A stretch of 63,250 nt of DNA, the filler included. It is 6 parts of 6 records of this genome, joined end to end, with 100 filler letters (N's around TTAATTAATTAA, not from the genome) between each part and the next. Parts side by side here need not be neighbours in the genome. Positions count along the whole stretch, not along the records: positions 49,897 to 63,250 come from SRR31156797_4153; 5 more parts are not named here. One strand, 5' to 3'. This document shows positions 1 to 63,250 of this stretch, piece after piece. The notes beneath the pieces were generated by a model that ran no database searches, was not told where the DNA came from, and was given only the letters and a program-made list of their open reading frames with translations. Position 1 is the first letter of the stretch, and the number at the start of each line of letters is the position of its first letter. A program made the translations under genes and the position numbers.

Positions 1-2724
1 GTCAAATACAACCACGGTATCGTTAATTGAATATCCAATTACTGTTAGTATAGCTGCAATGAAGGCCTGATCAATCTCTAGGCTAAATGGTACAATTGAG
101 TACAACATTGAGAATACACCTAACACAACAATTACATCATGCACCAATGCAATCAAAGCTCCTAATCCATATTCCCAATTACGGAAACGAATTAAGATAT
201 ATAAGAAGATTACAATTAAAGAGAATGCAATTGCTAAGTAAGCTTTGTTCTTAATATCTGTTGCAATAGTTGGCCCTACTTTTTGAGAACTCATTCTGTA
301 ATTATTGATAAAATCATCAAAACTTACATCATCACCTAGGTTTGCTTTTAGTCCATTGTATAATTTCTCTTCAATTGAGTTATCAACATCAGTTCCATTT
401 TCATCAATTAAGTAGTTAGTCGCAACTCTTACCTGATTATCTCCTCCAAAAGTTTTTACTTCAACATGAGCTCCTTCGAATTCATCTGCTAATGACTTTT
501 GAATATCTGATGCAGAAACTTTTTCATCAAAACGAACAACATAAGTACGTCCTCCTGAGAAGTCAATTCCTAATTTCAATCCGTGTGTAGCTAATGATGC
601 AACACTCGCTAATAATACAATTCCCGATACAACAAAGAATACTTTCTTCTTCTCAAGGAACTTAACTTTAGTACTTTTAAGGAAACCTTCTGTCAATTTA
701 GTTCCAAACTTCACAGTCCATTTTTTACCTAACATTAACTCAAATGATAAACGAGTAATGAAAATTGCTGAGAAGAATGAAGTAGCAATACCAATCATTA
801 ATGTTGTAGCAAAACCTTTAATTGGACCTGTACCAAATACAAATAAGATAAGACCAGTTAAGAAAGTTGTTACGTTGGCATCAATAATTGCTGAGAATGC
901 ATTTTTATAACCATCAGAAATAGCAAGTCGAACACCTTTCCCGGCAGCCATTTCTTCACGAATACGCTCATAAATAAGTACGTTAGCATCCACCGACATA
1001 CCAATAGTAAGTACGATACCTGCAATACCAGGTAGTGTTAACACTGCACCAAAAGATGCAAGTACTCCCATGATAAAGAACATATTTAATACAAGTGCAA
1101 TATCAGAAACAATACCCGCTCTGAAACTGTAGAAAAAGATCATGTAAGCTAACACAACAATAAATGCCCATACAAATGAAGTCAAACCAGAATTAACTGC
1201 TTCTTCACCTAAAGATGGTCCCACAACGGTATCCTCAACAATACGTGCTGGAGCAGGTAGTTTACCCGACTTTAAAATATTTGCAAGGTCTTTTGCTTCT
1301 TCCGGAGTAAAGTTTCCTGTAATAGAACTTCTTCCTCCTTTAATCTCCACATTAACTGTTGGATAACTATATACATAACCATCTAAAGCAATGGCAACAC
1401 TTTTACCAATATTAGCTTTAGTTAAACGAGCCCAAACATTCGACCCTTCTGCATTCATGCTCATGCTAATTTCATAATTACCTTGCTGGCTGGTTTCAGC
1501 TCTTGCACTAGTAATCACATCTCCTTCTAATGGAGGACGACCATCATGACTTGAAACTTTAACAGCAATCAACTCATAAATCTCATCCTTGCTTTTCGAT
1601 CCATCCTCAAGTTCTCTTTGTGGCAATGGCTTAACACCCCACATGAATCGCACATTTTTAGGGAATAAAGCTCTTACCTGATCCATCTGCAGGTAAGCAT
1701 TTACCTTTGATGTATCTTTTGCATGTGCATAACCTACAAGAGGACCACTCTGACGTTGATTTGGCATTAAAACAGAAAATAAAGAACGACTCATTTCCTG
1801 CGTAGCTAGTGAATCTACTTTTGTGCTGTCTGAATCTAACTGACTTAAAAGATCACTTTCCACATCAGTTGTTTCAGGCTTTACAATTTCGGCTTCTTCT
1901 TTTTCTGCACCCTCTTCTTCAGGTTTATTTAATTCGGCTTTTGCAGTTTCAATTTCAACTACCTTTTGGTTCGCCTGAATTACATTCTGAACAATCTCGC
2001 TAAATTCATAAGTTTCCCAAAATTCCAAACTAGCAGTACCTTGTAAAAGTTTACGAACCCTTTGCGGATCTTTAACTCCAGGTAATTCAACTAATACACG
2101 TCCTGCCTTCTCTAATTTCTGAATATTTGGTTGTGTTACTCCAAATCGGTCAATACGAGTACGAAGAATATTAAATGCATTATCAATTGCACTTGTAGAC
2201 TCTTCCTTAATAACTCTAATAACCTCTTCATTTGAAGTGTTGTAATCAATTCTACCTTTTAATTCTACCGTATTGAATATAGCAGCTAACCTGGCTTCAC
2301 TATCCAATTCTTTAAAGGCAGTATAAAATAAGGTTATAAAATCTGCTGAAGTTGTTTTTTCTTTTTGCTCTGCTATTTGTAAAGCTTCATTAAAAGTAGG
2401 GTCTGAATTGTAATTGGAAAGCGCTTTAAGAATATCAGCTACTTTTACCTCAAGAATAAGGTTCATACCTCCCTTAAGGTCAAGACCAAAGTTGATTTCT
2501 TTTGCTTTACACTCCTGATAAGTGTATTTTCTGATCCCCAAGAAATTATAAACCGGTTCGTTTTTAATAGAATCCAAATAATTAATTTCTGCTTGTGGAT
2601 CACCCAATGCAATTTCTTTTGCCTCTTCTTCTACCTTTTTTGTTTGATATGTAAATATCAACTGATATAAACTTACTAAAGTCAGAAGGATGGCAAACAC
2701 CCTGATTGCTCCTTTGTTTTGCAT
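1..2724 (-). CDS. secDF: Protein translocase SecDF fusion (3' end runs off the window)
   Basis: Not in the ORF track. Manual translation starts MQNKGAIRVFAI at 2724 and contains FGLDLKGG, RIDRFGV, LTLPGIAG, GMSVDANVLIYERIREE, LGIDFSGG and IGYSINDTVVVFD at the window edge. Confidence 0.96.
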   Translation of the reverse strand, partial: MQNKGAIRVFAILLTLVSLYQLIFTYQTKKVEEEAKEIALGDPQAEINYLDSIKNEPVYNFLGIRKYTYQECKAKEINFGLDLKGGMNLILEVKVADILKALSNYNSDPTFNEALQIAEQKEKTTSADFITLFYTAFKELDSEARLAAIFNTVELKGRIDYNTSNEEVIRVIKEESTSAIDNAFNILRTRIDRFGVTQPNIQKLEKAGRVLVELPGVKDPQRVRKLLQGTASLEFWETYEFSEIVQNVIQANQKVVEIETAKAELNKPEEEGAEKEEAEIVKPETTDVESDLLSQLDSDSTKVDSLATQEMSRSLFSVLMPNQRQSGPLVGYAHAKDTSKVNAYLQMDQVRALFPKNVRFMWGVKPLPQRELEDGSKSKDEIYELIAVKVSSHDGRPPLEGDVITSARAETSQQGNYEISMSMNAEGSNVWARLTKANIGKSVAIALDGYVYSYPTVNVEIKGGRSSITGNFTPEEAKDLANILKSGKLPAPARIVEDTVVGPSLGEEAVNSGLTSFVWAFIVVLAYMIFFYSFRAGIVSDIALVLNMFFIMGVLASFGAVLTLPGIAGIVLTIGMSVDANVLIYERIREEMAAGKGVRLAISDGYKNAFSAIIDANVTTFLTGLILFVFGTGPIKGFATTLMIGIATSFFSAIFITRLSFELMLGKKWTVKFGTKLTEGFLKSTKVKFLEKKKVFFVVSGIVLLASVASLATHGLKLGIDFSGGRTYVVRFDEKVSASDIQKSLADEFEGAHVEVKTFGGDNQVRVATNYLIDENGTDVDNSIEEKLYNGLKANLGDDVSFDDFINNYRMSSQKVGPTIATDIKNKAYLAIAFSLIVIFLYILIRFRNWEYGLGALIALVHDVIVVLGVFSMLYSIVPFSLEIDQAFIAAILTVIGYSINDTVVVFD

Positions 2725-2784
2725 CTGTACTTAAGATTTATTTTTATTATCGTTAAAATTTGATTCTTTTTCTCTAGAATTGCG

Positions 2785-2792
2785 CAAATATA
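2785..2792 (-). promoter_or_regulatory. Bacteroidetes-type -7 promoter element (TATATTTG) for secDF
   Basis: Matches the TAnnTTTG consensus about 60 nt upstream of the start codon. Confidence 0.55.
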
Positions 2793-2956
2793 TTGTTTTT
2801 ATTTTAGAAATACCACTACTTCAATTATAGCATCTTATATTATTGTAAAACATACTTTTATTTTATGATTCACCTTATTCTCTTTACATAAAACAAAAAC
2901 GAATCAATTATTTGAATATCACAAATAAAGGTTAGTGAAAACAAATATCTATTTAA

Positions 2957-5398
2957 CTATACCGGGTAAGATTTTATAATTCTTCGAGTATGAAAATACA
3001 CCATAATTAACGATACACCCCACAAAACTCCTGCACAAGCAATCATTAAGGAGAGTGGTAATCTGCTATAATATGCAAAACCAGAGTACCAATAGTTTAA
3101 AACGATATACAATAGAGGTAGAGATAATAATATTCCAGATAAGATAAAATGACTTATAGAAAGAAATAACTCTGCGAATATTTGTTTTGAAGATGCACCT
3201 AATACCTTCTTCGTTGCCAATTCACGACTTTTTACCTCTGCCATATACAAAGCAAACGCCCTTAAACCCAACCATGCTACTAACAGGGAAAGTATCATAA
3301 ATACAAAAACAATCCTTAATACAAGTTTTTCCTCCTTTAAATTATCTTTCAAAACCGAACTGAGCATTTTATATTCAAAAGGTTCATTGGCTGTAAATTT
3401 GTGCCAAATCGATCTTGTTTTTTGTATTACATCCAGTACTTTCTTTTCTGATTCAATTTTTATCAACAAATTTTCATAATAGTTCCCTTTAGGTAAATCC
3501 ATTAGCACAAGTGGTCTTATGGGCATTTGAACTGGTTCATAATGAAAATCCTTGACCACACCTTTAATTGAGAAATCATATTCCTTTTTATGATTTCCTG
3601 TAAAAGCAATGCGTTGGCCCAAAGGTTTATTCATATCCAATAAGTCTTTGGCTTTTTGATTTATCACTACATCCGACTGTGCACTTAAACCTTTCCCCCA
3701 AAAACCTCCTGCTTCAAATTTGACACCGATTAACTTAAAGAAATCCTTTTCTACAAAATTTATGGGCATTAAAACTAATCGATCTCCATTTCTACCCGAA
3801 TAGGTAAAGGAAACCGGCGAAGCTTTTTCTCCAGGAAGCAAAGAGCAAGCTGACATATTTTTCACTCCCTCTATTTGCAGCATCTCCTTTTTAAACGATG
3901 TAAATTCAGTACCCAAGGCATATCCGCGCTCTACCACCAAAACATTCTTGCTATCAAAACCTAAATCCTTATGCTTCAAAAACTGGAGTTGCCATAATGA
4001 GCCCAGCGATAATACACACAAAAATGCAGCAACCAGCAACTGCAAAGCAGCCAGTCCTCCTCTTATCAGAAGTCCACTCTTTTTGGGAATAAAGCCTTGT
4101 TGAAAAATGGTTGTTTCTTTTAACCCGGAAAAACTTATTGCCGGATAAATGCCAGAAACTACTCCTACAATAACCGTTAAAGCAATCACATATAATAAAT
4201 CTAACCTTCCCCCATTCCCACTTACTTTTAAATTTAAATTAAAGTACATATTAAACAACGGAAGCAATAGTTCCACCAACACAAGACCTATAAACAAGGC
4301 AACAAAGCTATAAGTAACAGCCTCAACTATAAATTGAATTACCAGTGCTTTTCGATCTCCACCCACTAATTTCCTAACACCAATTTCCTTTATTCTTAAG
4401 GATGCTCTGGCTGTTGTTAAATTCATAAAGTTGACACAGCTAATTAATAACACAAACAGTGCTAATGATGAAAAGAGGAGAACATACAGTTGTTTAGAGT
4501 TACTTTCCAGTTCATTATCTAAATCAGAATTTAAGTGAATATCATGTAGTTTCTGAAAACTAAACGCTATTTCCTTAACACCGTTAACAATCCCCTCTTC
4601 CTCCTTTTCCATATCATCAACCTGCTGCTTAATCACATGCTGCAACTTCGCCATCAACTTATTTTCGAATTCTTCCGGAGATCGTCTTTTCTTTAAAACA
4701 AAATAAGTATACCAATCTATTCTGAGCCAATTCATCTCCAAAGCAGCTGTCTTTACTTTATCCTTTCCTAAATATAGTTTACGAATAGATTGCTGAGAGG
4801 CAATAAAGTCAAATTGAAAGTGAGAATTGGACGGTTGTGACTCACAAACCCCCGACACCTTAAACTTTAAGCCATTGTCTAGTTCCAGTGTTTTTCCTAT
4901 TGGATTTTCAAATCCAAAATATTTTTTTGCAATCAATGTGGTAATCACCACATCTTCATCTGTCTTTAAGGACGTATTTGCATTTCCATGTATAAATGGC
5001 AAATCAAAAACCTTAAAAAAAGTTGAATCAGCATAGAAAAAGTTATCCTCGTTAAATTTTTTATCCTGATAACTTACAAGTTTGTTTGCTCCTCGCACAA
5101 ACTTGGTAACAAATAGTACATCATCTTTAAAATTGTCTCGAATAAAAGAAGACATTGGCATTGGAGACTTGGCACTTTCAAAAGTGTTATTACCTATAGC
5201 CCCCTTGGTAACAACTCTAAATGTATGCGCACTATGCAAATAACTTTTATCATAACCGCTTTCGTAACGCACATACATTAACACAACCAAACTAATGGTA
5301 ATACCAATAGACAAACCAAATACATTTAAAATAGCATCAGATCTATATCGATAAAGGGAACGAATTGCTACTTTTATATAATTCCAAATCTGTTCCAT
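2957..5398 (-). CDS. MacB/FtsX-family ABC transporter permease (two periplasmic + two FtsX domains)
   Basis: 813 aa with the Bacteroidetes-type duplicated architecture; motifs LNVFGLSIG, CVNFMNLTTAR..RIKEIGVRKLVGG and KDFHY. Confidence 0.9.
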   Translation of the reverse strand: MEQIWNYIKVAIRSLYRYRSDAILNVFGLSIGITISLVVLMYVRYESGYDKSYLHSAHTFRVVTKGAIGNNTFESAKSPMPMSSFIRDNFKDDVLFVTKFVRGANKLVSYQDKKFNEDNFFYADSTFFKVFDLPFIHGNANTSLKTDEDVVITTLIAKKYFGFENPIGKTLELDNGLKFKVSGVCESQPSNSHFQFDFIASQQSIRKLYLGKDKVKTAALEMNWLRIDWYTYFVLKKRRSPEEFENKLMAKLQHVIKQQVDDMEKEEEGIVNGVKEIAFSFQKLHDIHLNSDLDNELESNSKQLYVLLFSSLALFVLLISCVNFMNLTTARASLRIKEIGVRKLVGGDRKALVIQFIVEAVTYSFVALFIGLVLVELLLPLFNMYFNLNLKVSGNGGRLDLLYVIALTVIVGVVSGIYPAISFSGLKETTIFQQGFIPKKSGLLIRGGLAALQLLVAAFLCVLSLGSLWQLQFLKHKDLGFDSKNVLVVERGYALGTEFTSFKKEMLQIEGVKNMSACSLLPGEKASPVSFTYSGRNGDRLVLMPINFVEKDFFKLIGVKFEAGGFWGKGLSAQSDVVINQKAKDLLDMNKPLGQRIAFTGNHKKEYDFSIKGVVKDFHYEPVQMPIRPLVLMDLPKGNYYENLLIKIESEKKVLDVIQKTRSIWHKFTANEPFEYKMLSSVLKDNLKEEKLVLRIVFVFMILSLLVAWLGLRAFALYMAEVKSRELATKKVLGASSKQIFAELFLSISHFILSGILLSLPLLYIVLNYWYSGFAYYSRLPLSLMIACAGVLWGVSLIMVYFHTRRIIKSYPV

Positions 5399-5403
5399 AC
5401 TTT

Positions 5404-6081
5404 TTATTTGATAGTAGTATCCAGCAATAAATGACCATCATACAATTGATATACCTTCCGCGCCCTTTCAGCCACCCTCTTTTCGTGGGTAAATAACAAA
5501 ACTGAAACTCCCTTATCGTTTATATCACTTAATAAGTTTAATATTTCATTGGCATTTGAGGAATTAAAACTGGCAGTTGGTTCATCTGCTAATACGATAT
5601 CAGGTTTTACAATCAAGGCACGGGCTATGGCTATTTTTTGCTGTTGAACTATAGTTAAATCTGCCGGATAATTATTTTTTCTATGTAACAAATTCATCTC
5701 ACCTAGCAATATACCAACTCTTTCTCTCCGTTCTTTTTTCTTAACTTTTTGATATATTAAAGGCAACTCTATATTTTCAGCTACTGTTAATTCGTCTACC
5801 AGATTTGCATTAGAAAAAACAAACCCTATTTTTTGTCTTCGAAGCCCCAGTCGTTCTTTATGCTTCAATTGAAATGGATTCCAATCATTATATTTTAAAA
5901 TACCACTATCTGGTTCCTCTAATAATCCTACAATATTTAACAATGTTGTCTTACCACTACCCGATGGTCCATATATAGCTACAAAATCACCATCTCCCAT
6001 ATCAAAATTGATATTACTTAAGGCAGCTTCTGAAAACTCACCTTCCTTATAAACTTTTGAAACTTCAACTACTTGCAACAT
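5404..6081 (-). CDS. LolD/MacB-type ABC ATP-binding protein
   Basis: Walker A GPSGSGKTT, Walker B IVLADEPT, switch TH. The signature motif is degenerate (LTIVQQQ). Confidence 0.9.
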   Translation of the reverse strand: MLQVVEVSKVYKEGEFSEAALSNINFDMGDGDFVAIYGPSGSGKTTLLNIVGLLEEPDSGILKYNDWNPFQLKHKERLGLRRQKIGFVFSNANLVDELTVAENIELPLIYQKVKKKERRERVGILLGEMNLLHRKNNYPADLTIVQQQKIAIARALIVKPDIVLADEPTASFNSSNANEILNLLSDINDKGVSVLLFTHEKRVAERARKVYQLYDGHLLLDTTIK

Positions 6082-6118
6082 ATATAACTCCTAAAGTGTA
6101 CGGTTCCGCAACAGTTAT

Positions 6119-6134
6119 TGTCCGATAACGAACA
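6119..6134. promoter_or_regulatory. Putative enhancer-binding-protein site TGTCCG-N4-CGAACA
   Basis: Imperfect palindrome with a second copy at 6375-6390 in the same intergenic region. Confidence 0.45.
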
Positions 6135-6284
6135 GCGATTTTTAATTGTGACATAATTAATATATACACCTAACCATCTTATCGCAATTCAAAGCAATTA
6201 CCTAAATAACTATATTAATGAACATTACATCTAACCACTATAATAGATGATTAATTTATACCCCCTTGATTTGTATTATTAACC

Positions 6285-6299
6285 TCATTTTCCATGCCA
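6285..6299 (-). promoter_or_regulatory. Putative sigma-54 -24/-12 promoter (TGGCATGGAAAATGA) facing the ABC genes
   Basis: Resembles TGGCACG-N4-TTGC with GA at -12; lies next to a GAFTGA-containing activator. Confidence 0.4.
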
Positions 6300-6374
6300 C
6301 TCCCCTTAACGCCTTACAATCAAACACATTACATATTCGGCATTCTTTTTGAAAACCAAATCATCATTAAAAAA

Positions 6375-6390
6375 TGTTCGATACTGAACA
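6375..6390. promoter_or_regulatory. Putative enhancer-binding-protein site TGTTCG-N4-TGAACA
   Basis: Imperfect palindrome about 76 bp upstream of the putative -24 element. Confidence 0.45.
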
Positions 6391-6441
6391 ATCTGTATAG
6401 AAAAACAATATCTTTAAATTCAAAATTAAACCAATAAGTTC

Positions 6442-7815
6442 ATGCAAAATAAAAACGGACGCATCCTGGCAATTGACGACAACGAAGATATTTTATTTGC
6501 TTTAAAATTACTTCTCAAATCTCACGTAGAAACGATAAGGACTGAAAACAATCCTGCAAATATAGAATCCATTCTTAAAGATGAATCTTACGACGTTATT
6601 CTTTTGGATATGAATTTTACCAAAGATGCCATTAGTGGTCAGGAAGGATTCTTTTGGCTTGATAAAATTCTTCAGATTGACCCTAACGCTGTCGTATTGT
6701 TTATAACAGCTTATGGCGATGTAGAGAAATCTGTAAAAGCCATCAAAGCCGGCGCAACCGATTTCATTCTTAAGCCATGGCAAAACGAGAAAATTTTAGC
6801 AACCATTTCTTCCGCAGTTAAACTTCGACAATCCCGAAATGAAATACATGATTTAAAGGAAAAGCAGCAGGCTATTAACACTATAATGGATCAACCTTTT
6901 GCAGATTTTATTGGTGTTTCTCCCGGAATGCAAAAAGTATTCAGTACGATTAAAAAAGTTGCGCAAACTGATGCCAATGTTCTTATTCTTGGCGAAAACG
7001 GAACCGGAAAAGAACTTGTTGCCAGAGCTCTTCACAGAAACTCAATCAGAAATAGCGAAGCCTTTGTTAGTGTTGATTTAGGTGCGTTAAGCGAAACGCT
7101 CTTCGAAAGTGAATTATTCGGACATGTAAAAGGAGCTTTTACCGGCGCCAAAGCAGACAGGCCAGGCCGATTTGAACTAGCCAACAAAGGCACTATATTC
7201 TTAGACGAGATTGGAAACTTAAGCCTTCCTTTTCAAGCTAAACTTTTAACTGTATTAGAAAGAAGAGAGGTAACTCGTGTAGGAGCCAATAAACCCAAAC
7301 CTATTGACATAAGATTAATAAGCGCTACCAACATGCCTCTTAAGGATATGGCAGGGAATGACGAATTTAGAATGGACTTATTATACCGTTTGAATACGGT
7401 TGAAATTGAACTGCCGCCTTTAAGAGAAAGGCCTGAAGATATTCCTGTTCTTGCCGAGCATTTTTTAAACAATTTTTCGAGAAAATATAAAAAAGCAGCC
7501 AAGCTCAGTAAAAATGCACTCAACAAATTACTTCACTATCAATGGCCTGGTAACGTGAGGGAGTTTCAACACATTTTAGAAAGAGCTGTTATTTTAAGCG
7601 ATACGCCTATTCTTAACGAAGATGATTTTCAGTTATCTCCACCAAAGGTTAGCTCAGAAGGTTTTGAACTAGATACCTTTAACCTAGAGGAAATAGAAAA
7701 AAGCATTATTGAAAAAGTGCTTAAAATGAATAGGGGAAATATCTCCAAAGCAGCAGGAGAGCTTGGTTTGACCAGAACATCTTTATACAGAAGAATGGAA
7801 AAATATGATTTATAA
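6442..7815 (+). CDS. NtrC-family sigma-54-dependent response regulator
   Basis: REC domain (IDDNED, LLDMNF), GENGTGKE, GAFTGA, FLDEIG, WPGNVRE and a C-terminal Fis-type HTH. Confidence 0.95.
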   Translation: MQNKNGRILAIDDNEDILFALKLLLKSHVETIRTENNPANIESILKDESYDVILLDMNFTKDAISGQEGFFWLDKILQIDPNAVVLFITAYGDVEKSVKAIKAGATDFILKPWQNEKILATISSAVKLRQSRNEIHDLKEKQQAINTIMDQPFADFIGVSPGMQKVFSTIKKVAQTDANVLILGENGTGKELVARALHRNSIRNSEAFVSVDLGALSETLFESELFGHVKGAFTGAKADRPGRFELANKGTIFLDEIGNLSLPFQAKLLTVLERREVTRVGANKPKPIDIRLISATNMPLKDMAGNDEFRMDLLYRLNTVEIELPPLRERPEDIPVLAEHFLNNFSRKYKKAAKLSKNALNKLLHYQWPGNVREFQHILERAVILSDTPILNEDDFQLSPPKVSSEGFELDTFNLEEIEKSIIEKVLKMNRGNISKAAGELGLTRTSLYRRMEKYDL

Positions 7816-9166
7816 GAACTTTAGAATAAATTTTATCATAAGAACTGTATTGCTTACAGGCACCATTTTTTTGTGGTTTTACCTGCTTTATAATACAGAA
7901 TTAACCATGACTCTATTCTTATTTGGTGGAATAGTTATCATTCAGGTTTTTTCATTTATTCATTACATAGATAGAACTAACCGTATTTTAAACAACTTTT
8001 TAGAATCTATTCGATATTCTGATTTCACACGAACATTTCAAATTGAAGGAGAAGGATCTTCTTTTGAGAAACTAAAAAACTCCTTTAACGAGGTAATCAA
8101 AGACTTTCAGGAAGTAAGAGCTGAAAAAGAGGAAAACTTTTATTACCTACAAACTGTTATTCAACACATTGGAATTGCGCTAATTGCATATCAGAAAGAT
8201 GGAAAAGTAGAATTAATTAATAATGCTACCAAAAAACTTTTTCAAGTTAGAAACCTTGGAAATATTCAATCGCTCAATAATTTTAGCAGCGAACTTGTTA
8301 CAAAACTCTTTAATATACAACATGGTGAGAATACACTGATTAAAGTTCAGGAAAAGGACAATTTATTACAGTTAATTATCTACGCCACTGAATTTAAAAT
8401 CCACAACCGCACTATTACACTTGTTTCTATAAAGAACATACAACAAGAGCTGGAAGAAAAAGAAATGGAATCGTGGCAAAAATTAATTCGTGTCTTAACA
8501 CATGAAATAATGAATTCCATTACGCCAATCTCATCTTTGTCCTCAACCGTATCTATGATTTTAAGTGATTTATCAGAAAGCCTTAAAGAGCAAGGTGTAA
8601 ATGCTGATGAAATTGAATCAATTCAAGAAGTTGAAAGTGCCCTGAAAACTATACACAAAAGAACGGATGGCTTACTTCATTTTGTAAATACATACAGAAA
8701 CCTTACTAAAATACCGAATCCTAACTTTAGTATTTTTAAAGTAAGTCATTTGATGAATAATATTAAGAATCTTTATGAAGAGGAGCTGAATAGAAAAAAC
8801 ATACAATGCACTTTATCTATCGAACCGGAATCTTTAGAACTTTCTGCAGATGAGCACCTCATCGAACAAGTGATAATAAATTTGTTGAAAAATGCCATTC
8901 ACGCTTTAGAAGGTCAGAATAATGCTAAACTTACATTAAAAGCATATTTAAATAACCGTGGAAAAATAGTGATTCAGATTACAGATAATGGCCCAGGTAT
9001 ATTACCCGATGTATTAGAAAGAATTTTTATTCCATTTTTCACCACCAAACCCCAAGGCTCTGGTATCGGCCTAAGCCTTTCTCGTCAGATATTAAGATTA
9101 CACGGTGGAACTATCAACGCCTACTCTGAACCGGATAAAGAAACTAAATTTACGCTTACTTTTTAA
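7805..9166 (+). CDS. Sensor histidine kinase (NtrY-like)
   Basis: Two N-terminal TM segments; H-box THEIMNS, N-box NLLKNA, DNGPG, FFTTK, GSGIGL; overlaps the regulator's stop codon. Confidence 0.93.
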
Positions 9167-9845
9167 TTACATTCATCCTATTAAACATCACAGCCAGGTG
9201 TGCATATAAAGATGTGTCCTGTACAACAACATCTTCGTTTAATCGAATACGAATTGGCGTAAAGTTCCAAATCCCTTTTATACCGCCTTCGGCCATGGTT
9301 TGTGCCACATTTTGCGCAAACTCTGCAGGAACCGTTAGTATACCTACCTGCACATTATTATCCTGCATCTTCTTAAACTCATCTACATGATAAATAGGCA
9401 CCCCTTCAATCTTCCTACCTATAATTTTAGGATTGATATCGAAGGCAGCTACGATTTTTAATCCATATTGATCTAAACCATGATCATGAAGCAACGCATT
9501 TCCCAAGCTACCAGCACCAAACAAATAAGCCCTATCTAACGATCTAAAGCCCAAGAAATCTTCCAGAACATCAATCAACGCGTTTACCTCATATCCCACA
9601 CGTGTTTTTCCAACAATACTAGTATACGATAAGTCTTTTGTTACCTGAGTAGGATCCACTCCCATATCGCGGGCTATATGTGTAGATGATACAAATTCCT
9701 GATTTCTTCTTTTTGCCAGTTTTAAATACGCCAAATAACAAGGCATCCTTCTTAATGATGGCTCAGGTACTAACCCTTCCTTTTTTTTATTTTCTCCAAT
9801 CATCGTATTAATCTCTAGCTCATAATTATCAGTGGGGTACAACAA
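9156..9845 (-). CDS. rex: Redox-sensing transcriptional repressor Rex (start probably ATG 9803)
   Basis: VPEPSLRRMPCY, QVTKDLS, GKTRVGY, GAGSLG, IWNFTP. Confidence 0.93.
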   Translation of the reverse strand: MLYPTDNYELEINTMIGENKKKEGLVPEPSLRRMPCYLAYLKLAKRRNQEFVSSTHIARDMGVDPTQVTKDLSYTSIVGKTRVGYEVNALIDVLEDFLGFRSLDRAYLFGAGSLGNALLHDHGLDQYGLKIVAAFDINPKIIGRKIEGVPIYHVDEFKKMQDNNVQVGILTVPAEFAQNVAQTMAEGGIKGIWNFTPIRIRLNEDVVVQDTSLYAHLAVMFNRMNVIKK

Positions 9846-9873
9846 AAGTTTCCACCCTTTAATCTAAGTTTGT

Positions 9874-9881
9874 CAAATGTA
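9874..9881 (-). promoter_or_regulatory. Bacteroidetes-type -7 element (TACATTTG) for rex
   Basis: TAnnTTTG match upstream of rex. Confidence 0.5.
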
Positions 9882-9979
9882 GCCAAGTTTTCTATTACAG
9901 AAAAATTTCATTAATAAATTATTACTGCATTATTTGTGTTATGCAACATTAAAATCACCATAAGGTGCTTGTATAAAAC

Positions 9980-10012
9980 AAAAAAGACCTGCAATTTCTT
10001 GCAAGTCTTTTT
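9980..10012 (-). terminator. Intrinsic terminator downstream of the tRNA
   Basis: AAAAAGACTTGCAA/TTGCAGGTCTTTTT hairpin followed by a U-tract. Confidence 0.7.
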
Positions 10013-10015
10013 CTG

Positions 10016-10044
10016 TGGGCGATGAGGGAGTCGAACCCCCGACC
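10016..10044 (-). tRNA. 3' fragment of a tRNA, cut by the contig end (acceptor stem suggests Val; anticodon not visible)
   Basis: Reverse complement GGTC-GGGGG-TTCGACT-CCCTC-ATCGCCC-A gives a T-arm, the 3' acceptor strand and the discriminator base. Confidence 0.8.
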
Positions 10045-10144
10045 NNNNNNNNNNNNNNNNNNNNNNNNNNNNNNNNNNNNNNNNNNNNTTAATTAATTAA
10101 NNNNNNNNNNNNNNNNNNNNNNNNNNNNNNNNNNNNNNNNNNNN
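10045..10144. other. Artificial contig spacer
   Basis: N44-TTAATTAATTAA-N44, with stops in all six frames. Confidence 0.99.
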
Positions 10145-10145
10145 G

Positions 10146-11474
10146 CAGGGCACCATGGCCCTGACCGAACCCCAGGCCGGAAGTTCCTTATCTGACGTAG
10201 CCGCAATGGCCGAGCCCACGGACGACGGGTACTATAAAATCAAGGGTCAGAAAATATTCATTTCCGCCGGCGATCATGACGGAGTGGACAACGTTGTTCA
10301 CCTGATGCTGGCCAAAATCAAGGGCGCCCCGGCCGGCGTAAAAGGCATCAGCCTATTTATCGTGCCCAAAAAGAGGCCTGAAGAAGGCGGCCTGGTTTCC
10401 AATGATATTTCCGTGGCCGGGATATACCACAAAATGGGCTATCGCGGCTGCCCCATAACCCAACTCAGCATGGGCGAAAACGACGACTGCCGCGGCTATC
10501 TTGTCGGCGAGCCCCACAAGGGCCTGTCCTACATGTTCCGGATGATGAACGGGGCCCGGGTCGGGGTCGGCATGCAGGCCGCATCGATCGCCACGGCCGC
10601 CTATTACGCCTCTCTTGAATACGCCAAGGAAAGGCCCCAGGGCAGAAGACTGGCCGGCAAGGATCCCAATACCCCCCAGGTCAATATCATCGAACATTCC
10701 GACGTCAAACGCATGCTCCTTTTCCAGCGGGCGGTAGTTGAAGGTTCTCTGTGCCTCTTGTTCAGATGCAGCAAGCTAAACGATTTGACCCGGGTGACCG
10801 AAGGCGAAGAAAACGAAAGAAACTTTCTGCTGCTGGATATCCTGACGCCCGTGGCCAAAACCTATCCTTCGGAAATGGGCATTCTTTCAGTCAGCCAGGG
10901 CTTGCAGATCCTGGGCGGCTACGGTTATTGCGACGAGTTCCCGCTGGAACAGTATTTCCGGGATATGCGAATTCATCCGATCCACGAAGGCACCACCGGC
11001 ATACAGGGTCTGGATTTATTGGGCCGCAAGGTTGTGATGAAAGACGGCCGGGCTTTCAAGATTTACGTGGAAGAACTGGAAAAGTCAATCAGGGAAGCAG
11101 GCAAGGACCCGGTTTTGGCGCCGTACGCCCACAGGCTGGAAACGGCCCTGGAAAAACTTCAGGAAGTAACAAAACACCTTATGGGAATAGCCATGAGCGG
11201 CGATATTGAAAACTTCCTGGCCGACGCTACTCTGTACCTGGAATTGTTCGGCATCGTGACCATGGCCTGGGAATGGCTCAACCAGGGCATTGCGGTCCAG
11301 GAAGGTCTGAAAGGCGATCTGAGCGAATCGGAGTCCCAGTTCTACCAGGGCAAGCTTTTCACTCTTAAATATTTCTATCATTATGAATTGCCCAAGATTC
11401 AGGGACCGGCGGCGCGCTTACTGGAAACCGAAGCCGTCACCTTTGAAATGGCAGAGGAATTCTTTAACGATTAA
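10146..11474 (+). CDS. Acyl-CoA dehydrogenase (5' truncated by contig start)
   Basis: QGTMALTEPQAGS, IKGQKIFIS, HKMG, QILGGYGY, IHEGTTGIQ. Confidence 0.95.
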   Translation, partial: QGTMALTEPQAGSSLSDVAAMAEPTDDGYYKIKGQKIFISAGDHDGVDNVVHLMLAKIKGAPAGVKGISLFIVPKKRPEEGGLVSNDISVAGIYHKMGYRGCPITQLSMGENDDCRGYLVGEPHKGLSYMFRMMNGARVGVGMQAASIATAAYYASLEYAKERPQGRRLAGKDPNTPQVNIIEHSDVKRMLLFQRAVVEGSLCLLFRCSKLNDLTRVTEGEENERNFLLLDILTPVAKTYPSEMGILSVSQGLQILGGYGYCDEFPLEQYFRDMRIHPIHEGTTGIQGLDLLGRKVVMKDGRAFKIYVEELEKSIREAGKDPVLAPYAHRLETALEKLQEVTKHLMGIAMSGDIENFLADATLYLELFGIVTMAWEWLNQGIAVQEGLKGDLSESESQFYQGKLFTLKYFYHYELPKIQGPAARLLETEAVTFEMAEEFFND

Positions 11475-11502
11475 TGACAGGCGTTATTCTATTTGAAGGA
11501 GG

Positions 11503-12174
11503 TTGATCTTGGCCGGACAAAAGAGGTCGGAAGCTAGAAAAAATCAGATCCTTGAAGCGGCCCAGCGTACCTTCAGCCGGAAGGGATTCGCCGAGGCGAC
11601 TATTTCGGACGTAGCCCGTGAAGCCGGCGTATCTGACGCCACTATTTACGAATATTTTTCATCAAAGGAAGAACTCCTTTTTTCGATCCCTGTTGAAACA
11701 TCCCAAAAGGGAAACGATTTAGTGGAGTTCAACCTTAATTACGTCCGGGGCGCGGCCAACCGCATTCGCGGGCTTATTTATCATTATCTTTATTTTTATC
11801 AGCATCATCCCGATTATGCTTCCGTAATAATGCTGATACTCAAAACGAACCGAAAGTTCCTGGATACGGAAGCGTACCAGGTTATTCGCGAGGGTTACCG
11901 TTTTTTTCTTAAAGTACTGGAAGAAGGAATCGCCGACGGAGAATTCAGGGAAGACACCGACCCCTACCTTGTCCGCTCGGTAATTCTAGGCGCCATTGAG
12001 CATTTGGTAATCAGGAAGTCCCTGCTGGGCAAGCCGGCGGACCTGGTCAGCTTTGTCGATCCCATAACCGACATGGTTATCAGGGGCATTTGCAGTGGCT
12101 CAGCCGGCAAGAGTCAAGGCTACAGGTTGATCCTGGAACCGTTGGAAAAGGAACTGGAAAAGTCCGGCGAATAA
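11503..12174 (+). CDS. TetR/AcrR (FadR-like) transcriptional regulator
   Basis: HTH motif ATISDVAREAGVSDATIYEYFSSKEELL. Confidence 0.92.
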   Translation: MILAGQKRSEARKNQILEAAQRTFSRKGFAEATISDVAREAGVSDATIYEYFSSKEELLFSIPVETSQKGNDLVEFNLNYVRGAANRIRGLIYHYLYFYQHHPDYASVIMLILKTNRKFLDTEAYQVIREGYRFFLKVLEEGIADGEFREDTDPYLVRSVILGAIEHLVIRKSLLGKPADLVSFVDPITDMVIRGICSGSAGKSQGYRLILEPLEKELEKSGE

Positions 12175-12261
12175 AACCGGCGTTCTGTTGTAAATTTTAT
12201 CCGGCGGCAGGCCGCCGGCGGCTTAACCGCGATAATGGCGGTATATTTGGGAGGTTTCTAA

Positions 12262-13014
12262 ATGGTCGATTTTTCATTAAAGGATAAAGTTGCTGTCATT
12301 ACCGGCGCCAGCCGGGGTATTGGAGAAGCCATTGCCATGGCCCTGGCCGAACATGGGGCGCATTGCATTCTGGTGAGCAGAAAGCTGGAAGCCCTGGAAT
12401 CTGTCGCCGCCAAGATCAAGGAAAGCGGGGGCAGCGCGGAAGCCATGGCCTGTCACATGGGCCATGTGGACCAGATCGCCGCCTTTTTCGATAAAGTGAA
12501 GGAAAAATTCGGCAAGCTTGACATCCTGGTGAACAATGCTGCGGCAAATCCTTATTTCGGGGAAATGATCAACGCGGATGAAGGCGTCTGGATCAAAACC
12601 AATGACGTCAATGTCAAGGGGCCTTTTTTCATGATCAAGCATGCCGTCCCTCTGATGACGGACGGGGGCGCCATTGTCAACGTTGCATCCGTGGCCGGCC
12701 TGCGTCCGGGTGTATACCAGGGCATCTATTCCATTAGCAAGGCGGCCATGATTTCCATGACCAAGGCCTACGCCCAGGAACTCGCCGCCAGAAACATAAG
12801 GGTAAACGCCTTGCTGCCGGGTCTGACCGAAACCAAGTTCGCCCAGGTGCTTATCGACACCAAGGAAATTTACGATATAGCCCTGGAACAGATACCGCTT
12901 AAGCGCCATGCGCAGCCGAGCGAAATGGCCGGCGCCGTGCTTTTCCTGGTATCTCCGGCGTCTTCATATACTACGGGGACCTGCATTGTCTGTGATGGAG
13001 GCATGACCATTTAA
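12262..13014 (+). CDS. Short-chain dehydrogenase/reductase
   Basis: TGASRGIG, NNAA, YSISK. Confidence 0.93.
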   Translation: MVDFSLKDKVAVITGASRGIGEAIAMALAEHGAHCILVSRKLEALESVAAKIKESGGSAEAMACHMGHVDQIAAFFDKVKEKFGKLDILVNNAAANPYFGEMINADEGVWIKTNDVNVKGPFFMIKHAVPLMTDGGAIVNVASVAGLRPGVYQGIYSISKAAMISMTKAYAQELAARNIRVNALLPGLTETKFAQVLIDTKEIYDIALEQIPLKRHAQPSEMAGAVLFLVSPASSYTTGTCIVCDGGMTI

Positions 13015-13019
13015 CAATT

Positions 13020-13039
13020 AGCCCCGCTGCAGCGGGGCT
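13020..13039. repeat. Perfect 20-bp palindrome AGCCCCGCTGCAGCGGGGCT
   Basis: Self-complementary sequence between the two SDR genes. Confidence 0.8.
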
Positions 13040-13071
13040 TTACCCCAACGTTGCATCTTCAGGAGGAAATA

Positions 13072-13842
13072 ATGACGTCTTCAATTTTCGACCTGACTGG
13101 AAAAGCTGTTCTTGTAACCGGCGGCAACGGAGGAATCGGACTCGGCATGGCCGATAAAATGGCCGAGGCTGGCGCCGATATATGCATCTGGGGCCGTAAC
13201 AAGGAAAAGAACATGGCTGCAGTGGAACAACTGAAAGCTCACGGCCGCCGCGTTACCGCCCTTGAATGCGACATTACGGATGAAAAACAGGTTAAATCCT
13301 GTTTTGAGGAAACGGTCTCCGCCCTGGGACGGGTGGACGCCTGTTTTGCCAATGCCGGCATCGGCGTTCGCGGAACAAAGTTCCATGAAATAAGCCTGGA
13401 TGAGTGGAAGGCCATCCTGACCACAAACCTGGACGGAGTATTTTTTACTTTCCAGGAAGCCGTCCGCCATATGCTCGAACACGGCCGGGGAGGATCCCTC
13501 GTGGCCACGGCCAGCCTGGCCGCGCTTGAAGGCATGGCCCGCGGGCAGCATTATGCCGCGGCCAAGGCCGGTCTTTTGGCCATGGTCAGGAGCCTGGCCG
13601 TGGAATACGGACGCAACGGCATCCGGGCCAACGCGGTTATTCCCGGGTGGATAGAAACGGACATGACCAGGGATCTTTTCGGCTGGGATAAATTCCAGCA
13701 AAAAGTGCTGACCCGCATTCCCCATGGCAGATGGGGAACCGCGGAAGATTTCGGGGCCATTGCCGTGTATTTTGCCAGCGACGGCAGTTCTTATCACAGC
13801 GGCGACCTGGTCGTCATTGACGGCGCTTACAGTATTTTTTAA
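13072..13842 (+). CDS. Short-chain dehydrogenase/reductase (KduD/FabG-like)
   Basis: TGGNGGIG, ANAG, YAAAK; RBS AGGAGG precedes ATG 13072. Confidence 0.93.
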   Translation: MTSSIFDLTGKAVLVTGGNGGIGLGMADKMAEAGADICIWGRNKEKNMAAVEQLKAHGRRVTALECDITDEKQVKSCFEETVSALGRVDACFANAGIGVRGTKFHEISLDEWKAILTTNLDGVFFTFQEAVRHMLEHGRGGSLVATASLAALEGMARGQHYAAAKAGLLAMVRSLAVEYGRNGIRANAVIPGWIETDMTRDLFGWDKFQQKVLTRIPHGRWGTAEDFGAIAVYFASDGSSYHSGDLVVIDGAYSIF

Positions 13843-13850
13843 TAAAGCCG

Positions 13851-15173
13851 ATGAAAAAATATACAACGGCAATTGTCCGATATGAAAAACCGTTTGACTC
13901 GGTGAAAAAGGCCGTGGAACTTTGCCGCGGCCTTGACGGACTACCCCGGGGCGCGAGCGTTTTTATAAAGCCTAATATCGTTTTTTGGACTAAAGCCGTT
14001 CCTTTTCCCAAGTACGGCGTGGCGACAACTTCCCGGATTGTCAAAGATATGGTCGTCATACTGAAGGAACTCGGCGCCGGACAAATTACCATTGGCGAAG
14101 GTATGGTTTTACTTAAAGCCAGGGACAGGGAGACTCCGGCCCACGCCTTTGAATACCTGGGATACGGTAAGTTAAAACAGCGCTATGGAGTCAATTACAT
14201 AAATATCCATGAGAGGCCTTTTAGGGAGATTGATCTGGGCGACGGGATAACCCTGAATTACAATACGGATATCCTTGAAAGCGATTTCCTGGTCAATCTG
14301 CCGGTTTTAAAGACCCATTCCCAGACCAGGGTCAGTTTGGGAATAAAAAACATCAAGGGAGTGATAGACATCCCGTCCAGAAAAAAGTGCCACGACGCCG
14401 GACCGAAAAACAATCTGCACGCCATGGTTTCACGGTTGGCGGACCCGCTTCCGCCGTCTTTCACGCTTTTGGATGGAATTTATACTCTTGAACGCGGACC
14501 GGGTTATGACGGAAAAGCCCGGCGCAGCGATCTTCTTGTCGCTTCAGATGACATGTTGTCGGCCGATCTTGTCGGGGCGTCGGTTTTGGGCCACGAACCC
14601 GAAAACGTATCCTACCTGGCCCAAGCCGCAAAGAACGGATCGCGGCCCCATGATCTGTCCGATATAGAAATAGTCGGCGAGAAGCTTATGGATGTGCAAT
14701 CATGGCACCTGGATGAGCACATTTACAATGAAGAAGGGGATCTTCCCCTGCCCATGGTTAAAATGGGCATAAGCGGCCTGCATTACAAAAAATATGATGA
14801 AACAATGTGCACGTACTGCTCCGGACTGCAATGGATTATCCTTATGGCCCTGGCCAGGGCCTGGAAAGGAGCGCCCTGGGATGATGTGGAAGTATTGACC
14901 GGTAAGGCCATGCAGCCCACGCCTGGAAGAAAAAAGACAGTGCTGGTGGGGAAATGCATGTATGAAGCCCACCGGGACAATCCGGACATCAATGAAATGA
15001 TCGTGGTCAAGGGCTGTCCGCCGTTGAACAAAAAGATTCCCGAAGCCCTGGCCAAGGCGGGCATAGAAGTGGACCCGGAAATATTCAACAAAATAGAGGA
15101 AGCCCCGGCCTATTTTAATAGAAAGTATGAAGGCCGGCCGGAATTTGAAGAAGGCTTCTTTCGGATTGAATGA
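13851..15173 (+). CDS. DUF362-domain protein with Cys-rich C-terminal domain
   Basis: FIKPN, IGEG, LPVLKTH, SLGIKN, DGI motifs; C-terminal MCTYC, GKC, GCPP. Confidence 0.75.
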   Translation: MKKYTTAIVRYEKPFDSVKKAVELCRGLDGLPRGASVFIKPNIVFWTKAVPFPKYGVATTSRIVKDMVVILKELGAGQITIGEGMVLLKARDRETPAHAFEYLGYGKLKQRYGVNYINIHERPFREIDLGDGITLNYNTDILESDFLVNLPVLKTHSQTRVSLGIKNIKGVIDIPSRKKCHDAGPKNNLHAMVSRLADPLPPSFTLLDGIYTLERGPGYDGKARRSDLLVASDDMLSADLVGASVLGHEPENVSYLAQAAKNGSRPHDLSDIEIVGEKLMDVQSWHLDEHIYNEEGDLPLPMVKMGISGLHYKKYDETMCTYCSGLQWIILMALARAWKGAPWDDVEVLTGKAMQPTPGRKKTVLVGKCMYEAHRDNPDINEMIVVKGCPPLNKKIPEALAKAGIEVDPEIFNKIEEAPAYFNRKYEGRPEFEEGFFRIE

Positions 15174-15276
15174 AATGCTTGGCGTTCGAATGCGTTAGGC
15201 CTGTGCAAATGCGCCCGCCGTTCGAACAATAACCTGTATTAACTGATTGCCTCCGAAGAGATTGGGAGAAGTCGGG

Positions 15277-16149
15277 ATGAAAAATGTAGTGGTCGTAGGC
15301 GCCGGATTTATGGGAGCGGGTATCGCCCAGGTATGCGCCCAATCCGGATACAATGTATTCCTGGCGGATACCGACCAGGGCGCCCTTGACAAAGCCGTGG
15401 AGGGATTGAGTTGGTCATTGGAAAAACTGGCCCAAAAAGGATTTCTTTCCGAATCCCCTCAAGAAGTTAAAGACCGTATTTCTTTCGGCCCGGACTATTC
15501 GGAAGCAGCAGGTAAGGCCGAATATCTCATAGAAGCGGTCCTGGAAGTGGAGGAAATCAAGCTTGAAGTTTTCAAGAACATGGAACGCCTGGCTCGAAAA
15601 GATGCGCTCATAGCCACCAATACATCTTCAATTCCGATTACCCGTCTCGCCAGGGTCATGAATCGCCCTGAAAGGGTGATGGGACTCCACTTTTTCGGGC
15701 CCGTGCCTTTCATGGGTCTGGTGGAAGTGGTAAAGGGCGAAGAGACCAGTGAAGATGTTTTTGAGCAGGGGGTGGAGTTTGTGCGCTCTCTGGGCAAAAC
15801 CCCGGTCAAGGTTCGGCGGGACATACCCATGTTTGTGATGAACCGCATCTTTGCCGCGGCCTTCAGCGAGGCCCTGGACCTGGTTGCGGAAGGCGTCTGC
15901 ACGACCGAGGACGTGGATGTCGGAATGCGGCTCGGGTATGGCTGGAATGTCGGGCCTTTTGAAATCGCGGACAACGCCGGGCTGGACACATATAACCTGA
16001 TATTGAGGACTCTGAAATCCTTGGGAGAAGACAAGCTCTTTCCGGGGCCCGGTGCAAGCCTGATTGAAGATTTGGTTAACCAGGGACGGTTGGGAAAAAA
16101 ATCCGGAAGCGGTTTTTATGAATACGGCCCTGACGGTAAGAAAAAATAA
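15277..16149 (+). CDS. 3-hydroxyacyl(butyryl)-CoA dehydrogenase
   Basis: GAGFMGAGIAQ, EAVLE, ATNTSS, GLHFF, GKKSGSGFY. Confidence 0.93.
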   Translation: MKNVVVVGAGFMGAGIAQVCAQSGYNVFLADTDQGALDKAVEGLSWSLEKLAQKGFLSESPQEVKDRISFGPDYSEAAGKAEYLIEAVLEVEEIKLEVFKNMERLARKDALIATNTSSIPITRLARVMNRPERVMGLHFFGPVPFMGLVEVVKGEETSEDVFEQGVEFVRSLGKTPVKVRRDIPMFVMNRIFAAAFSEALDLVAEGVCTTEDVDVGMRLGYGWNVGPFEIADNAGLDTYNLILRTLKSLGEDKLFPGPGASLIEDLVNQGRLGKKSGSGFYEYGPDGKKK

Positions 16150-16210
16150 TATTTAAGAATTTGTTAAGCGGTCAAACGACCGGTAAGAAAAAGTCTAAGG
16201 AGGACGACCA

Positions 16211-17425
16211 ATGAACGAAGTTGTAATAGCAGGATATTTAAGAACGGCCCAGAGCCGTTCCCGGCCGAATGATCCGGGCAGGGATTGGTTTTGCAAGCTG
16301 AGAGCGGATGAATTGCTGGCCAAGGTTCTGCCGGAACTGGTGAAGAGAACCGGAATTGCCCCCGAGGATATCGACGATTTTCTGGTCGGTTCAGCCCTGG
16401 GCGTCAGCGAACAATGGACTTTTGGCGGCCGTATGCCGATTTTCCTGGCCAATTTCCCGGAAACCATTTCCGCCAAGTTCGTGGACCAGCAGTGCGGTTC
16501 GGCCATGGCCGGTCTTCATATAGGTTATATGGAAGTCGCCACCGGCAACGCCGATGTGGTCCTGGCCGCCGGTATGGAACACATGACCCGCGTGCCCATG
16601 GGCGGCGCAACGTATGACCGCGGCGTAATCGCGCCTAATGTTGCGCTTTTCATGAGCCCTGAATATCAAAAATGGGATTTCGCCACGTCCATGAATATGG
16701 GTTTTACGGCTGAAAAACTTCTTGGCCAGACAAATTTCAGCAGGGAAGACATGGACAAATGGGCGGTCAGGTCCCATCAGTTGGCGGCCAAGGCCCAGGA
16801 TGAAGGCTTTTTTGACGATGAAATACTGCCCGTGGAAGCCGAACAGGCCGACGGATCGGTAATGACCGTTAAAACAGATCAGGCTGTTCGCGGCGACACA
16901 ACCCTGGAAGGTTTGGCAAGCCTTAATCCCGCCTTTAAGAAAAAAGACGGAACGGTTACAGCCGGTTCTTCATCGCCGCTCAATGCCGCGGCCACAAGCA
17001 TGATTCTCATGTCCAAGGAAACGGCCAAGAAAAAAGGCATCAAGCCATTGGCCACGATCCGTTCAATCGGCTTTGCCGGCGTGGATCCGACCATAATGGG
17101 ACACGGCCCGGTGCCGGCCAGCCAAAAGGCCCTGGATAAAGCCGGTCTGAAGGCATCCGACATCGATTTCTGGGAAATCAACGAAGCTTTCAGCATTGTC
17201 GCCCTTAACTGCATTGATCAGCTGGGTCTCGATCCGGACACGGTCAACGTCATGGGCGGCGGCATCGCCATAGGTCATCCCCTGGGCGCCACGGGCGTGC
17301 GTCTGACCGGAACCCTGGCCCGCATACTGCAAGCCAAGGGCGGCCGCTATGGATGCGCCAATGCCTGCGTCGGCGGCGGACAGGGCGTAGCCACCATTAT
17401 CGAACGGGAAGAATACGACTGGTAA
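16211..17425 (+). CDS. Thiolase (acetyl-CoA C-acyltransferase)
   Basis: QQCGS, EINEAF, GHPLGATG, ACVGGGQG. Confidence 0.95.
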   Translation: MNEVVIAGYLRTAQSRSRPNDPGRDWFCKLRADELLAKVLPELVKRTGIAPEDIDDFLVGSALGVSEQWTFGGRMPIFLANFPETISAKFVDQQCGSAMAGLHIGYMEVATGNADVVLAAGMEHMTRVPMGGATYDRGVIAPNVALFMSPEYQKWDFATSMNMGFTAEKLLGQTNFSREDMDKWAVRSHQLAAKAQDEGFFDDEILPVEAEQADGSVMTVKTDQAVRGDTTLEGLASLNPAFKKKDGTVTAGSSSPLNAAATSMILMSKETAKKKGIKPLATIRSIGFAGVDPTIMGHGPVPASQKALDKAGLKASDIDFWEINEAFSIVALNCIDQLGLDPDTVNVMGGGIAIGHPLGATGVRLTGTLARILQAKGGRYGCANACVGGGQGVATIIEREEYDW

Positions 17426-17483
17426 ACCTTTAGTAAAAGAGTATGGGCGCCGAACCCGGCGCCCGGTTATGCATTGTAATAAG

Positions 17484-17521
17484 CGCCCCGCGAAAATAGA
17501 TTTTCGCGGGGCGATTTTTTT
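17484..17521 (+). terminator. Intrinsic terminator after thiolase
   Basis: CGCCCCGCGAAAA/TTTTCGCGGGGCG stem followed by a T-tract. Confidence 0.85.
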
Positions 17522-17619
17522 GATGTTAAGATGTGACAGCAAGCCGTATTGATTTGTTTTCAAGATGATGGCATTGTTTTGTGTAAGCGGATTCCGAAAG
17601 TAATTCAACAGAAAAGGGT

Positions 17620-18678
17620 GTGAAAATGAAAGAATACCATCGTGAAGTAAAACCGGCGCCGGAAAAAATGGTTGAGAAAGGGCGATTTAACTTCGGCACA
17701 TTCAACAGTCCTTTTCGTATTGTCAATCCCCTGGAAGCGAAAAAGCCATTAGGCTTGCCCCTGCCCGGATTTATAAAAGATCTTCGATTAAAGGAATGGC
17801 AGGCTTTTCAACTTGGCGACCGGGATAACTTTATGCTGGCCGTTGTATATAACGCCAAGGGGATCGCCTTAAGCCAGTTTATACATGTAAATAAAAAAGA
17901 ACAAAAAATGATCCGCTATGAAAAGATGTTTCCTTTTTGGAAAGCCCACATAGCCCGGTCTTTATGGGATACACATTCGTATTACCAGGACAGGGATTTC
18001 CTGGTTGACATTCACAACGACCTGACTAACAAGATTGTGAATATTAAAATTCGAATTAAAAACTACAAAGATCTCCCCGATGTGGAAGCGGATTTCACCG
18101 GGCATCACGACCAAAGAGTCACGCCTATAGTCATCTGCCAGCCCTTTGCTGAAAACAGGGCTCTCTATTCCCATAAAGCCCTTGCGCCCATGGAAGGCAA
18201 ACTCGACTTCGGCGGAAACAGCCTGGTGTTCGGCCAGGAATCCGCCTTCATGGTCATGGACGATCACAAGGGATACTATCCATTCACCATGGCGTACGAC
18301 TGGACCACATCAGGAGGCTATCATCCGGAGCGAGGCCTTATCGGATTCAACCTGACCGACAACCAGGTACAGGATCACGAGCGTTACAATGAAAATTGCC
18401 TGTGGATAGACGGGGACATGCATCCTCTGCCCCCGGTTAAATTCGACCGGCCCAACGGCGTTGAAAAGGATTGGTTTATCAGGGATGCATACGGGCAGGT
18501 GGATATACGTTTTACTCCTGTTTTCGAAAGCAACGTTCATATAAACGCCGTCTTAATAAAAACCGAATATTACGGTCCTTACGGTCAGGTTAACGGATTT
18601 ATTTTGGACAAGAACGGGGAGCGAGTCTCGTTCGACGGATTTTTCGGCATGGGAGAAAAAAAGTATATCCGGGCCTGA
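17620..18678 (+). CDS. DUF2804-like protein of unknown function
   Basis: LRLKEWQAF, DDHKGYYP, YDW, GFNLTDNQ and NENCLWIDG recalled as typical of the family. Confidence 0.65.
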   Translation: MKMKEYHREVKPAPEKMVEKGRFNFGTFNSPFRIVNPLEAKKPLGLPLPGFIKDLRLKEWQAFQLGDRDNFMLAVVYNAKGIALSQFIHVNKKEQKMIRYEKMFPFWKAHIARSLWDTHSYYQDRDFLVDIHNDLTNKIVNIKIRIKNYKDLPDVEADFTGHHDQRVTPIVICQPFAENRALYSHKALAPMEGKLDFGGNSLVFGQESAFMVMDDHKGYYPFTMAYDWTTSGGYHPERGLIGFNLTDNQVQDHERYNENCLWIDGDMHPLPPVKFDRPNGVEKDWFIRDAYGQVDIRFTPVFESNVHINAVLIKTEYYGPYGQVNGFILDKNGERVSFDGFFGMGEKKYIRA

Positions 18679-18701
18679 TGAATGGCCCGGATGAATCGTC
18701 G

Positions 18702-18731
18702 CCGGGACGCCTCAATGGCATCCCGGTTTTT
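18702..18731 (+). terminator. Intrinsic terminator between convergent genes
   Basis: CCGGGACGCC/GGCATCCCGG hairpin followed by TTTTT. Confidence 0.65.
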
Positions 18732-18735
18732 CACT

Positions 18736-19506
18736 TTACCAGTTAGGCTTCCTCTTTTCGAAAAAAGCGGATACGCCTTCCTTGGCTTCTTCGGTTGAAC
18801 ACAAACGGGCGAAGGCCTCATTCATGTACTGAAATTGCTTGTAATAATCCATATCCGAGGCCGTGTAGAAGGCGGTCTTGGCGTTCTGAACCGCAACCGG
18901 ACTCTTTTCCGCCAATATCTTCGCCCAGTTCAAGGCTTCCGCATCCAGGTCTTCTTTCTGGACGACGCGATTGAAAAGCCCCATTTCCATTGCTTTTTCG
19001 GCTGAAATCAGGTCGCCGTACAATAGCAGTTCCATGGCCTTTTTCCGGCCAACCGACCTGGCGACCGGAACAATTGGGCCGACGCAATTGAGTCCCACAT
19101 TTATGGCGGTCAAACCGATTTTTGCCTTTTCCGAGGCTATGGCCAGGTCGGCGGAAGCGGCAAGTCCGGCCCCGATAGCGGCCGCGGCGCCGTTTACCTT
19201 GGCAATGACGGGTTTATTCATCCTGCTTATCAATACAAGGGGTTCTTCCATATGCTGAACCCATTCCCTGTATTCGGACATGGTCTTGCCGAAATATCCG
19301 CTCAGATCTATCCCGGCGCAAAACGCCTTGCCGGCGCCTGTAACAATAATGACCCTTACCTCGGGATCTTCATCCAGCTTTCTCAGTGCATCGGCAAGTT
19401 CTGCGGCCAGTTGTAAGCTGAATGTATTAAGTTGTTCCGGGCGATTTAATGTGATCGTACCAATGAAATATTCGTCGATTTCAACCAGGACATTTTCATA
19501 TGCCAT
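18736..19506 (-). CDS. Enoyl-CoA hydratase/isomerase (crotonase family)
   Basis: ITLNRPEQLN, AFCAGIDL, KPVIAKVNG, EGVSAFFEKRKP. The usual catalytic Glu residues are not apparent (GAGLA, AINVG). Confidence 0.88.
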   Translation of the reverse strand: MAYENVLVEIDEYFIGTITLNRPEQLNTFSLQLAAELADALRKLDEDPEVRVIIVTGAGKAFCAGIDLSGYFGKTMSEYREWVQHMEEPLVLISRMNKPVIAKVNGAAAAIGAGLAASADLAIASEKAKIGLTAINVGLNCVGPIVPVARSVGRKKAMELLLYGDLISAEKAMEMGLFNRVVQKEDLDAEALNWAKILAEKSPVAVQNAKTAFYTASDMDYYKQFQYMNEAFARLCSTEEAKEGVSAFFEKRKPNW

Positions 19507-19529
19507 TTATATTCCTCCTGTAAACGATT

Positions 19530-20942
19530 CTATAATAACGGGCGATTCGGCACGACCGGATATTTTACATAGGCCATGGGCGCGCTTAGTCCGTGAATAT
19601 CCTGTGCGGCGTTAATGGCCGCAGCAACATCCGGGAAGGGTATGAATCCCAGCTTCTCTATCATAGCCGGATTTTTCGCTCCCGCGACAAAAATCCTGCC
19701 CGCGTGATTAAGACGCCTCAAGGGGAATGAGGCGAAAACAGGCAGAATCGGATGATGGGAAAAACGGAAGCGGTAGTTATGGATGTATTCGGGATGGTTG
19801 GCGTACTCATCCGAATATAGGTCCAGGATTCGATACGGATCCTTGCAATGGGGCAGTATGTTCTCAAAGACGTCCTTATAGGGCGCGAACTTGGGCAGGT
19901 CCCAGTCTTCTTCGGCCGGAGTTGAAAGTATTACCGTGCACCCGGGCGCTCCCATGGCTTCAATCACGCCGCCGAAATAACCCAGGCCGTTGGAAATCAG
20001 GGACAGGAATGGATTGGTCTCCGAAAAGGCGGCATAGGGGCTTCCTTGCGGAATGCCGTATAACACGATGTCGGCTTTTTCGCCGGCCAGGTCTTTTCTC
20101 GGCGTGTATTGCCTTCGCATTTCTTCAAGAGCGGCCTTTCTCGTTTCCGGGATGGAACCGGCCCAGATATTGGCGACTTCAAAAAGGTTTTTCTGCAGGG
20201 TTTCAATTTTAAAGAAGCGGTTTTTCCCCAGTTTGTCCTCTACTAAAACACCCATTTCAGCCAGAATGTCATGCATCGGATTTCTATCCACTGACATGGA
20301 CATGATATCGGGGTGGTGGTGTTGCCGGATGGAGCGATAGGAAGAAAGGCCGACGCATATTGATTTCCAGCCGCCGTTAAACGCCCTGGCCAGAAAAGTG
20401 TTGACGTACACGACCAGGTCGGCATCGGTAACGCACCTGTTCAGCTCCACTTCATACCCGGATTCGGTCCTTCCCAGGCTGACCATGTTTTCCTTGTCTT
20501 CAGCGTCGTGACAATATAACTGGTAACCGAACTCCTTGACCAGTTCCGGGCCGATTATCTGCGAGAGTTCCAGGTGAGTAAATTTACGGTGAAGGGCGTT
20601 GGCGCAAACAAGGTCGATATTCTTTTTTTTCACTCCGGCTGAATAAAGATCTTTTAACACCTCTTCAATACTGAACTTCCAGATGTCGGTATTGGCCTGG
20701 GCCACTGTGGGGTCGTCAAAGGCAATGGTCACTTTCATGCCGGGCCCGGCCAGATCCTTCAAAGGAGGCGATCCGATAGGCCGGGCCATGGCCTCTTTGA
20801 TTCCAGCCCGTAAATCCCTGATGGGTTCCGACTTTTCCGCACCGGCTTCGGGTTTTGCGGACATAACTGAATCAGGCAGCATTACCGGAATTAATTCATT
20901 GCCGTAGAGAATTTTTTCCTCGATCATAAGGCGCCTCCACAA
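19530..20942 (-). CDS. LarA/DUF2088 (lactate racemase) superfamily protein (start probably ATG 20927)
   Basis: PIGSPPL, IAFDDPT, ANALHRK, CHDAED, LGRT, NGGWKS. Confidence 0.8.
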   Translation of the reverse strand: MWRRLMIEEKILYGNELIPVMLPDSVMSAKPEAGAEKSEPIRDLRAGIKEAMARPIGSPPLKDLAGPGMKVTIAFDDPTVAQANTDIWKFSIEEVLKDLYSAGVKKKNIDLVCANALHRKFTHLELSQIIGPELVKEFGYQLYCHDAEDKENMVSLGRTESGYEVELNRCVTDADLVVYVNTFLARAFNGGWKSICVGLSSYRSIRQHHHPDIMSMSVDRNPMHDILAEMGVLVEDKLGKNRFFKIETLQKNLFEVANIWAGSIPETRKAALEEMRRQYTPRKDLAGEKADIVLYGIPQGSPYAAFSETNPFLSLISNGLGYFGGVIEAMGAPGCTVILSTPAEEDWDLPKFAPYKDVFENILPHCKDPYRILDLYSDEYANHPEYIHNYRFRFSHHPILPVFASFPLRRLNHAGRIFVAGAKNPAMIEKLGFIPFPDVAAAINAAQDIHGLSAPMAYVKYPVVPNRPLL

Positions 20943-21041
20943 AAGGTAATGGTTTTTTATAGGTTATAATGGATGCAGTATTTTATATTCTTTTATGTAT
21001 ATCTACCACGAACAGAAACATCATCAAAGGAAAAGGGCGCC

Positions 21042-22112
21042 ATGAATATGATCGATGGAATAGAAGAAGCGATTATCGGCTGTCTTTTGGGGGCCGCGGT
21101 CGGCGACGCCCTGGGATTGCCCATGGAAGGCCTTTCCCGGCGACGGCAGCTAAAGATGTTTCCGGATATAACCGGGTATCACCTCTTATTCGGCCGGGGT
21201 ATGGTTTCGGATGACACCGAACACATCTGCATGGTCGCCCGGAGTCTATTGGATTCCGGCGGAGAGGAAGAACTTTTTGGCAAGCTGCTGGCCCGTCGCA
21301 TGAAATTCTGGCTTGCTTGCCTGCCCGCCGGAGTGGGATTCGCCACGCTAAGGGCCATATTGAAGCTTTGGCTTGGGTTTTCACCCTTAAAAAGCGGGGT
21401 GTTTTCAGCCGGCAACGGACCGGCCATGCGCAGTGCGATCATCGGAATATTATACGGCAATAATCCGGATAAGCTGAGAAGGCTGGTCAAAATTTCAACC
21501 CGTATAACCCATACAGACCCCAAAGCCGAATACGGGGCCCTGTCCGTCGCACTGGCGGCCTATATGTCCACCTTGGGGAAATCCGACCCGGGAGAATATT
21601 TCCATACCTTAAAAAGATTGTTAGAGGATGAGGAGTCCAGTGAGTTTCTCGGTCTTATTCAAAAAACCGTTCAAAGCGTCCAGCAGGGAAATACGACCGA
21701 ATCATTTGCCGACAGCCTGGGGCTCATCAAAGGCGTCACCGGTTACATGTATCACACCGCGCCCGTTGTTATCCACGCCTGGCTAACATATCCGAATGAT
21801 TTACAATCCGCCCTGGAAGACGTCATTCGCCTGGGCGGCGACACCGACACCACAGCGTCCATTCTGGGCGGGATCCTAGGCGCGGGAGCCGGCAAGGCCG
21901 GTATCAATCAAAAATTGCTGGATGACCTGGTGGAGCGGCCTCTTTCGGTTTCTTATATTGAAAAATTGGGGCAGGCGCTGGCCCGTTTTATTCAAGGCGG
22001 GGATCCTCAGCCGGCGCCCGGGCTTCCATTAATCGCAATTCCAATAAGAAACCTGTTTTTCCTCACCGTCGTTCTGACGCATGGCTTGCGTCGATTGCTT
22101 CCGCCTTATTGA
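21042..22112 (+). CDS. ADP-ribosylglycohydrolase (DraG/ARH family)
   Basis: GCLLGAAVGDALG, SDDTE, GNGPAMR, ITH, GGDTDT; start chosen after the RBS-like AAGGG. Confidence 0.9.
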   Translation: MNMIDGIEEAIIGCLLGAAVGDALGLPMEGLSRRRQLKMFPDITGYHLLFGRGMVSDDTEHICMVARSLLDSGGEEELFGKLLARRMKFWLACLPAGVGFATLRAILKLWLGFSPLKSGVFSAGNGPAMRSAIIGILYGNNPDKLRRLVKISTRITHTDPKAEYGALSVALAAYMSTLGKSDPGEYFHTLKRLLEDEESSEFLGLIQKTVQSVQQGNTTESFADSLGLIKGVTGYMYHTAPVVIHAWLTYPNDLQSALEDVIRLGGDTDTTASILGGILGAGAGKAGINQKLLDDLVERPLSVSYIEKLGQALARFIQGGDPQPAPGLPLIAIPIRNLFFLTVVLTHGLRRLLPPY

Positions 22113-22114
22113 TT

Positions 22115-22927
22115 TTATTCCGTATTCTTCCGCCCCTTGAAAATCGAATATGTGAAAAATGCATAATAATCCGGTAGATCCAGAATAAAGCTCTTGGATT
22201 CCGGATTGCTCAGGTCAAGATATTCATCCCATAATTCTTCCGAAACCTGGCCTTTGGCGCCTTCCCATCTCATTTCAATAAGCGAAAGCAGGGCTGTTCT
22301 TATTTCTTTATCCAACGGCGCCTGGACGTCATGAACAATCGTATGGGCAGTTGCATCATTTATGCCCGTGTTTTTAAACCAGCCCAGGGCCCTCTGGATG
22401 TGACGGTCGGGGCTTGTATTTCGGTTGAAAGGAGCAATTCCGGCCGATGTTGCGTTAAAACTTGCTTCCAGAAAAGGATGGCCGGGCAACAACTGTTGAG
22501 ATGACCAGGCCATAACGGCGATAATTCCGCCGGGTTTGACCACCCGGGTAAGTTCTTTTATTAAAGCCTCCGGATTTCCGCTTGGATACCCGGCGCAGTC
22601 CACGCTTACTAACCAGTCAAAAGTATTATTGTCAAATGGAATCCTGTTGATGTCGCCCTGTTTGAAGAAAACGCGGTTTGTCAATCCGGCCTTATCAACC
22701 GATATTCGAGCATGGGAAAGAAATTCAGCCGACTGATCCAGGCCGTCAATCCGGCTCTCCGGACCGACGGCATCGGCCAGCATTATTGCCAGGCTCCCGA
22801 TTCCGCAACCTGCATCCAGCCCCCGGCTTCCTTCTGGTAAACTCAATATTTTTATGGCCTTACGCAGAGCCGGTTCCCTGAGCGGCATTGATTCGGCAAG
22901 CTTTTGAAGATAACTGCTGTCACCCAT
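22115..22927 (-). CDS. Class I SAM-dependent methyltransferase (UbiE-like)
   Basis: LDAGCGIG, GLD, GD..IPFDNNTFD, RVVKPGG. Confidence 0.88.
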   Translation of the reverse strand: MGDSSYLQKLAESMPLREPALRKAIKILSLPEGSRGLDAGCGIGSLAIMLADAVGPESRIDGLDQSAEFLSHARISVDKAGLTNRVFFKQGDINRIPFDNNTFDWLVSVDCAGYPSGNPEALIKELTRVVKPGGIIAVMAWSSQQLLPGHPFLEASFNATSAGIAPFNRNTSPDRHIQRALGWFKNTGINDATAHTIVHDVQAPLDKEIRTALLSLIEMRWEGAKGQVSEELWDEYLDLSNPESKSFILDLPDYYAFFTYSIFKGRKNTE

Positions 22928-23204
22928 ATTTCCCCCTGAATATTAAATATTATACAGGCATTCGGCTATTGGCCCTCTTCCCGCTTAAGCATAATAAATA
23001 TCGCATTATTGAACAATCCCATTTATAATATCCGTCAAATAGAAATATCCATAAATATTGTCGTTAGGCAACCAACTCTAATTGCTGGAAAAAAATCTGA
23101 AATCCGATTCCATGCCTGAGCGGTTTCATTATATTGACCTGTCAGCCAACAATAAGTATAATTCATTAAGAGAATAACAAACAATCAAATTCCAGGAGGC
23201 GGCC

Positions 23205-23328
23205 ATGGTTATGGTGATTAACGAAGTGGATAAGGTTGAAATTCTTACTTTACAGGATAATTATATTGACGCGGTGCGGCAGGATAACACTCCGGTCGTC
23301 AGTCGTGCGGTTCCCTTGAAAGGAATGG
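23205..23328 (+). CDS. 5' fragment, probable MBL-fold metallo-hydrolase
   Basis: RBS AGGAGG; MVMVINEVDKVEILTLQDNYID; truncated by the contig end. Confidence 0.55.
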
Positions 23329-23428
23329 NNNNNNNNNNNNNNNNNNNNNNNNNNNNNNNNNNNNNNNNNNNNTTAATTAATTAANNNNNNNNNNNNNNNN
23401 NNNNNNNNNNNNNNNNNNNNNNNNNNNN
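23329..23428. other. Artificial contig spacer
   Basis: N44-TTAATTAATTAA-N44. Confidence 0.99.
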
Positions 23429-23470
23429 AGACAAGTCCTATGGTGGATTTTATTTTTTTCATGGCCCTTA
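23429..23470 (-). repeat. Left arm of a 42-bp inverted repeat bounding contig 3 (possible IS end)
   Basis: Its reverse complement matches 29243-29284 at 37/42 positions. Confidence 0.85.
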
Positions 23471-23549
23471 TTTGCCAATAACTCGATTGACGGCCATAGA
23501 TTATGACTCTGCTCGCATGTTCCAAATGTTGAGCAAACATAAATTGATG

Positions 23550-24197
23550 TTATGGACACCCCAATTTAGAATCAAGTTTATTTTTATAAAAGTTCATCAG
23601 TTCATTATTTTCTGTCAAATTATTATCATGCTTTCGATATCGATAAAGAGATAAATTAACATGGCCAATTTTATATTTATCTTCAAATCGCCGGCGTAAT
23701 TCGACTTCTTCCATTGCCAGGTATTCAGGGTTGTATAGACCAATATCGAACAACAAATCTTTTCTGAACATAATGCCACATGCTATTGGGTTTTGAGTCC
23801 CGTCTTCCACACTAATCACTATACCTTCGTCATTGATAATATCAAAATCACAGCTTATAGCACCCCAGTTTTTATTCTGTGCTAAAAATAAAGACTCAAC
23901 TAGTATCAAGTGCTCGCTAATATAATCATCAGCATCAACATGGACAACATATTTTCCAATAGCTCTTTTAATACCGATATTACGTGCCGCTGACAGACCA
24001 ACATTTTCTTCGAGATGGATGGGTCTAATAAATCCTATATATGAATCCATGACATCGCGGGTTTCGTCTGTTGATGCATCATTGACGACGATCACTTCAT
24101 ATTTGTTTTTTGGATAATTTTGATTTAAAGCACTTCTGATTGCTCTACCCAAATATCTGGCATAATTATGACATGTTATAACAATACTAAATTCCAT
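23550..24197 (-). CDS. Glycosyltransferase family 2
   Basis: FSIVITCHN, VVNDASTD, GLSAARNIG, DADD. Confidence 0.92.
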   Translation of the reverse strand: MEFSIVITCHNYARYLGRAIRSALNQNYPKNKYEVIVVNDASTDETRDVMDSYIGFIRPIHLEENVGLSAARNIGIKRAIGKYVVHVDADDYISEHLILVESLFLAQNKNWGAISCDFDIINDEGIVISVEDGTQNPIACGIMFRKDLLFDIGLYNPEYLAMEEVELRRRFEDKYKIGHVNLSLYRYRKHDNNLTENNELMNFYKNKLDSKLGCP

Positions 24198-25278
24198 TTA
24201 ATAAACCCTGTTCGTAAAATTCTTTTTTGGATTTAAAATATCTGCTTAAATCACCAACACTGACCCAGAGAACACAATCCTTGCAAATGCCAGGTTTATC
24301 CCAGACTTGCTGTAAATGGTTCGTCCTGATTTTCTTAAGTGCATCACTGTTCCAAATCTCATGGATTGATTTTGAGTTTATATCACCTACAACACCTGAA
24401 TAATCCCAATCAACATTACATATACTAACTTTCCCATTGCTGTTTATTGCGAGTGTGTACCATAATAATGCACAAGGATATCTTATGTCCGCTTTTTCAT
24501 CAGTAATCTCTATATTATCTATTGCACCACTCCAGTCATGGATTCCGGTGACCTGTACCTCATCTGCAACACCTTCCCATATTTTATGAAATAAATTCAT
24601 TTCAGCTTTGGAAATTTGGTTAAATTCCATTATTTTCACTCGAATTATGGTTGAACTTCCAATTTCATCACGATATGCTATCGCTTTTTTTATATTTGCT
24701 TCAAGCTTAGCCAAGCCACTAATGTTTTTTAGTTTTTGATATGTTTTTTCGTATGCAGCATCAACACTGATAGTGATATCATCTATCCCGTTTTCAATAA
24801 TTTTACGGCCGGTCGTTGAATTGATTAGAATACCATTTGTATTTAAGTGAATAACTTGTGCCGCATTCATCTTTTTTGCGTATTTAATCATTTCCGGAAG
24901 TTCTTGGTTTAGTAAAGGTTCTCCATCCTTATGAAGATTCAGCATTATCAGCTGATTATCTCCAATCTGATCAATTACTTTTTTAAAGGTATTCAAGGCC
25001 ATATAGTGCTGTCCCTGTTTCGCGATCATTTTTTTTCTGGGGCAGTAGTAACAATTTGAATTACATGCATTCGTCGGCTCAATGTTTACTACCAAAGGAA
25101 ATAGAGTCGAAATATATCTTTTTATTGTTTCTGGATTTAAACAGGTCAATGAACCTTTGACATAGTGTTCATTCATGACTTTATAAAATTTTTTTGTTGG
25201 CCCTCTACCCAAGAGAATCTCCTTACAATAATTTGTTTTAATTAAGCCTGTTAAATCCTTTTGCCGATGGTCGGCCAA
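24187..25278 (-). CDS. Radical SAM protein with SPASM/twitch domain
   Basis: CNSNCYYC, DGEPLL, NTNG, ISVD; C-terminal YPC, SICNVD, ICKDC. Confidence 0.9.
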   Translation of the reverse strand: MADHRQKDLTGLIKTNYCKEILLGRGPTKKFYKVMNEHYVKGSLTCLNPETIKRYISTLFPLVVNIEPTNACNSNCYYCPRKKMIAKQGQHYMALNTFKKVIDQIGDNQLIMLNLHKDGEPLLNQELPEMIKYAKKMNAAQVIHLNTNGILINSTTGRKIIENGIDDITISVDAAYEKTYQKLKNISGLAKLEANIKKAIAYRDEIGSSTIIRVKIMEFNQISKAEMNLFHKIWEGVADEVQVTGIHDWSGAIDNIEITDEKADIRYPCALLWYTLAINSNGKVSICNVDWDYSGVVGDINSKSIHEIWNSDALKKIRTNHLQQVWDKPGICKDCVLWVSVGDLSRYFKSKKEFYEQGLLNGI

Positions 25279-27325
25279 ATAGTTTGCAGTCTATTTCCTT
25301 ATTGTTCAAAAGAACTGAAATTTCAGAAAATACAGTATCAAATGCAGAAAGGTATTTTTTTATATGGCTCTCATTATGAGCATACATAGCATAATAATTT
25401 GTAGATGCCAGGAAGCCATGTTCTAACATTTTTTGTATAAATAGCGCTTTTATTTTTGAGGCATTTTCACAGTTAAAAGCAAAATGGCTAAGAGGGGCAA
25501 TACCACTTACACTTATTGGTAAATTATGTTTTTTGGATTTTTCATTCCATCCATCCTGCATCATTTGACCTAAATGACAAAGATGTTTATGAGCCTCTAA
25601 CTTCTGATGTTTTTGAATCATTGCTATTGCTGCAACAGTACCTATTCTTTCAGTCCAATAGGTACTGCTGATAAATGTTGTCTGAGCAGCCTCCATGTAC
25701 TTTTCTTTGCCGATCACTGCTGCAATAGGGTATCCATTGCCAAGGGCTTTTGAAAAGACGGCAATGTCCGGTACAAGATCAAGCAATAAATGGGCGCCCC
25801 CACAATTCAATCGAAAACCGGAAGAAATTTCATCTGTAATTAAAACGATTCCATATTTGTTTGATAATTTCCGTACTTTTTTAAGAAATCCTTTTTTAGG
25901 TGGTTCATTACGGATGGGTTCAATAATGATTGCAGCCAATTCATCCTGGTTCTTTAAAAGAATTTCTTCAAGCTCTTCAATTTTATTGTAATGAAAGGGC
26001 AGAGCGCTTCCAGCTAAACATTTTGGAACACCTTTAGGCTCAAGGCCCGGTAAGTGAATCCCATTCAGGTTATTTTTATTTTTTAAATTTGCAGCCAGAT
26101 ACCAATCATGCCATCCATGGTATCCACAAAAAGCAACCTTATCTTTTCCCGTTGATGCCCGGGCGATTCTTACTGCTATAGTCATTGCTTCCCCTCCTGT
26201 CCGAGCATATCTGACTTGCTCAGCCCAAGGGTGAAGATTGCATAGTAATTCTGCAAGTTCTACTTCTTCAGGGCAATTCAAAGAACAGTTAGTTCCATTC
26301 CTGATTGATAAACTGACTGCCTGATCAACGTCACTATCAGTATAACCTAAAATATTTGCACCAACACTATTGATGCACATATCAATATAGTGATTCCCAT
26401 CTAAATCCCAGACCTCTGCTCCTCTTGTTTTAGAGAAATACCCTGGCCAGACCCCAGAAGAGAATTGATCAGGCCTTTTTGAAAGCAGTTGTGACATACC
26501 CGGAATTAATTTTTGTGCTTGGATCTGGGTTTCAATCGATTTTGGAATTTTTATTTTCGGGGTTGTTGTTTTTGATTCATCACTCAGTGATTGTTTATAG
26601 CCCTCATTTCTTTGGTATTTTATGTTTTTTAGAATCATTTCTGGATTCTTTGTTAACTCAGATACATATTGTAGCCATGAATAATTTTCCGGAGTTTTTT
26701 CTATTAAATACCTAATCACTTCAAAATCGTTTTCTTCATCTACGGTCAAGCGAATATTTGAAAAATCAATAGGGAAAGAATAATTAAAAACTTTAAACAA
26801 ACTTTGGCCAGAGTGATTTGAATTATTATAAATAAATGGGGTAACATGCTCGCGCTCTGAAAATTTTTTAGCTTTTTGCCATGCGACCTTCAGGGCAGAA
26901 AATGAAAAAACTTCAATGTCCATTCCATCAGGGTAGCTTGGCTCCAAAGTGTTCGACACATAGTCAAAATCATTATTATCAAAATAATTGATGATTTCAT
27001 CAATTAACCGATAATCAATTAATGGACAATCGCCAGTTATCCTTACAACAGTATTTGCATAGTATGTTTTACCGGCAGTATAGTATCTATCTAAAACATC
27101 ATTTTCACTACCCCGGAAACAATTAACACCCCATTCTTTACACAGGGCCTCAATTATGTCGTCTTGTCGGGAATTACTCGTAGCAACGATTATATTTTCA
27201 AGATTAGTCGATTGTTGAAGCCGCTTAATTAGATGCCATAACAAAGGTTTATCTTTAATTTTTTTAACTACTTTGCCTGGTAAACGTGTTGATCCGATTC
27301 TTGCTTGAACTATTGCAATGGCCAT
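25238..27325 (-). CDS. Fusion of SpsF-like cytidylyltransferase and class III (GSA-aminomutase-like) aminotransferase
   Basis: N-terminus QARIGSTRLPGKV, GSENDVLDRY, RITGDCP, REHVT, RLTVD; C-terminus WDLDGNHYID, GYHGW, IEP, DEISSGFR, FSKALGNG. Confidence 0.9.
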   Translation of the reverse strand: MAIAIVQARIGSTRLPGKVVKKIKDKPLLWHLIKRLQQSTNLENIIVATSNSRQDDIIEALCKEWGVNCFRGSENDVLDRYYTAGKTYYANTVVRITGDCPLIDYRLIDEIINYFDNNDFDYVSNTLEPSYPDGMDIEVFSFSALKVAWQKAKKFSEREHVTPFIYNNSNHSGQSLFKVFNYSFPIDFSNIRLTVDEENDFEVIRYLIEKTPENYSWLQYVSELTKNPEMILKNIKYQRNEGYKQSLSDESKTTTPKIKIPKSIETQIQAQKLIPGMSQLLSKRPDQFSSGVWPGYFSKTRGAEVWDLDGNHYIDMCINSVGANILGYTDSDVDQAVSLSIRNGTNCSLNCPEEVELAELLCNLHPWAEQVRYARTGGEAMTIAVRIARASTGKDKVAFCGYHGWHDWYLAANLKNKNNLNGIHLPGLEPKGVPKCLAGSALPFHYNKIEELEEILLKNQDELAAIIIEPIRNEPPKKGFLKKVRKLSNKYGIVLITDEISSGFRLNCGGAHLLLDLVPDIAVFSKALGNGYPIAAVIGKEKYMEAAQTTFISSTYWTERIGTVAAIAMIQKHQKLEAHKHLCHLGQMMQDGWNEKSKKHNLPISVSGIAPLSHFAFNCENASKIKALFIQKMLEHGFLASTNYYAMYAHNESHIKKYLSAFDTVFSEISVLLNNKEIDCKLFGRPSAKGFNRLN

Positions 27326-27363
27326 TTTGTTAATGTCCAGAAACGCTTTTTAAAATTTTCATA

Positions 27364-29238
27364 CTAGTTACGAACCCCTTTATCATACATTTCAGTTTTA
27401 TAAATGGGAATTATTTCTTCAGGTTTTCCAATTTTTTTAAGCCTGCCATTTTCCAGCCAGATCACTTTATCACAGTCTTCAATCGTACTTAATCTATGGG
27501 CAATTATTATCAAGGTTTGTTTCCCTTTAAAACTGTATATAGTTTTCTGAATCGATTTTTCACTTTTAGTGTCAAGAGAACTTGTAGCTTCATCAAAAAT
27601 CATAATTTCCGGTTGTCTGTAAAGAGCCCTTGCAATTGCAACACGTTGTTGCTGACCACCTGAAAGTTTTACTCCTCTTTCACCGATAAAAGAATCGATA
27701 TGGTCAGGTAGATTATGTATAAAATCATCCATTGAAGCCATCGTACAGCATTTCTTTATTAATGACCTGTCAATGTTTTCAGGTTCAACACCAAATGCAA
27801 TATTTTCTGCAAGTGTTTGGTCATAAATATAAGGTGACTGAGGCACATAACCTATTATTTTCAGCCATGATGGTATAACATCGTGTGTTAAAGCCTTATC
27901 ATCCACTAAAATCCTACCTTTTTTAAATTTAAGAAGGCCAATTAATAAATCAACCAAGGTACTTTTACCTGCACCTGATGTTCCAATTATCCCTATGGTT
28001 TCACCTTTTTTAATTTTGAAACTCAAATCATGGATTATTTCCGGTTCATTGGATTTGTATGAGAAGCAGACGTCCTTAAATTCAATGATTTCAGTGAAAT
28101 CGAAAGATTCATCCTTTGGTTTATTATCATCAGTTAGATTGGTTTCTATCAATGTAATATAATCAATTTGGGTTTTAAGATAAGGCAATGAATTTCTTAG
28201 ACTGCTGAGACTGTTTAATATTTGAGAAACTGCCGGAAGAATTTTCCATGCAGTTACAGCAAGAAGAGCCATTGTACCCGTTACGTAAGCTGTGGTAAAA
28301 TTAAATTTTATCAGCATAATGCAAATTGATAAATAAAGCATTCCAAAACCGACCGTTTCCAGTATGAGTACCGGCGAGTCCCCATAGATTTTCTGAACCC
28401 CAAAAATTTTTGCTAACGGTATTACATTGTTAAGGAATTTTGAAACAAAAACGTTTTCACGTCCACATATTTTCACGTCTTTGATTCCCTGAACAGCCAT
28501 CGTTGTTTCTTTATTTATTGTGATTTGATAATCATGTACAATTTTTGCAATCTTATCTATTCGTACCCTTATAATTTTATAGATAATCAAGGCAGATGTC
28601 CCAAGGACAACGAGGACGACAAAAGATACTGTTGGCTGCACAACAAAAAGCGATATTAACATAATTGAGATCATTAGCATGTCGTTAAGGATATTCAGGC
28701 ATGGTATAAAATAACTTCGTCCCATGTATACTCTCCAGCTTATTGCATTTATTAAATTTGCACTATTCTGAGAGAGATGCAAATGGTACGGCATTCTTAA
28801 AAAACCATCCATGAGAATATTTCCAAAATTTGCTTCAACACCCGCTGAAAATACAACGATCCCATAATTGGCAACAGCTTTTAAACAATTTTTTATTGTT
28901 ATTAATAAAAGCATTATCAAACCCGAACCAATAATTAATCCTTTGGCTGAATACAAAAAATCTGTGTCAATTATTTGTTTAATTGACTGGGCATAATTAG
29001 AAGATAAAACACTGGAAGGATCGGTCACCGCTGATGCAAAGAATGCAACAGTTCCCAGGGCAATTGTTTCAAGGGAAGCCACTAAAAACATACCGATAAA
29101 AAGAATCCAGAATTGTTTTTTTCTAAATGGTTGTAAGCGGCCATATATCCATTTAAAAACTGTAAAATAATTATTGTACTGCATATTTTTAAAGAGCGTC
29201 CTTTTCAGTCGTTTCAGTGTCTGCAAAAATACCGGCAT
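27364..29238 (-). CDS. ABC exporter, TMD+NBD (PglK/HetA-like glycan flippase; start may be ATG 29184)
   Basis: N-terminal TM helices; GTSGAGKST, LSGGQQQR, DEATSSLD, IAHRLST; glycan gene context. Confidence 0.88.
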   Translation of the reverse strand: MPVFLQTLKRLKRTLFKNMQYNNYFTVFKWIYGRLQPFRKKQFWILFIGMFLVASLETIALGTVAFFASAVTDPSSVLSSNYAQSIKQIIDTDFLYSAKGLIIGSGLIMLLLITIKNCLKAVANYGIVVFSAGVEANFGNILMDGFLRMPYHLHLSQNSANLINAISWRVYMGRSYFIPCLNILNDMLMISIMLISLFVVQPTVSFVVLVVLGTSALIIYKIIRVRIDKIAKIVHDYQITINKETTMAVQGIKDVKICGRENVFVSKFLNNVIPLAKIFGVQKIYGDSPVLILETVGFGMLYLSICIMLIKFNFTTAYVTGTMALLAVTAWKILPAVSQILNSLSSLRNSLPYLKTQIDYITLIETNLTDDNKPKDESFDFTEIIEFKDVCFSYKSNEPEIIHDLSFKIKKGETIGIIGTSGAGKSTLVDLLIGLLKFKKGRILVDDKALTHDVIPSWLKIIGYVPQSPYIYDQTLAENIAFGVEPENIDRSLIKKCCTMASMDDFIHNLPDHIDSFIGERGVKLSGGQQQRVAIARALYRQPEIMIFDEATSSLDTKSEKSIQKTIYSFKGKQTLIIIAHRLSTIEDCDKVIWLENGRLKKIGKPEEIIPIYKTEMYDKGVRN

Positions 29239-29242
29239 AGGC

Positions 29243-29284
29243 TAAGGGCCATGGAAATAATAAAATCCACCATACAGCTTGTCT
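29243..29284 (+). repeat. Right arm of the 42-bp inverted repeat
   Basis: TAAGGGCCATGGAAATAATAAAATCCACCATACAGCTTGTCT. Confidence 0.85.
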
Positions 29285-29288
29285 TTTT

Positions 29289-29388
29289 NNNNNNNNNNNN
29301 NNNNNNNNNNNNNNNNNNNNNNNNNNNNNNNNTTAATTAATTAANNNNNNNNNNNNNNNNNNNNNNNNNNNNNNNNNNNNNNNNNNNN
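29289..29388. other. Artificial contig spacer
   Basis: N44-TTAATTAATTAA-N44. Confidence 0.99.
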
Positions 29389-29389
29389 A

Positions 29390-29584
29390 AAAAAACGATT
29401 TAAAGGGAAAAAAAATCCCGACCTTTGGATGCGTTTCCTCGAGATTTACAAAAAACACGTTGTAAAATTTGTTTGGGTAAAAGGACACGCAAACAACCCG
29501 CTAAATGAACGTTGCGATGAGCTCGCTGTGGAAGCATCAATGCAACCCGGGCTTTTGGAAGACACGGGCTACAACCCCGACTAA
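29390..29584 (+). CDS. rnhA: Ribonuclease HI, C-terminal fragment
   Basis: Manual translation: [10 protein letters not shown]...[21 protein letters not shown], then stop. Confidence 0.92.
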
Positions 29585-29587
29585 TTA

Positions 29588-30553
29588 ATGAGCAGGCTAA
29601 ACATACTGGTTATTCTTTTACTTTTTACAACTTTCACTTGTCGAAACAGAATACAAAAACACTCCATGGAGTTAATAAGATACATAGACCGGGAAACAAC
29701 CGAAATAAAAACAGAAAATATTCCCAGCAAGGGGGTACTAAAATGGCTTTATACAAGCTCTACAGGAAAAACCACATTACACTTGTTGTTTAAGCGCAAA
29801 TTATTCTCGGCTTTGGGTGGTTGGTATATGAACAGTCGATTATCATCAAAACGTATAATAAATTTTGTGCAGGAACATTCCATCAACCTTAATGAATGTG
29901 TGATATCGGATCCTTCCGGGTACAAAACTTTTAACGATTTCTTCTATCGCAAGTTAAAATCCAGTGTAAGACCAATTGGGAAAAGGCTGGTGTCTCCTGC
30001 AGATGGAAAAATTCTGGTTTTTCAATCAATGGAAGATGTTGCGTCCTTTTTTATAAAAGGATCTGAATTCACGCTCCAAAGTTTTCTTACACAAGATAGT
30101 TTAGCTAAAAAATATAAAGATGGCTCAATGGCAATCATACGTTTAGCACCTCCTGATTATCATCGCTATCATTTCCCGGCTGATGGTTTAGCTTCAGAAA
30201 CAGTAAAAATCAAAGGACAATACTTTTCGGTTTCTCCTTTTGCATTGCGTGGTAGCCTTCGCATATTTTGCGAAAATAAAAGGGAATATTGCATACTCAC
30301 ATCAAAAAAATACGGCGATGTTCTGATTATGGATGTTGGAGCCACAATGGTTGGTGGAATTACCCAAACCTACAAGGCCAACTCAGAAGTAAAAAAGGGA
30401 CAGGAAAAGGGTTATTTTTCGTTTGGAGGTTCTACACTTGTGCTGCTTTTTCAGAAAGATAAGATTCAATTTGACACTGATTTGCTTGTGAACACAAAAA
30501 AAGGAATGGAAACCTATATTAAAATGGGTGAGAATATTGGATCCAATGTTTAA
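29588..30553 (+). CDS. psd: Phosphatidylserine decarboxylase proenzyme
   Basis: FNDFFYRKLK, SPADG, RLAPPDYHRYHFP and the self-cleavage motif FGGST. Confidence 0.93.
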   Translation: MSRLNILVILLLFTTFTCRNRIQKHSMELIRYIDRETTEIKTENIPSKGVLKWLYTSSTGKTTLHLLFKRKLFSALGGWYMNSRLSSKRIINFVQEHSINLNECVISDPSGYKTFNDFFYRKLKSSVRPIGKRLVSPADGKILVFQSMEDVASFFIKGSEFTLQSFLTQDSLAKKYKDGSMAIIRLAPPDYHRYHFPADGLASETVKIKGQYFSVSPFALRGSLRIFCENKREYCILTSKKYGDVLIMDVGATMVGGITQTYKANSEVKKGQEKGYFSFGGSTLVLLFQKDKIQFDTDLLVNTKKGMETYIKMGENIGSNV

Positions 30554-30604
30554 AGGCCGTAGCATGACCAGAAGCCACACCACGACTAACTTTATTTAGA
30601 TATT

Positions 30605-31639
30605 CTAAAATGTTACTGAGATTCGTATCCCGGGATGCACATTCTTAAGAAAATCATTAAAATACAATTCCGGATTTATTGAAAAAGTGTTGTTGATTTT
30701 TTTATTTACAGCAATTCTAAACGTATTCTTTTTGAAAAAATCGTTGTTTCGTTTTACTAAATAGCCAGCAGAAAATCCATACCATCTGTCTGTACCAGGA
30801 GCATTTGAAAAATTATGATCCCAGGTAAATGAAACAAAATGATTAAGGTAGAAATAATTACTTTGGTCCGAATCGAAAAAATCATACATCACATTCCAAT
30901 CGATAAAGTAAGCATTCCGATAAAGTCCACGATCGCCAAACGAGAATCCCACTCTTAATTGAAAATCTGATACAAAGGTATTTTTAATCCACCCTGATCC
31001 GATACTGCCAGAGATTTCAAGAATATCATAATTTTCATTTGATGTGCTTTGAAAATAGCCCTTAACCTCATCTCCTCTCAAGTCAAGCCAGCCATGAATT
31101 AATTTTCTGCTATTCGCATCAAACTTCTTGTTCAAATATGTGGCTGCCTGGCTAATCTTTCTCGAAAAAGAATCATTCGAAATCAGATCCAGGTAATCAA
31201 TCTTTTCCAAATATATTTTTGTTTCAGCATCATATCCTTTAAAACAAATACAATACTTCCCATTATTGGATTCAAAAGCGGTTCCGTCCTCAAAAATGCG
31301 TACAGTCTTTTGGTTTCTTTTTGATTTTACAAGATCTAATTCCTTAAAATTTCTAAGCCAAAGATCATCGTCTTCTTTGGTATAAGTTATTGTAATTCTT
31401 TCATCAACCTTAAGCGGAGCAATTTCTATTTCCTCCATCACTTTCTGAATTAGGATAACCTGCTCCACTAATACACCGTGAGTTAAGGGATTACGAATAG
31501 CATTTGTACTGGCAACTACAATCAATACTTTATCAAACCTATACCGGATGGTATCACCTTTAAACTGGTTTTTCACAGCTTGGGCAGGAAAAGAAAGCAA
31601 TAATAAAATCGATAATGAAATAAGTGTAATTGTTTTCAT
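30605..31639 (-). CDS. Exported hypothetical protein, possible C-terminal outer-membrane beta-barrel
   Basis: Signal peptide; aromatic-rich beta-strands; ends in terminal Phe (IRISVTF). Confidence 0.55.
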   Translation of the reverse strand: MKTITLISLSILLLLSFPAQAVKNQFKGDTIRYRFDKVLIVVASTNAIRNPLTHGVLVEQVILIQKVMEEIEIAPLKVDERITITYTKEDDDLWLRNFKELDLVKSKRNQKTVRIFEDGTAFESNNGKYCICFKGYDAETKIYLEKIDYLDLISNDSFSRKISQAATYLNKKFDANSRKLIHGWLDLRGDEVKGYFQSTSNENYDILEISGSIGSGWIKNTFVSDFQLRVGFSFGDRGLYRNAYFIDWNVMYDFFDSDQSNYFYLNHFVSFTWDHNFSNAPGTDRWYGFSAGYLVKRNNDFFKKNTFRIAVNKKINNTFSINPELYFNDFLKNVHPGIRISVTF

Positions 31640-31649
31640 GGCTCACTTT

Positions 31650-32327
31650 TTAAAAATTGTACTGTTTAAATTGTTTCTGTTTTCTATAAAATACTTTCAT
31701 CTCAATTTCAGGCGATTTCGATTTCATTTTCGGCTTTTTCTGAACCTTTAGTTCAACTCTTTCGCTTTTTAGCACAAAGGGTGCCGAATCTTTCTCTTCT
31801 GCCGTATTTATTTTTGCTGCTTTTAAGGCCACCAACTCTTGTTGAGCTTTTCTTAGATCTTTTCTTAGTTCCGCAATTATGTGTTCGTATTCATTTGCCA
31901 TATCAGACTGATTCCGAATTGAATCATTCAGGGCCTGAAGCTTTTGTTTCCAGTCGCCTTCCTGTTGCTCGTAAGTTATCTTATCACGATATACTATTCT
32001 TTCCTTTTCCACTACTCCTACCTCTGTCGGATATGTGGTATTTAGAGCCGCTCTTGCAGAATCGAGTAAAGCAGCTATCCTTGCATTTTCAATCATCAGC
32101 TGTTCTTTTGATTGTTGCTGTATCCTCCTTATGCCTATAGAAGCAATAACACCTGTAGCCAATAATAATCCAAGAAAAACTGCAGCCACCCGCCATATTG
32201 CTGCAACTCCTTTTCTGATTCGTATTGAATTGTTTAAACGACTCCACATATCGTTTTTCCCCTTCCATTCTTCGGTATGCTCCTGCCTTACAAAAGCCTC
32301 TCGCACACTATGTTCCAGATTGCCCAT
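31650..32327 (-). CDS. Single-TM protein, probable anti-sigma factor
   Basis: Overlaps the ECF sigma gene; W..L motif, then WRVAAV TM helix and a coiled coil. Confidence 0.6.
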   Translation of the reverse strand: MGNLEHSVREAFVRQEHTEEWKGKNDMWSRLNNSIRIRKGVAAIWRVAAVFLGLLLATGVIASIGIRRIQQQSKEQLMIENARIAALLDSARAALNTTYPTEVGVVEKERIVYRDKITYEQQEGDWKQKLQALNDSIRNQSDMANEYEHIIAELRKDLRKAQQELVALKAAKINTAEEKDSAPFVLKSERVELKVQKKPKMKSKSPEIEMKVFYRKQKQFKQYNF

Positions 32328-32856
32328 ATTCCTGTTTCAATTTTGTTTGTAATAATTTTCTCGCTTGAAAAAACTGCGACCTTGAAGTTCCTTCTGTAAT
32401 CCCCAACACTTCTGCAATTTCTTTGTGCGCATAACCATCCACCACATGCATAACAAACACTGTTTTGTAACCAAGTGGTAATTCATTCACCAATTCAAGC
32501 AATGTTTCATAATCCGTTTCTACAGAAAATCCGAAATCGTGTTTTTCTTCATCAATCGGCTCTATATAAAGCGTATTTAGCTCTTTCCGACGATCCATTA
32601 AACACTGGTTGATAACAATACATTTTAACCAGGCACTAAAAGCTGCTTCGTTTATATATTCAACCTCCGACAGTTTCACGTAAATCGTTAGAAATGCCTG
32701 AAACAAGGCTTCTTCAGCCAATTCACCTCTTACTGTATAGCGTTCGGCTACAGCAAATAATCGATCGGCATACAAATCAAAAAACTGCCTTTGTGCTCGT
32801 CGGTCTCCCTTTGAACTTTTATGAATTAATTTCTGAATTTTCACAGAATCCGGCAC
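32308..32856 (-). CDS. ECF-type RNA polymerase sigma factor
   Basis: AEEALFQAF, FSAWLKCIVIN, LPLGYKTVF, HKEIAEVLGITEGTSRSQ. Confidence 0.92.
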   Translation of the reverse strand: MPDSVKIQKLIHKSSKGDRRAQRQFFDLYADRLFAVAERYTVRGELAEEALFQAFLTIYVKLSEVEYINEAAFSAWLKCIVINQCLMDRRKELNTLYIEPIDEEKHDFGFSVETDYETLLELVNELPLGYKTVFVMHVVDGYAHKEIAEVLGITEGTSRSQFFQARKLLQTKLKQEYGQSGT

Positions 32857-32925
32857 TTCTTATATTTTGTGTTCACCTTTAAAATGCAAGTTAAAGATAA
32901 AACGTTGCCTGAAGTTGAATAAAAA

Positions 32926-33546
32926 TTACAGATCAAGGGAAAGCTGCTCATCAAGTAACCTGAAACTCATTCGGTGATACCTGGTAGACCCATGCTCTTT
33001 TATAGCTGCCCGGTGTTTTTTTGTGGGATACCCCTTGTTTTTATTCCAGCCAAAACAAGGGAATTCTTCGTGAATTTTTTCCATAAAATCATCGCGATAG
33101 GTTTTTGCCAAAACCGATGCAGCGGCAATGGAATAAAATCGTCCGTCACCTTTTATCATACAGGTATATGGTATTTTGGCCCGGGTACGAAACCGGTTAC
33201 CATCAATCAGTAAATGTTCAGGAACAACATCTAATTTTTCAACTGCCCGGTTCATGGCAAGAAATGAAGCATTTAAAATATTTACTTCGTCAATTTCCTT
33301 ATTATCCACTGCAATCACGGCCCATGCCAGTGCTTGCGATTCAATAACGGGCCTAAGTTGGTAACGTTGTTTTTCGGTAAGCTTTTTGGAATCGTTTAGT
33401 ATCTCGTTTTTAAAATCAGGAGGAAGAATAACTGCAGCAGCAAATACAGGACCTGCCAAGCATCCCCTGCCGGCTTCGTCGCAACCTGCTTCAATTGTAT
33501 TTTTTTTATGGTAAGGTAATAATTTGTTTATGGTCATACATTTCAC
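32926..33546 (-). CDS. rnhB: Ribonuclease HII
   Basis: [44 protein letters not shown]. Confidence 0.96.
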
Positions 33547-33610
33547 GATTATCGCTACTATAAAATCAAACCTAGGCTTCTCGGGATTGTAGCTTTCTTC
33601 AAATATTTAA

Positions 33611-34735
33611 CTATTGCAGCGCTTTTTCAACACTCATCCAAAGCAAACGGGCAGTCTCATCCCAGCTAAATTTTTCTTTTTGAACAAAACCTTTTTGAAT
33701 TAATGATTGCTTCAATTCTGCATCTTCCGAAATTTTAAGCATGGCATCAGTAATCTGTTCAATTTTTAACGGATCAGCATACAGCACTGCATTTCCGCCA
33801 ACTTCCGGAAGTGAAGTGGTGTTGGCACAAATAACCGGCACACCGGCACTCATTGCTTCAACAACAGGAATTCCGAATCCTTCAAAAAACGGAACAAAAA
33901 CTAACGCAAAAGCAGCTCCAAAAATATCGTGAAGTTCAGCTGTGCTTACCCTGCCGGTAAATACTACATCTTTTCGATATCGCATATTTCGGTAAGTTTC
34001 GAATATCTCACCTGTTTTATGCATTTCCCCACCAACCACAACCAGTTTTTTTGTGTCTCCATTTACACTTTTAAAAGCATCAAAAGCTTTAAGTAATCCA
34101 CATACGTTTTTTCGTGGGTGCAAGGCTCCAACAAAAAGGAAATATTCACGACCTTTTGTATAACGTTCCCGCACTTTAATCCGTTCCTCATCCTCAGTTG
34201 GTTCGAATATTTGGTTTATCCCGTCGTAAACCACATCTATTTTATCGTAATCAACTTTAAACGAACGTGTAATATCCTCCTTCGAATAAAAAGAAACCGT
34301 TGCAATACGTTTTGCAATACGCGCAAACCTTGGAAAGAAATAATTGTAATATTTTGCTTTTAACCAGGGCAGGTCATCCGGGCGATGAACAAAATTTATA
34401 TCGTGAATTACGCCTAATTGAGGAACTTTTGTGCGTTGCGATAAATACCCGTCAGTTGATAAAAACAAATCGACCTTATACTTTTTAAGTATTCGTGGAA
34501 TTTGAAAATCGAACCATAAATACCATAAAACAGGATGCCGGGTCGGAGGACCAATCACCACAGGTGTCACATTCTCAGCGAAGATATAATCCTTGTTAAA
34601 AGGGCGGTCGAAAATAAAAATAAACTCGTGTTCCGGATGATGTAATGTCATCCGTTTTAAAGTTTCATAAGTAAACCAGCCAATTCCTTCCAGTTTCCCT
34701 TTCAGCAACAAGCGGGTATTTACGGCAATTACCAT
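33611..34735 (-). CDS. Glycosyltransferase family 4
   Basis: FVGALHPRKN, FEGFGIPVVEAM, SLPEVGG. Confidence 0.92.
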   Translation of the reverse strand: MVIAVNTRLLLKGKLEGIGWFTYETLKRMTLHHPEHEFIFIFDRPFNKDYIFAENVTPVVIGPPTRHPVLWYLWFDFQIPRILKKYKVDLFLSTDGYLSQRTKVPQLGVIHDINFVHRPDDLPWLKAKYYNYFFPRFARIAKRIATVSFYSKEDITRSFKVDYDKIDVVYDGINQIFEPTEDEERIKVRERYTKGREYFLFVGALHPRKNVCGLLKAFDAFKSVNGDTKKLVVVGGEMHKTGEIFETYRNMRYRKDVVFTGRVSTAELHDIFGAAFALVFVPFFEGFGIPVVEAMSAGVPVICANTTSLPEVGGNAVLYADPLKIEQITDAMLKISEDAELKQSLIQKGFVQKEKFSWDETARLLWMSVEKALQ

Positions 34736-34831
34736 ATGAGCATCGATTTTTCGTAAATGTACAAAGTCTGTTCAAATATTTGTTACATTTAAGCGTTCAA
34801 ATTCTAAGTACTATTCAAGAAGCACGGTGTT

Positions 34832-36274
34832 TTGAAACGCAAATTTGTAACCAATCTAATATTATTACTTTTCCTGAATCTCCTTATCAAACCAATTTGG
34901 ATATTTGGTTTTGATCGAACGGTTCAGAATATGGTAGGAGACGAGAATTTCGGCTTATATTTTGCGTTGTTTAACTTTTCAATGTTGTTAAATATTTTTC
35001 TGGATGCCGGAATTACCAACTACAACAACCGCAACATTGCACAGCACAATTTTTTATTGCCTAAACACCTTTCAAACATTGTTGGTCTGAAATTGGTTCT
35101 TGCCTTGGTTTATACTGTATTTAGTCTAACCATAGCTGCAATAATCGGCTATAATCAGCTTCAGTTTCACCTGCTGCTTTTTCTTATCCTGAACCAATTT
35201 CTCATTTCGTTTACACTTTATCTTCGTTCAAATCTTAGTGCATTGCACCTGTTTCGAACCGATAGTCTGATCTCGGTACTCGATCGTAGCATTATGATAC
35301 TGATTTGCGGAATACTACTTTTTACCAATTGGTTTAAAATTGAATTCACCATTGCCTGGTTTGTTTATGCCCAAACTATTGCCTACGGATTAACTACCTT
35401 AATTACATTTAGCCTTGTGTTAAAAGAATCGGGGCGGATAAAGATCCGTTTCGATTTGTCCTTTTTTCGTGTTTTTCTTCGAAAATCGTATCCTTATGCC
35501 TTGCTGGTTTTGCTTATGTCGTTTTATAACCGCATAGATTCGGTAATGCTTGAACGACTACTACCCGATCCGGTGGGAAAAGAACAGGCAGGCATCTATG
35601 CTAAAGCCTTTCGTTTGCTGGATGCCGTTTCGATGTTTGGTGTCTTATTTGCCGGTTTGCTTCTTCCTATCTTTGCAAAGATGATCAAAGAAAAGGAAGC
35701 TGTGGGGCAAATGGTTAAACTGTCGTTTACCTTGCTAATTGTTCCGGCAATAATAATCGCTATATCCAGCATCTTTTATTGCGAAGACATTATGGAAGTG
35801 ATGTACCACTCGAGTACTAAAGAATCGGCTAAAATTCTGGGTATATTAATGACCGGTTTTTTGGGCATTGCAACTACCTATATTTTTGGCACCTTACTTA
35901 CGGCCAATGGTAGCATGAAACAACTAAACATTATGGCATTCTTTGGAATGATATTAAATATTATTCTAAACCTTATTCTAATTCCCCGTCTTCAAGCCTT
36001 TGGATCGGCTTATGCCAGCATGACAACACAACTTTTTACAGGAATTACCCAATTAATTCTTGCCCTCATTATTTTCCGCCTAAAAATTCAGTATAAATTT
36101 ATTATTCAACTGATATTATTCAGTGGAGTAGTGGTAGTAATTGCCAGTCTTACTAAATTTATCGACCAATGGTTTTATGGCTACCTTGCTCTACTGACAG
36201 GAGCTCTTGCATTTGCTGTACTCATCCGACTTTTTAATTTAAAAGATCTTTATCGTATTATTCGTTATGAATAA
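34832..36274 (+). CDS. Wzx-like oligosaccharide flippase (MOP family)
   Basis: Many TM helices; FYNRIDSVML, QAGIYAKAFR, LNLILIP. Confidence 0.85.
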   Translation: MKRKFVTNLILLLFLNLLIKPIWIFGFDRTVQNMVGDENFGLYFALFNFSMLLNIFLDAGITNYNNRNIAQHNFLLPKHLSNIVGLKLVLALVYTVFSLTIAAIIGYNQLQFHLLLFLILNQFLISFTLYLRSNLSALHLFRTDSLISVLDRSIMILICGILLFTNWFKIEFTIAWFVYAQTIAYGLTTLITFSLVLKESGRIKIRFDLSFFRVFLRKSYPYALLVLLMSFYNRIDSVMLERLLPDPVGKEQAGIYAKAFRLLDAVSMFGVLFAGLLLPIFAKMIKEKEAVGQMVKLSFTLLIVPAIIIAISSIFYCEDIMEVMYHSSTKESAKILGILMTGFLGIATTYIFGTLLTANGSMKQLNIMAFFGMILNIILNLILIPRLQAFGSAYASMTTQLFTGITQLILALIIFRLKIQYKFIIQLILFSGVVVVIASLTKFIDQWFYGYLALLTGALAFAVLIRLFNLKDLYRIIRYE

Positions 36275-36908
36275 AGAGCTAAATCCAACCATAAAAGAAC
36301 TGCAAGACAGCAAAAATTTTGAACTAATTGCCGAGTTACACCACAACGATATTAAAGAATTTGTTCTGAGCCAGATTTCTAAAGGAGGGAAACTGGTGAA
36401 AGGGTACATGATCTATCAACTGATAATGATTATTCTTGGAGGATTTATATTAACTATATCCGTTGTATCTGCATTTAGACAAAATCCCAATCCTTTGTAT
36501 TGGTGTCTTATTGCACTCATTTTTTGTTTTACACTTTTGGTCGTCCTTCATGAACTTCTTCATGGAATTGCCATAAAGCTAACCGGTGCTACAAAAATTA
36601 ATTATGGTGCTTATGTCAGAAAGTTTATCTTTTATGCTGAAGCTGATCAGCATGTAATGAACCAAAAGCAATTTACAATGGTTGCACTAACACCATTGGT
36701 TATTATCAAGTTTCTTACATTAATTGGTGTTCTATTCACAATTCATCACCCTGCTGTTTTTGGGGTTGTGTTTGTAATGTGTGCACACAGTTTGTTTTGT
36801 GCTGGAGATATTGGATTACTATCAATTTTTTTCAGCGAGAAAGACACTAAGTTTTACACCTTTGATGTACGCTCCGAACGAAAAAGCTACTATTATAAAA
36901 AGTTGTAA
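36267..36908 (+). CDS. DUF3267-like membrane zincin protein
   Basis: HELLHG (HExxH) within a TM region; ALTP and AGD motifs. Confidence 0.7.
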   Translation: MNKELNPTIKELQDSKNFELIAELHHNDIKEFVLSQISKGGKLVKGYMIYQLIMIILGGFILTISVVSAFRQNPNPLYWCLIALIFCFTLLVVLHELLHGIAIKLTGATKINYGAYVRKFIFYAEADQHVMNQKQFTMVALTPLVIIKFLTLIGVLFTIHHPAVFGVVFVMCAHSLFCAGDIGLLSIFFSEKDTKFYTFDVRSERKSYYYKKL

Positions 36909-36951
36909 TTGGTAAAAATAAGGACAAAAAAAAGGCAGCTTCTACAAGCTG

Positions 36952-37051
36952 NNNNNNNNNNNNNNNNNNNNNNNNNNNNNNNNNNNNNNNNNNNNTTAAT
37001 TAATTAANNNNNNNNNNNNNNNNNNNNNNNNNNNNNNNNNNNNNNNNNNNN
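36952..37051. other. Artificial contig spacer
   Basis: N44-TTAATTAATTAA-N44. Confidence 0.99.
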
Positions 37052-37059
37052 TTGAAGAG

Positions 37060-37113
37060 TCCAGAGAAACTTTTCCCAAAAATTTCTTTGGCCCCCGGAG
37101 GGTCGCCGAAGGC
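37060..37113. repeat. Palindromic REP/MITE-like element at the contig end
   Basis: Imperfect stem CCAGAGAAACTTTT/AAAAATTTCTTTGG followed by a GC-rich CGCCGAAGGC tail. Confidence 0.4.
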
Positions 37114-37150
37114 AAAAAAGGACTCAGATGCAGAAGCACCTGAGTCCTTT
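37114..37150 (-). terminator. Intrinsic terminator of mop
   Basis: AAAGGACTCAG/CTGAGTCCTTT hairpin with a U-tract on the minus strand. Confidence 0.8.
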
Positions 37151-37161
37151 AGGTAGTTCAA

Positions 37162-39885
37162 TTAACCTTTCATGGCAGCGAGGACCTTCTCAGGGCGAGC
37201 CGGGAGATGGGTTACGCGTGCGCCGCAGGCGTTATAGATAGCGTTGATAACGGAAGCGTGCGGAGTGGTCAGCGGAAGCTCACCAACACCGGAGGCACCG
37301 TGGGGGCCGTCGGGACGTTCGGTTTCAACGTAGACCAGTTCGATGTCATCGGGGATCTGCTTGATGTAGGGGAAGCCTGCACCGACCATGGTGGAGTGCT
37401 TCTTGATGTCTTCGTAGTCCTCAGTGAGGGCCAGGCCGACACCCTGTGCCAGACCACCGTACATCTGGCCGTCAACAGCGAGTTTGTTGTTGATCTTACC
37501 GATGTCAGCAACGAGTTTCATTTTTTCTACCTGAACTTTACCGGTAGCGATTTCAACTTCTACGCCGGACATGAACAGACCGTACATGTAGCAGGCAAAG
37601 GGGCTACCCTGACCGTTTTCGTCACAATCGGTGGCCGGAGCGGACCATTTACCTTCGTAACGAAGCTCTTTGTTGGCTGCGACCATTTCGTCGTAGCTCA
37701 TGTAGGAGTTGTCAGACTTGCGCATGGCATCCATCAGGTTGCGGCAGGCAGCGATGATGGCGTTACCGACAACAACCTGAGAACGACTACCGCCTGCTGG
37801 CCCGCCATTGGGGCAGTTGCGGGTGTCGTTCATGACCAGATGAATCTGCTCAGGCTTGAGGCCGAGGGGACGCAGGGTTTCGTGGGCAGTACCCAGACAA
37901 CCGATGTCCGCACCCTGACCGTGGTCATGCCAGCAGTTGAAGAGGGTTACAGAACCGTCTTTGTTCAGTTCAATAGCGGATTCTGCGGTGTCAGGACCGT
38001 CAAGACCGGAACCGTAGATACCTACTGCGATACCTACGCCGCGTTTGAAGCCTTCAGCAGCGTCTTCAGCAGCCCATTTTTTCATTTCTTCATACTTGGG
38101 ACGACCGGCGGTGAAGATGTCTTCCAGGCAGTATACTTCAGGCTTACAACCGGTGGGAGTAGTGTCGCCCTGGCTTTCACGGTAAACGTTCTTTTCACGC
38201 AGATCGAAGGGGTCCATACCGATTTTTTCAGCCAGTTCGTCCATCATGACTTCATAGCCGAATTCGGTTTCAGGAGCACCGTAACCACGGAAAGCGGAAC
38301 CCCATGCATGGTTGGTGCAGACGGTTTTACCGAGGCCGCGGATGTTTTCAAGTTTGTAACCGGCACCGATGAACTGGGCACCGCGCAGAGTCAGCAGGTC
38401 ACCGAATTCGGAGTAGGGACCGTGGTCGCAGATCCAGTCGGTTTCCATGCCGAGCAGGTCGCCGTCTTTGCTTGCGGCAAGGCGGATGTCGGTGAAGAAG
38501 GGGGAGCGTTTACCAGTGTATTGCTGCTGCTGTTCCCATGTGTAGTTCAGGAATACAGGCTTTCCGGTTGCGAGGCAGGCCGCGCCGACCAGTGCTTCCA
38601 TTGTGGGGGAGAACTTGTAACCGAAAGTACCGCCGGCGTAGTTCTGAACCATGATCAGGTTTTCGAGTTCAACGCCCAGACCGGGAGCGATCATAGCTGC
38701 ATGCAGATGCAGACCGATGGATTTGGAGTGGATGTTGAGCTTGCCGTCATCATCAAGGAAAGCGAAACCTACGTCCGGCTCGATGGGCATGTGCGGCTGG
38801 CGCTGTACATAGTAGGAACCTTCGAGAACAACGTCTGCTTTGTCGAAGATAGGAGCGGTTTCTTCGCCTTTGGCAACCTTCTGTTCAAAGTAAACGTTGG
38901 GGGTGCCGGGATGAATTTCCATGGCGTCTTCTGCCATGGCGGAAGGAGCGTCCATGTATTCGGGCAGCTGTTCCAGCTCCACTTTTACCTTGGCTGCTGC
39001 GGCTTTTGCGATTTTTTCGGAAGTCGCGCAGACGATGGCGATGGCGTCACCGTACTGGAAGATTTTTTCATCTGCGAGGATGGGGCGGTCCCAACCGTCA
39101 CCTTTGTTGGTGGGGAAGGTGATCAGACCGGTGATGCGGTTTTTACCCTTGATGTCTTTGTAGGTAACAACCTTTTCAACGCCTTCCATTGCTTCTGCTT
39201 CGGAAGTATCGATGGAGATGACGTTGGCATGGGAAACTTCAGCCTGAACCAGAGCGCATTTGAGGGAACCTTCGGGCATATTCAGGCCGAGATCTGCACC
39301 GTATTCGAGAGTACCGGTGACTTTGGCAACTGCAGTGGGGCGGGGATATTTGGAACCCCAGATGCGCTGGTCTTCGGGCATTTTGAACATCAGTGCGTCT
39401 TCGGACATGTCGCCGCGCATAACTGCTGCTGCGTCCTGAACTGCGTCAACCAACGGTTTGTAACCGGTGCAACGGCAGGCGTTGCGATGCTTCTGGAACC
39501 AATCGCGGATGTCTGCGCGGGAAGGCTTGGGATTGGAGAGAAGCAGGGCATATGTGGAAACAACAAAACCGGGGGTACAGAAACCGCACTGTGCGCCGCC
39601 GTGAGCAATCCATGCGAGCTGGATGGGGTGCAGACTAGTGGGAGTACCGATACCTTCGGTGGTAATGATTTCGGTGAAATCTTCAACGCGTTTCATGGAA
39701 AGCTTGCAGGTACGTTTGAGCTTACCGTCGATGATGACGGAGCAGCTACCGCACTGTCCGGTTCCGCAACCGATCTTAACACTGAGCAGACCGAGTTTTT
39801 CACGCAGAACACTGGCGAGGGTATCATCATTGTCGCAAATGATGAATTTCTCTACACCGTTAACTTTTAGAGTCCGTTTGAGCAT
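37162..39885 (-). CDS. mop: Molybdenum aldehyde oxidoreductase (xanthine oxidase family, Desulfovibrio MOP type)
   Basis: 907 aa; two [2Fe-2S] motifs (GCGTGQCGSC..C; QCGFC..CRCTGY); GGTFGYK, AFRGYG, HGQG, GVGE. Confidence 0.96.
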   Translation of the reverse strand: MLKRTLKVNGVEKFIICDNDDTLASVLREKLGLLSVKIGCGTGQCGSCSVIIDGKLKRTCKLSMKRVEDFTEIITTEGIGTPTSLHPIQLAWIAHGGAQCGFCTPGFVVSTYALLLSNPKPSRADIRDWFQKHRNACRCTGYKPLVDAVQDAAAVMRGDMSEDALMFKMPEDQRIWGSKYPRPTAVAKVTGTLEYGADLGLNMPEGSLKCALVQAEVSHANVISIDTSEAEAMEGVEKVVTYKDIKGKNRITGLITFPTNKGDGWDRPILADEKIFQYGDAIAIVCATSEKIAKAAAAKVKVELEQLPEYMDAPSAMAEDAMEIHPGTPNVYFEQKVAKGEETAPIFDKADVVLEGSYYVQRQPHMPIEPDVGFAFLDDDGKLNIHSKSIGLHLHAAMIAPGLGVELENLIMVQNYAGGTFGYKFSPTMEALVGAACLATGKPVFLNYTWEQQQQYTGKRSPFFTDIRLAASKDGDLLGMETDWICDHGPYSEFGDLLTLRGAQFIGAGYKLENIRGLGKTVCTNHAWGSAFRGYGAPETEFGYEVMMDELAEKIGMDPFDLREKNVYRESQGDTTPTGCKPEVYCLEDIFTAGRPKYEEMKKWAAEDAAEGFKRGVGIAVGIYGSGLDGPDTAESAIELNKDGSVTLFNCWHDHGQGADIGCLGTAHETLRPLGLKPEQIHLVMNDTRNCPNGGPAGGSRSQVVVGNAIIAACRNLMDAMRKSDNSYMSYDEMVAANKELRYEGKWSAPATDCDENGQGSPFACYMYGLFMSGVEVEIATGKVQVEKMKLVADIGKINNKLAVDGQMYGGLAQGVGLALTEDYEDIKKHSTMVGAGFPYIKQIPDDIELVYVETERPDGPHGASGVGELPLTTPHASVINAIYNACGARVTHLPARPEKVLAAMKG

Positions 39886-39951
39886 GGGGAGAACCTCCTT
39901 GAATTACTGCTTAATATTAGCAGGCGTCCGAAAAGGACGTCGAACTATCCT

Positions 39952-40971
39952 CTATTTACCGAAAGAACACAGCGGGTAGCGGCAGGTATCGCAACCGGCG
40001 CAGAAACCACCGTGGCCCAATTCGGCGATTTCCATGCGGGTGGGGCGTTCGCCAGCCACAATCCGCGGAACAACAAGGTCGAAAATACTGGCCCGGTAGT
40101 ACATGACACAGCCAGGCAGCCCTACAATGGGCACACCGTTCAGATAGCCGAGCATGAACATTACTCCGGGGAAAGTGGGGGAGCCGTAGGTGACGATTTC
40201 GGCACCTGTGGCTCGGATGGATGCCGGGGTCTGGTCGTCAGGGTCGACGCTCATGCCTCCGGTGACCACCACCATCTGCGCTCCGTCATCAATTGCTTTG
40301 AGGATCGCGGTGCTGGTCATATCGGGATCATCGCTGACAAAGGTCTGGCCGATGACTTCCGAATTGAGCTTGGAAAATTTTTTGTGGATAACCGGACCGA
40401 ATTTGTCTTTAATCCGTCCGTGGTAGACTTCGCTTCCGGTGGTGATCAGCCCCACTTTGAGGTTGCGGAAAGGCTTTACACTGACAATAGGACCGCAGTC
40501 GCGACAGATTTCTTCAACCTGTTCGATCTTGCTTTCATCAATTACCAGCGGCACCACACGGGTTCCGGCTACTTCACGGGATTCTGTGATCTGAATGCCG
40601 TTGTGCAGGGTTGCCAGCACAACTTCGTCAATGGAGTTGATGCGGTTCAGGGCTTCCACGTTGATACAGAGCAAGCCCGGAGAAGCAATCATGTTAATAC
40701 GTCCCTCACTGATGTCAGTAAGGGTGATTCCCGGTCCGGCAGCAGCTTTGGCAATGCGTCTTGCAGCATCGTTTTCATGCAGCTGTCCGTCTTCCAGGGT
40801 AAGGATGTAAACATGTTCCTTGCCGATTTCTAAAAGTACCGGAATATCTTCCGGGGTGATGATATGTCCTTTTTTAAAGGCAGGCCCCTTGTATTCGCCG
40901 GGGACGATGCGGGTCATGTCGTGACAGAGGACATTGCCGATGGAGTCCTGAACAGGAACAGTTTTCATCAT
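39952..40971 (-). CDS. MoeA/MogA-like molybdopterin-binding protein
   Basis: LCHDMT, FKKGH, HENDAA, TTGSEV, TGGMSVDPDD, GLPGC; C-terminal C..C..C....C. Confidence 0.85.
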   Translation of the reverse strand: MMKTVPVQDSIGNVLCHDMTRIVPGEYKGPAFKKGHIITPEDIPVLLEIGKEHVYILTLEDGQLHENDAARRIAKAAAGPGITLTDISEGRINMIASPGLLCINVEALNRINSIDEVVLATLHNGIQITESREVAGTRVVPLVIDESKIEQVEEICRDCGPIVSVKPFRNLKVGLITTGSEVYHGRIKDKFGPVIHKKFSKLNSEVIGQTFVSDDPDMTSTAILKAIDDGAQMVVVTGGMSVDPDDQTPASIRATGAEIVTYGSPTFPGVMFMLGYLNGVPIVGLPGCVMYYRASIFDLVVPRIVAGERPTRMEIAELGHGGFCAGCDTCRYPLCSFGK

Positions 40972-41500
40972 GAGTTAAGGCTCCGGGTGGAATAAATTGG
41001 TTAATGGCGGCTCTAATATGATCTGAAGCAGCCAGATCGGTTTTCCGTGTTCGTAAAATCTTTTCCGATATATCAAAAAAGACATAATTTTAGGTGCTGA
41101 ACCAGTTGAGATACTGCGAAAGAAGCTTTATGAGCTTGGGTTTTATATGTCTAACTGGATACAATAAGTCAAGGAACGCCAATGTATTAACGGTTTGGAA
41201 TAGTTCCTTTGCGGACAAAGTCCTGCATCCCTTGGGCTGAAAGGGGTGTGCTTGATGCACCTCAATTGGGTGAAACTTACAGCAAAATTAGGTCCAAAAT
41301 GATATAATTAATAAAAACAGCAGGTTAGCGAAATGGTGATTTTTATGACTGGATCAATATTTTTAAAAATATTTTTACAGAGTTTTGTTTGCTTGCTATA
41401 ATATGCAGTTTAATGTGTGAAAATGCGCATAAAAAGCTGATCATATGAGGAGTGTGTCATTTTGGGACAGTTGTCATAAGGGAATGTGTCAGAAGCTGAC

Positions 41501-41581
41501 TGTGCAGAATGGAAACCTTTTAAAGTGAGGCTGGGAGCGGGTTGTGCGGAGTTGCAACCTGTGTGTGCAGAATGGAAACCT
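41501..41581. repeat. Phased 18-bp direct repeats (TGTGCAGAATGGAAACCT)
   Basis: Exact copies at 41501 and 41564; a 14/18 copy at 41543. Confidence 0.8.
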
Positions 41582-41624
41582 GCCGGAATAATGAGTTGAT
41601 ACCCCGGCAGGTTATTTGGATTTA

Positions 41625-42356
41625 TCAAGAACTTTGGCAGCAGAACCGTTGCCAGCCCATCATTTCCGCTGCTGCGGATACGGTGGTGCCGAAGAAAATT
41701 GTCGGTTTGTCCTCGCGCAGGAAGTTCCCGATGGAATCGTTAACTATGGTTGACCCGGTGACAACCAACAGGTTGACATCATCCAGCACTTCGGAGGTGT
41801 TGTCCGGCCCTTCCACGGTTATTCCGCATTTGGTCGTTCCGATGTTATCCGGGTCGAGGTCAACAATGCGCATCTCAAAGCGGTCGGAAAGGGCTTTGAT
41901 CATGGCTGGCTGGTAGCCGATCAAACCCAGCGTAGGGTTCCCGTACTTTTCTGTAATATAATCCCCTAGTTTGGGGGCGCACAGGGCCGGACCTTCATCC
42001 TTGCAGTGTATCGTCCGTTCAGCTTGTCCTAAGCTACACTGCACGGCATTGAGCGCGGAAACAAAGATGGCCCGTCGGAAATTATTACTCAGATCCATTT
42101 CCGCGATTTCGCGCAGTGTATTGCTGAAGTCACCGTAACGGTCGGTGAAGGCTTGTCCTTTGTAGCCCTGGAACTGCGCTTCCATGAGTTTTTCCTTGCC
42201 TCGCAACAGGGGGAAGTCGTCACCCTCAGGATTGCCGATGGCTTCTTCTGTACTCAAGGTACGTGCTTTTACTTCAATGCTTTCATCAAGTATGCCCGCT
42301 GATTTCCAGATATCGTAGGCCCGAGACTGGACCTCTTTTAAAATTGAATTACTCAC
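41625..42356 (-). CDS. Rossmann-like DUF364-type protein
   Basis: RRAIFVSALNA, LIGY.PAM, VVTGSTIVN, FGTT; directly follows modB. Confidence 0.65.
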   Translation of the reverse strand: MSNSILKEVQSRAYDIWKSAGILDESIEVKARTLSTEEAIGNPEGDDFPLLRGKEKLMEAQFQGYKGQAFTDRYGDFSNTLREIAEMDLSNNFRRAIFVSALNAVQCSLGQAERTIHCKDEGPALCAPKLGDYITEKYGNPTLGLIGYQPAMIKALSDRFEMRIVDLDPDNIGTTKCGITVEGPDNTSEVLDDVNLLVVTGSTIVNDSIGNFLREDKPTIFFGTTVSAAAEMMGWQRFCCQSS

Positions 42357-42368
42357 TGTGGTTCCTTT

Positions 42369-43043
42369 TTATTCCGCGTCAGAAAATCTTTTCAGCGCGC
42401 TGAAGATGGTTATGGAAGCGATGCCGATGATGGATGAGAGGACTGCCGCCCGTTCAAATTCACCGTTAAAAACCGCGTTGTATATTTCGAGGGAAAGGGT
42501 GTTGGTGCGCCCGATGACATTGCCGCCGAGCATAAGGGTCATGCCCACTTCGCCAAGGGATCGGGCCAAGGCCAGCAGGATTCCGGCTATGATAGACCGT
42601 TTGGCACAGGGCAGCAGTACTTTCAGGAAAATTTCTATCTCAGATTTTCCTAAGACCGCCGCAACTTCGCGCAATTTGGATGCTTCTGCTGATTTCAGGG
42701 CCGCCTGCACAGGTTTGACCAAGAGCGGCAGTCCGGCAATGAAGGCCGCAACCACCAGACCGGGAAAGCCGAAGATAATGCTGTCCCCAAAAATATCTGC
42801 CGCAGGACCGCGTCTGCCGAGTAGGAAGAGGAGTACAAATCCTGTTGCCACCGGGGGAAATACCAGTGGCAGGGTTACGGCAGTGTCCACGAAATTGTGC
42901 AGCATTCCTTTGCTCCGGGAAAGCCAGAAGGCCAGAGGCACTCCCACAATTAGCTGCAACACGCCCGCTACCCCCATAACCTTGGCGGAAAGGGCCAGCG
43001 GGCTGAGTGTTGCGCTGTCGGAGAGAATAGCCGCAATGTCCAT
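42369..43043 (-). CDS. modB: Molybdate-type ABC permease (second copy)
   Basis: TLPLVFPPVATG, ARSLGEVGMTLMLGGN. Confidence 0.85.
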   Translation of the reverse strand: MDIAAILSDSATLSPLALSAKVMGVAGVLQLIVGVPLAFWLSRSKGMLHNFVDTAVTLPLVFPPVATGFVLLFLLGRRGPAADIFGDSIIFGFPGLVVAAFIAGLPLLVKPVQAALKSAEASKLREVAAVLGKSEIEIFLKVLLPCAKRSIIAGILLALARSLGEVGMTLMLGGNVIGRTNTLSLEIYNAVFNGEFERAAVLSSIIGIASITIFSALKRFSDAE

Positions 43044-43047
43044 GTTC

Positions 43048-43773
43048 TTAGCCCTGCATACCGTGGGCAGCGACTATTTTGCGTGCTGCGCCTGATTTGA
43101 GGAATTTCAGAAACTGCTTGCATTCTGCTGCATGGGCGGAGCTATTCAGCTGTTCCACAATAATGGAGATAGGCGAATAGGCTGACTCATCCACGATTAC
43201 AAATCCGCCTATGGAATCCTTGATTTTGCGGGCATGGGTCAGGTTGATGAATGCATAATCCACTTCTCCGGCAACCACATATGATGCCGATTGCGGAACT
43301 GTGGCAACCATAAGCAGTTTGGGTTCGAGGCTGGCGAACAGCCCTTTATTGCGCAGGTATTGCAGGGCTGCTTTGCCGTAAATAGCCCTCTTGGTGTCAG
43401 GTAGTGCGATGCGTGAAATGCTTGCGGAAAGAAGGTCTTCTGCGCCGCTAAAGCTCTTACCCTTGGGATAGGAGATGACCAGACGTCCCCGGCCTACTTT
43501 ACGGCTCGCACAGCAGTCCAGATCAGCCTTGTCCAGAAATGACTTGTCACCGAGGACCAGATCGACAGAACCACTGTTTCTGGCCTGTGCTGTAACCCGG
43601 GCCATATTTCCGTATACACGTTCGACTTCGTTTCCGGTTTCGGCTGTGTAGGTTTCAGTCAGTCTGTCCACCAGTGAACGGTATCCGGCCCCGGAAGCGA
43701 TGACGATTTTGGCTTGAGCCGAAGCGGGGAGACAGAGAATGATGAGAAGCAGCAGGGTAGAGAGTTTTTTCAT
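43048..43773 (-). CDS. modA: Molybdate-type periplasmic binding protein (second, divergent copy)
   Basis: Signal peptide; ASGAGY, YGNM, AIYGKAA, TVPQ. Confidence 0.78.
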   Translation of the reverse strand: MKKLSTLLLLIILCLPASAQAKIVIASGAGYRSLVDRLTETYTAETGNEVERVYGNMARVTAQARNSGSVDLVLGDKSFLDKADLDCCASRKVGRGRLVISYPKGKSFSGAEDLLSASISRIALPDTKRAIYGKAALQYLRNKGLFASLEPKLLMVATVPQSASYVVAGEVDYAFINLTHARKIKDSIGGFVIVDESAYSPISIIVEQLNSSAHAAECKQFLKFLKSGAARKIVAAHGMQG

Positions 43774-44477
43774 TACATGTTTCCTACAAGTTCAAGATGG
43801 GGGTGAGGTTTAGGTTCGGGGCAAAATCTACTGCGTTGACGCTCCAGCCACTTTGGTGATTCATGCCCGTTTTCAAGCACGAAGATGGAATCAGCCAGAT
43901 AGTAAGCTTCCTCCAAATCATGGGTCACGTGGATTATGGGAATATTCAGTTCACTTTTCAGTTCCCGGAGTTCCTTGCGCAATCCTTCGCGGGTGGCGAT
44001 ATCCAGCGCGGAGAAAGGTTCATCCAGCAACAGCAATACTGGCTTACGGGCAAGAGCCTGACAAAAGGCCGCCCTCTGGCGTTCCCCGCCGGAGATATTG
44101 GCTGGTTTGCTTTCTGCAATGTGGGATATGCCGAATTTCTCCAGCAGGGCTGGAACGCATGTTTTGTCCTTTGCGGCAAAGGCTATGTTTTTGCGCACGT
44201 TCAAATGCGGGAAAAGGGTGTATTCCTGAAAAACAAGGCCCAGCCCTCGTTGCTGGGGTTTGGCGAAGCTTTGTTTTGCCGTATCCACCCAGACGTTGCC
44301 GGCAAGGGATATGGTCCCGGCGTCCGGTTTTTCCAGTCCGGCAATGATGCGTACCAAGGTACTTTTCCCGGCACCGGAAGGACCTACGATGGCTGTCAGG
44401 GTGCCGGGGTTACAGTCTAAAGCTACGTCCAGTGCAAAATTGGGCAGTTGTTTACGGATATTTATTTTAAGCGTCAT
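43773..44477 (-). CDS. modC: Molybdate ABC ATPase (short, no TOBE domain)
   Basis: GPSGAGKST, FQEYTLFPHL, ISGGERQR, LLDEPFSALD, VTHD. Confidence 0.9.
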   Translation of the reverse strand: MTLKINIRKQLPNFALDVALDCNPGTLTAIVGPSGAGKSTLVRIIAGLEKPDAGTISLAGNVWVDTAKQSFAKPQQRGLGLVFQEYTLFPHLNVRKNIAFAAKDKTCVPALLEKFGISHIAESKPANISGGERQRAAFCQALARKPVLLLLDEPFSALDIATREGLRKELRELKSELNIPIIHVTHDLEEAYYLADSIFVLENGHESPKWLERQRSRFCPEPKPHPHLELVGNM

Positions 44478-45139
44478 GATCTGCTCCGGCTGATTCTATT
44501 GAGTCGGTTGATGGCTAAGAGGGCCAGGAAACTGACCGGGATGATCGCCAGCGACATGTACATGGCGTCGTCATAACGCATGGCTTCCACTGCTTCATAA
44601 ATGGCGATGGAAGCTACCTTTGTAGAGCCGGGAATAGACCCGCCGACCATGAGGATAACTCCGAATTCCCCAAGGCTGTGGGCAAATACCAGCATAGCCG
44701 AGGCAGCCAGTCCGGGGAGGCTGTTGGGCAGCACCACCCGGAAAAAGGTGGCTGTGGAAGAAAGCCCCAGCACTGCAGCGTTCTCCAGCAACCGGATATC
44801 CAGTTTTTCAAAGGCGGCGCGCATGGGCTGTACAGCGAAAGGCAGATTGTAGACCAGCGAGGCCAGCAATATGCCGGAAAAGCTGAAGACCATGCGTTCT
44901 CCGGTTAAGTCACTCCAGAAACCTCCCAGCGGCCCCTGTGGCCCCATGACTATAAGCAGTCCGAAGCCGAGGACCGTGGGGGGAAGCACCATGGGGAGAG
45001 AAACAACAGCATCAATCAAGCTTTTGCCTTTGAAATCAAAGAAAGCAAGAATGTAAGCGATAGGCGCGGCAACAACCGGGATGAACAGGGTTGTAGCCAC
45101 AGCCAGTTTTGCCGAGATATAAAGCGGGTAGAAATCCAT
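44474..45139 (-). CDS. modB: Molybdate ABC permease
   Basis: LPMVLPPTVLG, FAHSLGEFGVILMVGG. Confidence 0.93.
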   Translation of the reverse strand: MDFYPLYISAKLAVATTLFIPVVAAPIAYILAFFDFKGKSLIDAVVSLPMVLPPTVLGFGLLIVMGPQGPLGGFWSDLTGERMVFSFSGILLASLVYNLPFAVQPMRAAFEKLDIRLLENAAVLGLSSTATFFRVVLPNSLPGLAASAMLVFAHSLGEFGVILMVGGSIPGSTKVASIAIYEAVEAMRYDDAMYMSLAIIPVSFLALLAINRLNRISRSRS

Positions 45140-45885
45140 TAGTCATAACCGTATTTTTTCTTGATGGAAGTAGCTTCAGGACCGGACAGGAATTCTACGA
45201 ATTTTCGGGCCGCGTCTTTGTGTACAGATGATTTGAGGATACAGGCTGCCTGAATTACCGGAGGGGCTTCTTTCACGACCACAAAGCCACCTTTTTTACC
45301 AGTGGGGGTAAACATGGATGAGTAAGCGCAGAATCCGGCGTCAGCAGCTCCGGTAGAAGCAAATTGGAAGGCTTGGGCAATGGTCTGGGCATAAACAAGT
45401 TCCGGTTTAACCTGGTCCCATAGCTTGGCTTGCTGCAAGGCTTGCATGGCGGCAGTGCCATAAGGAGCGGTTTCAGTGTTGGCAATGGCAATTTTTTTGA
45501 ATTTGCCGTCCATTATTGTTTTCTGCCAGCTCTTTTCGATTGTATTTTTGTATTTGGACCAAAGAACCACCTTTCCCTTAGCATAAACAAAAGGAGTTTC
45601 AGCCATCCCGTCATGGTAGAGTTTCTGGGGGCGGCGTTCATCAGCAGCCAGAAAAACATCAAAAGGGGCACCGTTAACTATTTGGGCGTAGAGTTTACCG
45701 GTGGAGGTATAGGTGGCTTGGACTTCAATGCCGCTGGCCTTTTTAAAAGCGGGGATGATTTCTTTCATGGCTGGCATGAAGTTGGCCGCCTGAGCGATCA
45801 TAAGGTCGGCAGCGTTGGCCGTAAGGGGTAGGGCAAGTAATAGTATCAGAAGCGGGGTGAGGATGAGGACACTGAATCGTTTCAT
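45139..45885 (-). CDS. modA: Molybdate periplasmic binding protein
   Basis: AQAANF, STGKLYAQI.NGAPFDVFLAAD, APYG.AA. Confidence 0.93.
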   Translation of the reverse strand: MKRFSVLILTPLLILLLALPLTANAADLMIAQAANFMPAMKEIIPAFKKASGIEVQATYTSTGKLYAQIVNGAPFDVFLAADERRPQKLYHDGMAETPFVYAKGKVVLWSKYKNTIEKSWQKTIMDGKFKKIAIANTETAPYGTAAMQALQQAKLWDQVKPELVYAQTIAQAFQFASTGAADAGFCAYSSMFTPTGKKGGFVVVKEAPPVIQAACILKSSVHKDAARKFVEFLSGPEATSIKKKYGYD

Positions 45886-45976
45886 TATCTGTTCTCCATT
45901 TTGAAATTGAGGTCGTCCTGAATTGGCTTTATCAGTGTCTTATGCTTATGCAGGGGGCGGTCTAAATTACAAACCG

Positions 45977-46002
45977 GTCACGTATTTTTATAAAAACGTG
46001 AC
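45977..46002. promoter_or_regulatory. 26-bp palindrome GTCACGTATTTTTATAAAAACGTGAC, probable TunR operator
   Basis: 11 of 13 positions pair; lies between the divergent modA and regulator genes. Confidence 0.7.
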
Positions 46003-46021
46003 TACCCGAAAGGTTATTCAA

Positions 46022-47101
46022 GTGCAGAACAAAGGAATCGGAAATCAGAAATCTCAGGCCGGAGAAAGCAGGCTTGCTCCGGCGAAAGTCTTTGATGTTC
46101 CTGAAAATATACTCCATCTAGATGGCCGTGAACTTTCAGCTCTGGAAGATGAATTCCGTAGTTGGAAAAAAGGGGTTACTCGTGCGGATTACGTCCGGTC
46201 CCGCACAAGGGTTTATTGCCTTTTTCTGGTACTGCGGCATACCGGAGCTAAACTTGGCGAAATACTCGGGCTTGATGAGCGCAGGAATATCGACCTTTCC
46301 AGAACTGTTGTCATGCTCGGTCGGGAAGGGCAGGAGCGGGAAGTCCCCTTGCCGCAATCGGTATGCCGTGAACTTAAGGGCTTGATTGACGGCCCCATGG
46401 GGATCGGGCTTGAGGGGGAACTTTTTCATCTGGACCCCGGATATGTACGCCGGACTTTTTACGAGCGGGCCGAGTCCTGCGGACTGGAGCGTAAAAAAGG
46501 TGCGCCTTCGGTGCTCCGCCGTTCAAGGGCTGTGGAGCTTCTGCGTAACGGGGTGCCGTTGGGCGTAGTTCGTAAGGTACTCGGTCAATCTTCAACTGAC
46601 CTTGCTGCGGTCTATCAGGAATGGTCTTCAGGTGATGTAAAGAATATTGTCCGTCGCATGGCCCTTGAGGAAAATGCGCTCAAGTCCAGTGCCCGCAATA
46701 CGTTCATCGGGCAGGTCGGTTCCGTGCGCCGTGACGGTGTGCTGGCCGATGTGGAATTTGAAACATCCGAAGGGTTTGCCATCAGTTCGGTCATTACTCT
46801 TGAAAGCCTTTACAAGCTTGATTTGGAAGTAGGTATTTCTGTCTCTGCTACAGTTAAAGCACCGCTGGTGGCGGTTCGACCTTTAAAAGGGACAGGCACA
46901 AGCTCCCGTAATTGTGTTCCTGCGAAAGTAACATCAATCAAGCAGACGGAAATTCTGGCTGAAGTTTCCGGTGAATCTCTCGGGGGAACCCAGATGTGCG
47001 CGCTGGTGACCTCGTGGTCCATTGAAGAGGAAGGACTGTTTGAGGGAGCTGACGTGGAGTTTTGTTTTAAAGCTTTATCAGTGGTTCTGCATGCGGTGTG
47101 A
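46022..47101 (+). CDS. tunR: TunR-type Mo/W-responsive regulator: tyrosine-recombinase-like domain + tandem TOBE domains
   Basis: LRHTGAKLGE, REVPL and LRRSRAVELL..LGQ (Xer fold without the full catalytic set), then SSARNTF..VKAP and SSRNC..FKA TOBE repeats. GTG 46022 is preferred over 45923 because the longer ORF overlaps the operator. Confidence 0.82.
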   Translation: MQNKGIGNQKSQAGESRLAPAKVFDVPENILHLDGRELSALEDEFRSWKKGVTRADYVRSRTRVYCLFLVLRHTGAKLGEILGLDERRNIDLSRTVVMLGREGQEREVPLPQSVCRELKGLIDGPMGIGLEGELFHLDPGYVRRTFYERAESCGLERKKGAPSVLRRSRAVELLRNGVPLGVVRKVLGQSSTDLAAVYQEWSSGDVKNIVRRMALEENALKSSARNTFIGQVGSVRRDGVLADVEFETSEGFAISSVITLESLYKLDLEVGISVSATVKAPLVAVRPLKGTGTSSRNCVPAKVTSIKQTEILAEVSGESLGGTQMCALVTSWSIEEEGLFEGADVEFCFKALSVVLHAV

Positions 47102-47143
47102 GGTTGGGCAGGCATGGTTTACCCGCCCAACCGTGATTTTAAA

Positions 47144-47653
47144 TTAGAAGGGCTTACCGTTGTTCACCATAAACTTACCGCCTGCACGGGCAGTAGATGA
47201 ATCGGCTCTGATCATATGACCACCGGCAATAAGGGCGTTCTGGAGCATTGGGTCATCGGAGGTCCACTGAATTACAGCATAACCCACAATGCATTTCTGA
47301 GCACCGGCGGTGGTTGCGAAGAAGAAGCGTGAAGAGTGCGCGGGCAATTCAAATTCACCTGTGTTAGTAGCTATGGTCGTCCAGTTAGTGGTGCCGCCCG
47401 CGCAAACCCTACCGTAGTTGCTAATGTCATTGCCCTGATCATCATAAAGCGTGATCTTGCAGCGTACGGGGACTCCAGTTATGTTTGTAACTGTTAAGTG
47501 TGGAGTTTCAGCATTGTTTGCTCCGACGTAATACCATGTAAAGTCAGGGACAAGAGCCTTTCCCTGTGCATTAAAACAATCCTGTGCAGCAGCGCTTCCG
47601 CAAAAAATTAAAATTAAGGCCATTGCTACGAATGCTTTTGTCATTGTTTTCAT
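47144..47653 (-). CDS. Exported hypothetical protein
   Basis: Signal peptide ending AAA-Q; beta-rich; no family recognised. Confidence 0.65.
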   Translation of the reverse strand: MKTMTKAFVAMALILIFCGSAAAQDCFNAQGKALVPDFTWYYVGANNAETPHLTVTNITGVPVRCKITLYDDQGNDISNYGRVCAGGTTNWTTIATNTGEFELPAHSSRFFFATTAGAQKCIVGYAVIQWTSDDPMLQNALIAGGHMIRADSSTARAGGKFMVNNGKPF

Positions 47654-47859
47654 TAAATAGCTCCTAGATTATAAATAATGTATGATACGGGCTGTAATTT
47701 AAAGTTTATAATTTTGTCAATCCCTTAGGTATACAAGGGCTGCATGCAGTCTGATTTTTATTAAAACCCAGCTTATGTTATAATGTCATACTAGGTTCTT
47801 TTTGACATATACTGATCCGTCGTGGTGATGGATGATGGCTTTTTGTCTGTGAGCAACGG

Positions 47860-49017
47860 GTGGTACGTGTGCGTTATTTTTTAGTTTTATTTCTTCTTGC
47901 TACGCTTTGCGTTTCTATTTTTACCTTTCCAACGACAGCCTTTTGCGAGAGGGCCGATGAATTGACTGAAGGGATGGAGGTTGTTTTCCTCAATCCCGGC
48001 AAGTCCGATCCGAGTGATCCTACTGGCGGATTCTGGCGGGAGGTCAGTTCTTTTATGCAGGCCGCAGCAGATGATCTGGGTATCGATCTGGAAATTGTTT
48101 ACGCCGAGCGTAATCATGTCTTAATGGTTAAAGAGGCAGAGAAAGTACTTAGTCGCGAACATCTTCCCGATTATCTGATCGTGGTCAACGAGAAACTGGC
48201 AGCAGGGAAGATCATTGCCCAAGCTGATGCAAAAGGAGTTAAGGTTTTCAACCTCTTGCTGGACTTCTATGGCGATCAGGCCAAGGTATTGGGGACTCCC
48301 AGAAAAAAGTATAAAAACTGGATCGGCGGTCTGGTTCCTGATAACCGTTGGGCCGGATATAATTTGGCAAAGAAGTTGATAGAAAAGGCGGCAGAGCAAG
48401 GGATTGCAGAAAAAGACGTCAAGCTTCTGCCTATTGCCGGAGATTATGTCACGCAGGCAACTTTGCTCAGGAATGAAGGCTTAGGCTATGCCCGTGCTGA
48501 TTTTTTTGACGCTAAAATTCTTCCTGAGATTCATTGTTTATGGCGTAAGGATAAGGCCTTTGATCTGGTAACCAAATTTTTAATACGTGATCCAAGTGTC
48601 AATGTTATCTGGACCGCTAATGATCCCATGGCCCTTGGTGCTATTGAGGGGATAAAAAAGAATGGCCTGATTCCGGGTAAGGATGTTCTGGTGGGCGGAA
48701 TAAACTGGGATAAGCCTGCGCTTGAGGCTATAAGGGATGGCTCTCTAGCTCTATCTGTAGGCGGCCATTTTATGACCGGCGGCTGGGGGCTGGTCATGCT
48801 TTACGATTACCATCACGGTTATGATTTCATTGGAAAAGCCGGACCGCTGATCAGAAAGAGGATTTTCTGTGTCGTTGATGATCGCAATGTGGAGCGTTTT
48901 CTAAATAGATTCGGTTCCCGTGACTGGTCAAAGGTTGATTTTAGAAAATTCTCAAAAGCATACAATAATAAAGATTTCGATTATGATTTTTCTGTAAAAG
49001 CCTTGTTGAGAAACTAG
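47860..49017 (+). CDS. Periplasmic solute-binding protein (type I, sugar-binding-like), orphan
   Basis: Signal peptide; FLNPG, FW..V..FMQAAA, IWTANDPMALGA, SVGGHF. Confidence 0.8.
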   Translation: MVRVRYFLVLFLLATLCVSIFTFPTTAFCERADELTEGMEVVFLNPGKSDPSDPTGGFWREVSSFMQAAADDLGIDLEIVYAERNHVLMVKEAEKVLSREHLPDYLIVVNEKLAAGKIIAQADAKGVKVFNLLLDFYGDQAKVLGTPRKKYKNWIGGLVPDNRWAGYNLAKKLIEKAAEQGIAEKDVKLLPIAGDYVTQATLLRNEGLGYARADFFDAKILPEIHCLWRKDKAFDLVTKFLIRDPSVNVIWTANDPMALGAIEGIKKNGLIPGKDVLVGGINWDKPALEAIRDGSLALSVGGHFMTGGWGLVMLYDYHHGYDFIGKAGPLIRKRIFCVVDDRNVERFLNRFGSRDWSKVDFRKFSKAYNNKDFDYDFSVKALLRN

Positions 49018-49108
49018 TCTGTTATTATTTATTTCGGATGTTTGTTGTCTGAAATTTTCGGTTGTGCTATCGGTTAATCAACTAAAATTAAATCAATGGA
49101 GTTGAACC

Positions 49109-49624
49109 ATGAATGAAAGAACTGGAATAATCACTTTTCAGGGCAATCCCCTGACTCTTCTTGGCAATGAAATTAAAGTGGGCGACAAAGCACCCGAGTT
49201 CAACGTGACAGACAATGGGCTAGCTCCCAAAGCTCTGGCTGATTTTGCAGGCAATGTGCTGATCATCAGTGCTGTGCCCTCCCTTGACACCCCGGTCTGC
49301 GACATGGAGACCCGCAGGTTCAACAACGAGGCCGCATCCCTCGGTGATGATATCAAAATTCTGACCCTGTCCATGGATCTCCCTTTTGCTCAGGCCCGCT
49401 GGTGCGGTGCTGCTGGAGTTGAAGCTGTACAGACTCTTTCCGACTACAAAGAGTCCTCTTTCGGTGACGCTTACGGTGTGCTGATCAAAGAACTTCGCCT
49501 CTTGAGCCGTGCTGTTTTTGTGGTCGATAAGTCCGGCGCTGTGCAATACGTGCAGTACGTGAATGAAATCACTGAGGAACCGGACTACGATGCCGCTCTC
49601 GCTGCTGCTAAGAAGCTGGTTTAG
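49109..49624 (+). CDS. tpx: Thiol peroxidase
   Basis: VPSLDTPVC, SMDLPFAQARWC, EPDY. Confidence 0.96.
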   Translation: MNERTGIITFQGNPLTLLGNEIKVGDKAPEFNVTDNGLAPKALADFAGNVLIISAVPSLDTPVCDMETRRFNNEAASLGDDIKILTLSMDLPFAQARWCGAAGVEAVQTLSDYKESSFGDAYGVLIKELRLLSRAVFVVDKSGAVQYVQYVNEITEEPDYDAALAAAKKLV

Positions 49625-49643
49625 AACGTAAAAAAAGAATCCC

Positions 49644-49682
49644 AAAAGCCTCTTTCCGTAATATCGGGGGAGGCTTTTTCTC
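49644..49682 (+). terminator. Probable intrinsic terminator after tpx
   Basis: AAAAGCCTCT/GGAGGCTTTT hairpin. Confidence 0.6.
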
Positions 49683-49739
49683 TTAGCTTTAGACTTGACC
49701 ACAAAATATGTACTGATATAAAGACTACTTCAACCAAAA

Positions 49740-49796
49740 GCCAACGTAGCTCAGTCGGTAGAGCAGCTGATTCGTAACCAGCAGGCCGTCGGTTCA
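49740..49796 (+). tRNA. tRNA-Thr(CGT), 3' truncated by contig end
   Basis: GCCAACG-TA-GCTCAGTCGGTAGAGC D-arm, anticodon loop TTCGTAA, start of the T-arm GTCGGTTCA. Confidence 0.88.
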
Positions 49797-49896
49797 NNNN
49801 NNNNNNNNNNNNNNNNNNNNNNNNNNNNNNNNNNNNNNNNTTAATTAATTAANNNNNNNNNNNNNNNNNNNNNNNNNNNNNNNNNNNNNNNNNNNN
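49797..49896. other. Artificial contig spacer
   Basis: N44-TTAATTAATTAA-N44. Confidence 0.99.
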
Positions 49897-50049
49897 GTAT
49901 GAAGCATTGCTTAAATCGGGCTGTTTTCGGTGAAGGTAGGCATGAATCCAGTAAGCAATAGAATGCCCCATGTCTTGAATGGCCTGGTGAGCTCCGTCCC
50001 AATCTCCCTGCTTGTCCAGTTCCAGTGCTTTTAAAAATTTATCTTTCAT
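49897..50049 (-). CDS. Small conserved hypothetical protein (3' truncated)
   Basis: GDWDGAH..Q...WIHAYLHRK..D.SNA.Y pattern. Confidence 0.7.
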
Positions 50050-50138
50050 TTCTGCCCTTTTTAGTAATCTTACGTTTAAAAGTTTTCTATGTTGCTTCGG
50101 CTTTGTATTGCATTGAAAAGTTGTTAGTGGAAACAGAA

Positions 50139-51470
50139 TTAACCAATTTGTTTTGATTCAGGCAAATTCCATTCTTCTACCATTTTAATTTCAAGTTGTT
50201 CCAGTTCGGAAAGTACCGGTTCGTAAATGGATTTTGTAACCGGAATGTGTACACCGGTATCTTTAATTTTTTCTTCCAAGATCAACTTTACTGCAATAGC
50301 CGCAGGAAGTGCAACCGTTCGGGCTATCGAAGTATCTTCATCTGTAGCAAAATCGAGCAGCCTCGACTGAACCACTTCTTTTTCGCCATTTGCATTTTCA
50401 TAAAGAAAAGAGTGAAGCAGAATTACCATATCCCGGGAACCCTCTGGCAGCATCATTTTATCCAGCATTAAATTTGTTGTTAAATCAAATGTCGTTCCCT
50501 CTTTTATTTGAATACGCTCTTTACTGAAAAGTCCAAGCCAGTCCATGGCAGCAATTGCCGGGCTGTTTAGTGTTATTCCAAGCCGTTCAGCTACTTTTTC
50601 TTTTACGTTGGCCGGGTAAACACCAATGTTTTCTGCAATAATCTCTTTGTATGTTTTTCCTTCAAATTTTCGTTTTTCGTACGAAACCATTCCCAGTGCT
50701 TTTATGGCATCCATACTTTCGCACCACTTCTGATATCTAAAAGTTCCGCGATACATGGTTTCGATGTTTGGTAAATTATATATATCGATATACGCCAGCG
50801 AATCGCGGTTTGGGTACACTTCCATTGTGCCAACTTCGGGGAATTCGATTTGTAATGGATTTTTAAAAAGGTTTTCTGTCGGGATATTTACAATCTTTTT
50901 GTTTTTCAGGAATTTTGCACCGTTATTTCCGGCAATTATTACTCCCTTTGGCGACCACGAGAATTTATATTTAAACGGATTGTCTGCTTCTTCAGGAGCT
51001 GCAAGTGCTCCGCAGAGTGAATAGAATTCTTTTATTTTTCCTCCATTATCCTGTATTTTATTGATAATCCGCATGGCTGTCATGTGATCAAATCCGGGAT
51101 CGACACCAATTTCATTTAGAACAATTGTTCCTGCCTTTTTTGCTTTTGCATCCAGCTTTTTCATTTCTTCCGAAACGTAAGAAGTGGTAACCATGTGTTT
51201 TTTGTTTTTTATACAAAGCTGGGCAACAGACACGTGGAGTGCAAATGGGAGGAGACTAACAGTGAGATCGTGAGTGGCAATTAATTTATCAAGAGCCTCT
51301 AAATCATCGGTAGTCCAGGAAACTGTTTTCCCGTTTTTCCTTCCCCGAATTAATTTATCTGCTTTTGCAACTGTTCGGCTTGCGATAGTAATATTATAGT
51401 TTTGATTAAGAAGATAATCGATTATTGGTTTGGCAACCATTCCGGCTCCTAATATAAGTACTTCCTTCAT
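50139..51470 (-). CDS. Saccharopine dehydrogenase (Lys9-like, glutamate-forming family)
   Basis: LGAGMV, SLLP, TTSY, NEIGVDPGFDHM, YKFSWSP, YPNRDS, RGTFRY, IARTVALP. Confidence 0.9.
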   Translation of the reverse strand: MKEVLILGAGMVAKPIIDYLLNQNYNITIASRTVAKADKLIRGRKNGKTVSWTTDDLEALDKLIATHDLTVSLLPFALHVSVAQLCIKNKKHMVTTSYVSEEMKKLDAKAKKAGTIVLNEIGVDPGFDHMTAMRIINKIQDNGGKIKEFYSLCGALAAPEEADNPFKYKFSWSPKGVIIAGNNGAKFLKNKKIVNIPTENLFKNPLQIEFPEVGTMEVYPNRDSLAYIDIYNLPNIETMYRGTFRYQKWCESMDAIKALGMVSYEKRKFEGKTYKEIIAENIGVYPANVKEKVAERLGITLNSPAIAAMDWLGLFSKERIQIKEGTTFDLTTNLMLDKMMLPEGSRDMVILLHSFLYENANGEKEVVQSRLLDFATDEDTSIARTVALPAAIAVKLILEEKIKDTGVHIPVTKSIYEPVLSELEQLEIKMVEEWNLPESKQIG

Positions 51471-51917
51471 TTCTGAACTTTTAATTGTTTAATTTATAAA
51501 CAGAAAAAATATGAAGAATGTTCTTTTTTCTGTATTCGTTTTATATCTGCTTAAAGTTGGTGAATTTTTTTTTAACAAAAGATGATCTTTTAAATTAAAA
51601 AAATACACACAAAAGTCATAGTTAGAAAAGAGAAATATTTCTATTTTGGATTCATGATACAATCGTATTTATGTCCGGTTTTTTTTTATCAGGGTATGCC
51701 TGAATGCCTTGACGAAGATACGGTTTCACATTAGCTGTTACCTCAGCTTTTCTATTCCAGCCACTCTTATTGGCGAATACATCTTTTTTAAATCATTTTT
51801 TGCTTTTTGATCGTAATGTCAGTAAGGGAATGTCTAAATGAATTATGCCAATTGGGCTAATGTTCTGTTGTTGGATTTTTTTGATATCACTGTATACTTT
51901 TTAAATAAGAAATTAAC

Positions 51918-53483
51918 ATGAAGAGTAAGATTGATCATATCGATATTGTTGAACTGATGCATTCATATGATTTTGATCCGGAAACTATTGATACCATTCA
52001 AACCGAAAAATTACTTCCCCCGGCATTAATAAACCGCCTTCATAAAGCATTTCCCCAATATTCAGGTTTTACAAGAAAAGGCAATGCTTTGTTTAATGGA
52101 AATACACATTATACAGGTATAAATGGTTTTAGGAAGATTATTGAAATTCTTAAAGAGAAGGGGATTATTATAAAAGATGTAAGAGAGCGGGAGTTCTTTA
52201 TCGAGGTTTACCGGTTTATGGCTACTAAACACATATTAAATAGCATCGATTGGGAAAACTTTGAAAAGGATCCAATTTATCATCTTATTTTTCCTCAACC
52301 TGACATGATAAATAAAGCGGATGTTCAACAATACCTTAAAGCACCGAATAAACAGGAACGGGAAAAAGCAGTAGAGGCTTATCGGTATAAAACCAATCCA
52401 CACGATGGAAAACAAAAACTGAATAAACCATTCTTTATAAATAACAAAGGTAAACTGGAGATTTTGGAAGGTAGCCAACATAAATATCCACCCATCAAAT
52501 TAATTCTCGATAGTGGTACGCAAAATTGTTTTGCTTTTTGCACTTATTGTTTCAGACATGCTCAGGTGCGGGGCGATGAGGATATGTTTGTTCAGCGCGA
52601 TATAAAGCAGGTTCATAATTACCTGAAGAATCATAAAGAAATAAGTGATATTCTTATTACCGGAGGAGATGGGGGATACATATCGTATGAACGATTAAAA
52701 GAATATGTCACTCCGTTGATGGATGATAAGGAATTGCTTCATATTCGAACTGTACGCATCGGGTCAAGAGGTATTACTTTTCATCCTGAATATTTTTTGA
52801 ACAGCAAATTCAAAAAGATTTTAGAATTGCTTAAAAATGTTGTGGATTGTGGTATTCAGGTGGTTTGGATGTCGCACTTTTCTACACCCCGTGAGTTGAT
52901 GAATCCCGGTGCAGTGGCAGCCATAAGACGATTGAAAAATTACGGACTTACTTTGAAAAGCCAGAGTCCGATTATGAACAGGATTAGCCTCTATAAAAAT
53001 GAAATGGGGAAAGTTGATGTCGATCTCTCGGCGCAAAACTGGATTGATTTGGGCAATGTACTGGCAATGCTTGGTGTAGGTTTCCATTCCATGTATTGCG
53101 CAAGACCTACCGGAGAACATCATTATTTTACTGCTCCGCTGGCCGATATTGTTAAAATCCATAATAAGGTTTTTCGTTCACTGGCATCAATTAACCGCCC
53201 CTCGAGGTATATAACAATGACTTCTTCGGCAGGGAAAACTTCATTGATGGGCACTATCGAAATAAATGGAGATAAAGTTTTTGTGCTGAAATTTAACGAG
53301 GCCAGAAATATGACCTGGATGGATCAGGTATATTTTGCAGAATATGATGAACATGAAACTGTTATTGAAAAATTAAAACCATACAAAGCCGGAAAATATT
53401 TTTATGAAGACGAACTGGCAGAGATAGAAAACAGGCTGGAAGAAGCTTTAAAAAAGGAAACTTTAAAAGCTGAATCAAGATGA
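51918..53483 (+). CDS. KamA-family radical SAM/PLP 2,3-aminomutase, substrate unknown
   Basis: QHKYP, CFAFCTYCFR, LITGGD, RIGSR, SHF..PREL, QSP; candidate PLP Lys in SSAGK. Confidence 0.88.
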   Translation: MKSKIDHIDIVELMHSYDFDPETIDTIQTEKLLPPALINRLHKAFPQYSGFTRKGNALFNGNTHYTGINGFRKIIEILKEKGIIIKDVREREFFIEVYRFMATKHILNSIDWENFEKDPIYHLIFPQPDMINKADVQQYLKAPNKQEREKAVEAYRYKTNPHDGKQKLNKPFFINNKGKLEILEGSQHKYPPIKLILDSGTQNCFAFCTYCFRHAQVRGDEDMFVQRDIKQVHNYLKNHKEISDILITGGDGGYISYERLKEYVTPLMDDKELLHIRTVRIGSRGITFHPEYFLNSKFKKILELLKNVVDCGIQVVWMSHFSTPRELMNPGAVAAIRRLKNYGLTLKSQSPIMNRISLYKNEMGKVDVDLSAQNWIDLGNVLAMLGVGFHSMYCARPTGEHHYFTAPLADIVKIHNKVFRSLASINRPSRYITMTSSAGKTSLMGTIEINGDKVFVLKFNEARNMTWMDQVYFAEYDEHETVIEKLKPYKAGKYFYEDELAEIENRLEEALKKETLKAESR

Positions 53484-54202
53484 TAAATAAGATAATAAAA
53501 TCGACAAAAGAGGCAGTTGAAGACATATTTGATGGGGCAACGATAATGATTTCAGGATTTGGTGAGGCTGGTAGTCCGGTTGAATTAATTCATGCATTGG
53601 TCGACCAGGGGGCAAAAAACCTGACAATTGTGAGCAATAACGCAGGTAGCGGGCATGTTGGGCTGGCAGCACTTATTGAAAACCGCCAGGTAAGCAAAAT
53701 AATTTGCTCCTTTCCGCGAACTGCCATTTCAGTCGTTTTTCCCAATTTGTATAAAAAAGGTGAAATTGAATTGGAATTGGTCCCACAAGGAACGCTGGCA
53801 GAAAGAATACGCGCAGCCGGAGCAGGTATCCCCGCATTTTATACACCTACTTCAGTAAATACCTTATTGGCTGAAGGGAAAGAACAACGCGAATTTAGAG
53901 GAATGAAATATGTTATGGAAAAAGCAATTTATGCCGATTTTGCTCTTGTTAAATGTGCAACTGCAGATGAATATGGAAATTTACTATATAACAAAACCGC
54001 TCGCAATTTTGGACCGGTAATGTGTATGGCAGCAAGAACCACAATTGTTCAGGCAAAAACAGTGGTTGATAAAGGGAAAATCAATCCTGAACATGTTGTT
54101 ACACCGGGCATTTTTGTACATAAGGTTGTTGAGGTTTCTAATCCCTCAAATGAGTCGAAGTTAGTAGCTGATAATATTAAATATCATGGTGTCAAATACT
54201 GA
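53480..54202 (+). CDS. pcaI: 3-oxoadipate CoA-transferase-like subunit A
   Basis: DGATIMISGFG.AG.P.ELI, SNNAG.G..GLAAL, IICSFPR, PQGTLAERIRA, ARNFGP; ATGA overlap with the upstream gene. Confidence 0.85.
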   Translation: MINKIIKSTKEAVEDIFDGATIMISGFGEAGSPVELIHALVDQGAKNLTIVSNNAGSGHVGLAALIENRQVSKIICSFPRTAISVVFPNLYKKGEIELELVPQGTLAERIRAAGAGIPAFYTPTSVNTLLAEGKEQREFRGMKYVMEKAIYADFALVKCATADEYGNLLYNKTARNFGPVMCMAARTTIVQAKTVVDKGKINPEHVVTPGIFVHKVVEVSNPSNESKLVADNIKYHGVKY

Positions 54203-54842
54203 AAAAATAGGGTGGAATATGGGTGAAATGGCACAAAAAGTGGCTCTGGATATTCCCGATGGTACTTATGTAAACTTAGGCATTGGTATTCCTGAAATAG
54301 TAGCTGATTACATTCCTGAAGGACGTGAAGTTATCTATCATACGGAGAATGGACTATTGGGAATGGGAAAAGTGGCTGAAAGTTGGAAACAGGATCCCGA
54401 ACTGGTAAATGCAGGTAAAAAATATGTAACTGCAATACCAGGAGCCGCTTACTTTCACCATGCCGACAGTTTTGCCATGATAAGAGGCGGCCATATTGAT
54501 ATCTGTGTTTTAGGTGCCTACCAGGTTTCGGAAGAAGGAGATTTGGCAAACTGGTCGACAGGAAATCCGGAAGATATTCCGGCAGTGGGGGGAGCAATGG
54601 ATTTGGTTGCCGGTGTAAAAACCATTTACGTAATTACAAAACATAGTACTAAAACCGGGAAGCCAAAAATCGTAAAATCCTGCACTTATCCTATAACAGG
54701 AAAAAATGTTGTTAGCCGAATTTATACAAATCTGGCAATAATTGATGTTAAGAGTAAAAGACTGGTTGTGTGGGAATTAGCGCCGGGCGTAACATTTGAA
54801 TTTCTTCAGCAAAGAACAGGGGCAAAATTGCATCAGGAATAA
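54186..54842 (+). CDS. pcaJ: 3-oxoadipate CoA-transferase-like subunit B
   Basis: YVNLGIGIP, HTENG (catalytic Glu), SFAMIRGGH, DLANW, PAVGGAMDL. Confidence 0.85.
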   Translation: MVSNTEKIGWNMGEMAQKVALDIPDGTYVNLGIGIPEIVADYIPEGREVIYHTENGLLGMGKVAESWKQDPELVNAGKKYVTAIPGAAYFHHADSFAMIRGGHIDICVLGAYQVSEEGDLANWSTGNPEDIPAVGGAMDLVAGVKTIYVITKHSTKTGKPKIVKSCTYPITGKNVVSRIYTNLAIIDVKSKRLVVWELAPGVTFEFLQQRTGAKLHQE

Positions 54843-54859
54843 AACCTTAAACTCATTTT

Positions 54860-56194
54860 ATGCCGCAAAAAAGTAATAGTGAAAAGCTTTATAAAAAGGC
54901 TCAGAAAGTAATTCCGGGAGGAGTGAGCAGGAATACGGTATTTAGAAAACCATTCCCAAACTATACGAATTCTGCATCAGGATGTTATATTACAGATGTT
55001 GAAGGAACGGTGAGGATCGATTTTGCGAATAACATGGCAGCATTAATTCATGGTCATTCCTTTCCTCCGGTAATCGATGCTGTAATAGAACAATTGAGAA
55101 AAGGAACAGCATACACCCTGGCCTCGGAAATTGAACTCAATTTTGCTAAAATGTTAATTGAAAGAGTACCGGGTTTCGAACGCATTCGTTTTATGAATTC
55201 GGGTACTGAAGCAGTAATGGCCATGATCAAAGCATCAAGGGCGTATACCGGAAAATCGAAAATTGCAAAAGCCGAAGGATCATATCATGGTACTTACGAT
55301 TTTGCAGAAGTAAGCCAGACTGCCGATCCTTCCAATTGGGGGGAAATAAATAATCCAATTAGCGTTCCGTTAGCGTTTGGAACACCTCCTTCGGTTTCAA
55401 AAGACGTTATTATTTATCCGTATAACAATATTGAAAATACGATATCCATTTTGAATAAGCAGGCCGATAAAATTGCTTGTGTGATTGTCGATCCTGTGCC
55501 GCACAGAGTTGGGTTGATGCCCGGGGAAAGTAATTTTATTGAAGCTGTTTATGATTGGACCAGAAAAAATGATGTCTTATTGGTTTTTGATGAGGTTATC
55601 ACTTTCAGGGTAAATTATGCCGGGGCACAACAAAACTACAATGTGAAACCAGATTTAACTTCGCTGGGAAAAATTATAGGAGGGGGTTTCCCTGTTGGTG
55701 CTGTTGCCGGACGCGAAGAAGTTATGCGTGTTTTTGATCCTCATGAAAAAAAATTGCTATTACCTCATTCCGGTACATTTTCTGCCAACCCAATAACCAT
55801 GACTGCAGGTTACCAGGCAATGAAACATTATAACTTAAAAACAGTAAAAAAAATAAATGCGCTGACAAAAGTTGCTGTAAATCAGATATATGAAGTTATA
55901 AGGCTGGTTGATGTTCCTGTTTCAATTTGTGGTGCCGGTTCAATGTTTAGGATACATTTGAAACCAACTCCTCCAACCGCCTACCGGGAAGCATATCAGG
56001 ATGTTGAGGCTAAAAAAGTAATAAGCAACTTACTTGATTTTATGTATTATAAAGAAAATATCCTCATGATTAATACTTTTTCATGCATGCTTTCGACTGT
56101 TATGACACAAAAGGAAATTGACCGACTATCAGAAGGATTATTTAACGCCTTTAGTGCATTAAAACCAATGATTAATAAATTAAACAAGGTGTAA
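54860..56194 (+). CDS. Class III PLP aminotransferase (GSA-aminomutase/beta-transaminase-like)
   Basis: IPGGVSR, HGH, RFMNSGTEA, GSYHG, FDEVITFR, GKIIGGGFP, HSGTFSANP. Confidence 0.9.
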   Translation: MPQKSNSEKLYKKAQKVIPGGVSRNTVFRKPFPNYTNSASGCYITDVEGTVRIDFANNMAALIHGHSFPPVIDAVIEQLRKGTAYTLASEIELNFAKMLIERVPGFERIRFMNSGTEAVMAMIKASRAYTGKSKIAKAEGSYHGTYDFAEVSQTADPSNWGEINNPISVPLAFGTPPSVSKDVIIYPYNNIENTISILNKQADKIACVIVDPVPHRVGLMPGESNFIEAVYDWTRKNDVLLVFDEVITFRVNYAGAQQNYNVKPDLTSLGKIIGGGFPVGAVAGREEVMRVFDPHEKKLLLPHSGTFSANPITMTAGYQAMKHYNLKTVKKINALTKVAVNQIYEVIRLVDVPVSICGAGSMFRIHLKPTPPTAYREAYQDVEAKKVISNLLDFMYYKENILMINTFSCMLSTVMTQKEIDRLSEGLFNAFSALKPMINKLNKV

Positions 56195-56196
56195 AT

Positions 56197-57399
56197 ATGA
56201 AAGAAGTTTTTATATGCGATGCTATTCGCACTCCGGTAGGAAAATATGGCGGCAGTTTGTCATCTGTTCGTGCAGACGATTTGGCGGCAATTCCGTTAAA
56301 AACTCTTCTTAAAAGAAATCCTGAAATCGATCCTGCTGAAATTGACGATGTTATTTTGGGATGTACTAATCAGGCTGGCGAAGATAATCGCAATATAGCC
56401 CGAATGGCTTTATTATTAGCTGGATTTCCTGAATCTGTGCCGGGAGTTACTGTGAATCGTCTATGTTCATCGGGAATGGAGGCGGTTGCAATTGCGGCAA
56501 GGGCTATTAAAGCAGGAGAAGCCGAACTAATCGTGGCTGGAGGAGCAGAAAGCATGTCAAGAGCACCAATGGTAATGTCAAAATCCACAAAAGCTTTTTC
56601 AAGAAATACAGAATTTTATGATTCAACCATTGGCTGGCGTTTTGTAAACAAGGAATTTCAAAGGCAGTTTGGAACCGACCCCCTAATAAAAACTGCAGAA
56701 AACCTGGCAGACGAATACAAAATAAGTCGTGAAGATCAGGATCGTTTTGCACACAATAGTCAACTTAAAACAGCTGAAGCACAAAAAAGTGGTAAGCTGT
56801 CAAAAGAAATTGTTCCGGTTTCTGTTTTCCAAAAAAAGTTTGAACCGGTTTTGATAGAAAAGGATGAACATCCCAGGCTTACTTCTCTGGAGAAGCTGGC
56901 ATCGTTAAAACCTGTACTGGGAGAAAGATGTACTGTAACAGCTGGAAATGCATCGGGAATTAACGATGGGGCTGCAGGAATGATAGTGGCTTCGGAGCGA
57001 GCTGTTAAAAAGTTTAATCTTATTCCCAAAGTCCGAATTCTTGGTGCTCAGGCCGCCGGAGTGCCTCCGCGTATAATGGGTATCGGGCCGGTTCCTGCAA
57101 CCAATAAATTATTAAAACGATTGGGAATGCGGTTAGAACAAATGGACATTATTGAATTGAACGAAGCTTTTGCAGCTCAATCATTGGCATGCATCCGTGA
57201 ATTTCGTCTTGATGATAATGATGAAAGGATAAATCCACTTGGTGGAGCAATCGCACTTGGGCATCCGCTTGGAATGTCGGGGGCAAGGCTGCTTACCACT
57301 GCTTTTTATCAGTTGCAAAATAGAAATGCAAAGTACGCACTTTGCACCATGTGCATTGGTGTGGGCCAGGGACTATCAATGGTCTTGGAAAAAGTATAG
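56197..57399 (+). CDS. pcaF: 3-oxoadipyl-CoA thiolase (PcaF/PaaJ type)
   Basis: [65 protein letters not shown]. Confidence 0.9.
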
Positions 57400-57447
57400 A
57401 TATAAAAATTTACAATTCAGATAAAATAACTTAAACATTACAATAAT

Positions 57448-58989
57448 ATGAAAACTGGAATTTCAAAAGATTTAAAATCACTGGGCATTAAAAATGTAAA
57501 TTATGGTGTATGTACCGGAACTTTATGGAAGGAAACAAAAGGAAATTTAGTAGAGTCGTTTTCACCCTCCGATGGAGAATTAATTGCAGGAGTGCACCAG
57601 GCAACTGCCTACGATTATCAGGAAGTAATTGAAACAGCCAAATCAGCTTTTAAAACATGGAGAATGATTCCTGCTCCAAAACGGGGAGAAATTGTTCGGC
57701 AAATTGGAAATGAATTACGAAAATTCAAAGAGCCACTGGGTAAACTGGTTTCATACGAAATGGGAAAGATACTACAGGAAGGATTGGGCGAAGTTCAGGA
57801 GATGATTGATATTTGCGATTTTGCAGTTGGGCAGTCGCGTCAACTGTACGGTTTTACTATGCACTCGGAACGCGAAAAGCACCGCATGTACGATCAATAC
57901 CATCCACTGGGAATTGTTGGCGTAGTATCGGCTTTTAATTTTCCGGTTGCTGTTTGGGCATGGAATGCCATGATTGCTTTGGTAGCCGGCGATGTTGTCG
58001 TTTGGAAACCTTCATCGAAAGTGTATTTATGTGCCGTGGCAGTGCATAAAATTGTTGCGAATGTTTTAAAGGATAATAATGTTCCCGAAGGCGTGCTTAA
58101 CCTCGTTGCTGCCGATTCAAAACAATTGGGCGATCTGCTTTTTAGCGATAAAAATATTCCGCTGGTATCTTTCACCGGATCAACCCGAATTGGAAAAAAA
58201 GTGGGGCGCCTGGTTGGAGAACGACTTGGGAAATCGATTCTTGAACTGGGAGGAAACAATGCTATAATTATTACACCAAATGCCGATTTGGAAATGGCAT
58301 TACGAGCTGTTGTATTTGGAGCCGTTGGCACTTGCGGACAACGTTGTACTTCTACACGAAGAATAATTGTTCACGATTCCGTGTATGATAAATTCAAAGA
58401 GAAATTATTATCGGCATACAAACAACTTCCTATTGGACATGCTCTCGATGCAAAAACATTGGTTGGTCCGCTGGTCGATAAATATGCAGTTCAGAATTAT
58501 CTCGATGCCATTGAAAAAGTAAAAAGTGAAGGTGGGAAAATTATTGTTGGAGGAGAAGTTTTATCAGGAAATGGATTTGAATCGGGATGTTTCGTAACCC
58601 CCTCAATTGCTGAAGTAGAAAATCATCATGAAATTGTTCAGGACGAAACTTTCGCTCCTTTACTTTATATGATAAAATATTCGGTTTTAGAGGAAGCAAT
58701 TCAATTGCATAACGATGTTCCTCAGGGATTATCTTCGGCAGTTTTTTCAACCAATATGCTGGAAACCGAGAAATTCCTCTCACACGAAGGTTCCGATTGC
58801 GGTATTGCCAATGTAAATATCGGAACTTCGGGAGCAGAAATTGGAGGTGCTTTTGGTGGTGAGAAAGAAACAGGTGGTGGCCGTGAATCGGGTTCCGATG
58901 CCTGGAAAGCATACATGCGACGACAAACAAATACAATAAATTACAGCACTGAATTGCCACTGGCGCAGGGAATTGAGTTTAAGGTTTAA
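57448..58989 (+). CDS. ALDH7-type 2-aminoadipate semialdehyde / P6C dehydrogenase
   Basis: PAPKRGEIVRQIG, GEVQEMIDICDFAVGQSRQLYG, SAFNFPVAVW, LELGGNNA, GQRCT, GGRESGSDAWK.YMRR, LPLAQGI.F. Confidence 0.92.
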   Translation: MKTGISKDLKSLGIKNVNYGVCTGTLWKETKGNLVESFSPSDGELIAGVHQATAYDYQEVIETAKSAFKTWRMIPAPKRGEIVRQIGNELRKFKEPLGKLVSYEMGKILQEGLGEVQEMIDICDFAVGQSRQLYGFTMHSEREKHRMYDQYHPLGIVGVVSAFNFPVAVWAWNAMIALVAGDVVVWKPSSKVYLCAVAVHKIVANVLKDNNVPEGVLNLVAADSKQLGDLLFSDKNIPLVSFTGSTRIGKKVGRLVGERLGKSILELGGNNAIIITPNADLEMALRAVVFGAVGTCGQRCTSTRRIIVHDSVYDKFKEKLLSAYKQLPIGHALDAKTLVGPLVDKYAVQNYLDAIEKVKSEGGKIIVGGEVLSGNGFESGCFVTPSIAEVENHHEIVQDETFAPLLYMIKYSVLEEAIQLHNDVPQGLSSAVFSTNMLETEKFLSHEGSDCGIANVNIGTSGAEIGGAFGGEKETGGGRESGSDAWKAYMRRQTNTINYSTELPLAQGIEFKV

Positions 58990-59052
58990 AGCCCAAAGCT
59001 CCAAGCCCAAAGCTAAACGTAAAAAAGTTCAATTTGGTAATTATTTTTTAGT

Positions 59053-60387
59053 ATGAAACAAATTCTGATTTTTGGTGCTGGTCGGTCCAGTAAGGTATTA
59101 ATTCAGTATTTAACTGAAAATGCTGAGCAATTCGATTGGCATATTACTGTTCTTGATGTTGGAAAATTTGAAAAGAAAAATATTCAAAGGTTCAATTATA
59201 AAAGTGTAGATGTAAACGACGAGCCGGCGCGGGATGAAGAAGTTAAGAATGCCGATTTGGTAATTTCAATGCTTCCTGCCAGGTTCCACTTGCTTGTGGC
59301 TGAATCTTGTCTGAAATTTTCAAAAAACCTGCTTACAGCATCGTACGAAACGGCAGAAATGAAAAGACTGGAAACAGAGGTGAAAGATAAAGGATTGTTC
59401 TTTTTAAATGAATGTGGTCTTGACCCGGGCCTCGATCATATGTCGGCAATGAAAATTATAAACCAAATTAAAAACAATGGGAATGAACTTTTAAGTTTCG
59501 AATCGTTTACCGGTGGGTTGGTGGCTCCCGAGTCAGATAATAATCCGTGGCATTACAAATTTAGCTGGAACCCCCGAAATGTAGTTCTTGCCGGAAAAGA
59601 CGGACCGGCAAAATTTATTCAGAATGGTAAATTTAAATACATTCCTTACAACCGGCTATTCAGACGAACAGAATTGATTGAAATAGAGAATTACGGATTA
59701 TTTGAAGGGTATGCCAATCGCAATTCTTTAAAATATATTCAGCAATATAATTTACAGGGTATTCCAACTATTTACCGGGGTACTTTGCGGCGACCCGGAT
59801 TTTCACGCGCATGGAATGTTTTTGTTCAGCTGGGGGCAACCGACGATTCTTATTTCATGGAAAATGTAGAGAATATGACGTACCGTGAGTTTATAAATTC
59901 ATTCTTATATTATCATCCTTCCGATTCAGTTGAGTTGAAATTATACCATTACATGCACATCGATCAGGATTCAGATATTATTCAGAAACTGAAATGGCTG
60001 GGTATTTTTGATAATACAAAAATTGGATTAAAACGAGCTACTCCGGCTCAGATTCTGGAACATATCCTGAAACAAAAATGGCAACTTCTGCCTGATGATA
60101 AAGACATGATTGTAATGTGGCATAAATTTAATTACCGTGAAAAATCTTCAGGAATTGAAAAAGAGCTAACCAGTTCGCTGGTAGTTAAAGGAGAAAACAG
60201 AGAAAATACTGCCATGGCAAAAACGGTTGGACTTCCATTGGCAATTGCAGCTAAATTGGTGCTTACCCGAAAAATAAATTTGACAGGAATGTACATTCCA
60301 ACATCACACAAAATTTATGCGCCTATTTTGAATGAACTTCAAACTTTTGGAATTCAATTCTCTGAAAAAGAACAGGTAGTGCATTAA
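59053..60387 (+). CDS. Saccharopine dehydrogenase (second paralog)
   Basis: FGAGRSS, ISMLP, TASY, NECGLDPGLDHM, YKFSWNP, YANRNS, RGTLR, MAKTVGLP. Confidence 0.9.
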   Translation: MKQILIFGAGRSSKVLIQYLTENAEQFDWHITVLDVGKFEKKNIQRFNYKSVDVNDEPARDEEVKNADLVISMLPARFHLLVAESCLKFSKNLLTASYETAEMKRLETEVKDKGLFFLNECGLDPGLDHMSAMKIINQIKNNGNELLSFESFTGGLVAPESDNNPWHYKFSWNPRNVVLAGKDGPAKFIQNGKFKYIPYNRLFRRTELIEIENYGLFEGYANRNSLKYIQQYNLQGIPTIYRGTLRRPGFSRAWNVFVQLGATDDSYFMENVENMTYREFINSFLYYHPSDSVELKLYHYMHIDQDSDIIQKLKWLGIFDNTKIGLKRATPAQILEHILKQKWQLLPDDKDMIVMWHKFNYREKSSGIEKELTSSLVVKGENRENTAMAKTVGLPLAIAAKLVLTRKINLTGMYIPTSHKIYAPILNELQTFGIQFSEKEQVVH

Positions 60388-60400
60388 TTTTATATTGGTT

Positions 60401-60440
60401 AAGGATTTCATCTGTAAGCTGACGGATGACATCCTTTGTT
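60401..60440 (+). terminator. Hairpin terminating the catabolic operon
   Basis: AAGGATTTCATCTGT/ACGGATGACATCCTT stem followed by a T-rich tract. Confidence 0.6.
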
Positions 60441-60514
60441 TTTCCCGACTTTCTCACATTTTGTTTTCTCCCTATTTCATCTATCTTTGGTTTTATCATT
60501 CTAAGCCAATTATC

Positions 60515-61786
60515 ATGAACCGGAGATTTTTACTTTTTACACTTGTAATTTTTTTTACCGTATTTAATTCCTTTGCACAAGACGCGGAGAACTGGACTCA
60601 TTTTCGCAGCACCGCAATGGATGGACATGCACAGGTAGAAAAAGCCCCATTACAGTGGAACGATTCAACGAATATAGTTTGGAAAACTCCGGTAAAAGGA
60701 TTGGGATGGTCTTCTCCGGTAATTTTTGAAAATCAAATTTGGATTACTTCAGCAAGTAAAGAGGGGAATGAGTTTTATACGCTGTGTTTCGATTTGGAAA
60801 CGGGAGAATTATTAGATGATAAAACAATATTTACCAGCGAAGAGCCGCAGCGAATACACGGAACAAATTCGTATGCCACTCCAACGCCTTGTATCGAAGA
60901 AGGTTTTGTATATGTTCATTACGGAACTTTTGGAACAGCTTGTATAAATACCAATAATTTTGAAGTGGTTTGGAAACGCGAAGACATGCCTTGTGATCAT
61001 ATGCAGGGGCCGGCTTCTTCTCTTATTCTTCATGAAAATATGTTAATTGTTCATTTGGAGGGAACTGAAAATCCGTATGTTGCAGCACTGGATAAACGCA
61101 CCGGTGAAACCATTTGGAAAAGTGTTCGTCCGGCTGATGTTTATGATCCGCTGGAACCGGTTTTCCGAAAATCATATCAAACTCCAATTGTAATAAATGT
61201 GGGGGGCCGGGAACTGTTAATTAGTAACTCTGCCTTTTTGTGTTTTGCTCACGATGTAAATACCGGCGAAGTGGTTTGGACAATTGAATATGGATACGAT
61301 TCAACCGTGAGTCAGCCACTGTTTTGGAACGGACTTGTTTATGTAAATTCAGGTTGGATTTTTCTGGATGGAAAACCGAATTTTACCAGGCAATATGCAG
61401 TTGATCCAACCGGGACAGGCGATATAACAAAAACACATGTAAAATGGATGTATGAAGATGAGGTTCCGCAAATTCCAACTCCGGTTATTGTTGAAGGAAA
61501 AATGTATATGGTTCACGATCGAGGAATGGTAACCTGTTTGGATGCAACAACCGGCAATGTTATCTGGAAAGAAGAATTAAAAGGGAACTTTAACGCTTCA
61601 CCCATTTATGCTGCCGGAAATATCTATTTCATAAACGTAAAAGGTTATTGCACCATAATAAAACCGGGAGATTCTTTTCAAAAAGTAGCTGAAAACGATA
61701 TCGGTGAAACTGTAAAAGCGGTGCCTGTTTTTGTTCGCGATAAAATGATTTTACGAACGGATAAGAATTTGTACTTAATAAAATAA
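60515..61786 (+). CDS. Exported PQQ-like (BamB-type) beta-propeller protein
   Basis: Signal peptide from ATG 60515 (TATCTTTG -7 element at 60482); ENW..FR, GWSSPV, YATPTP and repeated TG..W motifs. Confidence 0.85.
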   Translation: MNRRFLLFTLVIFFTVFNSFAQDAENWTHFRSTAMDGHAQVEKAPLQWNDSTNIVWKTPVKGLGWSSPVIFENQIWITSASKEGNEFYTLCFDLETGELLDDKTIFTSEEPQRIHGTNSYATPTPCIEEGFVYVHYGTFGTACINTNNFEVVWKREDMPCDHMQGPASSLILHENMLIVHLEGTENPYVAALDKRTGETIWKSVRPADVYDPLEPVFRKSYQTPIVINVGGRELLISNSAFLCFAHDVNTGEVVWTIEYGYDSTVSQPLFWNGLVYVNSGWIFLDGKPNFTRQYAVDPTGTGDITKTHVKWMYEDEVPQIPTPVIVEGKMYMVHDRGMVTCLDATTGNVIWKEELKGNFNASPIYAAGNIYFINVKGYCTIIKPGDSFQKVAENDIGETVKAVPVFVRDKMILRTDKNLYLIK

Positions 61787-61865
61787 AAAAACCGGTTTCT
61801 TTCTGTCAAAAAGGATTCTTTTTGTTTACCCATATTTTATTCGGGTGATTTTCTGATAAAAATAT

Positions 61866-61906
61866 GGATGTCATCTTTCCAAACGGAGAATAGAAAGATG
61901 ACATCC
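61866..61906. repeat. 14-bp-stem inverted repeat GGATGTCATCTTTC/GAAAGATGACATCC
   Basis: Perfect stem with a 13-nt loop, intergenic. Confidence 0.75.
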
Positions 61907-62022
61907 GTTGAAAGCTTCCAAACGTAATTTCTTTTATTCCTGCTGATTTACTCTCGACATTAAATTTCGTTGTTAAAAGTGCGATTTAATTGTCTTTTCA
62001 TTTTTCTAAGTCAAAACTTTTT

Positions 62023-62030
62023 TACTTTTG
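62023..62030 (+). promoter_or_regulatory. Bacteroidetes-type -7 element (TACTTTTG) for typA
   Basis: TAnnTTTG match about 100 nt upstream of the ATG. Confidence 0.5.
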
Positions 62031-62131
62031 CGCGCCGGTTTGCCGGAGTTTTTGCTAATCTGCCTGAGATTCTTGCATTTAGGAAAACTTTTTATGGCGA
62101 AATTGGTTTAAGATTTTAGTAAAATTAGAAA

Positions 62132-63250
62132 ATGACAGAAATTAGAAATATTGCGATTATCGCTCACGTCGACCATGGAAAAACAACACTGGTTGACCGT
62201 ATTTTGCATCAGGCAAATTTATTTAGGGAAAACCAGGAGGTACAGGAGTTGTTCCTCGACAATAATGAACTGGAACGCGAACGCGGAATTACCATTTTGT
62301 CGAAAAATGTATCTGTTCGTTACAAAGAAACAAAAATTAATATTATTGATACTCCCGGTCACTCCGATTTCGGCGGTGAAGTAGAGCGTGTTTTAAACAT
62401 GGCAAATGGAGTTTTACTTATTGTTGATGCATTTGAAGGCCCCATGCCACAAACCCGGTTTGTGCTGCAAAAAGCCATCGAACTGGGATTGAAACCAATT
62501 GTAGTTGTTAATAAAGTCGATAAGCCAAATTGTACTCCCGATATTGCTCAGGAAAAAGTTTTTGACTTAATGTTTAGTCTCGAAGCAACTGAAGACCAGT
62601 TGGATTTTCCAACAGTCTTTGGATCATCAAAAGTGGGTTGGATGGGAGCCGACTGGAAAGAGCCAACCACAGATGTTACCTATTTACTGGATGCGATTTT
62701 GGAACATATTCCGGCATCAAAGCCAATCGATGGTTCGGTACAAATGCGAATTACTTCGCTCGACTATTCCTCTTACACCGGGCGAATTGCCGTAGGAAAA
62801 GTAACCCGGGGAGAACTGGTTCCGGGAACCCAGGTGTCGCTTGTAAAACGCGACGGGAAAGTGGTTAAAACAACAGCTAAAGAGATTTACCTTTTTGAAG
62901 GTTTAGGAAAAGAAAAAACTAAATCGCCGGTACCATGTGGCGAAATTTGTGCAGTTTTAGGATTGGATGGTTTTGATATTGGAGACACAATTGCCGATGG
63001 TGAGGTGCCCGAAGGATTAACACCAATTCGTGTCGATGAACCAACCATGAGCATGATGTTTGTAGCAAATAATTCGCCGTTTTTTGGCAAAGACGGAAAA
63101 TTTGTAACATCACGTCAGTTGCGCGACAGGCTGTTTAAAGAAATAGAAAAAAACCTGGCATTGCGCGTTGAAGAGACAAATTCAGCCGATTCATTTCTGG
63201 TATATGGAAGGGGAATCCTTCACCTTTCAATATTAATTGAAACCATGCGT
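62132..63250 (+). CDS. typA: Translational GTPase TypA/BipA (3' end runs off the window)
   Basis: Not in the ORF track. Manual translation: MTEIRNIAIIAHVDHGKTTLVD, ERERGITILSKN, DTPGHSDFGGEVER, EGPMPQTRFVL, NKVD, GRGILHLSILIETMR. Confidence 0.97.
   Translation, partial: MTEIRNIAIIAHVDHGKTTLVDRILHQANLFRENQEVQELFLDNNELERERGITILSKNVSVRYKETKINIIDTPGHSDFGGEVERVLNMANGVLLIVDAFEGPMPQTRFVLQKAIELGLKPIVVVNKVDKPNCTPDIAQEKVFDLMFSLEATEDQLDFPTVFGSSKVGWMGADWKEPTTDVTYLLDAILEHIPASKPIDGSVQMRITSLDYSSYTGRIAVGKVTRGELVPGTQVSLVKRDGKVVKTTAKEIYLFEGLGKEKTKSPVPCGEICAVLGLDGFDIGDTIADGEVPEGLTPIRVDEPTMSMMFVANNSPFFGKDGKFVTSRQLRDRLFKEIEKNLALRVEETNSADSFLVYGRGILHLSILIETMR

Follow-up and report, generated by a model that had tools for sequence, protein, structure and literature searches.

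What substrate is served by an operon in which a KamA-like radical SAM protein stands among genes of the lower beta-ketoadipate pathway and of lysine degradation? The window, by which we mean the whole 63,250-nucleotide stretch of DNA that was analysed, carries such an operon between positions 50139 and 60387. The initial annotation described a co-directional, tightly packed run of genes with overlaps, a 2-nt gap and a divergent saccharopine dehydrogenase (SDH) upstream, and the ORF coordinates match this exactly: one ORF on the minus strand is followed by seven on the plus strand. The features are the following.

50139..51470, minus strand: SDH paralogue, LYS9/AASS-SDH type, 443 aa (Sacchrp_dh_NADP + Sacchrp_dh_C)
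51471..51917, no strand: divergent intergenic region, 447 bp, promoters/operators presumed (from ORF coordinates)
51918..53483, plus strand: KamA-like radical SAM/PLP aminomutase, 521 aa, proposed 2-aminoadipate 2,3-aminomutase (motif, fold, profile alignment)
53480..54202, plus strand: 3-oxoacid CoA-transferase subunit A, PcaI/ScoA family (TIGR02429)
54186..54842, plus strand: 3-oxoacid CoA-transferase subunit B, PcaJ/ScoB family (TIGR02428)
54860..56194, plus strand: class III aminotransferase, HemL/beta-transaminase subgroup, proposed 3-aminoadipate (or 3-aminoadipyl-CoA) transaminase (PF00202)
56197..57399, plus strand: 3-oxoadipyl-CoA thiolase PcaF (TIGR02430, NF006551)
57448..58989, plus strand: L-piperideine-6-carboxylate (P6C)/2-aminoadipate semialdehyde dehydrogenase, ALDH7 type (NF050084)
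59053..60387, plus strand: SDH, glutamate-forming type, 444 aa (Sacchrp_dh_NADP + Sacchrp_dh_C)
60395..61786, plus strand: PQQ/BamB-like beta-propeller protein, starting 8 nt past the operon (PF13360, 72.5 bits)

Within the plus-strand run, neighbouring genes overlap by 4 nt (53480/53483) and 17 nt (54186/54202), or are separated by 2 nt (56194/56197) and, elsewhere, by 17, 48 and 63 nt. A scan of the divergent intergenic region for sigma-70-type promoters gave results at chance level, and positions 51400-52000 had no Rfam match at E<=1. Aromatic ring-cleavage genes and the classical lysine fermentation genes (kamDE, kdd, kce, kal) had been reported as absent, and none of these families was found among the Pfam matches listed for the 62 window ORFs (25 of 49 families in one of the lists).

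Homologous loci were collected from contigs representing one genome per species. A relative was encoded in 305 of 319 candidate stretches, and the best 80 of these 305 loci were kept. The complete series of radical SAM protein, PcaI, PcaJ, aminotransferase and PcaF was found in identical order in 67 of the best 80, all from other species. Contig ends interrupt 11 of the remaining 13, and two are variants, one with a P6C dehydrogenase directly after the radical SAM gene (L015) and one with the radical SAM and aminotransferase genes alone (L073). Gene by gene, PcaI follows the radical SAM protein in 75 of the best 80 loci, PcaJ and the aminotransferase are present in 72 each, and PcaF in 67. The loci are labelled Bacteroidota, Ignavibacteria, Chlorobi, Acidobacteria, Deltaproteobacteria MAG, Clostridia-labelled MAG and Edwardsbacteria. 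Since the five-gene order recurs across several phyla, the cluster goes beyond chance. The initial annotation had staked its model on the 51918 gene being linked, in other genomes too, with pcaIJF and an aminotransferase gene of class III, and this holds. The cluster is thus conserved in many oxygen-shy bacteria, its carriers being mostly anaerobes. The best explanation of this core is a five-gene catabolic module, composed of a KamA-like aminomutase, PcaI, PcaJ, a beta-transaminase-like class III aminotransferase and PcaF. Lysine genes are joined to it in only 26 of the 80, and these loci belong without exception to the Prolixibacteraceae type (one bacterial family). In the other 54 the module stands alone; among the 127 ORFs flanking it there, nothing recurs but an HTH_3+Cupin_2 regulator (15 ORFs), neither a lysine gene nor a transporter.

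The end of the module resembles the lower beta-ketoadipate pathway, in which PcaIJ and PcaF convert 3-oxoadipate to succinyl-CoA and acetyl-CoA, and the same products are expected here. PcaI scores 351.4 bits against TIGR02429 (cut-off 128.5), its best solved relative being the A subunit of succinyl-CoA:3-ketoacid CoA-transferase (3cdk, 225 bits), and PcaJ scores 294.3 bits against TIGR02428 (cut-off 243.55). By these matches PcaIJ would be a 3-oxoacid CoA-transferase, in a subfamily whose models cannot separate acetoacetate-specific ScoAB. The thiolase is, judging by its scores, of the PcaF type: it passes both TIGR02430 (649 bits, cut-off 597) and NF006551 (671 bits, cut-off 605), and matches the P. 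putida beta-ketoadipyl-CoA thiolase 6pca with 530 bits, as against about 310-330 bits for acetoacetyl-CoA thiolases. Unlike the beta-ketoadipate pathway, the window has no ring-cleavage or lactone-processing genes among the matches listed, the hosts are mostly anaerobes, and 3-oxoadipate would be supplied by the proposed aminomutase and transaminase.

The aminotransferase matches PF00202 (Aminotran_3) with 187 bits, and among the NCBIfam models hemL fits it best (335 bits, under the cut-off of 527). Its nearest solved relatives are the beta-amino-acid transaminases 6k8h (363 bits), 4ao9 from Variovorax (beta-Phe aminotransferase, 184 bits) and 2yku from Mesorhizobium (175 bits); to our knowledge, none of them acts on 3-aminoadipate or belongs to such an operon. 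The first, the Sphaerobacter omega-transaminase StoTA, turns over free aliphatic and aromatic beta-amino acids and also gamma-amino acids.

The radical SAM protein was compared with lysine 2,3-aminomutase (LAM). It carries the CxxxCxxC motif (C204/C208/C211), and its AF2 model (pLDDT 93.2) is of the LAM fold, with KamA of Clostridium subterminale (2a5h) the sole close fold. This structure was the top match in Foldseek (E 1.5e-16 vs 5.8e-5 for the next) and in VIA-align (Z 30.7, rmsd 2.6, 323 residues aligned; next Z 12.5), with residues 53-466 of the model corresponding to almost the whole LAM chain (3-390). In hhalign, true LAMs were aligned over residues 83-446 with a probability of 99.9. 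The two proteins further share CxxxCxxC, an Arg two residues past the third Cys, a GGD motif and the PLP lysine, and the 51918 protein probably uses KamA's radical 1,2-amino shift. They differ in sequence (about 20% identity), in about 100 additional N-terminal residues, and in operon context, which is PcaIJF here and kamDE/kdd/kce for KamA. The assignment to the KamA family therefore holds as kinship by structure and profile alignment, but the protein is a divergent relative, under the cut-off of every KamA-family NCBIfam model (TIGR00238, 72.8 bits vs 199.2; the LAM equivalog, 70.1 bits vs 525.4).

The roles of the LAM residues D293, D330, R134 and K337 were reportedly described by Lepore and colleagues in 2005; we take D293 and D330 to be the aspartates gripping the epsilon-amino group of lysine, R134 the carboxylate arginine and K337 the PLP lysine. 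The hhalign residue pairs (2a5h numbering second) are R213/R134, R396/D293, T433/D330 and K440/K337. The protein thus retains the cysteines of the cluster, the arginine for the carboxylate and the lysine for PLP, whereas Asp293 and Asp330 are replaced by Arg396 and Thr433. Both the cofactor residues and the substituted ones are invariant in 12 sequences, including Acidobacteria- and Chlorobiaceae-labelled ones. Because Arg396 and Thr433 stand at the positions of the lysine-binding aspartates, the remodelled active site speaks for an acidic substrate. A 450-aa paralogue without metabolic context likewise has Arg in place of D293; the substitution may characterise the clade and not this specificity. 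The side chain of Arg exceeds that of Asp in length, which could suit a shorter substrate such as glutamate.

Our best reading, with a probability of about 0.6, is that the module converts 2-aminoadipate via 3-aminoadipate and 3-oxoadipate to succinyl-CoA and acetyl-CoA. Acting on L-2-aminoadipate, the aminomutase would carry out a C2-to-C3 amino shift, and the aminotransferase would hand the amino group of the resulting 3-aminoadipate to a 2-oxo acid, giving 3-oxoadipate. PcaIJ would activate the latter, with succinyl-CoA as the presumed CoA donor, and PcaF would cleave 3-oxoadipyl-CoA to succinyl-CoA and acetyl-CoA, flux running in the degradative direction. In line with the initial annotation, which knew of no such route, our literature searches turned up no description of 3-aminoadipate as a catabolic intermediate or of an aminoadipate aminomutase. 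If true, this would be an undescribed breakdown of 2-aminoadipate that reuses the last steps of aromatic-compound degradation and involves no oxygen, no decarboxylation and no glutaryl-CoA.

Kat, of a variant lysine fermentation, is an acyl-CoA beta-transaminase that acts on 3-aminobutyryl-CoA downstream of kamA/kamDE/kdd/kce (Perret et al., 2011; PMC3149608). Both systems place a HemL-like class III aminotransferase beside a thiolase, convert a 3-amino to a 3-oxo compound and occur in anaerobic Bacteroidetes and relatives, but kamA/kamDE/kdd/kce are unlinked here. By analogy with Kat, CoA transfer might precede the transamination, which would then act on 3-aminoadipyl-CoA; we consider this order somewhat less than half as likely.

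Where would the 2-aminoadipate come from? The SDH-type proteins and the P6C dehydrogenase of the window match animal and fungal enzymes of the saccharopine pathway (AASS LKR+SDH, ALDH7A1). The P6C dehydrogenase scores 806.5 bits against NF050084 (cut-off 730), and follows PcaF in 24 of the best 80 loci. The downstream SDH, present in 23 of them, matches PF16653 with 253 bits, the human AASS SDH domain (5l78) with 231 and Magnaporthe saccharopine reductase with 226. The upstream paralogue, 39% identical to it, matches PF16653 (252 bits), PF03435 (93 bits), the Magnaporthe enzyme (1e5l, 301 bits) and the human AASS SDH domain (254 bits). The proposal that SDH and ALDH7 yield 2-aminoadipate stands insofar as both families pass; lysine-ketoglutarate reductase (LKR) is needed as well, and its canonical form was not found in the window. 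The upstream SDH paralogue is a candidate stand-in for LKR; it occurs in 19 of the best 80 loci and is missing from both loci with canonical LKR. These two, from Sunxiuqinia (L003, L006), encode between ALDH7 and SDH a 403-aa protein matching the human AASS LKR domain (147 bits), and since LKR, SDH and P6C dehydrogenase are all encoded, their operons constitute a complete saccharopine pathway ending at 2-aminoadipate. In the window, as in the related Prolixibacteraceae loci, the module is fused with two SDH paralogues, or LKR and SDH, plus P6C dehydrogenase, and the operon would take lysine to central metabolites. The fate of 2-aminoadipate would then be 3-oxoadipate, and not 2-oxoadipate and glutaryl-CoA as in the known saccharopine route.

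Outside the 26 Prolixibacteraceae-type loci, P6C dehydrogenase exceeded the cut-off in 5 of 15 carrier genomes (MAGs, in which absence is not proven), plus one contig-end fragment, as against 268 of 301 genomes in a class-level sample that takes in the unpublished genomes G414 and G500. The module and P6C dehydrogenase therefore show no signal of co-occurrence, and most carriers checked appear to be without an evident way from lysine to 2-aminoadipate. The initial label of a lysine catabolic pathway is thus unfit for the module across its carriers.

The main rival substrate is glutamate, which we regard as unlikely. The 51918 protein would in that case be a glutamate 2,3-aminomutase in a stand-alone glutamate fermentation, proceeding via beta-glutamate to 3-oxoglutarate. 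This could be activated and cleaved to malonyl-CoA and acetyl-CoA, or decarboxylated to acetoacetate, from which a PcaIJ/ScoAB-type transferase and the thiolase would give two acetyl-CoA. Glutamate 2,3-aminomutase is likewise of the KamA family, with the lysine-binding aspartates replaced and an acidic side chain bound, and a basic replacement of D293 is said to be its signature (Lys/Asn, from work by Ruzicka and Frey in 2007). Arg396 agrees with this; the pair in the 51918 protein is Arg/Thr and not Lys/Asn. For comparison with a true member, 301 genomes were scanned, the unpublished G172 and G069 among them, and none had a protein over the cut-off of the glutamate 2,3-aminomutase equivalog. 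A module alone with its regulator in 54 of 80 loci suits an abundant substrate, P6C dehydrogenase is lacking in most carriers checked, and the subfamily model passed by PcaIJ also covers acetoacetate transferases. However, the protein scores lower against the glutamate 2,3-aminomutase equivalog (TIGR04368, 59.3 bits, cut-off 650) than against the LAM models. The thiolase passes the 3-oxoadipyl-CoA equivalog and is far closer to PcaF than to acetoacetyl-CoA thiolases, and no malonyl-CoA decarboxylase recurs among the 127 flanking ORFs. Moreover, in 24 loci same-operon genes end at 2-aminoadipate, which glutamate would leave without a consumer there.

Another dicarboxylic alpha-amino acid, such as 2-aminopimelate or 2,6-diaminopimelate from peptidoglycan, is improbable. 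Such a substrate would agree with the active site, which hints at a distal carboxylate, and the carriers are labelled as sediment/digester-type anaerobes. Diaminopimelate would pass through 3-oxo-6-aminopimelyl-CoA, with thiolysis to acetyl-CoA and gamma-glutamyl-CoA; we know of no thiolase product of this type. Some loci have peptidoglycan-recycling neighbours (AnmK 3 and Mur ligase 3 of 127 ORFs), and Prolixibacteraceae loci have an upstream Orn/DAP-decarboxylase-like gene in 8 cases and an M20 peptidase in 12, but these numbers are low, and the loci concerned are close relatives of one another. The proposal is pure inference, and the operon is fused to saccharopine-pathway genes, not to dap genes.

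A second LAM, whose beta-lysine would be transaminated at C3 to 3-oxo-6-aminohexanoate, activated and cleaved to acetyl-CoA and 4-aminobutyryl-CoA, is very improbable. It would agree with the LAM fold, with the database name of the homologues ('L-lysine 2,3-aminomutase') and with the HemL-like transaminase of a lysine fermentation variant (PMC3149608). Both lysine-binding aspartates are replaced, however, whereas eight of eight LAM-like proteins of other genomes keep Asp/Asp, and a second LAM would not account for the saccharopine genes or the P6C dehydrogenase. True LAMs, over the TIGR03820 cut-off with 764-774 bits, coexist in five of five Prolixibacteraceae genomes, and the 51918 protein is thus not a redundant LAM. 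In D. orientale the true-LAM gene lies next to a GNAT gene with trehalose genes alongside, an ablAB-like osmolyte context, and a search of this genome gave no kamD.

Just as improbable are a biosynthetic direction, from succinyl-CoA and acetyl-CoA via 3-oxoadipate and 3-aminoadipate to 2-aminoadipate, which the in principle reversible thiolase, CoA-transferase, transaminase and aminomutase reactions would allow but the attached P6C dehydrogenase (ALDH7 enzymes of this type work in the oxidative direction) and the lack of 2-aminoadipate-consuming biosynthetic genes nearby speak against, and a radical SAM protein that is not an aminomutase, for which the sub-cut-off KamA scores speak, but against which stand the conserved cysteines of the cluster, the lysine for PLP and the arginine for the carboxylate.

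A homologue of the beta-propeller protein lies downstream in 17 of the best 80 loci, every one of the Prolixibacteraceae type; it is a conserved neighbour whose membership in the pathway is doubtful.

The gene run at 50139-60387 proved to be arranged exactly as the initial annotation had it, with one minus-strand gene and seven plus-strand genes. The plus-strand genes encode a KamA-like radical SAM protein (hereafter rSAM protein), PcaI, PcaJ, a class III aminotransferase (AT), PcaF, a piperideine-6-carboxylate (P6C) dehydrogenase and a saccharopine dehydrogenase (SDH). In the ORF listing their spacing begins with a 4-nt and a 17-nt overlap, followed by gaps of 17, 2, 48 and 63 nt.

Genes of the operon region
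50139-51470, minus strand: SDH-type paralogue, upstream (Pfam Sacchrp_dh_NADP and Sacchrp_dh_C)
Between 51918 and 60387, plus strand: seven ORFs (ORF listing), among them
51918-53483, plus strand: rSAM protein, 521 aa
54860-56194, plus strand: AT

The 447-bp region upstream of the operon gave no riboswitch or other Rfam match, a promoter scan of this region stayed at chance level, and no convincing intergenic terminator was seen. The reported absence of aromatic ring-cleavage and lysine-fermentation genes was borne out by Pfam scans of the other window ORFs, which gave no such family among the matches listed (25 of 49 families in one scan); the classical fermentation set (kamA-kamDE-kdd-kce-kal/kat, lysine 5,6-aminomutase) was likewise missing among the Pfam matches listed for the window.

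The rSAM protein belongs to a large family. Among 8000 scored candidates, 1308 relatives were found at E<=1e-3, and the best 120 of these are 64-76% identical to it, about 520 aa long, and either unnamed or called 'L-lysine 2,3-aminomutase'. Clustering at 50% identity left one full-length representative (57% identity), followed by relatives of 400-470 aa at 37% identity or less, and in the ESM Atlas the protein matched its own cluster, which is unnamed, and otherwise just generic 'lysine 2,3-aminomutase' clusters. On contigs taken from one genome per species, 305 of 319 candidate stretches encode a relative. The gene content of the loci carrying the best 80 of these 305 was determined by tblastn with the window's proteins, and all counts out of 80 refer to this set. 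The genes for the rSAM protein, PcaI, PcaJ, AT and PcaF occur in that order on one strand in 67 of the 80 loci, and 11 of the 13 loci without the complete core are cut off by a contig edge ahead of the missing genes. Conservation of the five-gene core goes far beyond what chance would give, and the linkage of the 51918 protein to pcaIJF and the class III aminotransferase, which had been named as a check of the pathway model, holds. The two other loci are variants, one with the P6C dehydrogenase gene directly after the rSAM gene (L015) and one with the rSAM and AT genes only (L073). By record title, the loci belong within Bacteroidota to Prolixibacteraceae, Marinilabiliales, Lentimicrobiaceae, Salinivirgaceae and Rikenellaceae, and outside it to Ignavibacteria/Melioribacteraceae, Chlorobi, Acidobacteria, a Deltaproteobacteria MAG, a Clostridia-labelled MAG and Edwardsbacteria. 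In a Bacteroidales MAG the AT gene is apparently split into ORFs of 266 and 176 aa (L022:12923-14271) by a frameshift, pseudogene formation or an assembly error. A PQQ/BamB-like beta-propeller gene (window 60395-61786) starts 8 nt past the operon's last gene and has downstream homologues in 17 of the 80 loci.

The 'KamA-family' label stands insofar as the rSAM protein is a relative of KamA; by HMM it is a distant one, scoring 72.8 bits against TIGR00238, below the curated NCBIfam cut-off of 199.2. The equivalog models of the lysine, glutamate and arginine aminomutases and of EpmB give lower scores still, with 70.1 bits against a cut-off of 525.4 on TIGR03820, which models lysine 2,3-aminomutase (LAM), and 59.3 against 650 for glutamate 2,3-aminomutase (TIGR04368). 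All 56 sequences of the new-family alignment match TIGR00238 at E<=1e-5, and hhalign of this alignment against one of true LAMs gave a probability of 99.9 over residues 83-446. An AlphaFold2 model built from the 56-sequence alignment (pLDDT 93.2, pTM 0.93) had LAM 2a5h as its top Foldseek match (E 1.5e-16, runner-up 5.8e-5). VIA-align placed 323 residues of the model (53-466) on chain 2a5h_B (3-390) with Z 30.7 and an rmsd of 2.6 Å; all other radical SAM structures had Z of 12.5 or less. The numbering of 2a5h (C125/C129/C132, R134, D293, D330, K337) was transferred through an HMMER alignment of a true LAM from Maribellus.

Active-site positions of the new family and their counterparts in LAM 2a5h
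C204/C208/C211: C125/C129/C132, the cluster cysteines; kept
R213: R134; kept
K440: K337; kept
R396: D293; changed
T433: D330; changed

The CxxxCxxC [4Fe-4S] motif is present, its cysteines C204, C208 and C211 being invariant in 12 sequences and nearly so in 56. R213, R396, T433 and K440 are invariant across 12 family members from several phyla, and K440, which matches what we take to be the PLP-binding lysine K337, is nearly invariant among the 56 sequences. Lepore et al. in 2005 reportedly found that in LAM R134 binds the alpha-carboxylate and K337 binds PLP, while D293 and D330 hold the epsilon-ammonium group of lysine; glutamate 2,3-aminomutase is said to have Lys and Asn at the latter two positions (Ruzicka and Frey, 2007). 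Thus, whereas LAM proper has Asp293 and Asp330 in these columns, the rSAM protein has Arg396 and Thr433, and it also differs from the Lys/Asn signature reported for glutamate 2,3-aminomutase. None of 301 genomes exceeded the TIGR04368 cut-off, the matches being Asp/Asp LAMs; LAM-like proteins from other genomes kept Asp/Asp in 8 of 8 cases. On this sequence and model evidence, the rSAM protein is a predicted aminomutase of the KamA fold with altered specificity residues, and the replacement of Asp by Arg in the distal binding site suggests that the substrate carries a carboxylate at its far end. This Arg signature is to be read with the caveat that the Arg at the D293 position is shared by a 450-aa KamA-like paralogue of the same genomes, one without metabolic context. 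In Draconibacterium sediminis this paralogue (L106:8620-9972) has Ser at the D330 position and lies directly after mreB-mreC-(mreD)-pbp2-rodA; homologues occur in 4 of 5 related genomes, and the mreBCD-pbp2-rodA neighbourhood gives no hint of function. A further KamA-like ORF, the third, is 731-762 aa long and matches the LAM model at 104-109 bits through its N-terminal part only; it lies at G006:C50:43364-44365, G007:C14:458748-459749 and G008:C1:1007648-1008652, with an AlaDh_PNT-type gene about 5-6 kb away in all three genomes.

All five Prolixibacteraceae genomes searched encode a true LAM, with scores of 764-774 bits, above the TIGR03820 cut-off. The rSAM protein is very probably not a spare lysine aminomutase. 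In D. orientale the true LAM gene (L092:9291-11454) is followed by a GNAT acetyltransferase gene and stands beside a fused trehalose-6-phosphate synthase/phosphatase and a GH15 enzyme; the LAM-GNAT pair is presumably the ablA-ablB arrangement for the osmolyte N-acetyl-beta-lysine, and the locus looks like one for compatible solutes (N-acetyl-beta-lysine and trehalose). The lysine 5,6-aminomutase family PF09043 (kamD) was not found in the D. orientale genome and is present in 3 of the 301 genomes of its class sample; therefore, classical lysine fermentation is not expected in these bacteria.

The thiolase PcaF exceeds the cut-offs of both 3-oxoadipyl-CoA thiolase equivalogs (TIGR02430, 649 bits against 597; NF006551, 671 against 605) and scores 530 bits against the P. 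putida beta-ketoadipyl-CoA thiolase 6pca and 544 against the thiolase 8gqh, compared with about 310-330 bits against acetoacetyl-CoA thiolases. PcaI (TIGR02429, 351.4 bits, cut-off 128.5) and PcaJ (TIGR02428, 294.3 bits, cut-off 243.55) form a two-subunit family I 3-oxoacid CoA-transferase, by models of subfamily level that cover both PcaIJ and ScoAB and do not fix 3-oxoadipate versus acetoacetate; the best solved relative is the B. subtilis SCOT subunit A, 3cdk. For the AT, the best model is HemL TIGR00713, at 335.3 bits below its cut-off of 527.3. Its nearest solved relative is 6k8h (363 bits), ahead of the GSA aminomutases (about 210-220) and the beta-phenylalanine aminotransferases (184 and 175), and the best 120 AT homologues are all orthologues. 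PMC10589169 describes 6k8h as the Sphaerobacter thermophilus omega-transaminase StoTA, which converts free beta-amino acids (aromatic, branched and aliphatic) as well as one gamma-amino acid. Kat appears in PMC3149608 as a HemL-like enzyme that transaminates a beta-aminoacyl-CoA, namely 3-aminobutyryl-CoA. No close relative of the AT was found in the three kamD-bearing genomes of the 301 in the Bacteroidia class sample, the best being 32% identical. We put transamination of the free acid against that of the CoA ester at roughly 60:40. The free acid is favoured because the nearest solved relative is StoTA, because the transferase is of the 3-oxoacid type, and because the L073 locus has the rSAM and AT genes without a transferase; the arrangement of the genes, rSAM-PcaIJ-AT-PcaF, would instead agree with the CoA-ester order.

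The lysine genes extend this core in part of its range. The P6C dehydrogenase gene follows PcaF in 24 of the 80 loci, the downstream SDH gene is present in 23 and the upstream one in 19 (tblastn), so that 26 loci, including two truncated ones, are of the lysine-gene type; their titles read Draconibacterium, Sunxiuqinia, Mariniphaga, Tangfeifania, Maribellus, Prolixibacteraceae or Bacteroidota MAG. Among these loci the lysine genes are joined to the core in a single family only. The P6C (2-aminoadipate-semialdehyde) dehydrogenase scores 806.5 bits on NF050084 (cut-off 730). The two SDH paralogues are 39% identical, and both have the Pfam domain pair of the SDH type. Against the SDH domain of human AASS the downstream paralogue reaches 231 bits and the upstream one 254; with the Magnaporthe saccharopine reductase 1e5l the figures are 226 and 301 bits. 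Lysine 6-dehydrogenase 3abi is a distant match, at just 37 and 45 bits.

The saccharopine pathway as a whole has a lysine-ketoglutarate reductase (LKR) of the AlaDh_PNT type, and the window operon is without one: a tblastn search of the window with the LKR of L003 found none. AlaDh_PNT proteins are encoded elsewhere in 5 of 5 related genomes. In two Sunxiuqinia loci (L003:17224-18435 and L006:17272-18477) the gene for a 403-aa AlaDh_PNT protein, the LKR, separates those for P6C dehydrogenase and SDH; among solved structures, the protein best matches the LKR domain of human AASS (147 bits) and yeast Lys1. The upstream SDH paralogue is missing from precisely these two loci, the reverse of what is seen in the window and Draconibacterium. 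Such a pattern resembles non-orthologous displacement and suggests that an SDH-type enzyme took over the LKR reaction, so the upstream paralogue of the window probably performs the LKR step. The gene content supports an operon extension that would convert lysine to 2-aminoadipate.

In the route that we propose, the SDH-type paralogue of the window would take the part of LKR in the entry of lysine, followed by SDH and P6C dehydrogenase. The rSAM protein, as a radical SAM/PLP aminomutase, would convert L-2-aminoadipate to 3-aminoadipate, which the AT would turn into 3-oxoadipate; PcaIJ, with succinyl-CoA as the donor, would give 3-oxoadipyl-CoA, and PcaF would cleave this to succinyl-CoA and acetyl-CoA. 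The chain closes: the lysine branch ends at an acidic six-carbon alpha-amino acid, and the core starts with a putative acidic-substrate aminomutase and ends with a C6-dicarboxylate thiolase. We give a probability of about one half to the whole of the following reading: the rSAM protein is the first 2-aminoadipate 2,3-aminomutase, and it founds an unrecognised O2-independent, carbon-conserving route from 2-aminoadipate via 3-aminoadipate and 3-oxoadipate to succinyl-CoA and acetyl-CoA; at least 305 anaerobic species, from Bacteroidota, Ignavibacteria, Chlorobi, Acidobacteria and other groups, carry the route as a mobile five-gene module, and in Prolixibacteraceae it is fused to the saccharopine pathway, with a second SDH-type paralogue at the LKR step. 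The main rival is glutamate, degraded via beta-glutamate and 3-oxoglutarate, since a module that stands alone would suit an abundant substrate; evidence against it is the PcaF type of the thiolase, the very low score reached on the equivalog of glutamate aminomutase, and the operon fusion, in which no enzyme would then consume 2-aminoadipate, and we consider it unlikely. Diaminopimelate or 2-aminopimelate is a less likely substrate than glutamate and an improbable one, and we give very little credence either to beta-lysine or to a biosynthetic direction or an rSAM protein that is not an aminomutase, both again less likely than glutamate.

Distribution is the weakest point of the 2-aminoadipate reading. 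In the flanks of the other 54 loci, Pfam scanning of 127 of the 128 nearest neighbours (the one left out being a 2080-aa ORF, L064:3307-9549) found an HTH_3+Cupin_2 regulator, directly upstream, as the sole recurrent neighbour (15 of 127 flanking ORFs; 19 of 80 loci by clustering), and no recurrent transporter or further enzyme beside the core. Outside Prolixibacteraceae, a P6C dehydrogenase over the cut-off is encoded in 5 of 15 carrier genomes (G001, G013, G016, G017 and G018), and a sixth has a contig-end fragment of one; in the class sample the tally is 268 of 301 genomes, two unpublished ones included. Module and P6C dehydrogenase thus show no signal of co-occurrence, and most of the checked carriers are without an evident route from lysine to 2-aminoadipate, within the limits set by incomplete MAGs. 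In three carrier genomes (L094, L096, L097) the unlinked P6C dehydrogenase gene adjoins one for an ALDH-superfamily paralogue of 421-425 aa, 25-27% identical to P6C dehydrogenase and 58% identical between loci. The genome with the 450-aa KamA-like paralogue at L106 also has an HGLS-family gene (2-oxoadipate dioxygenase/decarboxylase, PF07063, 106 bits; L106:11785-12708), which may offer an oxygen-dependent alternative fate for 2-aminoadipate carbon.

No description of a route from 2-aminoadipate through 3-aminoadipate to 3-oxoadipate was found in open-access papers and bioRxiv preprints, with subscription journals outside this scope. The terms '3-aminoadipic' and 'beta-aminoadipic' occurred in work that by title concerns dairy-goat feeding, metabolomics methods and meteorite chemistry, and otherwise once, inside a cited title. 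The enzyme families are all known; novelty lies in the predicted specificity, in the intermediate and in the architecture of the pathway. If the proposal is true, it would add a fourth substrate class for radical SAM 2,3-aminomutases, beyond lysine, glutamate and arginine, and a biological role for 3-aminoadipate, and anaerobes could burn lysine or 2-aminoadipate without the 2-oxoadipate dehydrogenase/glutaryl-CoA branch or the B12-dependent fermentation route. It would also account for a widespread family annotated as 'hypothetical protein / lysine 2,3-aminomutase', with more than 1300 sequences in metagenome collections, correct the 'glutamate-1-semialdehyde aminomutase' annotations of the linked AT, and provide enzymes for C6 beta-amino and dicarboxylic acids, precursors of adipate and nylon. 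The route is directly testable in cultured Draconibacterium and Maribellus strains.

Elsewhere in the window, two blocks of about 12 kb (10000-22000 and 37000-49700) have about 50% G+C, compared with 33-40% in the remainder. The first encodes an acyl-CoA dehydrogenase, a TetR regulator, two SDRs, a DUF362 protein, a 3-hydroxyacyl-CoA dehydrogenase, a thiolase, a DUF2804 protein, a LarA-N protein and an ADP-ribosylglycohydrolase. In the second block lie genes for a molybdenum hydroxylase, for MoCF/DUF364 proteins and for a molybdate-type ABC transporter, along with a phage-integrase+TOBE fusion ORF (45923-47101). The blocks look like acquired islands, or may reflect chimeric assembly. At the right edge of the second, ARAGORN called no tRNA at 49740-49794; a tRNA-like match of 55 nt at this position (32.4 bits, gathering score 29) may be the remnant of an attachment site.

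Follow-up and report, generated by a model that had tools for sequence, protein, structure and literature searches.

An operon-leading KamA-like radical SAM protein with Arg and Thr in place of the lysine-binding aspartates: a candidate 2-aminoadipate 2,3-aminomutase

The 63,250-nt stretch of DNA analysed here, referred to as the window, encodes a 521-aa KamA-like protein (hereafter the aminomutase; Table 1), and the locus raises the question of which amino acid this protein acts on. Lysine 2,3-aminomutase (LAM) is reported to bind the epsilon-ammonium group of lysine with two aspartates, D293 and D330. The sequence of the solved LAM of Clostridium subterminale SB4 (2A5H) holds both, D293 within YQCD and D330, together with K337, within VVDAPGGGGK. 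An initial annotation had named this pair correctly and proposed, from an alignment by eye, that the equivalent segments of the window's protein contain Arg and no Asp, that a dicarboxylic substrate such as 2-aminoadipate would fit, and that an automatic lysine 2,3-aminomutase label is probably wrong. We find the by-eye alignment essentially right, and L-2-aminoadipate, rather than lysine, is the most likely substrate. It is hypothesized, with a probability of about 0.65, that the protein is a 2-aminoadipate 2,3-aminomutase whose product, 3-aminoadipate, is converted through 3-oxoadipate to acetyl-CoA and succinyl-CoA; the substrate assignment draws on the operon neighbours and on two alignment columns.

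Table 1. Features of the aminomutase gene and its neighbours (positions are those of the window; paired scores are bits against the model's cut-off)
Feature	Position	Strand	Remarks
Saccharopine dehydrogenase/reductase-type paralogue A	50139..51470	-	PF16653, PF03435; 1E5L 301.1 bits; divergent transcription
KamA-like radical SAM/PLP aminomutase, proposed 2-aminoadipate 2,3-aminomutase	51918..53483	+	Open ORF, 521 aa
Cluster motif C204-x3-C208-x2-C211 and R213	52527..52556	+	Each residue 189/189 in family
Segment FHSMYCARPTGEHHYF, residues 389-404	53082..53129	+	R396 at nt 53103-53105; E400 invariant
Segment RPSRYITMTSSAGK, residues 427-440	53196..53237	+	T433 at nt 53214-53216; K440 at nt 53235-53237; R430 conserved
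3-Oxoacid CoA-transferase subunit A	53480..54202	+	TIGR02429 351.4 vs 128.5; 4-nt overlap with aminomutase stop
3-Oxoacid CoA-transferase subunit B	54186..54842	+	TIGR02428 294.3 vs 243.55
Class-III (GSA-aminomutase-like) aminotransferase, proposed 3-aminoadipate transaminase	54860..56194	+	PF00202
3-Oxoadipyl-CoA thiolase (PcaF/PaaJ type)	56197..57399	+	TIGR02430 649 vs 597; NF006551 671.4 vs 605
L-Piperidine-6-carboxylate (2-aminoadipate semialdehyde) dehydrogenase	57448..58989	+	NF050084 806.5 vs 730
Saccharopine dehydrogenase/reductase-type paralogue B	59053..60387	+	PF16653, PF03435; AASS 5L78 230.8 bits, saccharopine reductase 1E5L 225.6 bits
PQQ-like beta-propeller protein, operon end	60395..61786	+	PF13360; starts 7 nt past paralogue B

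The fold and the catalytic motifs are those of LAM. An AlphaFold (AF2) model of the aminomutase (pLDDT 92.3) has 2A5H as its sole strong structural match (Z 29.2, rmsd 3.1 A over 331 residues; Foldseek E 1.7e-15), with the runner-up at Z 12.3, and the two sequences match at E 1.2e-12 with an identity of about 20%. The CxxxCxxC motif followed by Arg that was noticed at the outset consists of C204, C208, C211 and R213, the latter standing two residues past the third cluster Cys and aligning with LAM R134, which we take to be the alpha-carboxylate binder. The suspected PLP lysine is K440, which falls on K337 of 2A5H in all four alignments described below, and the GGD motif of LAM is kept as well. 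These features are best explained by a KamA/LAM-fold amino-acid 2,3-aminomutase that would depend on PLP, a [4Fe-4S] cluster and SAM, presumably with the same radical 1,2-amino shift as LAM. A review (PMC6411801) confirms the cofactors and the tetrameric assembly only, and not what the individual residues do.

The aminomutase differs from LAM elsewhere along the chain. Its N-terminal region is long, as the initial annotation had it, with ~70 extra residues, and an insertion is found at about residues 141-172. The C-terminal Cys (zinc) motif is absent, again as claimed, the last Cys of the whole 521-aa ORF being C394; in LAM the zinc site is presumably C268, C375, C377 and C380, and a C-terminal Cys cluster is present in the canonical KamA of Draconibacterium orientale. 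Among the 189 unique sequences that make up the family of the aminomutase, more than 80% conservation of Cys is seen in four columns only, namely the three cluster ligands and C394. All curated KamA-family cut-offs are missed: TIGR00238 gives 72.8 bits against 199.2, in a match that spans residues 183-370 only, and the scores are likewise below threshold for lysine 2,3-aminomutase (TIGR03820, the AblA/KamA equivalog; 70.1 against 525.4), glutamate 2,3-aminomutase (TIGR04368, equivalog; 59.3 against 650), arginine 2,3-aminomutase (TIGR04468; 57.9 against 600) and EpmB (TIGR03821; 52.7 against 369.3).

At the positions of the two lysine-binding acidic residues of LAM, the alignments place Arg and Thr. 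Asp is absent from both equivalent segments, which contain R396, R427 and R430 instead. R396 falls on D293 and T433 on D330 in three of four alignments, namely a MAFFT superfamily alignment with 62 intermediate relatives, an hhalign comparison of the paralogue family with canonical KamA, and an hhalign comparison of a 67-sequence profile with 25 canonical sequences, in which the per-column confidence is 7-9. The fourth, a family-only global hhalign alignment of low diversity, is offset by one residue and puts A395, which is still non-acidic, on D293; this placement was set aside because the three more diverse alignments agree on R396 with higher per-column confidence. In the AF2 model, a strand (residues 388-393) lies shortly before R396. 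Four residues past R396 lies E400, an acid close to the proposed pocket Arg, which is invariant in the family (189/189).

Canonical KamA is scarce in our sample of Bacteroidia-class genomes (1 of 61), and the comparison sequences were therefore drawn from other genomes. All seven proteins above the AblA/KamA cut-off carry Asp/Asp at the D293 and D330 columns. In glutamate 2,3-aminomutase, Lys332 takes the place of LAM D293. Lys/Thr occupies the two columns in all 12 clostridial comparison proteins of this type, as expected from the claim that the Asp pair is replaced in glutamate-type enzymes; these proteins score 573.7-601.4 bits and are termed Glu-aminomutase-like, rather than verified members, because they lie below the TIGR04368 cut-off of 650, which was passed by none of the proteins in 301 Clostridia-class genomes. 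Arg at the D293 column is not specific to the family of the aminomutase, since 39 of the 62 rows of wider relatives carry it (one of these rows, P0122, belongs to the family), as do the two Prolixibacteraceae paralogues examined, which lie in an unrelated, non-catabolic gene context.

Within the family, the motif features are too constant to be due to chance, being near-invariant across the 189 sequences: R396 is present in all of them, like the cluster motif, K440 and R430 are each present in 188 with one gap, and T433 is present in 186, with Ser in two and one gap. The family forms a tight clade with a support of 1.0, separate from the group of KamA and Glu-aminomutase-like proteins. Clustering at 50% identity collapses the family to one full-length representative (P0122, 57% identity), the next full-length representative being at 37%. 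Because of this tight clade and collapse, the family likely shares a single orthologous function. A locus search with the nearest outgroup, P0125, matched only one locus, which is 31% identical. No match was found among plasmids, and among the sequencing runs one DNA run had a match, with no RNA run among those listed.

The aminomutase gene is the first of a tight operon, with overlaps or gaps of at most 63 nt through paralogue B. The class-III aminotransferase lies under every NCBIfam equivalog cut-off; its best solved relative is 6K8H (362.8 bits). According to PMC10589169, 6K8H is an omega-transaminase of Sphaerobacter thermophilus that was used on beta- and gamma-amino acids. The CoA-transferase models span acetoacetate and 3-oxoadipate enzymes, and the thiolase, which scores above the equivalog cut-off for 3-oxoadipyl-CoA thiolases, is indicative of a C6 dicarboxylate. 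The L-piperidine-6-carboxylate (P6C) dehydrogenase likewise passes its equivalog cut-off, and by this family assignment its product is 2-aminoadipate. The two saccharopine dehydrogenase/reductase-type paralogues both belong to the glutamate-forming (LYS9/SDH) class, and domain and structure-relative searches of the window found no AlaDH-type lysine-ketoglutarate reductase. Because the P6C dehydrogenase, the beta-transaminase-like enzyme, the 3-oxoacid CoA-transferase and the 3-oxoadipyl-CoA thiolase share one operon, the 2-aminoadipate reading gains support from gene context, which the initial annotation had not used. A search with Rfam for riboswitches ahead of the operon gave no hit. Sigma-70 promoters were found no more often than by chance (31 against 34.1 expected), and the terminator scan found 17 sites against 9.3 expected from shuffles.

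With the fold, the motifs, the residue replacements and the content and conservation of the operon as observed, we infer the substrate, all reactions and the role of each residue as follows. By analogy with LAM, the substrate would form an aldimine with PLP freed from K440, and the [4Fe-4S] cluster on C204, C208 and C211 would reduce SAM to give a 5'-deoxyadenosyl radical that abstracts a hydrogen from C3. The amino group would then shift from C2 to C3 via an aziridinyl radical, after which the hydrogen is given back. The alpha-carboxylate is proposed to be held by R213, and the distal carboxylate by R396 in the place of LAM Asp293, possibly with the help of R430, while T433 would stand in place of Asp330. 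In favour of this substrate, 2-aminoadipate is about as long as lysine and has the opposite distal charge. In the proposed pathway, the two saccharopine-dehydrogenase paralogues would convert lysine to 2-aminoadipate semialdehyde/P6C, the P6C dehydrogenase would yield 2-aminoadipate, and the aminomutase would turn this into 3-aminoadipate. The class-III transaminase would then produce 3-oxoadipate, CoA-transferase A/B would activate it to 3-oxoadipyl-CoA, and the thiolase would release acetyl-CoA and succinyl-CoA. Such a route would require neither oxygen, nor 2-oxoadipate dehydrogenase, nor glutaryl-CoA dehydrogenase.

The core of the operon is conserved well beyond the window. Of the 63 evaluable loci, which have 4300 nt or more of downstream sequence, 61 show CoA-transferase A, CoA-transferase B, the transaminase and the thiolase behind the aminomutase in this order. 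Taken singly, CoA-transferase A is found downstream in 72/73 evaluable loci, CoA-transferase B in 71/72, the class-III transaminase in 65/67 and the thiolase in 62/63. Loci with the core come from Bacteroidota, Ignavibacteria, Balneolales, Acidobacteria, Clostridia and Desulfuromonadales records. Among the 47 loci with wide flanks, the P6C dehydrogenase occurs in 21, saccharopine-type paralogue A in 15 and the PQQ-like beta-propeller protein in 14. The P6C dehydrogenase is linked to the aminomutase in three different arrangements, which include a position directly upstream of it in a Desulfuromonadales MAG and directly downstream of it in another locus (L013).

Other explanations were weighed against a 2-aminoadipate substrate. 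It is unlikely that the aminomutase acts on some other amino acid, anionic or neutral, such as L-glutamate (converted through beta-glutamate to 3-oxoglutarate), 2-aminopimelate or another saccharopine-pathway intermediate. Such a substrate would be consistent with the basic residue that Glu-aminomutase-like proteins also carry at the D293 column, with the breadth of the CoA-transferase subfamily models, which are not 3-oxoadipate-specific, and with the presence of the core operon in genomes where the P6C dehydrogenase was not found: the latter is above cut-off in just two of five core-operon genomes, and a Clostridia MAG and an Acidobacteria MAG, both possibly incomplete, gave no hit at E <= 1e-100. 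However, the thiolase score suggests a C6 dicarboxylate, the 2-aminoadipate-making P6C dehydrogenase is linked in three arrangements, and glutamate in particular is disfavoured by the TIGR04368 score and by the different clade.

A KamA-fold radical SAM enzyme that does not catalyse a 2,3-amino shift but modifies, for example, a CoA ester, a peptide or an amino acid within a protein (compare EpmB-related systems, which modify EF-P), is quite unlikely. The retained PLP lysine, alpha-carboxylate Arg and GGD motif all argue against it, as does a downstream transaminase whose nearest solved relative is beta-amino-acid-active, which is sensible only if a beta-amino acid is made and which is kept in synteny at nearly every evaluable locus. 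These points are set against membership in a large KamA-like clade that has no NCBIfam family above cut-off, the missing zinc Cys motif together with the N-terminal extension and the insertion, and the non-catabolic context of the two examined Prolixibacteraceae paralogues. That the enzyme is a lysine 2,3-aminomutase, and that the operon would degrade beta-lysine, is highly improbable. The name 'L-lysine 2,3-aminomutase' is given to members of the family by one source, in line with some automatic annotations, lysine-pathway genes are present in the window's operon, and the closest solved structure is a LAM; yet both Asp columns are non-acidic throughout the family, the AblA score is far below its cut-off, and no KamDE, Kdd, Kce or Kal homologues are among the Pfam/NCBIfam matches of the operon genes. 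True KamA genes, moreover, co-occur with the family: D. orientale has one (770.5 bits) alongside its family member, and a separate KamA-family protein above the TIGR00238 cut-off is present in five of five further family-carrying genomes. The doubt that was cast on the automatic label appears justified.

Four known systems come closest to the aminomutase and its operon. The enzyme shares with LAM the fold, the cluster motif and following Arg, GGD and the PLP lysine, and departs from it in the two Asp positions, the zinc motif, the length of the N-terminal region, the insertion, the clade and the operon. It would share with glutamate 2,3-aminomutase a basic residue in place of LAM Asp293 for the distal carboxylate, but has Arg instead of Lys, and its context suggests a dicarboxylate of six carbons, not five. 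The saccharopine-dehydrogenase-type genes and the P6C dehydrogenase recall the saccharopine pathway, and the CoA-transferase pair and thiolase recall the end of the beta-ketoadipate pathway (PcaIJ/PcaF). In known lysine catabolism, 2-aminoadipate is transaminated to 2-oxoadipate, which is followed by glutaryl-CoA or HglS; here, in contrast, the aminomutase and the beta-transaminase-like enzyme would join 2-aminoadipate to 3-oxoadipate. Clostridial and fusobacterial lysine fermentation (KamA, KamDE, Kdd, Kce, Kal) is similar in being anaerobic, in starting with a radical SAM 2,3-aminomutase and in ending with CoA-transferase and thiolase-type steps, but it starts from lysine itself and continues with a B12-dependent 5,6-aminomutase.

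A literature search found no published description of an aminomutase linking 2-aminoadipate to 3-oxoadipate; the available part of one article (PMC8706239) mentions lysine-to-adipate retrosynthesis and, within that part, no aminoadipate aminomutase. The operon suggests that the aminomutase begins an as yet undescribed oxygen-free route from 2-aminoadipate, a product of lysine, to acetyl-CoA and succinate. The odds are slightly better than even for the larger proposal, namely a complete anaerobic lysine route (saccharopine, P6C, 2-aminoadipate, a radical SAM 2,3-shift to 3-aminoadipate, 3-oxoadipate, and acetyl-CoA with succinyl-CoA) combined with a substrate class new to the KamA superfamily, in which the charge reversal by Asp293-to-Arg and Asp330-to-Thr would make a 2-aminoadipate pocket out of a lysine pocket, with a five-gene core in many mostly anaerobic phyla. 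If true, 2-aminoadipate would be the fourth substrate class of radical SAM 2,3-aminomutases, and a simple residue rule would describe specificity in the family (Asp/Asp, Lys/x, Arg/Thr). Anaerobes, including sediment and gut-associated Bacteroidota, would have a way of using lysine or 2-aminoadipate that bypasses oxygen-linked and glutaryl-CoA steps. Proteins that are repeatedly mis-annotated as 'lysine 2,3-aminomutase' or 'hypothetical protein' would receive a corrected label, and enzymatic access to 3-aminoadipate and 3-oxoadipate would be gained. The proposal is directly testable, since cultured species carry the operon, among them Draconibacterium orientale, D. sediminis, D. mangrovi, Maribellus luteus and M. 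sediminis.

The frame of the KamA-like radical SAM/PLP protein, hereafter the aminomutase, is open throughout, and its translation carries the cluster motif C204-x3-C208-x2-C211, after which come F and R213. Residues 389-404 read FHSMYCARPTGEHHYF and residues 427-440 read RPSRYITMTSSAGK, and no Cys occurs beyond C394 in the 521 residues. All of the features quoted in the initial annotation (CxxxCxxC with R, both segments, no C-terminal Cys) are present in this ORF. Pfam returned a sub-threshold Radical_SAM match alone (21 bits against 29.5). The nearest NCBIfam was the KamA (lysine 2,3-aminomutase, LAM) family, yet the score fell far under every curated cut-off: 72.8 bits for TIGR00238, the KamA family (cut-off 199.2), 70.1 for lysine 2,3-aminomutase (525.4), 59.3 for glutamate 2,3-aminomutase (650), 57.9 for arginine 2,3-aminomutase (600) and 52.7 for EpmB (369.3). 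By sequence, the sole relevant solved relative was 2A5H, the LAM of Clostridium subterminale SB4 (E 1.2e-12), aligned at residues 184-357 only.

An AlphaFold2 model made from a 67-sequence alignment (A1) was confident, with a mean pLDDT of 92.3 and a pTM of 0.92. 2A5H was the top Foldseek match (E 1.7e-15), followed by generic radical SAM enzymes at ~1e-4. VIA-align placed model residues 12-498 on 2A5H chain residues 3-404 (Z 29.2, rmsd 3.1 Å over 331 residues), with the runner-up entry at Z 12.3. On this model, the aminomutase has the LAM fold across nearly its entire length.

In LAM, D293 and D330 reportedly bind the epsilon-ammonium of lysine and R134 the alpha-carboxylate, and both Asp are said to be replaced in glutamate 2,3-aminomutase. 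In the 2A5H sequence as aligned to the canonical KamA of Draconibacterium orientale, counting puts D293 in YQCD, whereas D330 and K337 both fall in VVDAPGGGGK. The family was then aligned to canonical sequences in four ways. The first, a global hhalign of the aminomutase family by itself (81 rows, Neff 2.1) with 13 KamA-family sequences, set A395 on D293, through gaps and with low per-column confidence, and T433 on D330. When the family of Prolixibacteraceae paralogues was aligned by hhalign to those 13 sequences instead, no gaps arose and the paralogue Arg fell on Asp. A MAFFT L-INS-i alignment of 12 family members, 62 intermediate relatives from a 50%-identity library, 2 paralogues, the 13 KamA-family and 12 glutamate-aminomutase-like proteins also left the segment ungapped (MYCARP = LYQCDL = IFNCKK), matching R396 to D293 and to a Lys of the glutamate-like group, T433 to D330, K440 to K337 and R213 to R134. 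Finally, hhalign of A1 against 25 canonical sequences gave the MAFFT register at per-column confidence 7-9. Based on these four alignments, D293 is read as replaced by R396, with a one-residue caveat on its position, and D330 by T433. An acidic residue is absent from both columns whichever register is used (R396 or A395; T433), so the earlier claim that the lysine-binding Asp had been lost, with Arg in place, holds at the level of alignment. A second caveat is that an invariant acidic residue, E400, lies four residues past R396.

Control proteins were examined at the same two columns. Asp/Asp was found in all seven KamA-family comparison proteins over the lysine 2,3-aminomutase cut-off (L081, L086, L087, L090, L115, L116 and L117); the six of the 13 under it had Asp/Asp (four), Glu/gap (one) or His/Asn (one). 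All 12 clostridial proteins with glutamate 2,3-aminomutase as their best model (L103-L114, from Clostridia-class genomes) had Lys/Thr; their full-length model matches, at 573.7-601.4 bits, lie just below the 650 cut-off, and a model re-scan covered 3 of the 12. Characterised glutamate 2,3-aminomutase has Lys/Asn at these positions, from which the Lys/Thr of this group departs.

Conservation was assessed in 201 pooled sequences, comprising the window protein and 80 loci (81) and the 120 best search matches, of which 189 were unique. R396, R213, E400, C204, C208 and C211 were present in 189/189, and A395, K440 and R430 in 188/189 (one gap each in the latter two); T433 was present in 186/189, with Ser in two and one gap. 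Only four Cys columns were conserved, and the LAM zinc site is therefore absent from these 189 sequences. Arg at the 396 column also occurred in 39 of the 62 intermediate-relative rows (one of them, the library representative P0122, in-family) and in both KamA-like paralogues, so that it is a trait of a wider uncharacterised clade and no signature of the aminomutase family alone.

A word-index search scored 8000 candidates, of which 1308 reached E <= 0.001; the top 120 were 64-76% identical and 498-547 aa long, and were named, where at all, 'hypothetical protein' or 'L-lysine 2,3-aminomutase'. The 50%-identity library yielded 1347 matches at E <= 0.001, 70 of them reaching E <= 1e-30. P0122 (57%) was its sole full-length in-family representative, followed by full-length P0125 at 37% and then by many ~30% proteins of 400-470 aa. 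A FastTree phylogeny was built on 420 columns from 86 of 101 rows, 15 rows without a cluster Cys or Lys column being left out. The aminomutase family was monophyletic (support 1.0), sister to P0125 (0.995) and nested in a large uncharacterised KamA-like clade (0.951), apart from canonical KamA and the glutamate-like group. A true KamA (770.5 bits) coexists with a family member in D. orientale, and 5/5 other carrier genomes likewise encode a KamA-family protein that passes the TIGR00238 cut-off.

The aminomutase reading frame ends 4 nt inside the next gene, and the later operon junctions are, in order, -17, 17, 2, 48, 63 and 7 nt. The best solved relative of the class-III aminotransferase was 6K8H (362.8 bits), a Sphaerobacter thermophilus omega-transaminase applied to beta- and gamma-amino acids according to PMC10589169; ForI, GSA aminomutases and the beta-phenylalanine/beta-transaminases 4AO9 and 2YKU came next. 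Paralogues A and B, ~36-38% identical to each other, both matched the SDH domain of human AASS as well as saccharopine reductase 1E5L, and are of the glutamate-forming SDH/LYS9 type. No AlaDH-type lysine-ketoglutarate reductase was found in the window; the lysine-forming step may have passed to one of the two, or one may work as a lysine 6-dehydrogenase. The PQQ-like beta-propeller, which follows the last pathway gene and is kept there in 14/47 wide-flank loci, has no obvious part in the proposed pathway.

Features of the window and of related loci, with model scores where available
Feature	Coordinates	Strand	Evidence
Aminomutase ORF	51918-53483	+	open, 521 residues
Downstream 1, 3-oxoacid CoA-transferase A			351.4 bits (cut-off 128.5)
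Downstream 2, 3-oxoacid CoA-transferase B			294.3 bits (cut-off 243.55)
Downstream 3, class-III aminotransferase			under all equivalog cut-offs
Downstream 4, 3-oxoadipyl-CoA thiolase			TIGR02430, 649 bits (cut-off 597)
Downstream 5, L-piperidine-6-carboxylate (P6C) dehydrogenase			NF050084, 806.5 bits (cut-off 730)
Downstream 6, saccharopine-dehydrogenase type (paralogue B)	59053-60387	+	Pfam domains only
Downstream 7, PQQ-like beta-propeller	60395-61786	+	Pfam domain only
Upstream, divergent, second saccharopine-dehydrogenase type (paralogue A)	50139-51470	-	Pfam domains only
Rfam tRNA match	49740-49794	+	weak, 32.4 bits (gathering score 29), 55 nt
Integrase/TOBE protein	45923-47101	+	392 aa
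modA	45139-45885	-	
Radical SAM/SPASM and fusion gene pair	24187-27325	-	
KamA-like paralogue, D. orientale	L118:9286-10638		
KamA-like paralogue, Maribellus luteus	L119:9451-10821		
Uncultured Tangfeifania contig	L013:10-3269		
Clostridia MAG	L064:15665-20260		

Gene context was compared across 80 related loci from species-representative genomes, 63 of which extended 4300 nt or more beyond the aminomutase gene on its downstream side. The order CoA-transferase A, CoA-transferase B, aminotransferase, thiolase was kept in 61/63; the exceptions were L013, with P6C dehydrogenase directly after the aminomutase, and L030, with no aminotransferase match at 60% coverage. The loci came from Prolixibacteraceae, other Bacteroidales, Lentimicrobiaceae, Ignavibacteria, Balneolales and Rhodothermaceae, and from Chlorobiota, Acidobacteria, Clostridia and Desulfuromonadales MAGs. 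The lysine-to-2-aminoadipate module was narrower than this core: of 47 wide-flank loci, 21 carried P6C dehydrogenase, 20 paralogue B and 15 paralogue A, chiefly in Draconibacterium, Maribellus, Mariniphaga and Sunxiuqinia.

We propose L-2-aminoadipate as the substrate of the aminomutase, at a probability of roughly 65%, because the catalytic apparatus of LAM is kept, the binders of the distal group are charge-reversed, and neighbouring genes would make 2-aminoadipate and consume a 3-oxo C6 dicarboxylate. 2-Aminoadipate should be nearly isosteric with lysine with its terminal charge inverted, which makes the Asp-to-Arg swap plausible as a specificity switch; the Lys of glutamate-aminomutase-like proteins at the D293 column is a parallel. 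The dicarboxylic reading of the initial annotation is supported. The route would run from 2-aminoadipate through 3-aminoadipate, 3-oxoadipate and 3-oxoadipyl-CoA to acetyl-CoA and succinyl-CoA. In a Desulfuromonadales MAG, P6C dehydrogenase, over cut-off, lies directly upstream of the aminomutase with a LysR regulator; in four other lineages the flanks hold unrelated housekeeping genes. P6C dehydrogenase over cut-off was found in just 2/5 carrier genomes, which counts against the proposed link. On this reading, the aminomutase is a KamA-fold enzyme whose predicted substrate is new and whose proposed pathway, also new, is assembled from known enzyme types. No description of the enzyme or of a 2-aminoadipate to 3-oxoadipate route was found in full-text searches outside subscription journals and patents, the few papers that matched being unrelated. 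What the window contributes is a mapping at residue level, backed by controls, and an operon that ties the aminomutase core physically to the saccharopine and P6C steps.

Several other loci were noted. The paralogue family of L118 and L119 (431 aa, 32% identity to the aminomutase by hhalign) has no NCBIfam family over cut-off and also carries Arg at the D293 column; its gene comes after mreB-mreC-PBP2-rodA, with a homologue of HglS (2-oxoadipate dioxygenase/decarboxylase) three genes downstream. On the Tangfeifania contig, the gene after the P6C dehydrogenase encodes a secreted protein bearing a Por C-terminal sorting domain. In the Clostridia MAG, the five-gene core precedes Iso_dh, HMGL-like, family-III CoA-transferase and aconitase-family genes, which may form another organic-acid module. 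The Rfam tRNA match is intergenic, upstream of the saccharopine-dehydrogenase gene, and ARAGORN found no tRNA there. Adjoining modA, and divergent from the molybdate ABC transporter genes, is a gene whose product joins a tyrosine recombinase (phage-integrase-type) domain to a pair of TOBE/Mop molybdate-binding domains. This protein may regulate genes in response to molybdate, an integrase-like DNA-binding domain taking the place of the ModE helix-turn-helix. Within a glycosyltransferase and polysaccharide-export cluster, a radical SAM/SPASM protein is encoded beside a 695-aa fusion of cytidylyltransferase (CTP_transf_3) and class-III aminotransferase domains.
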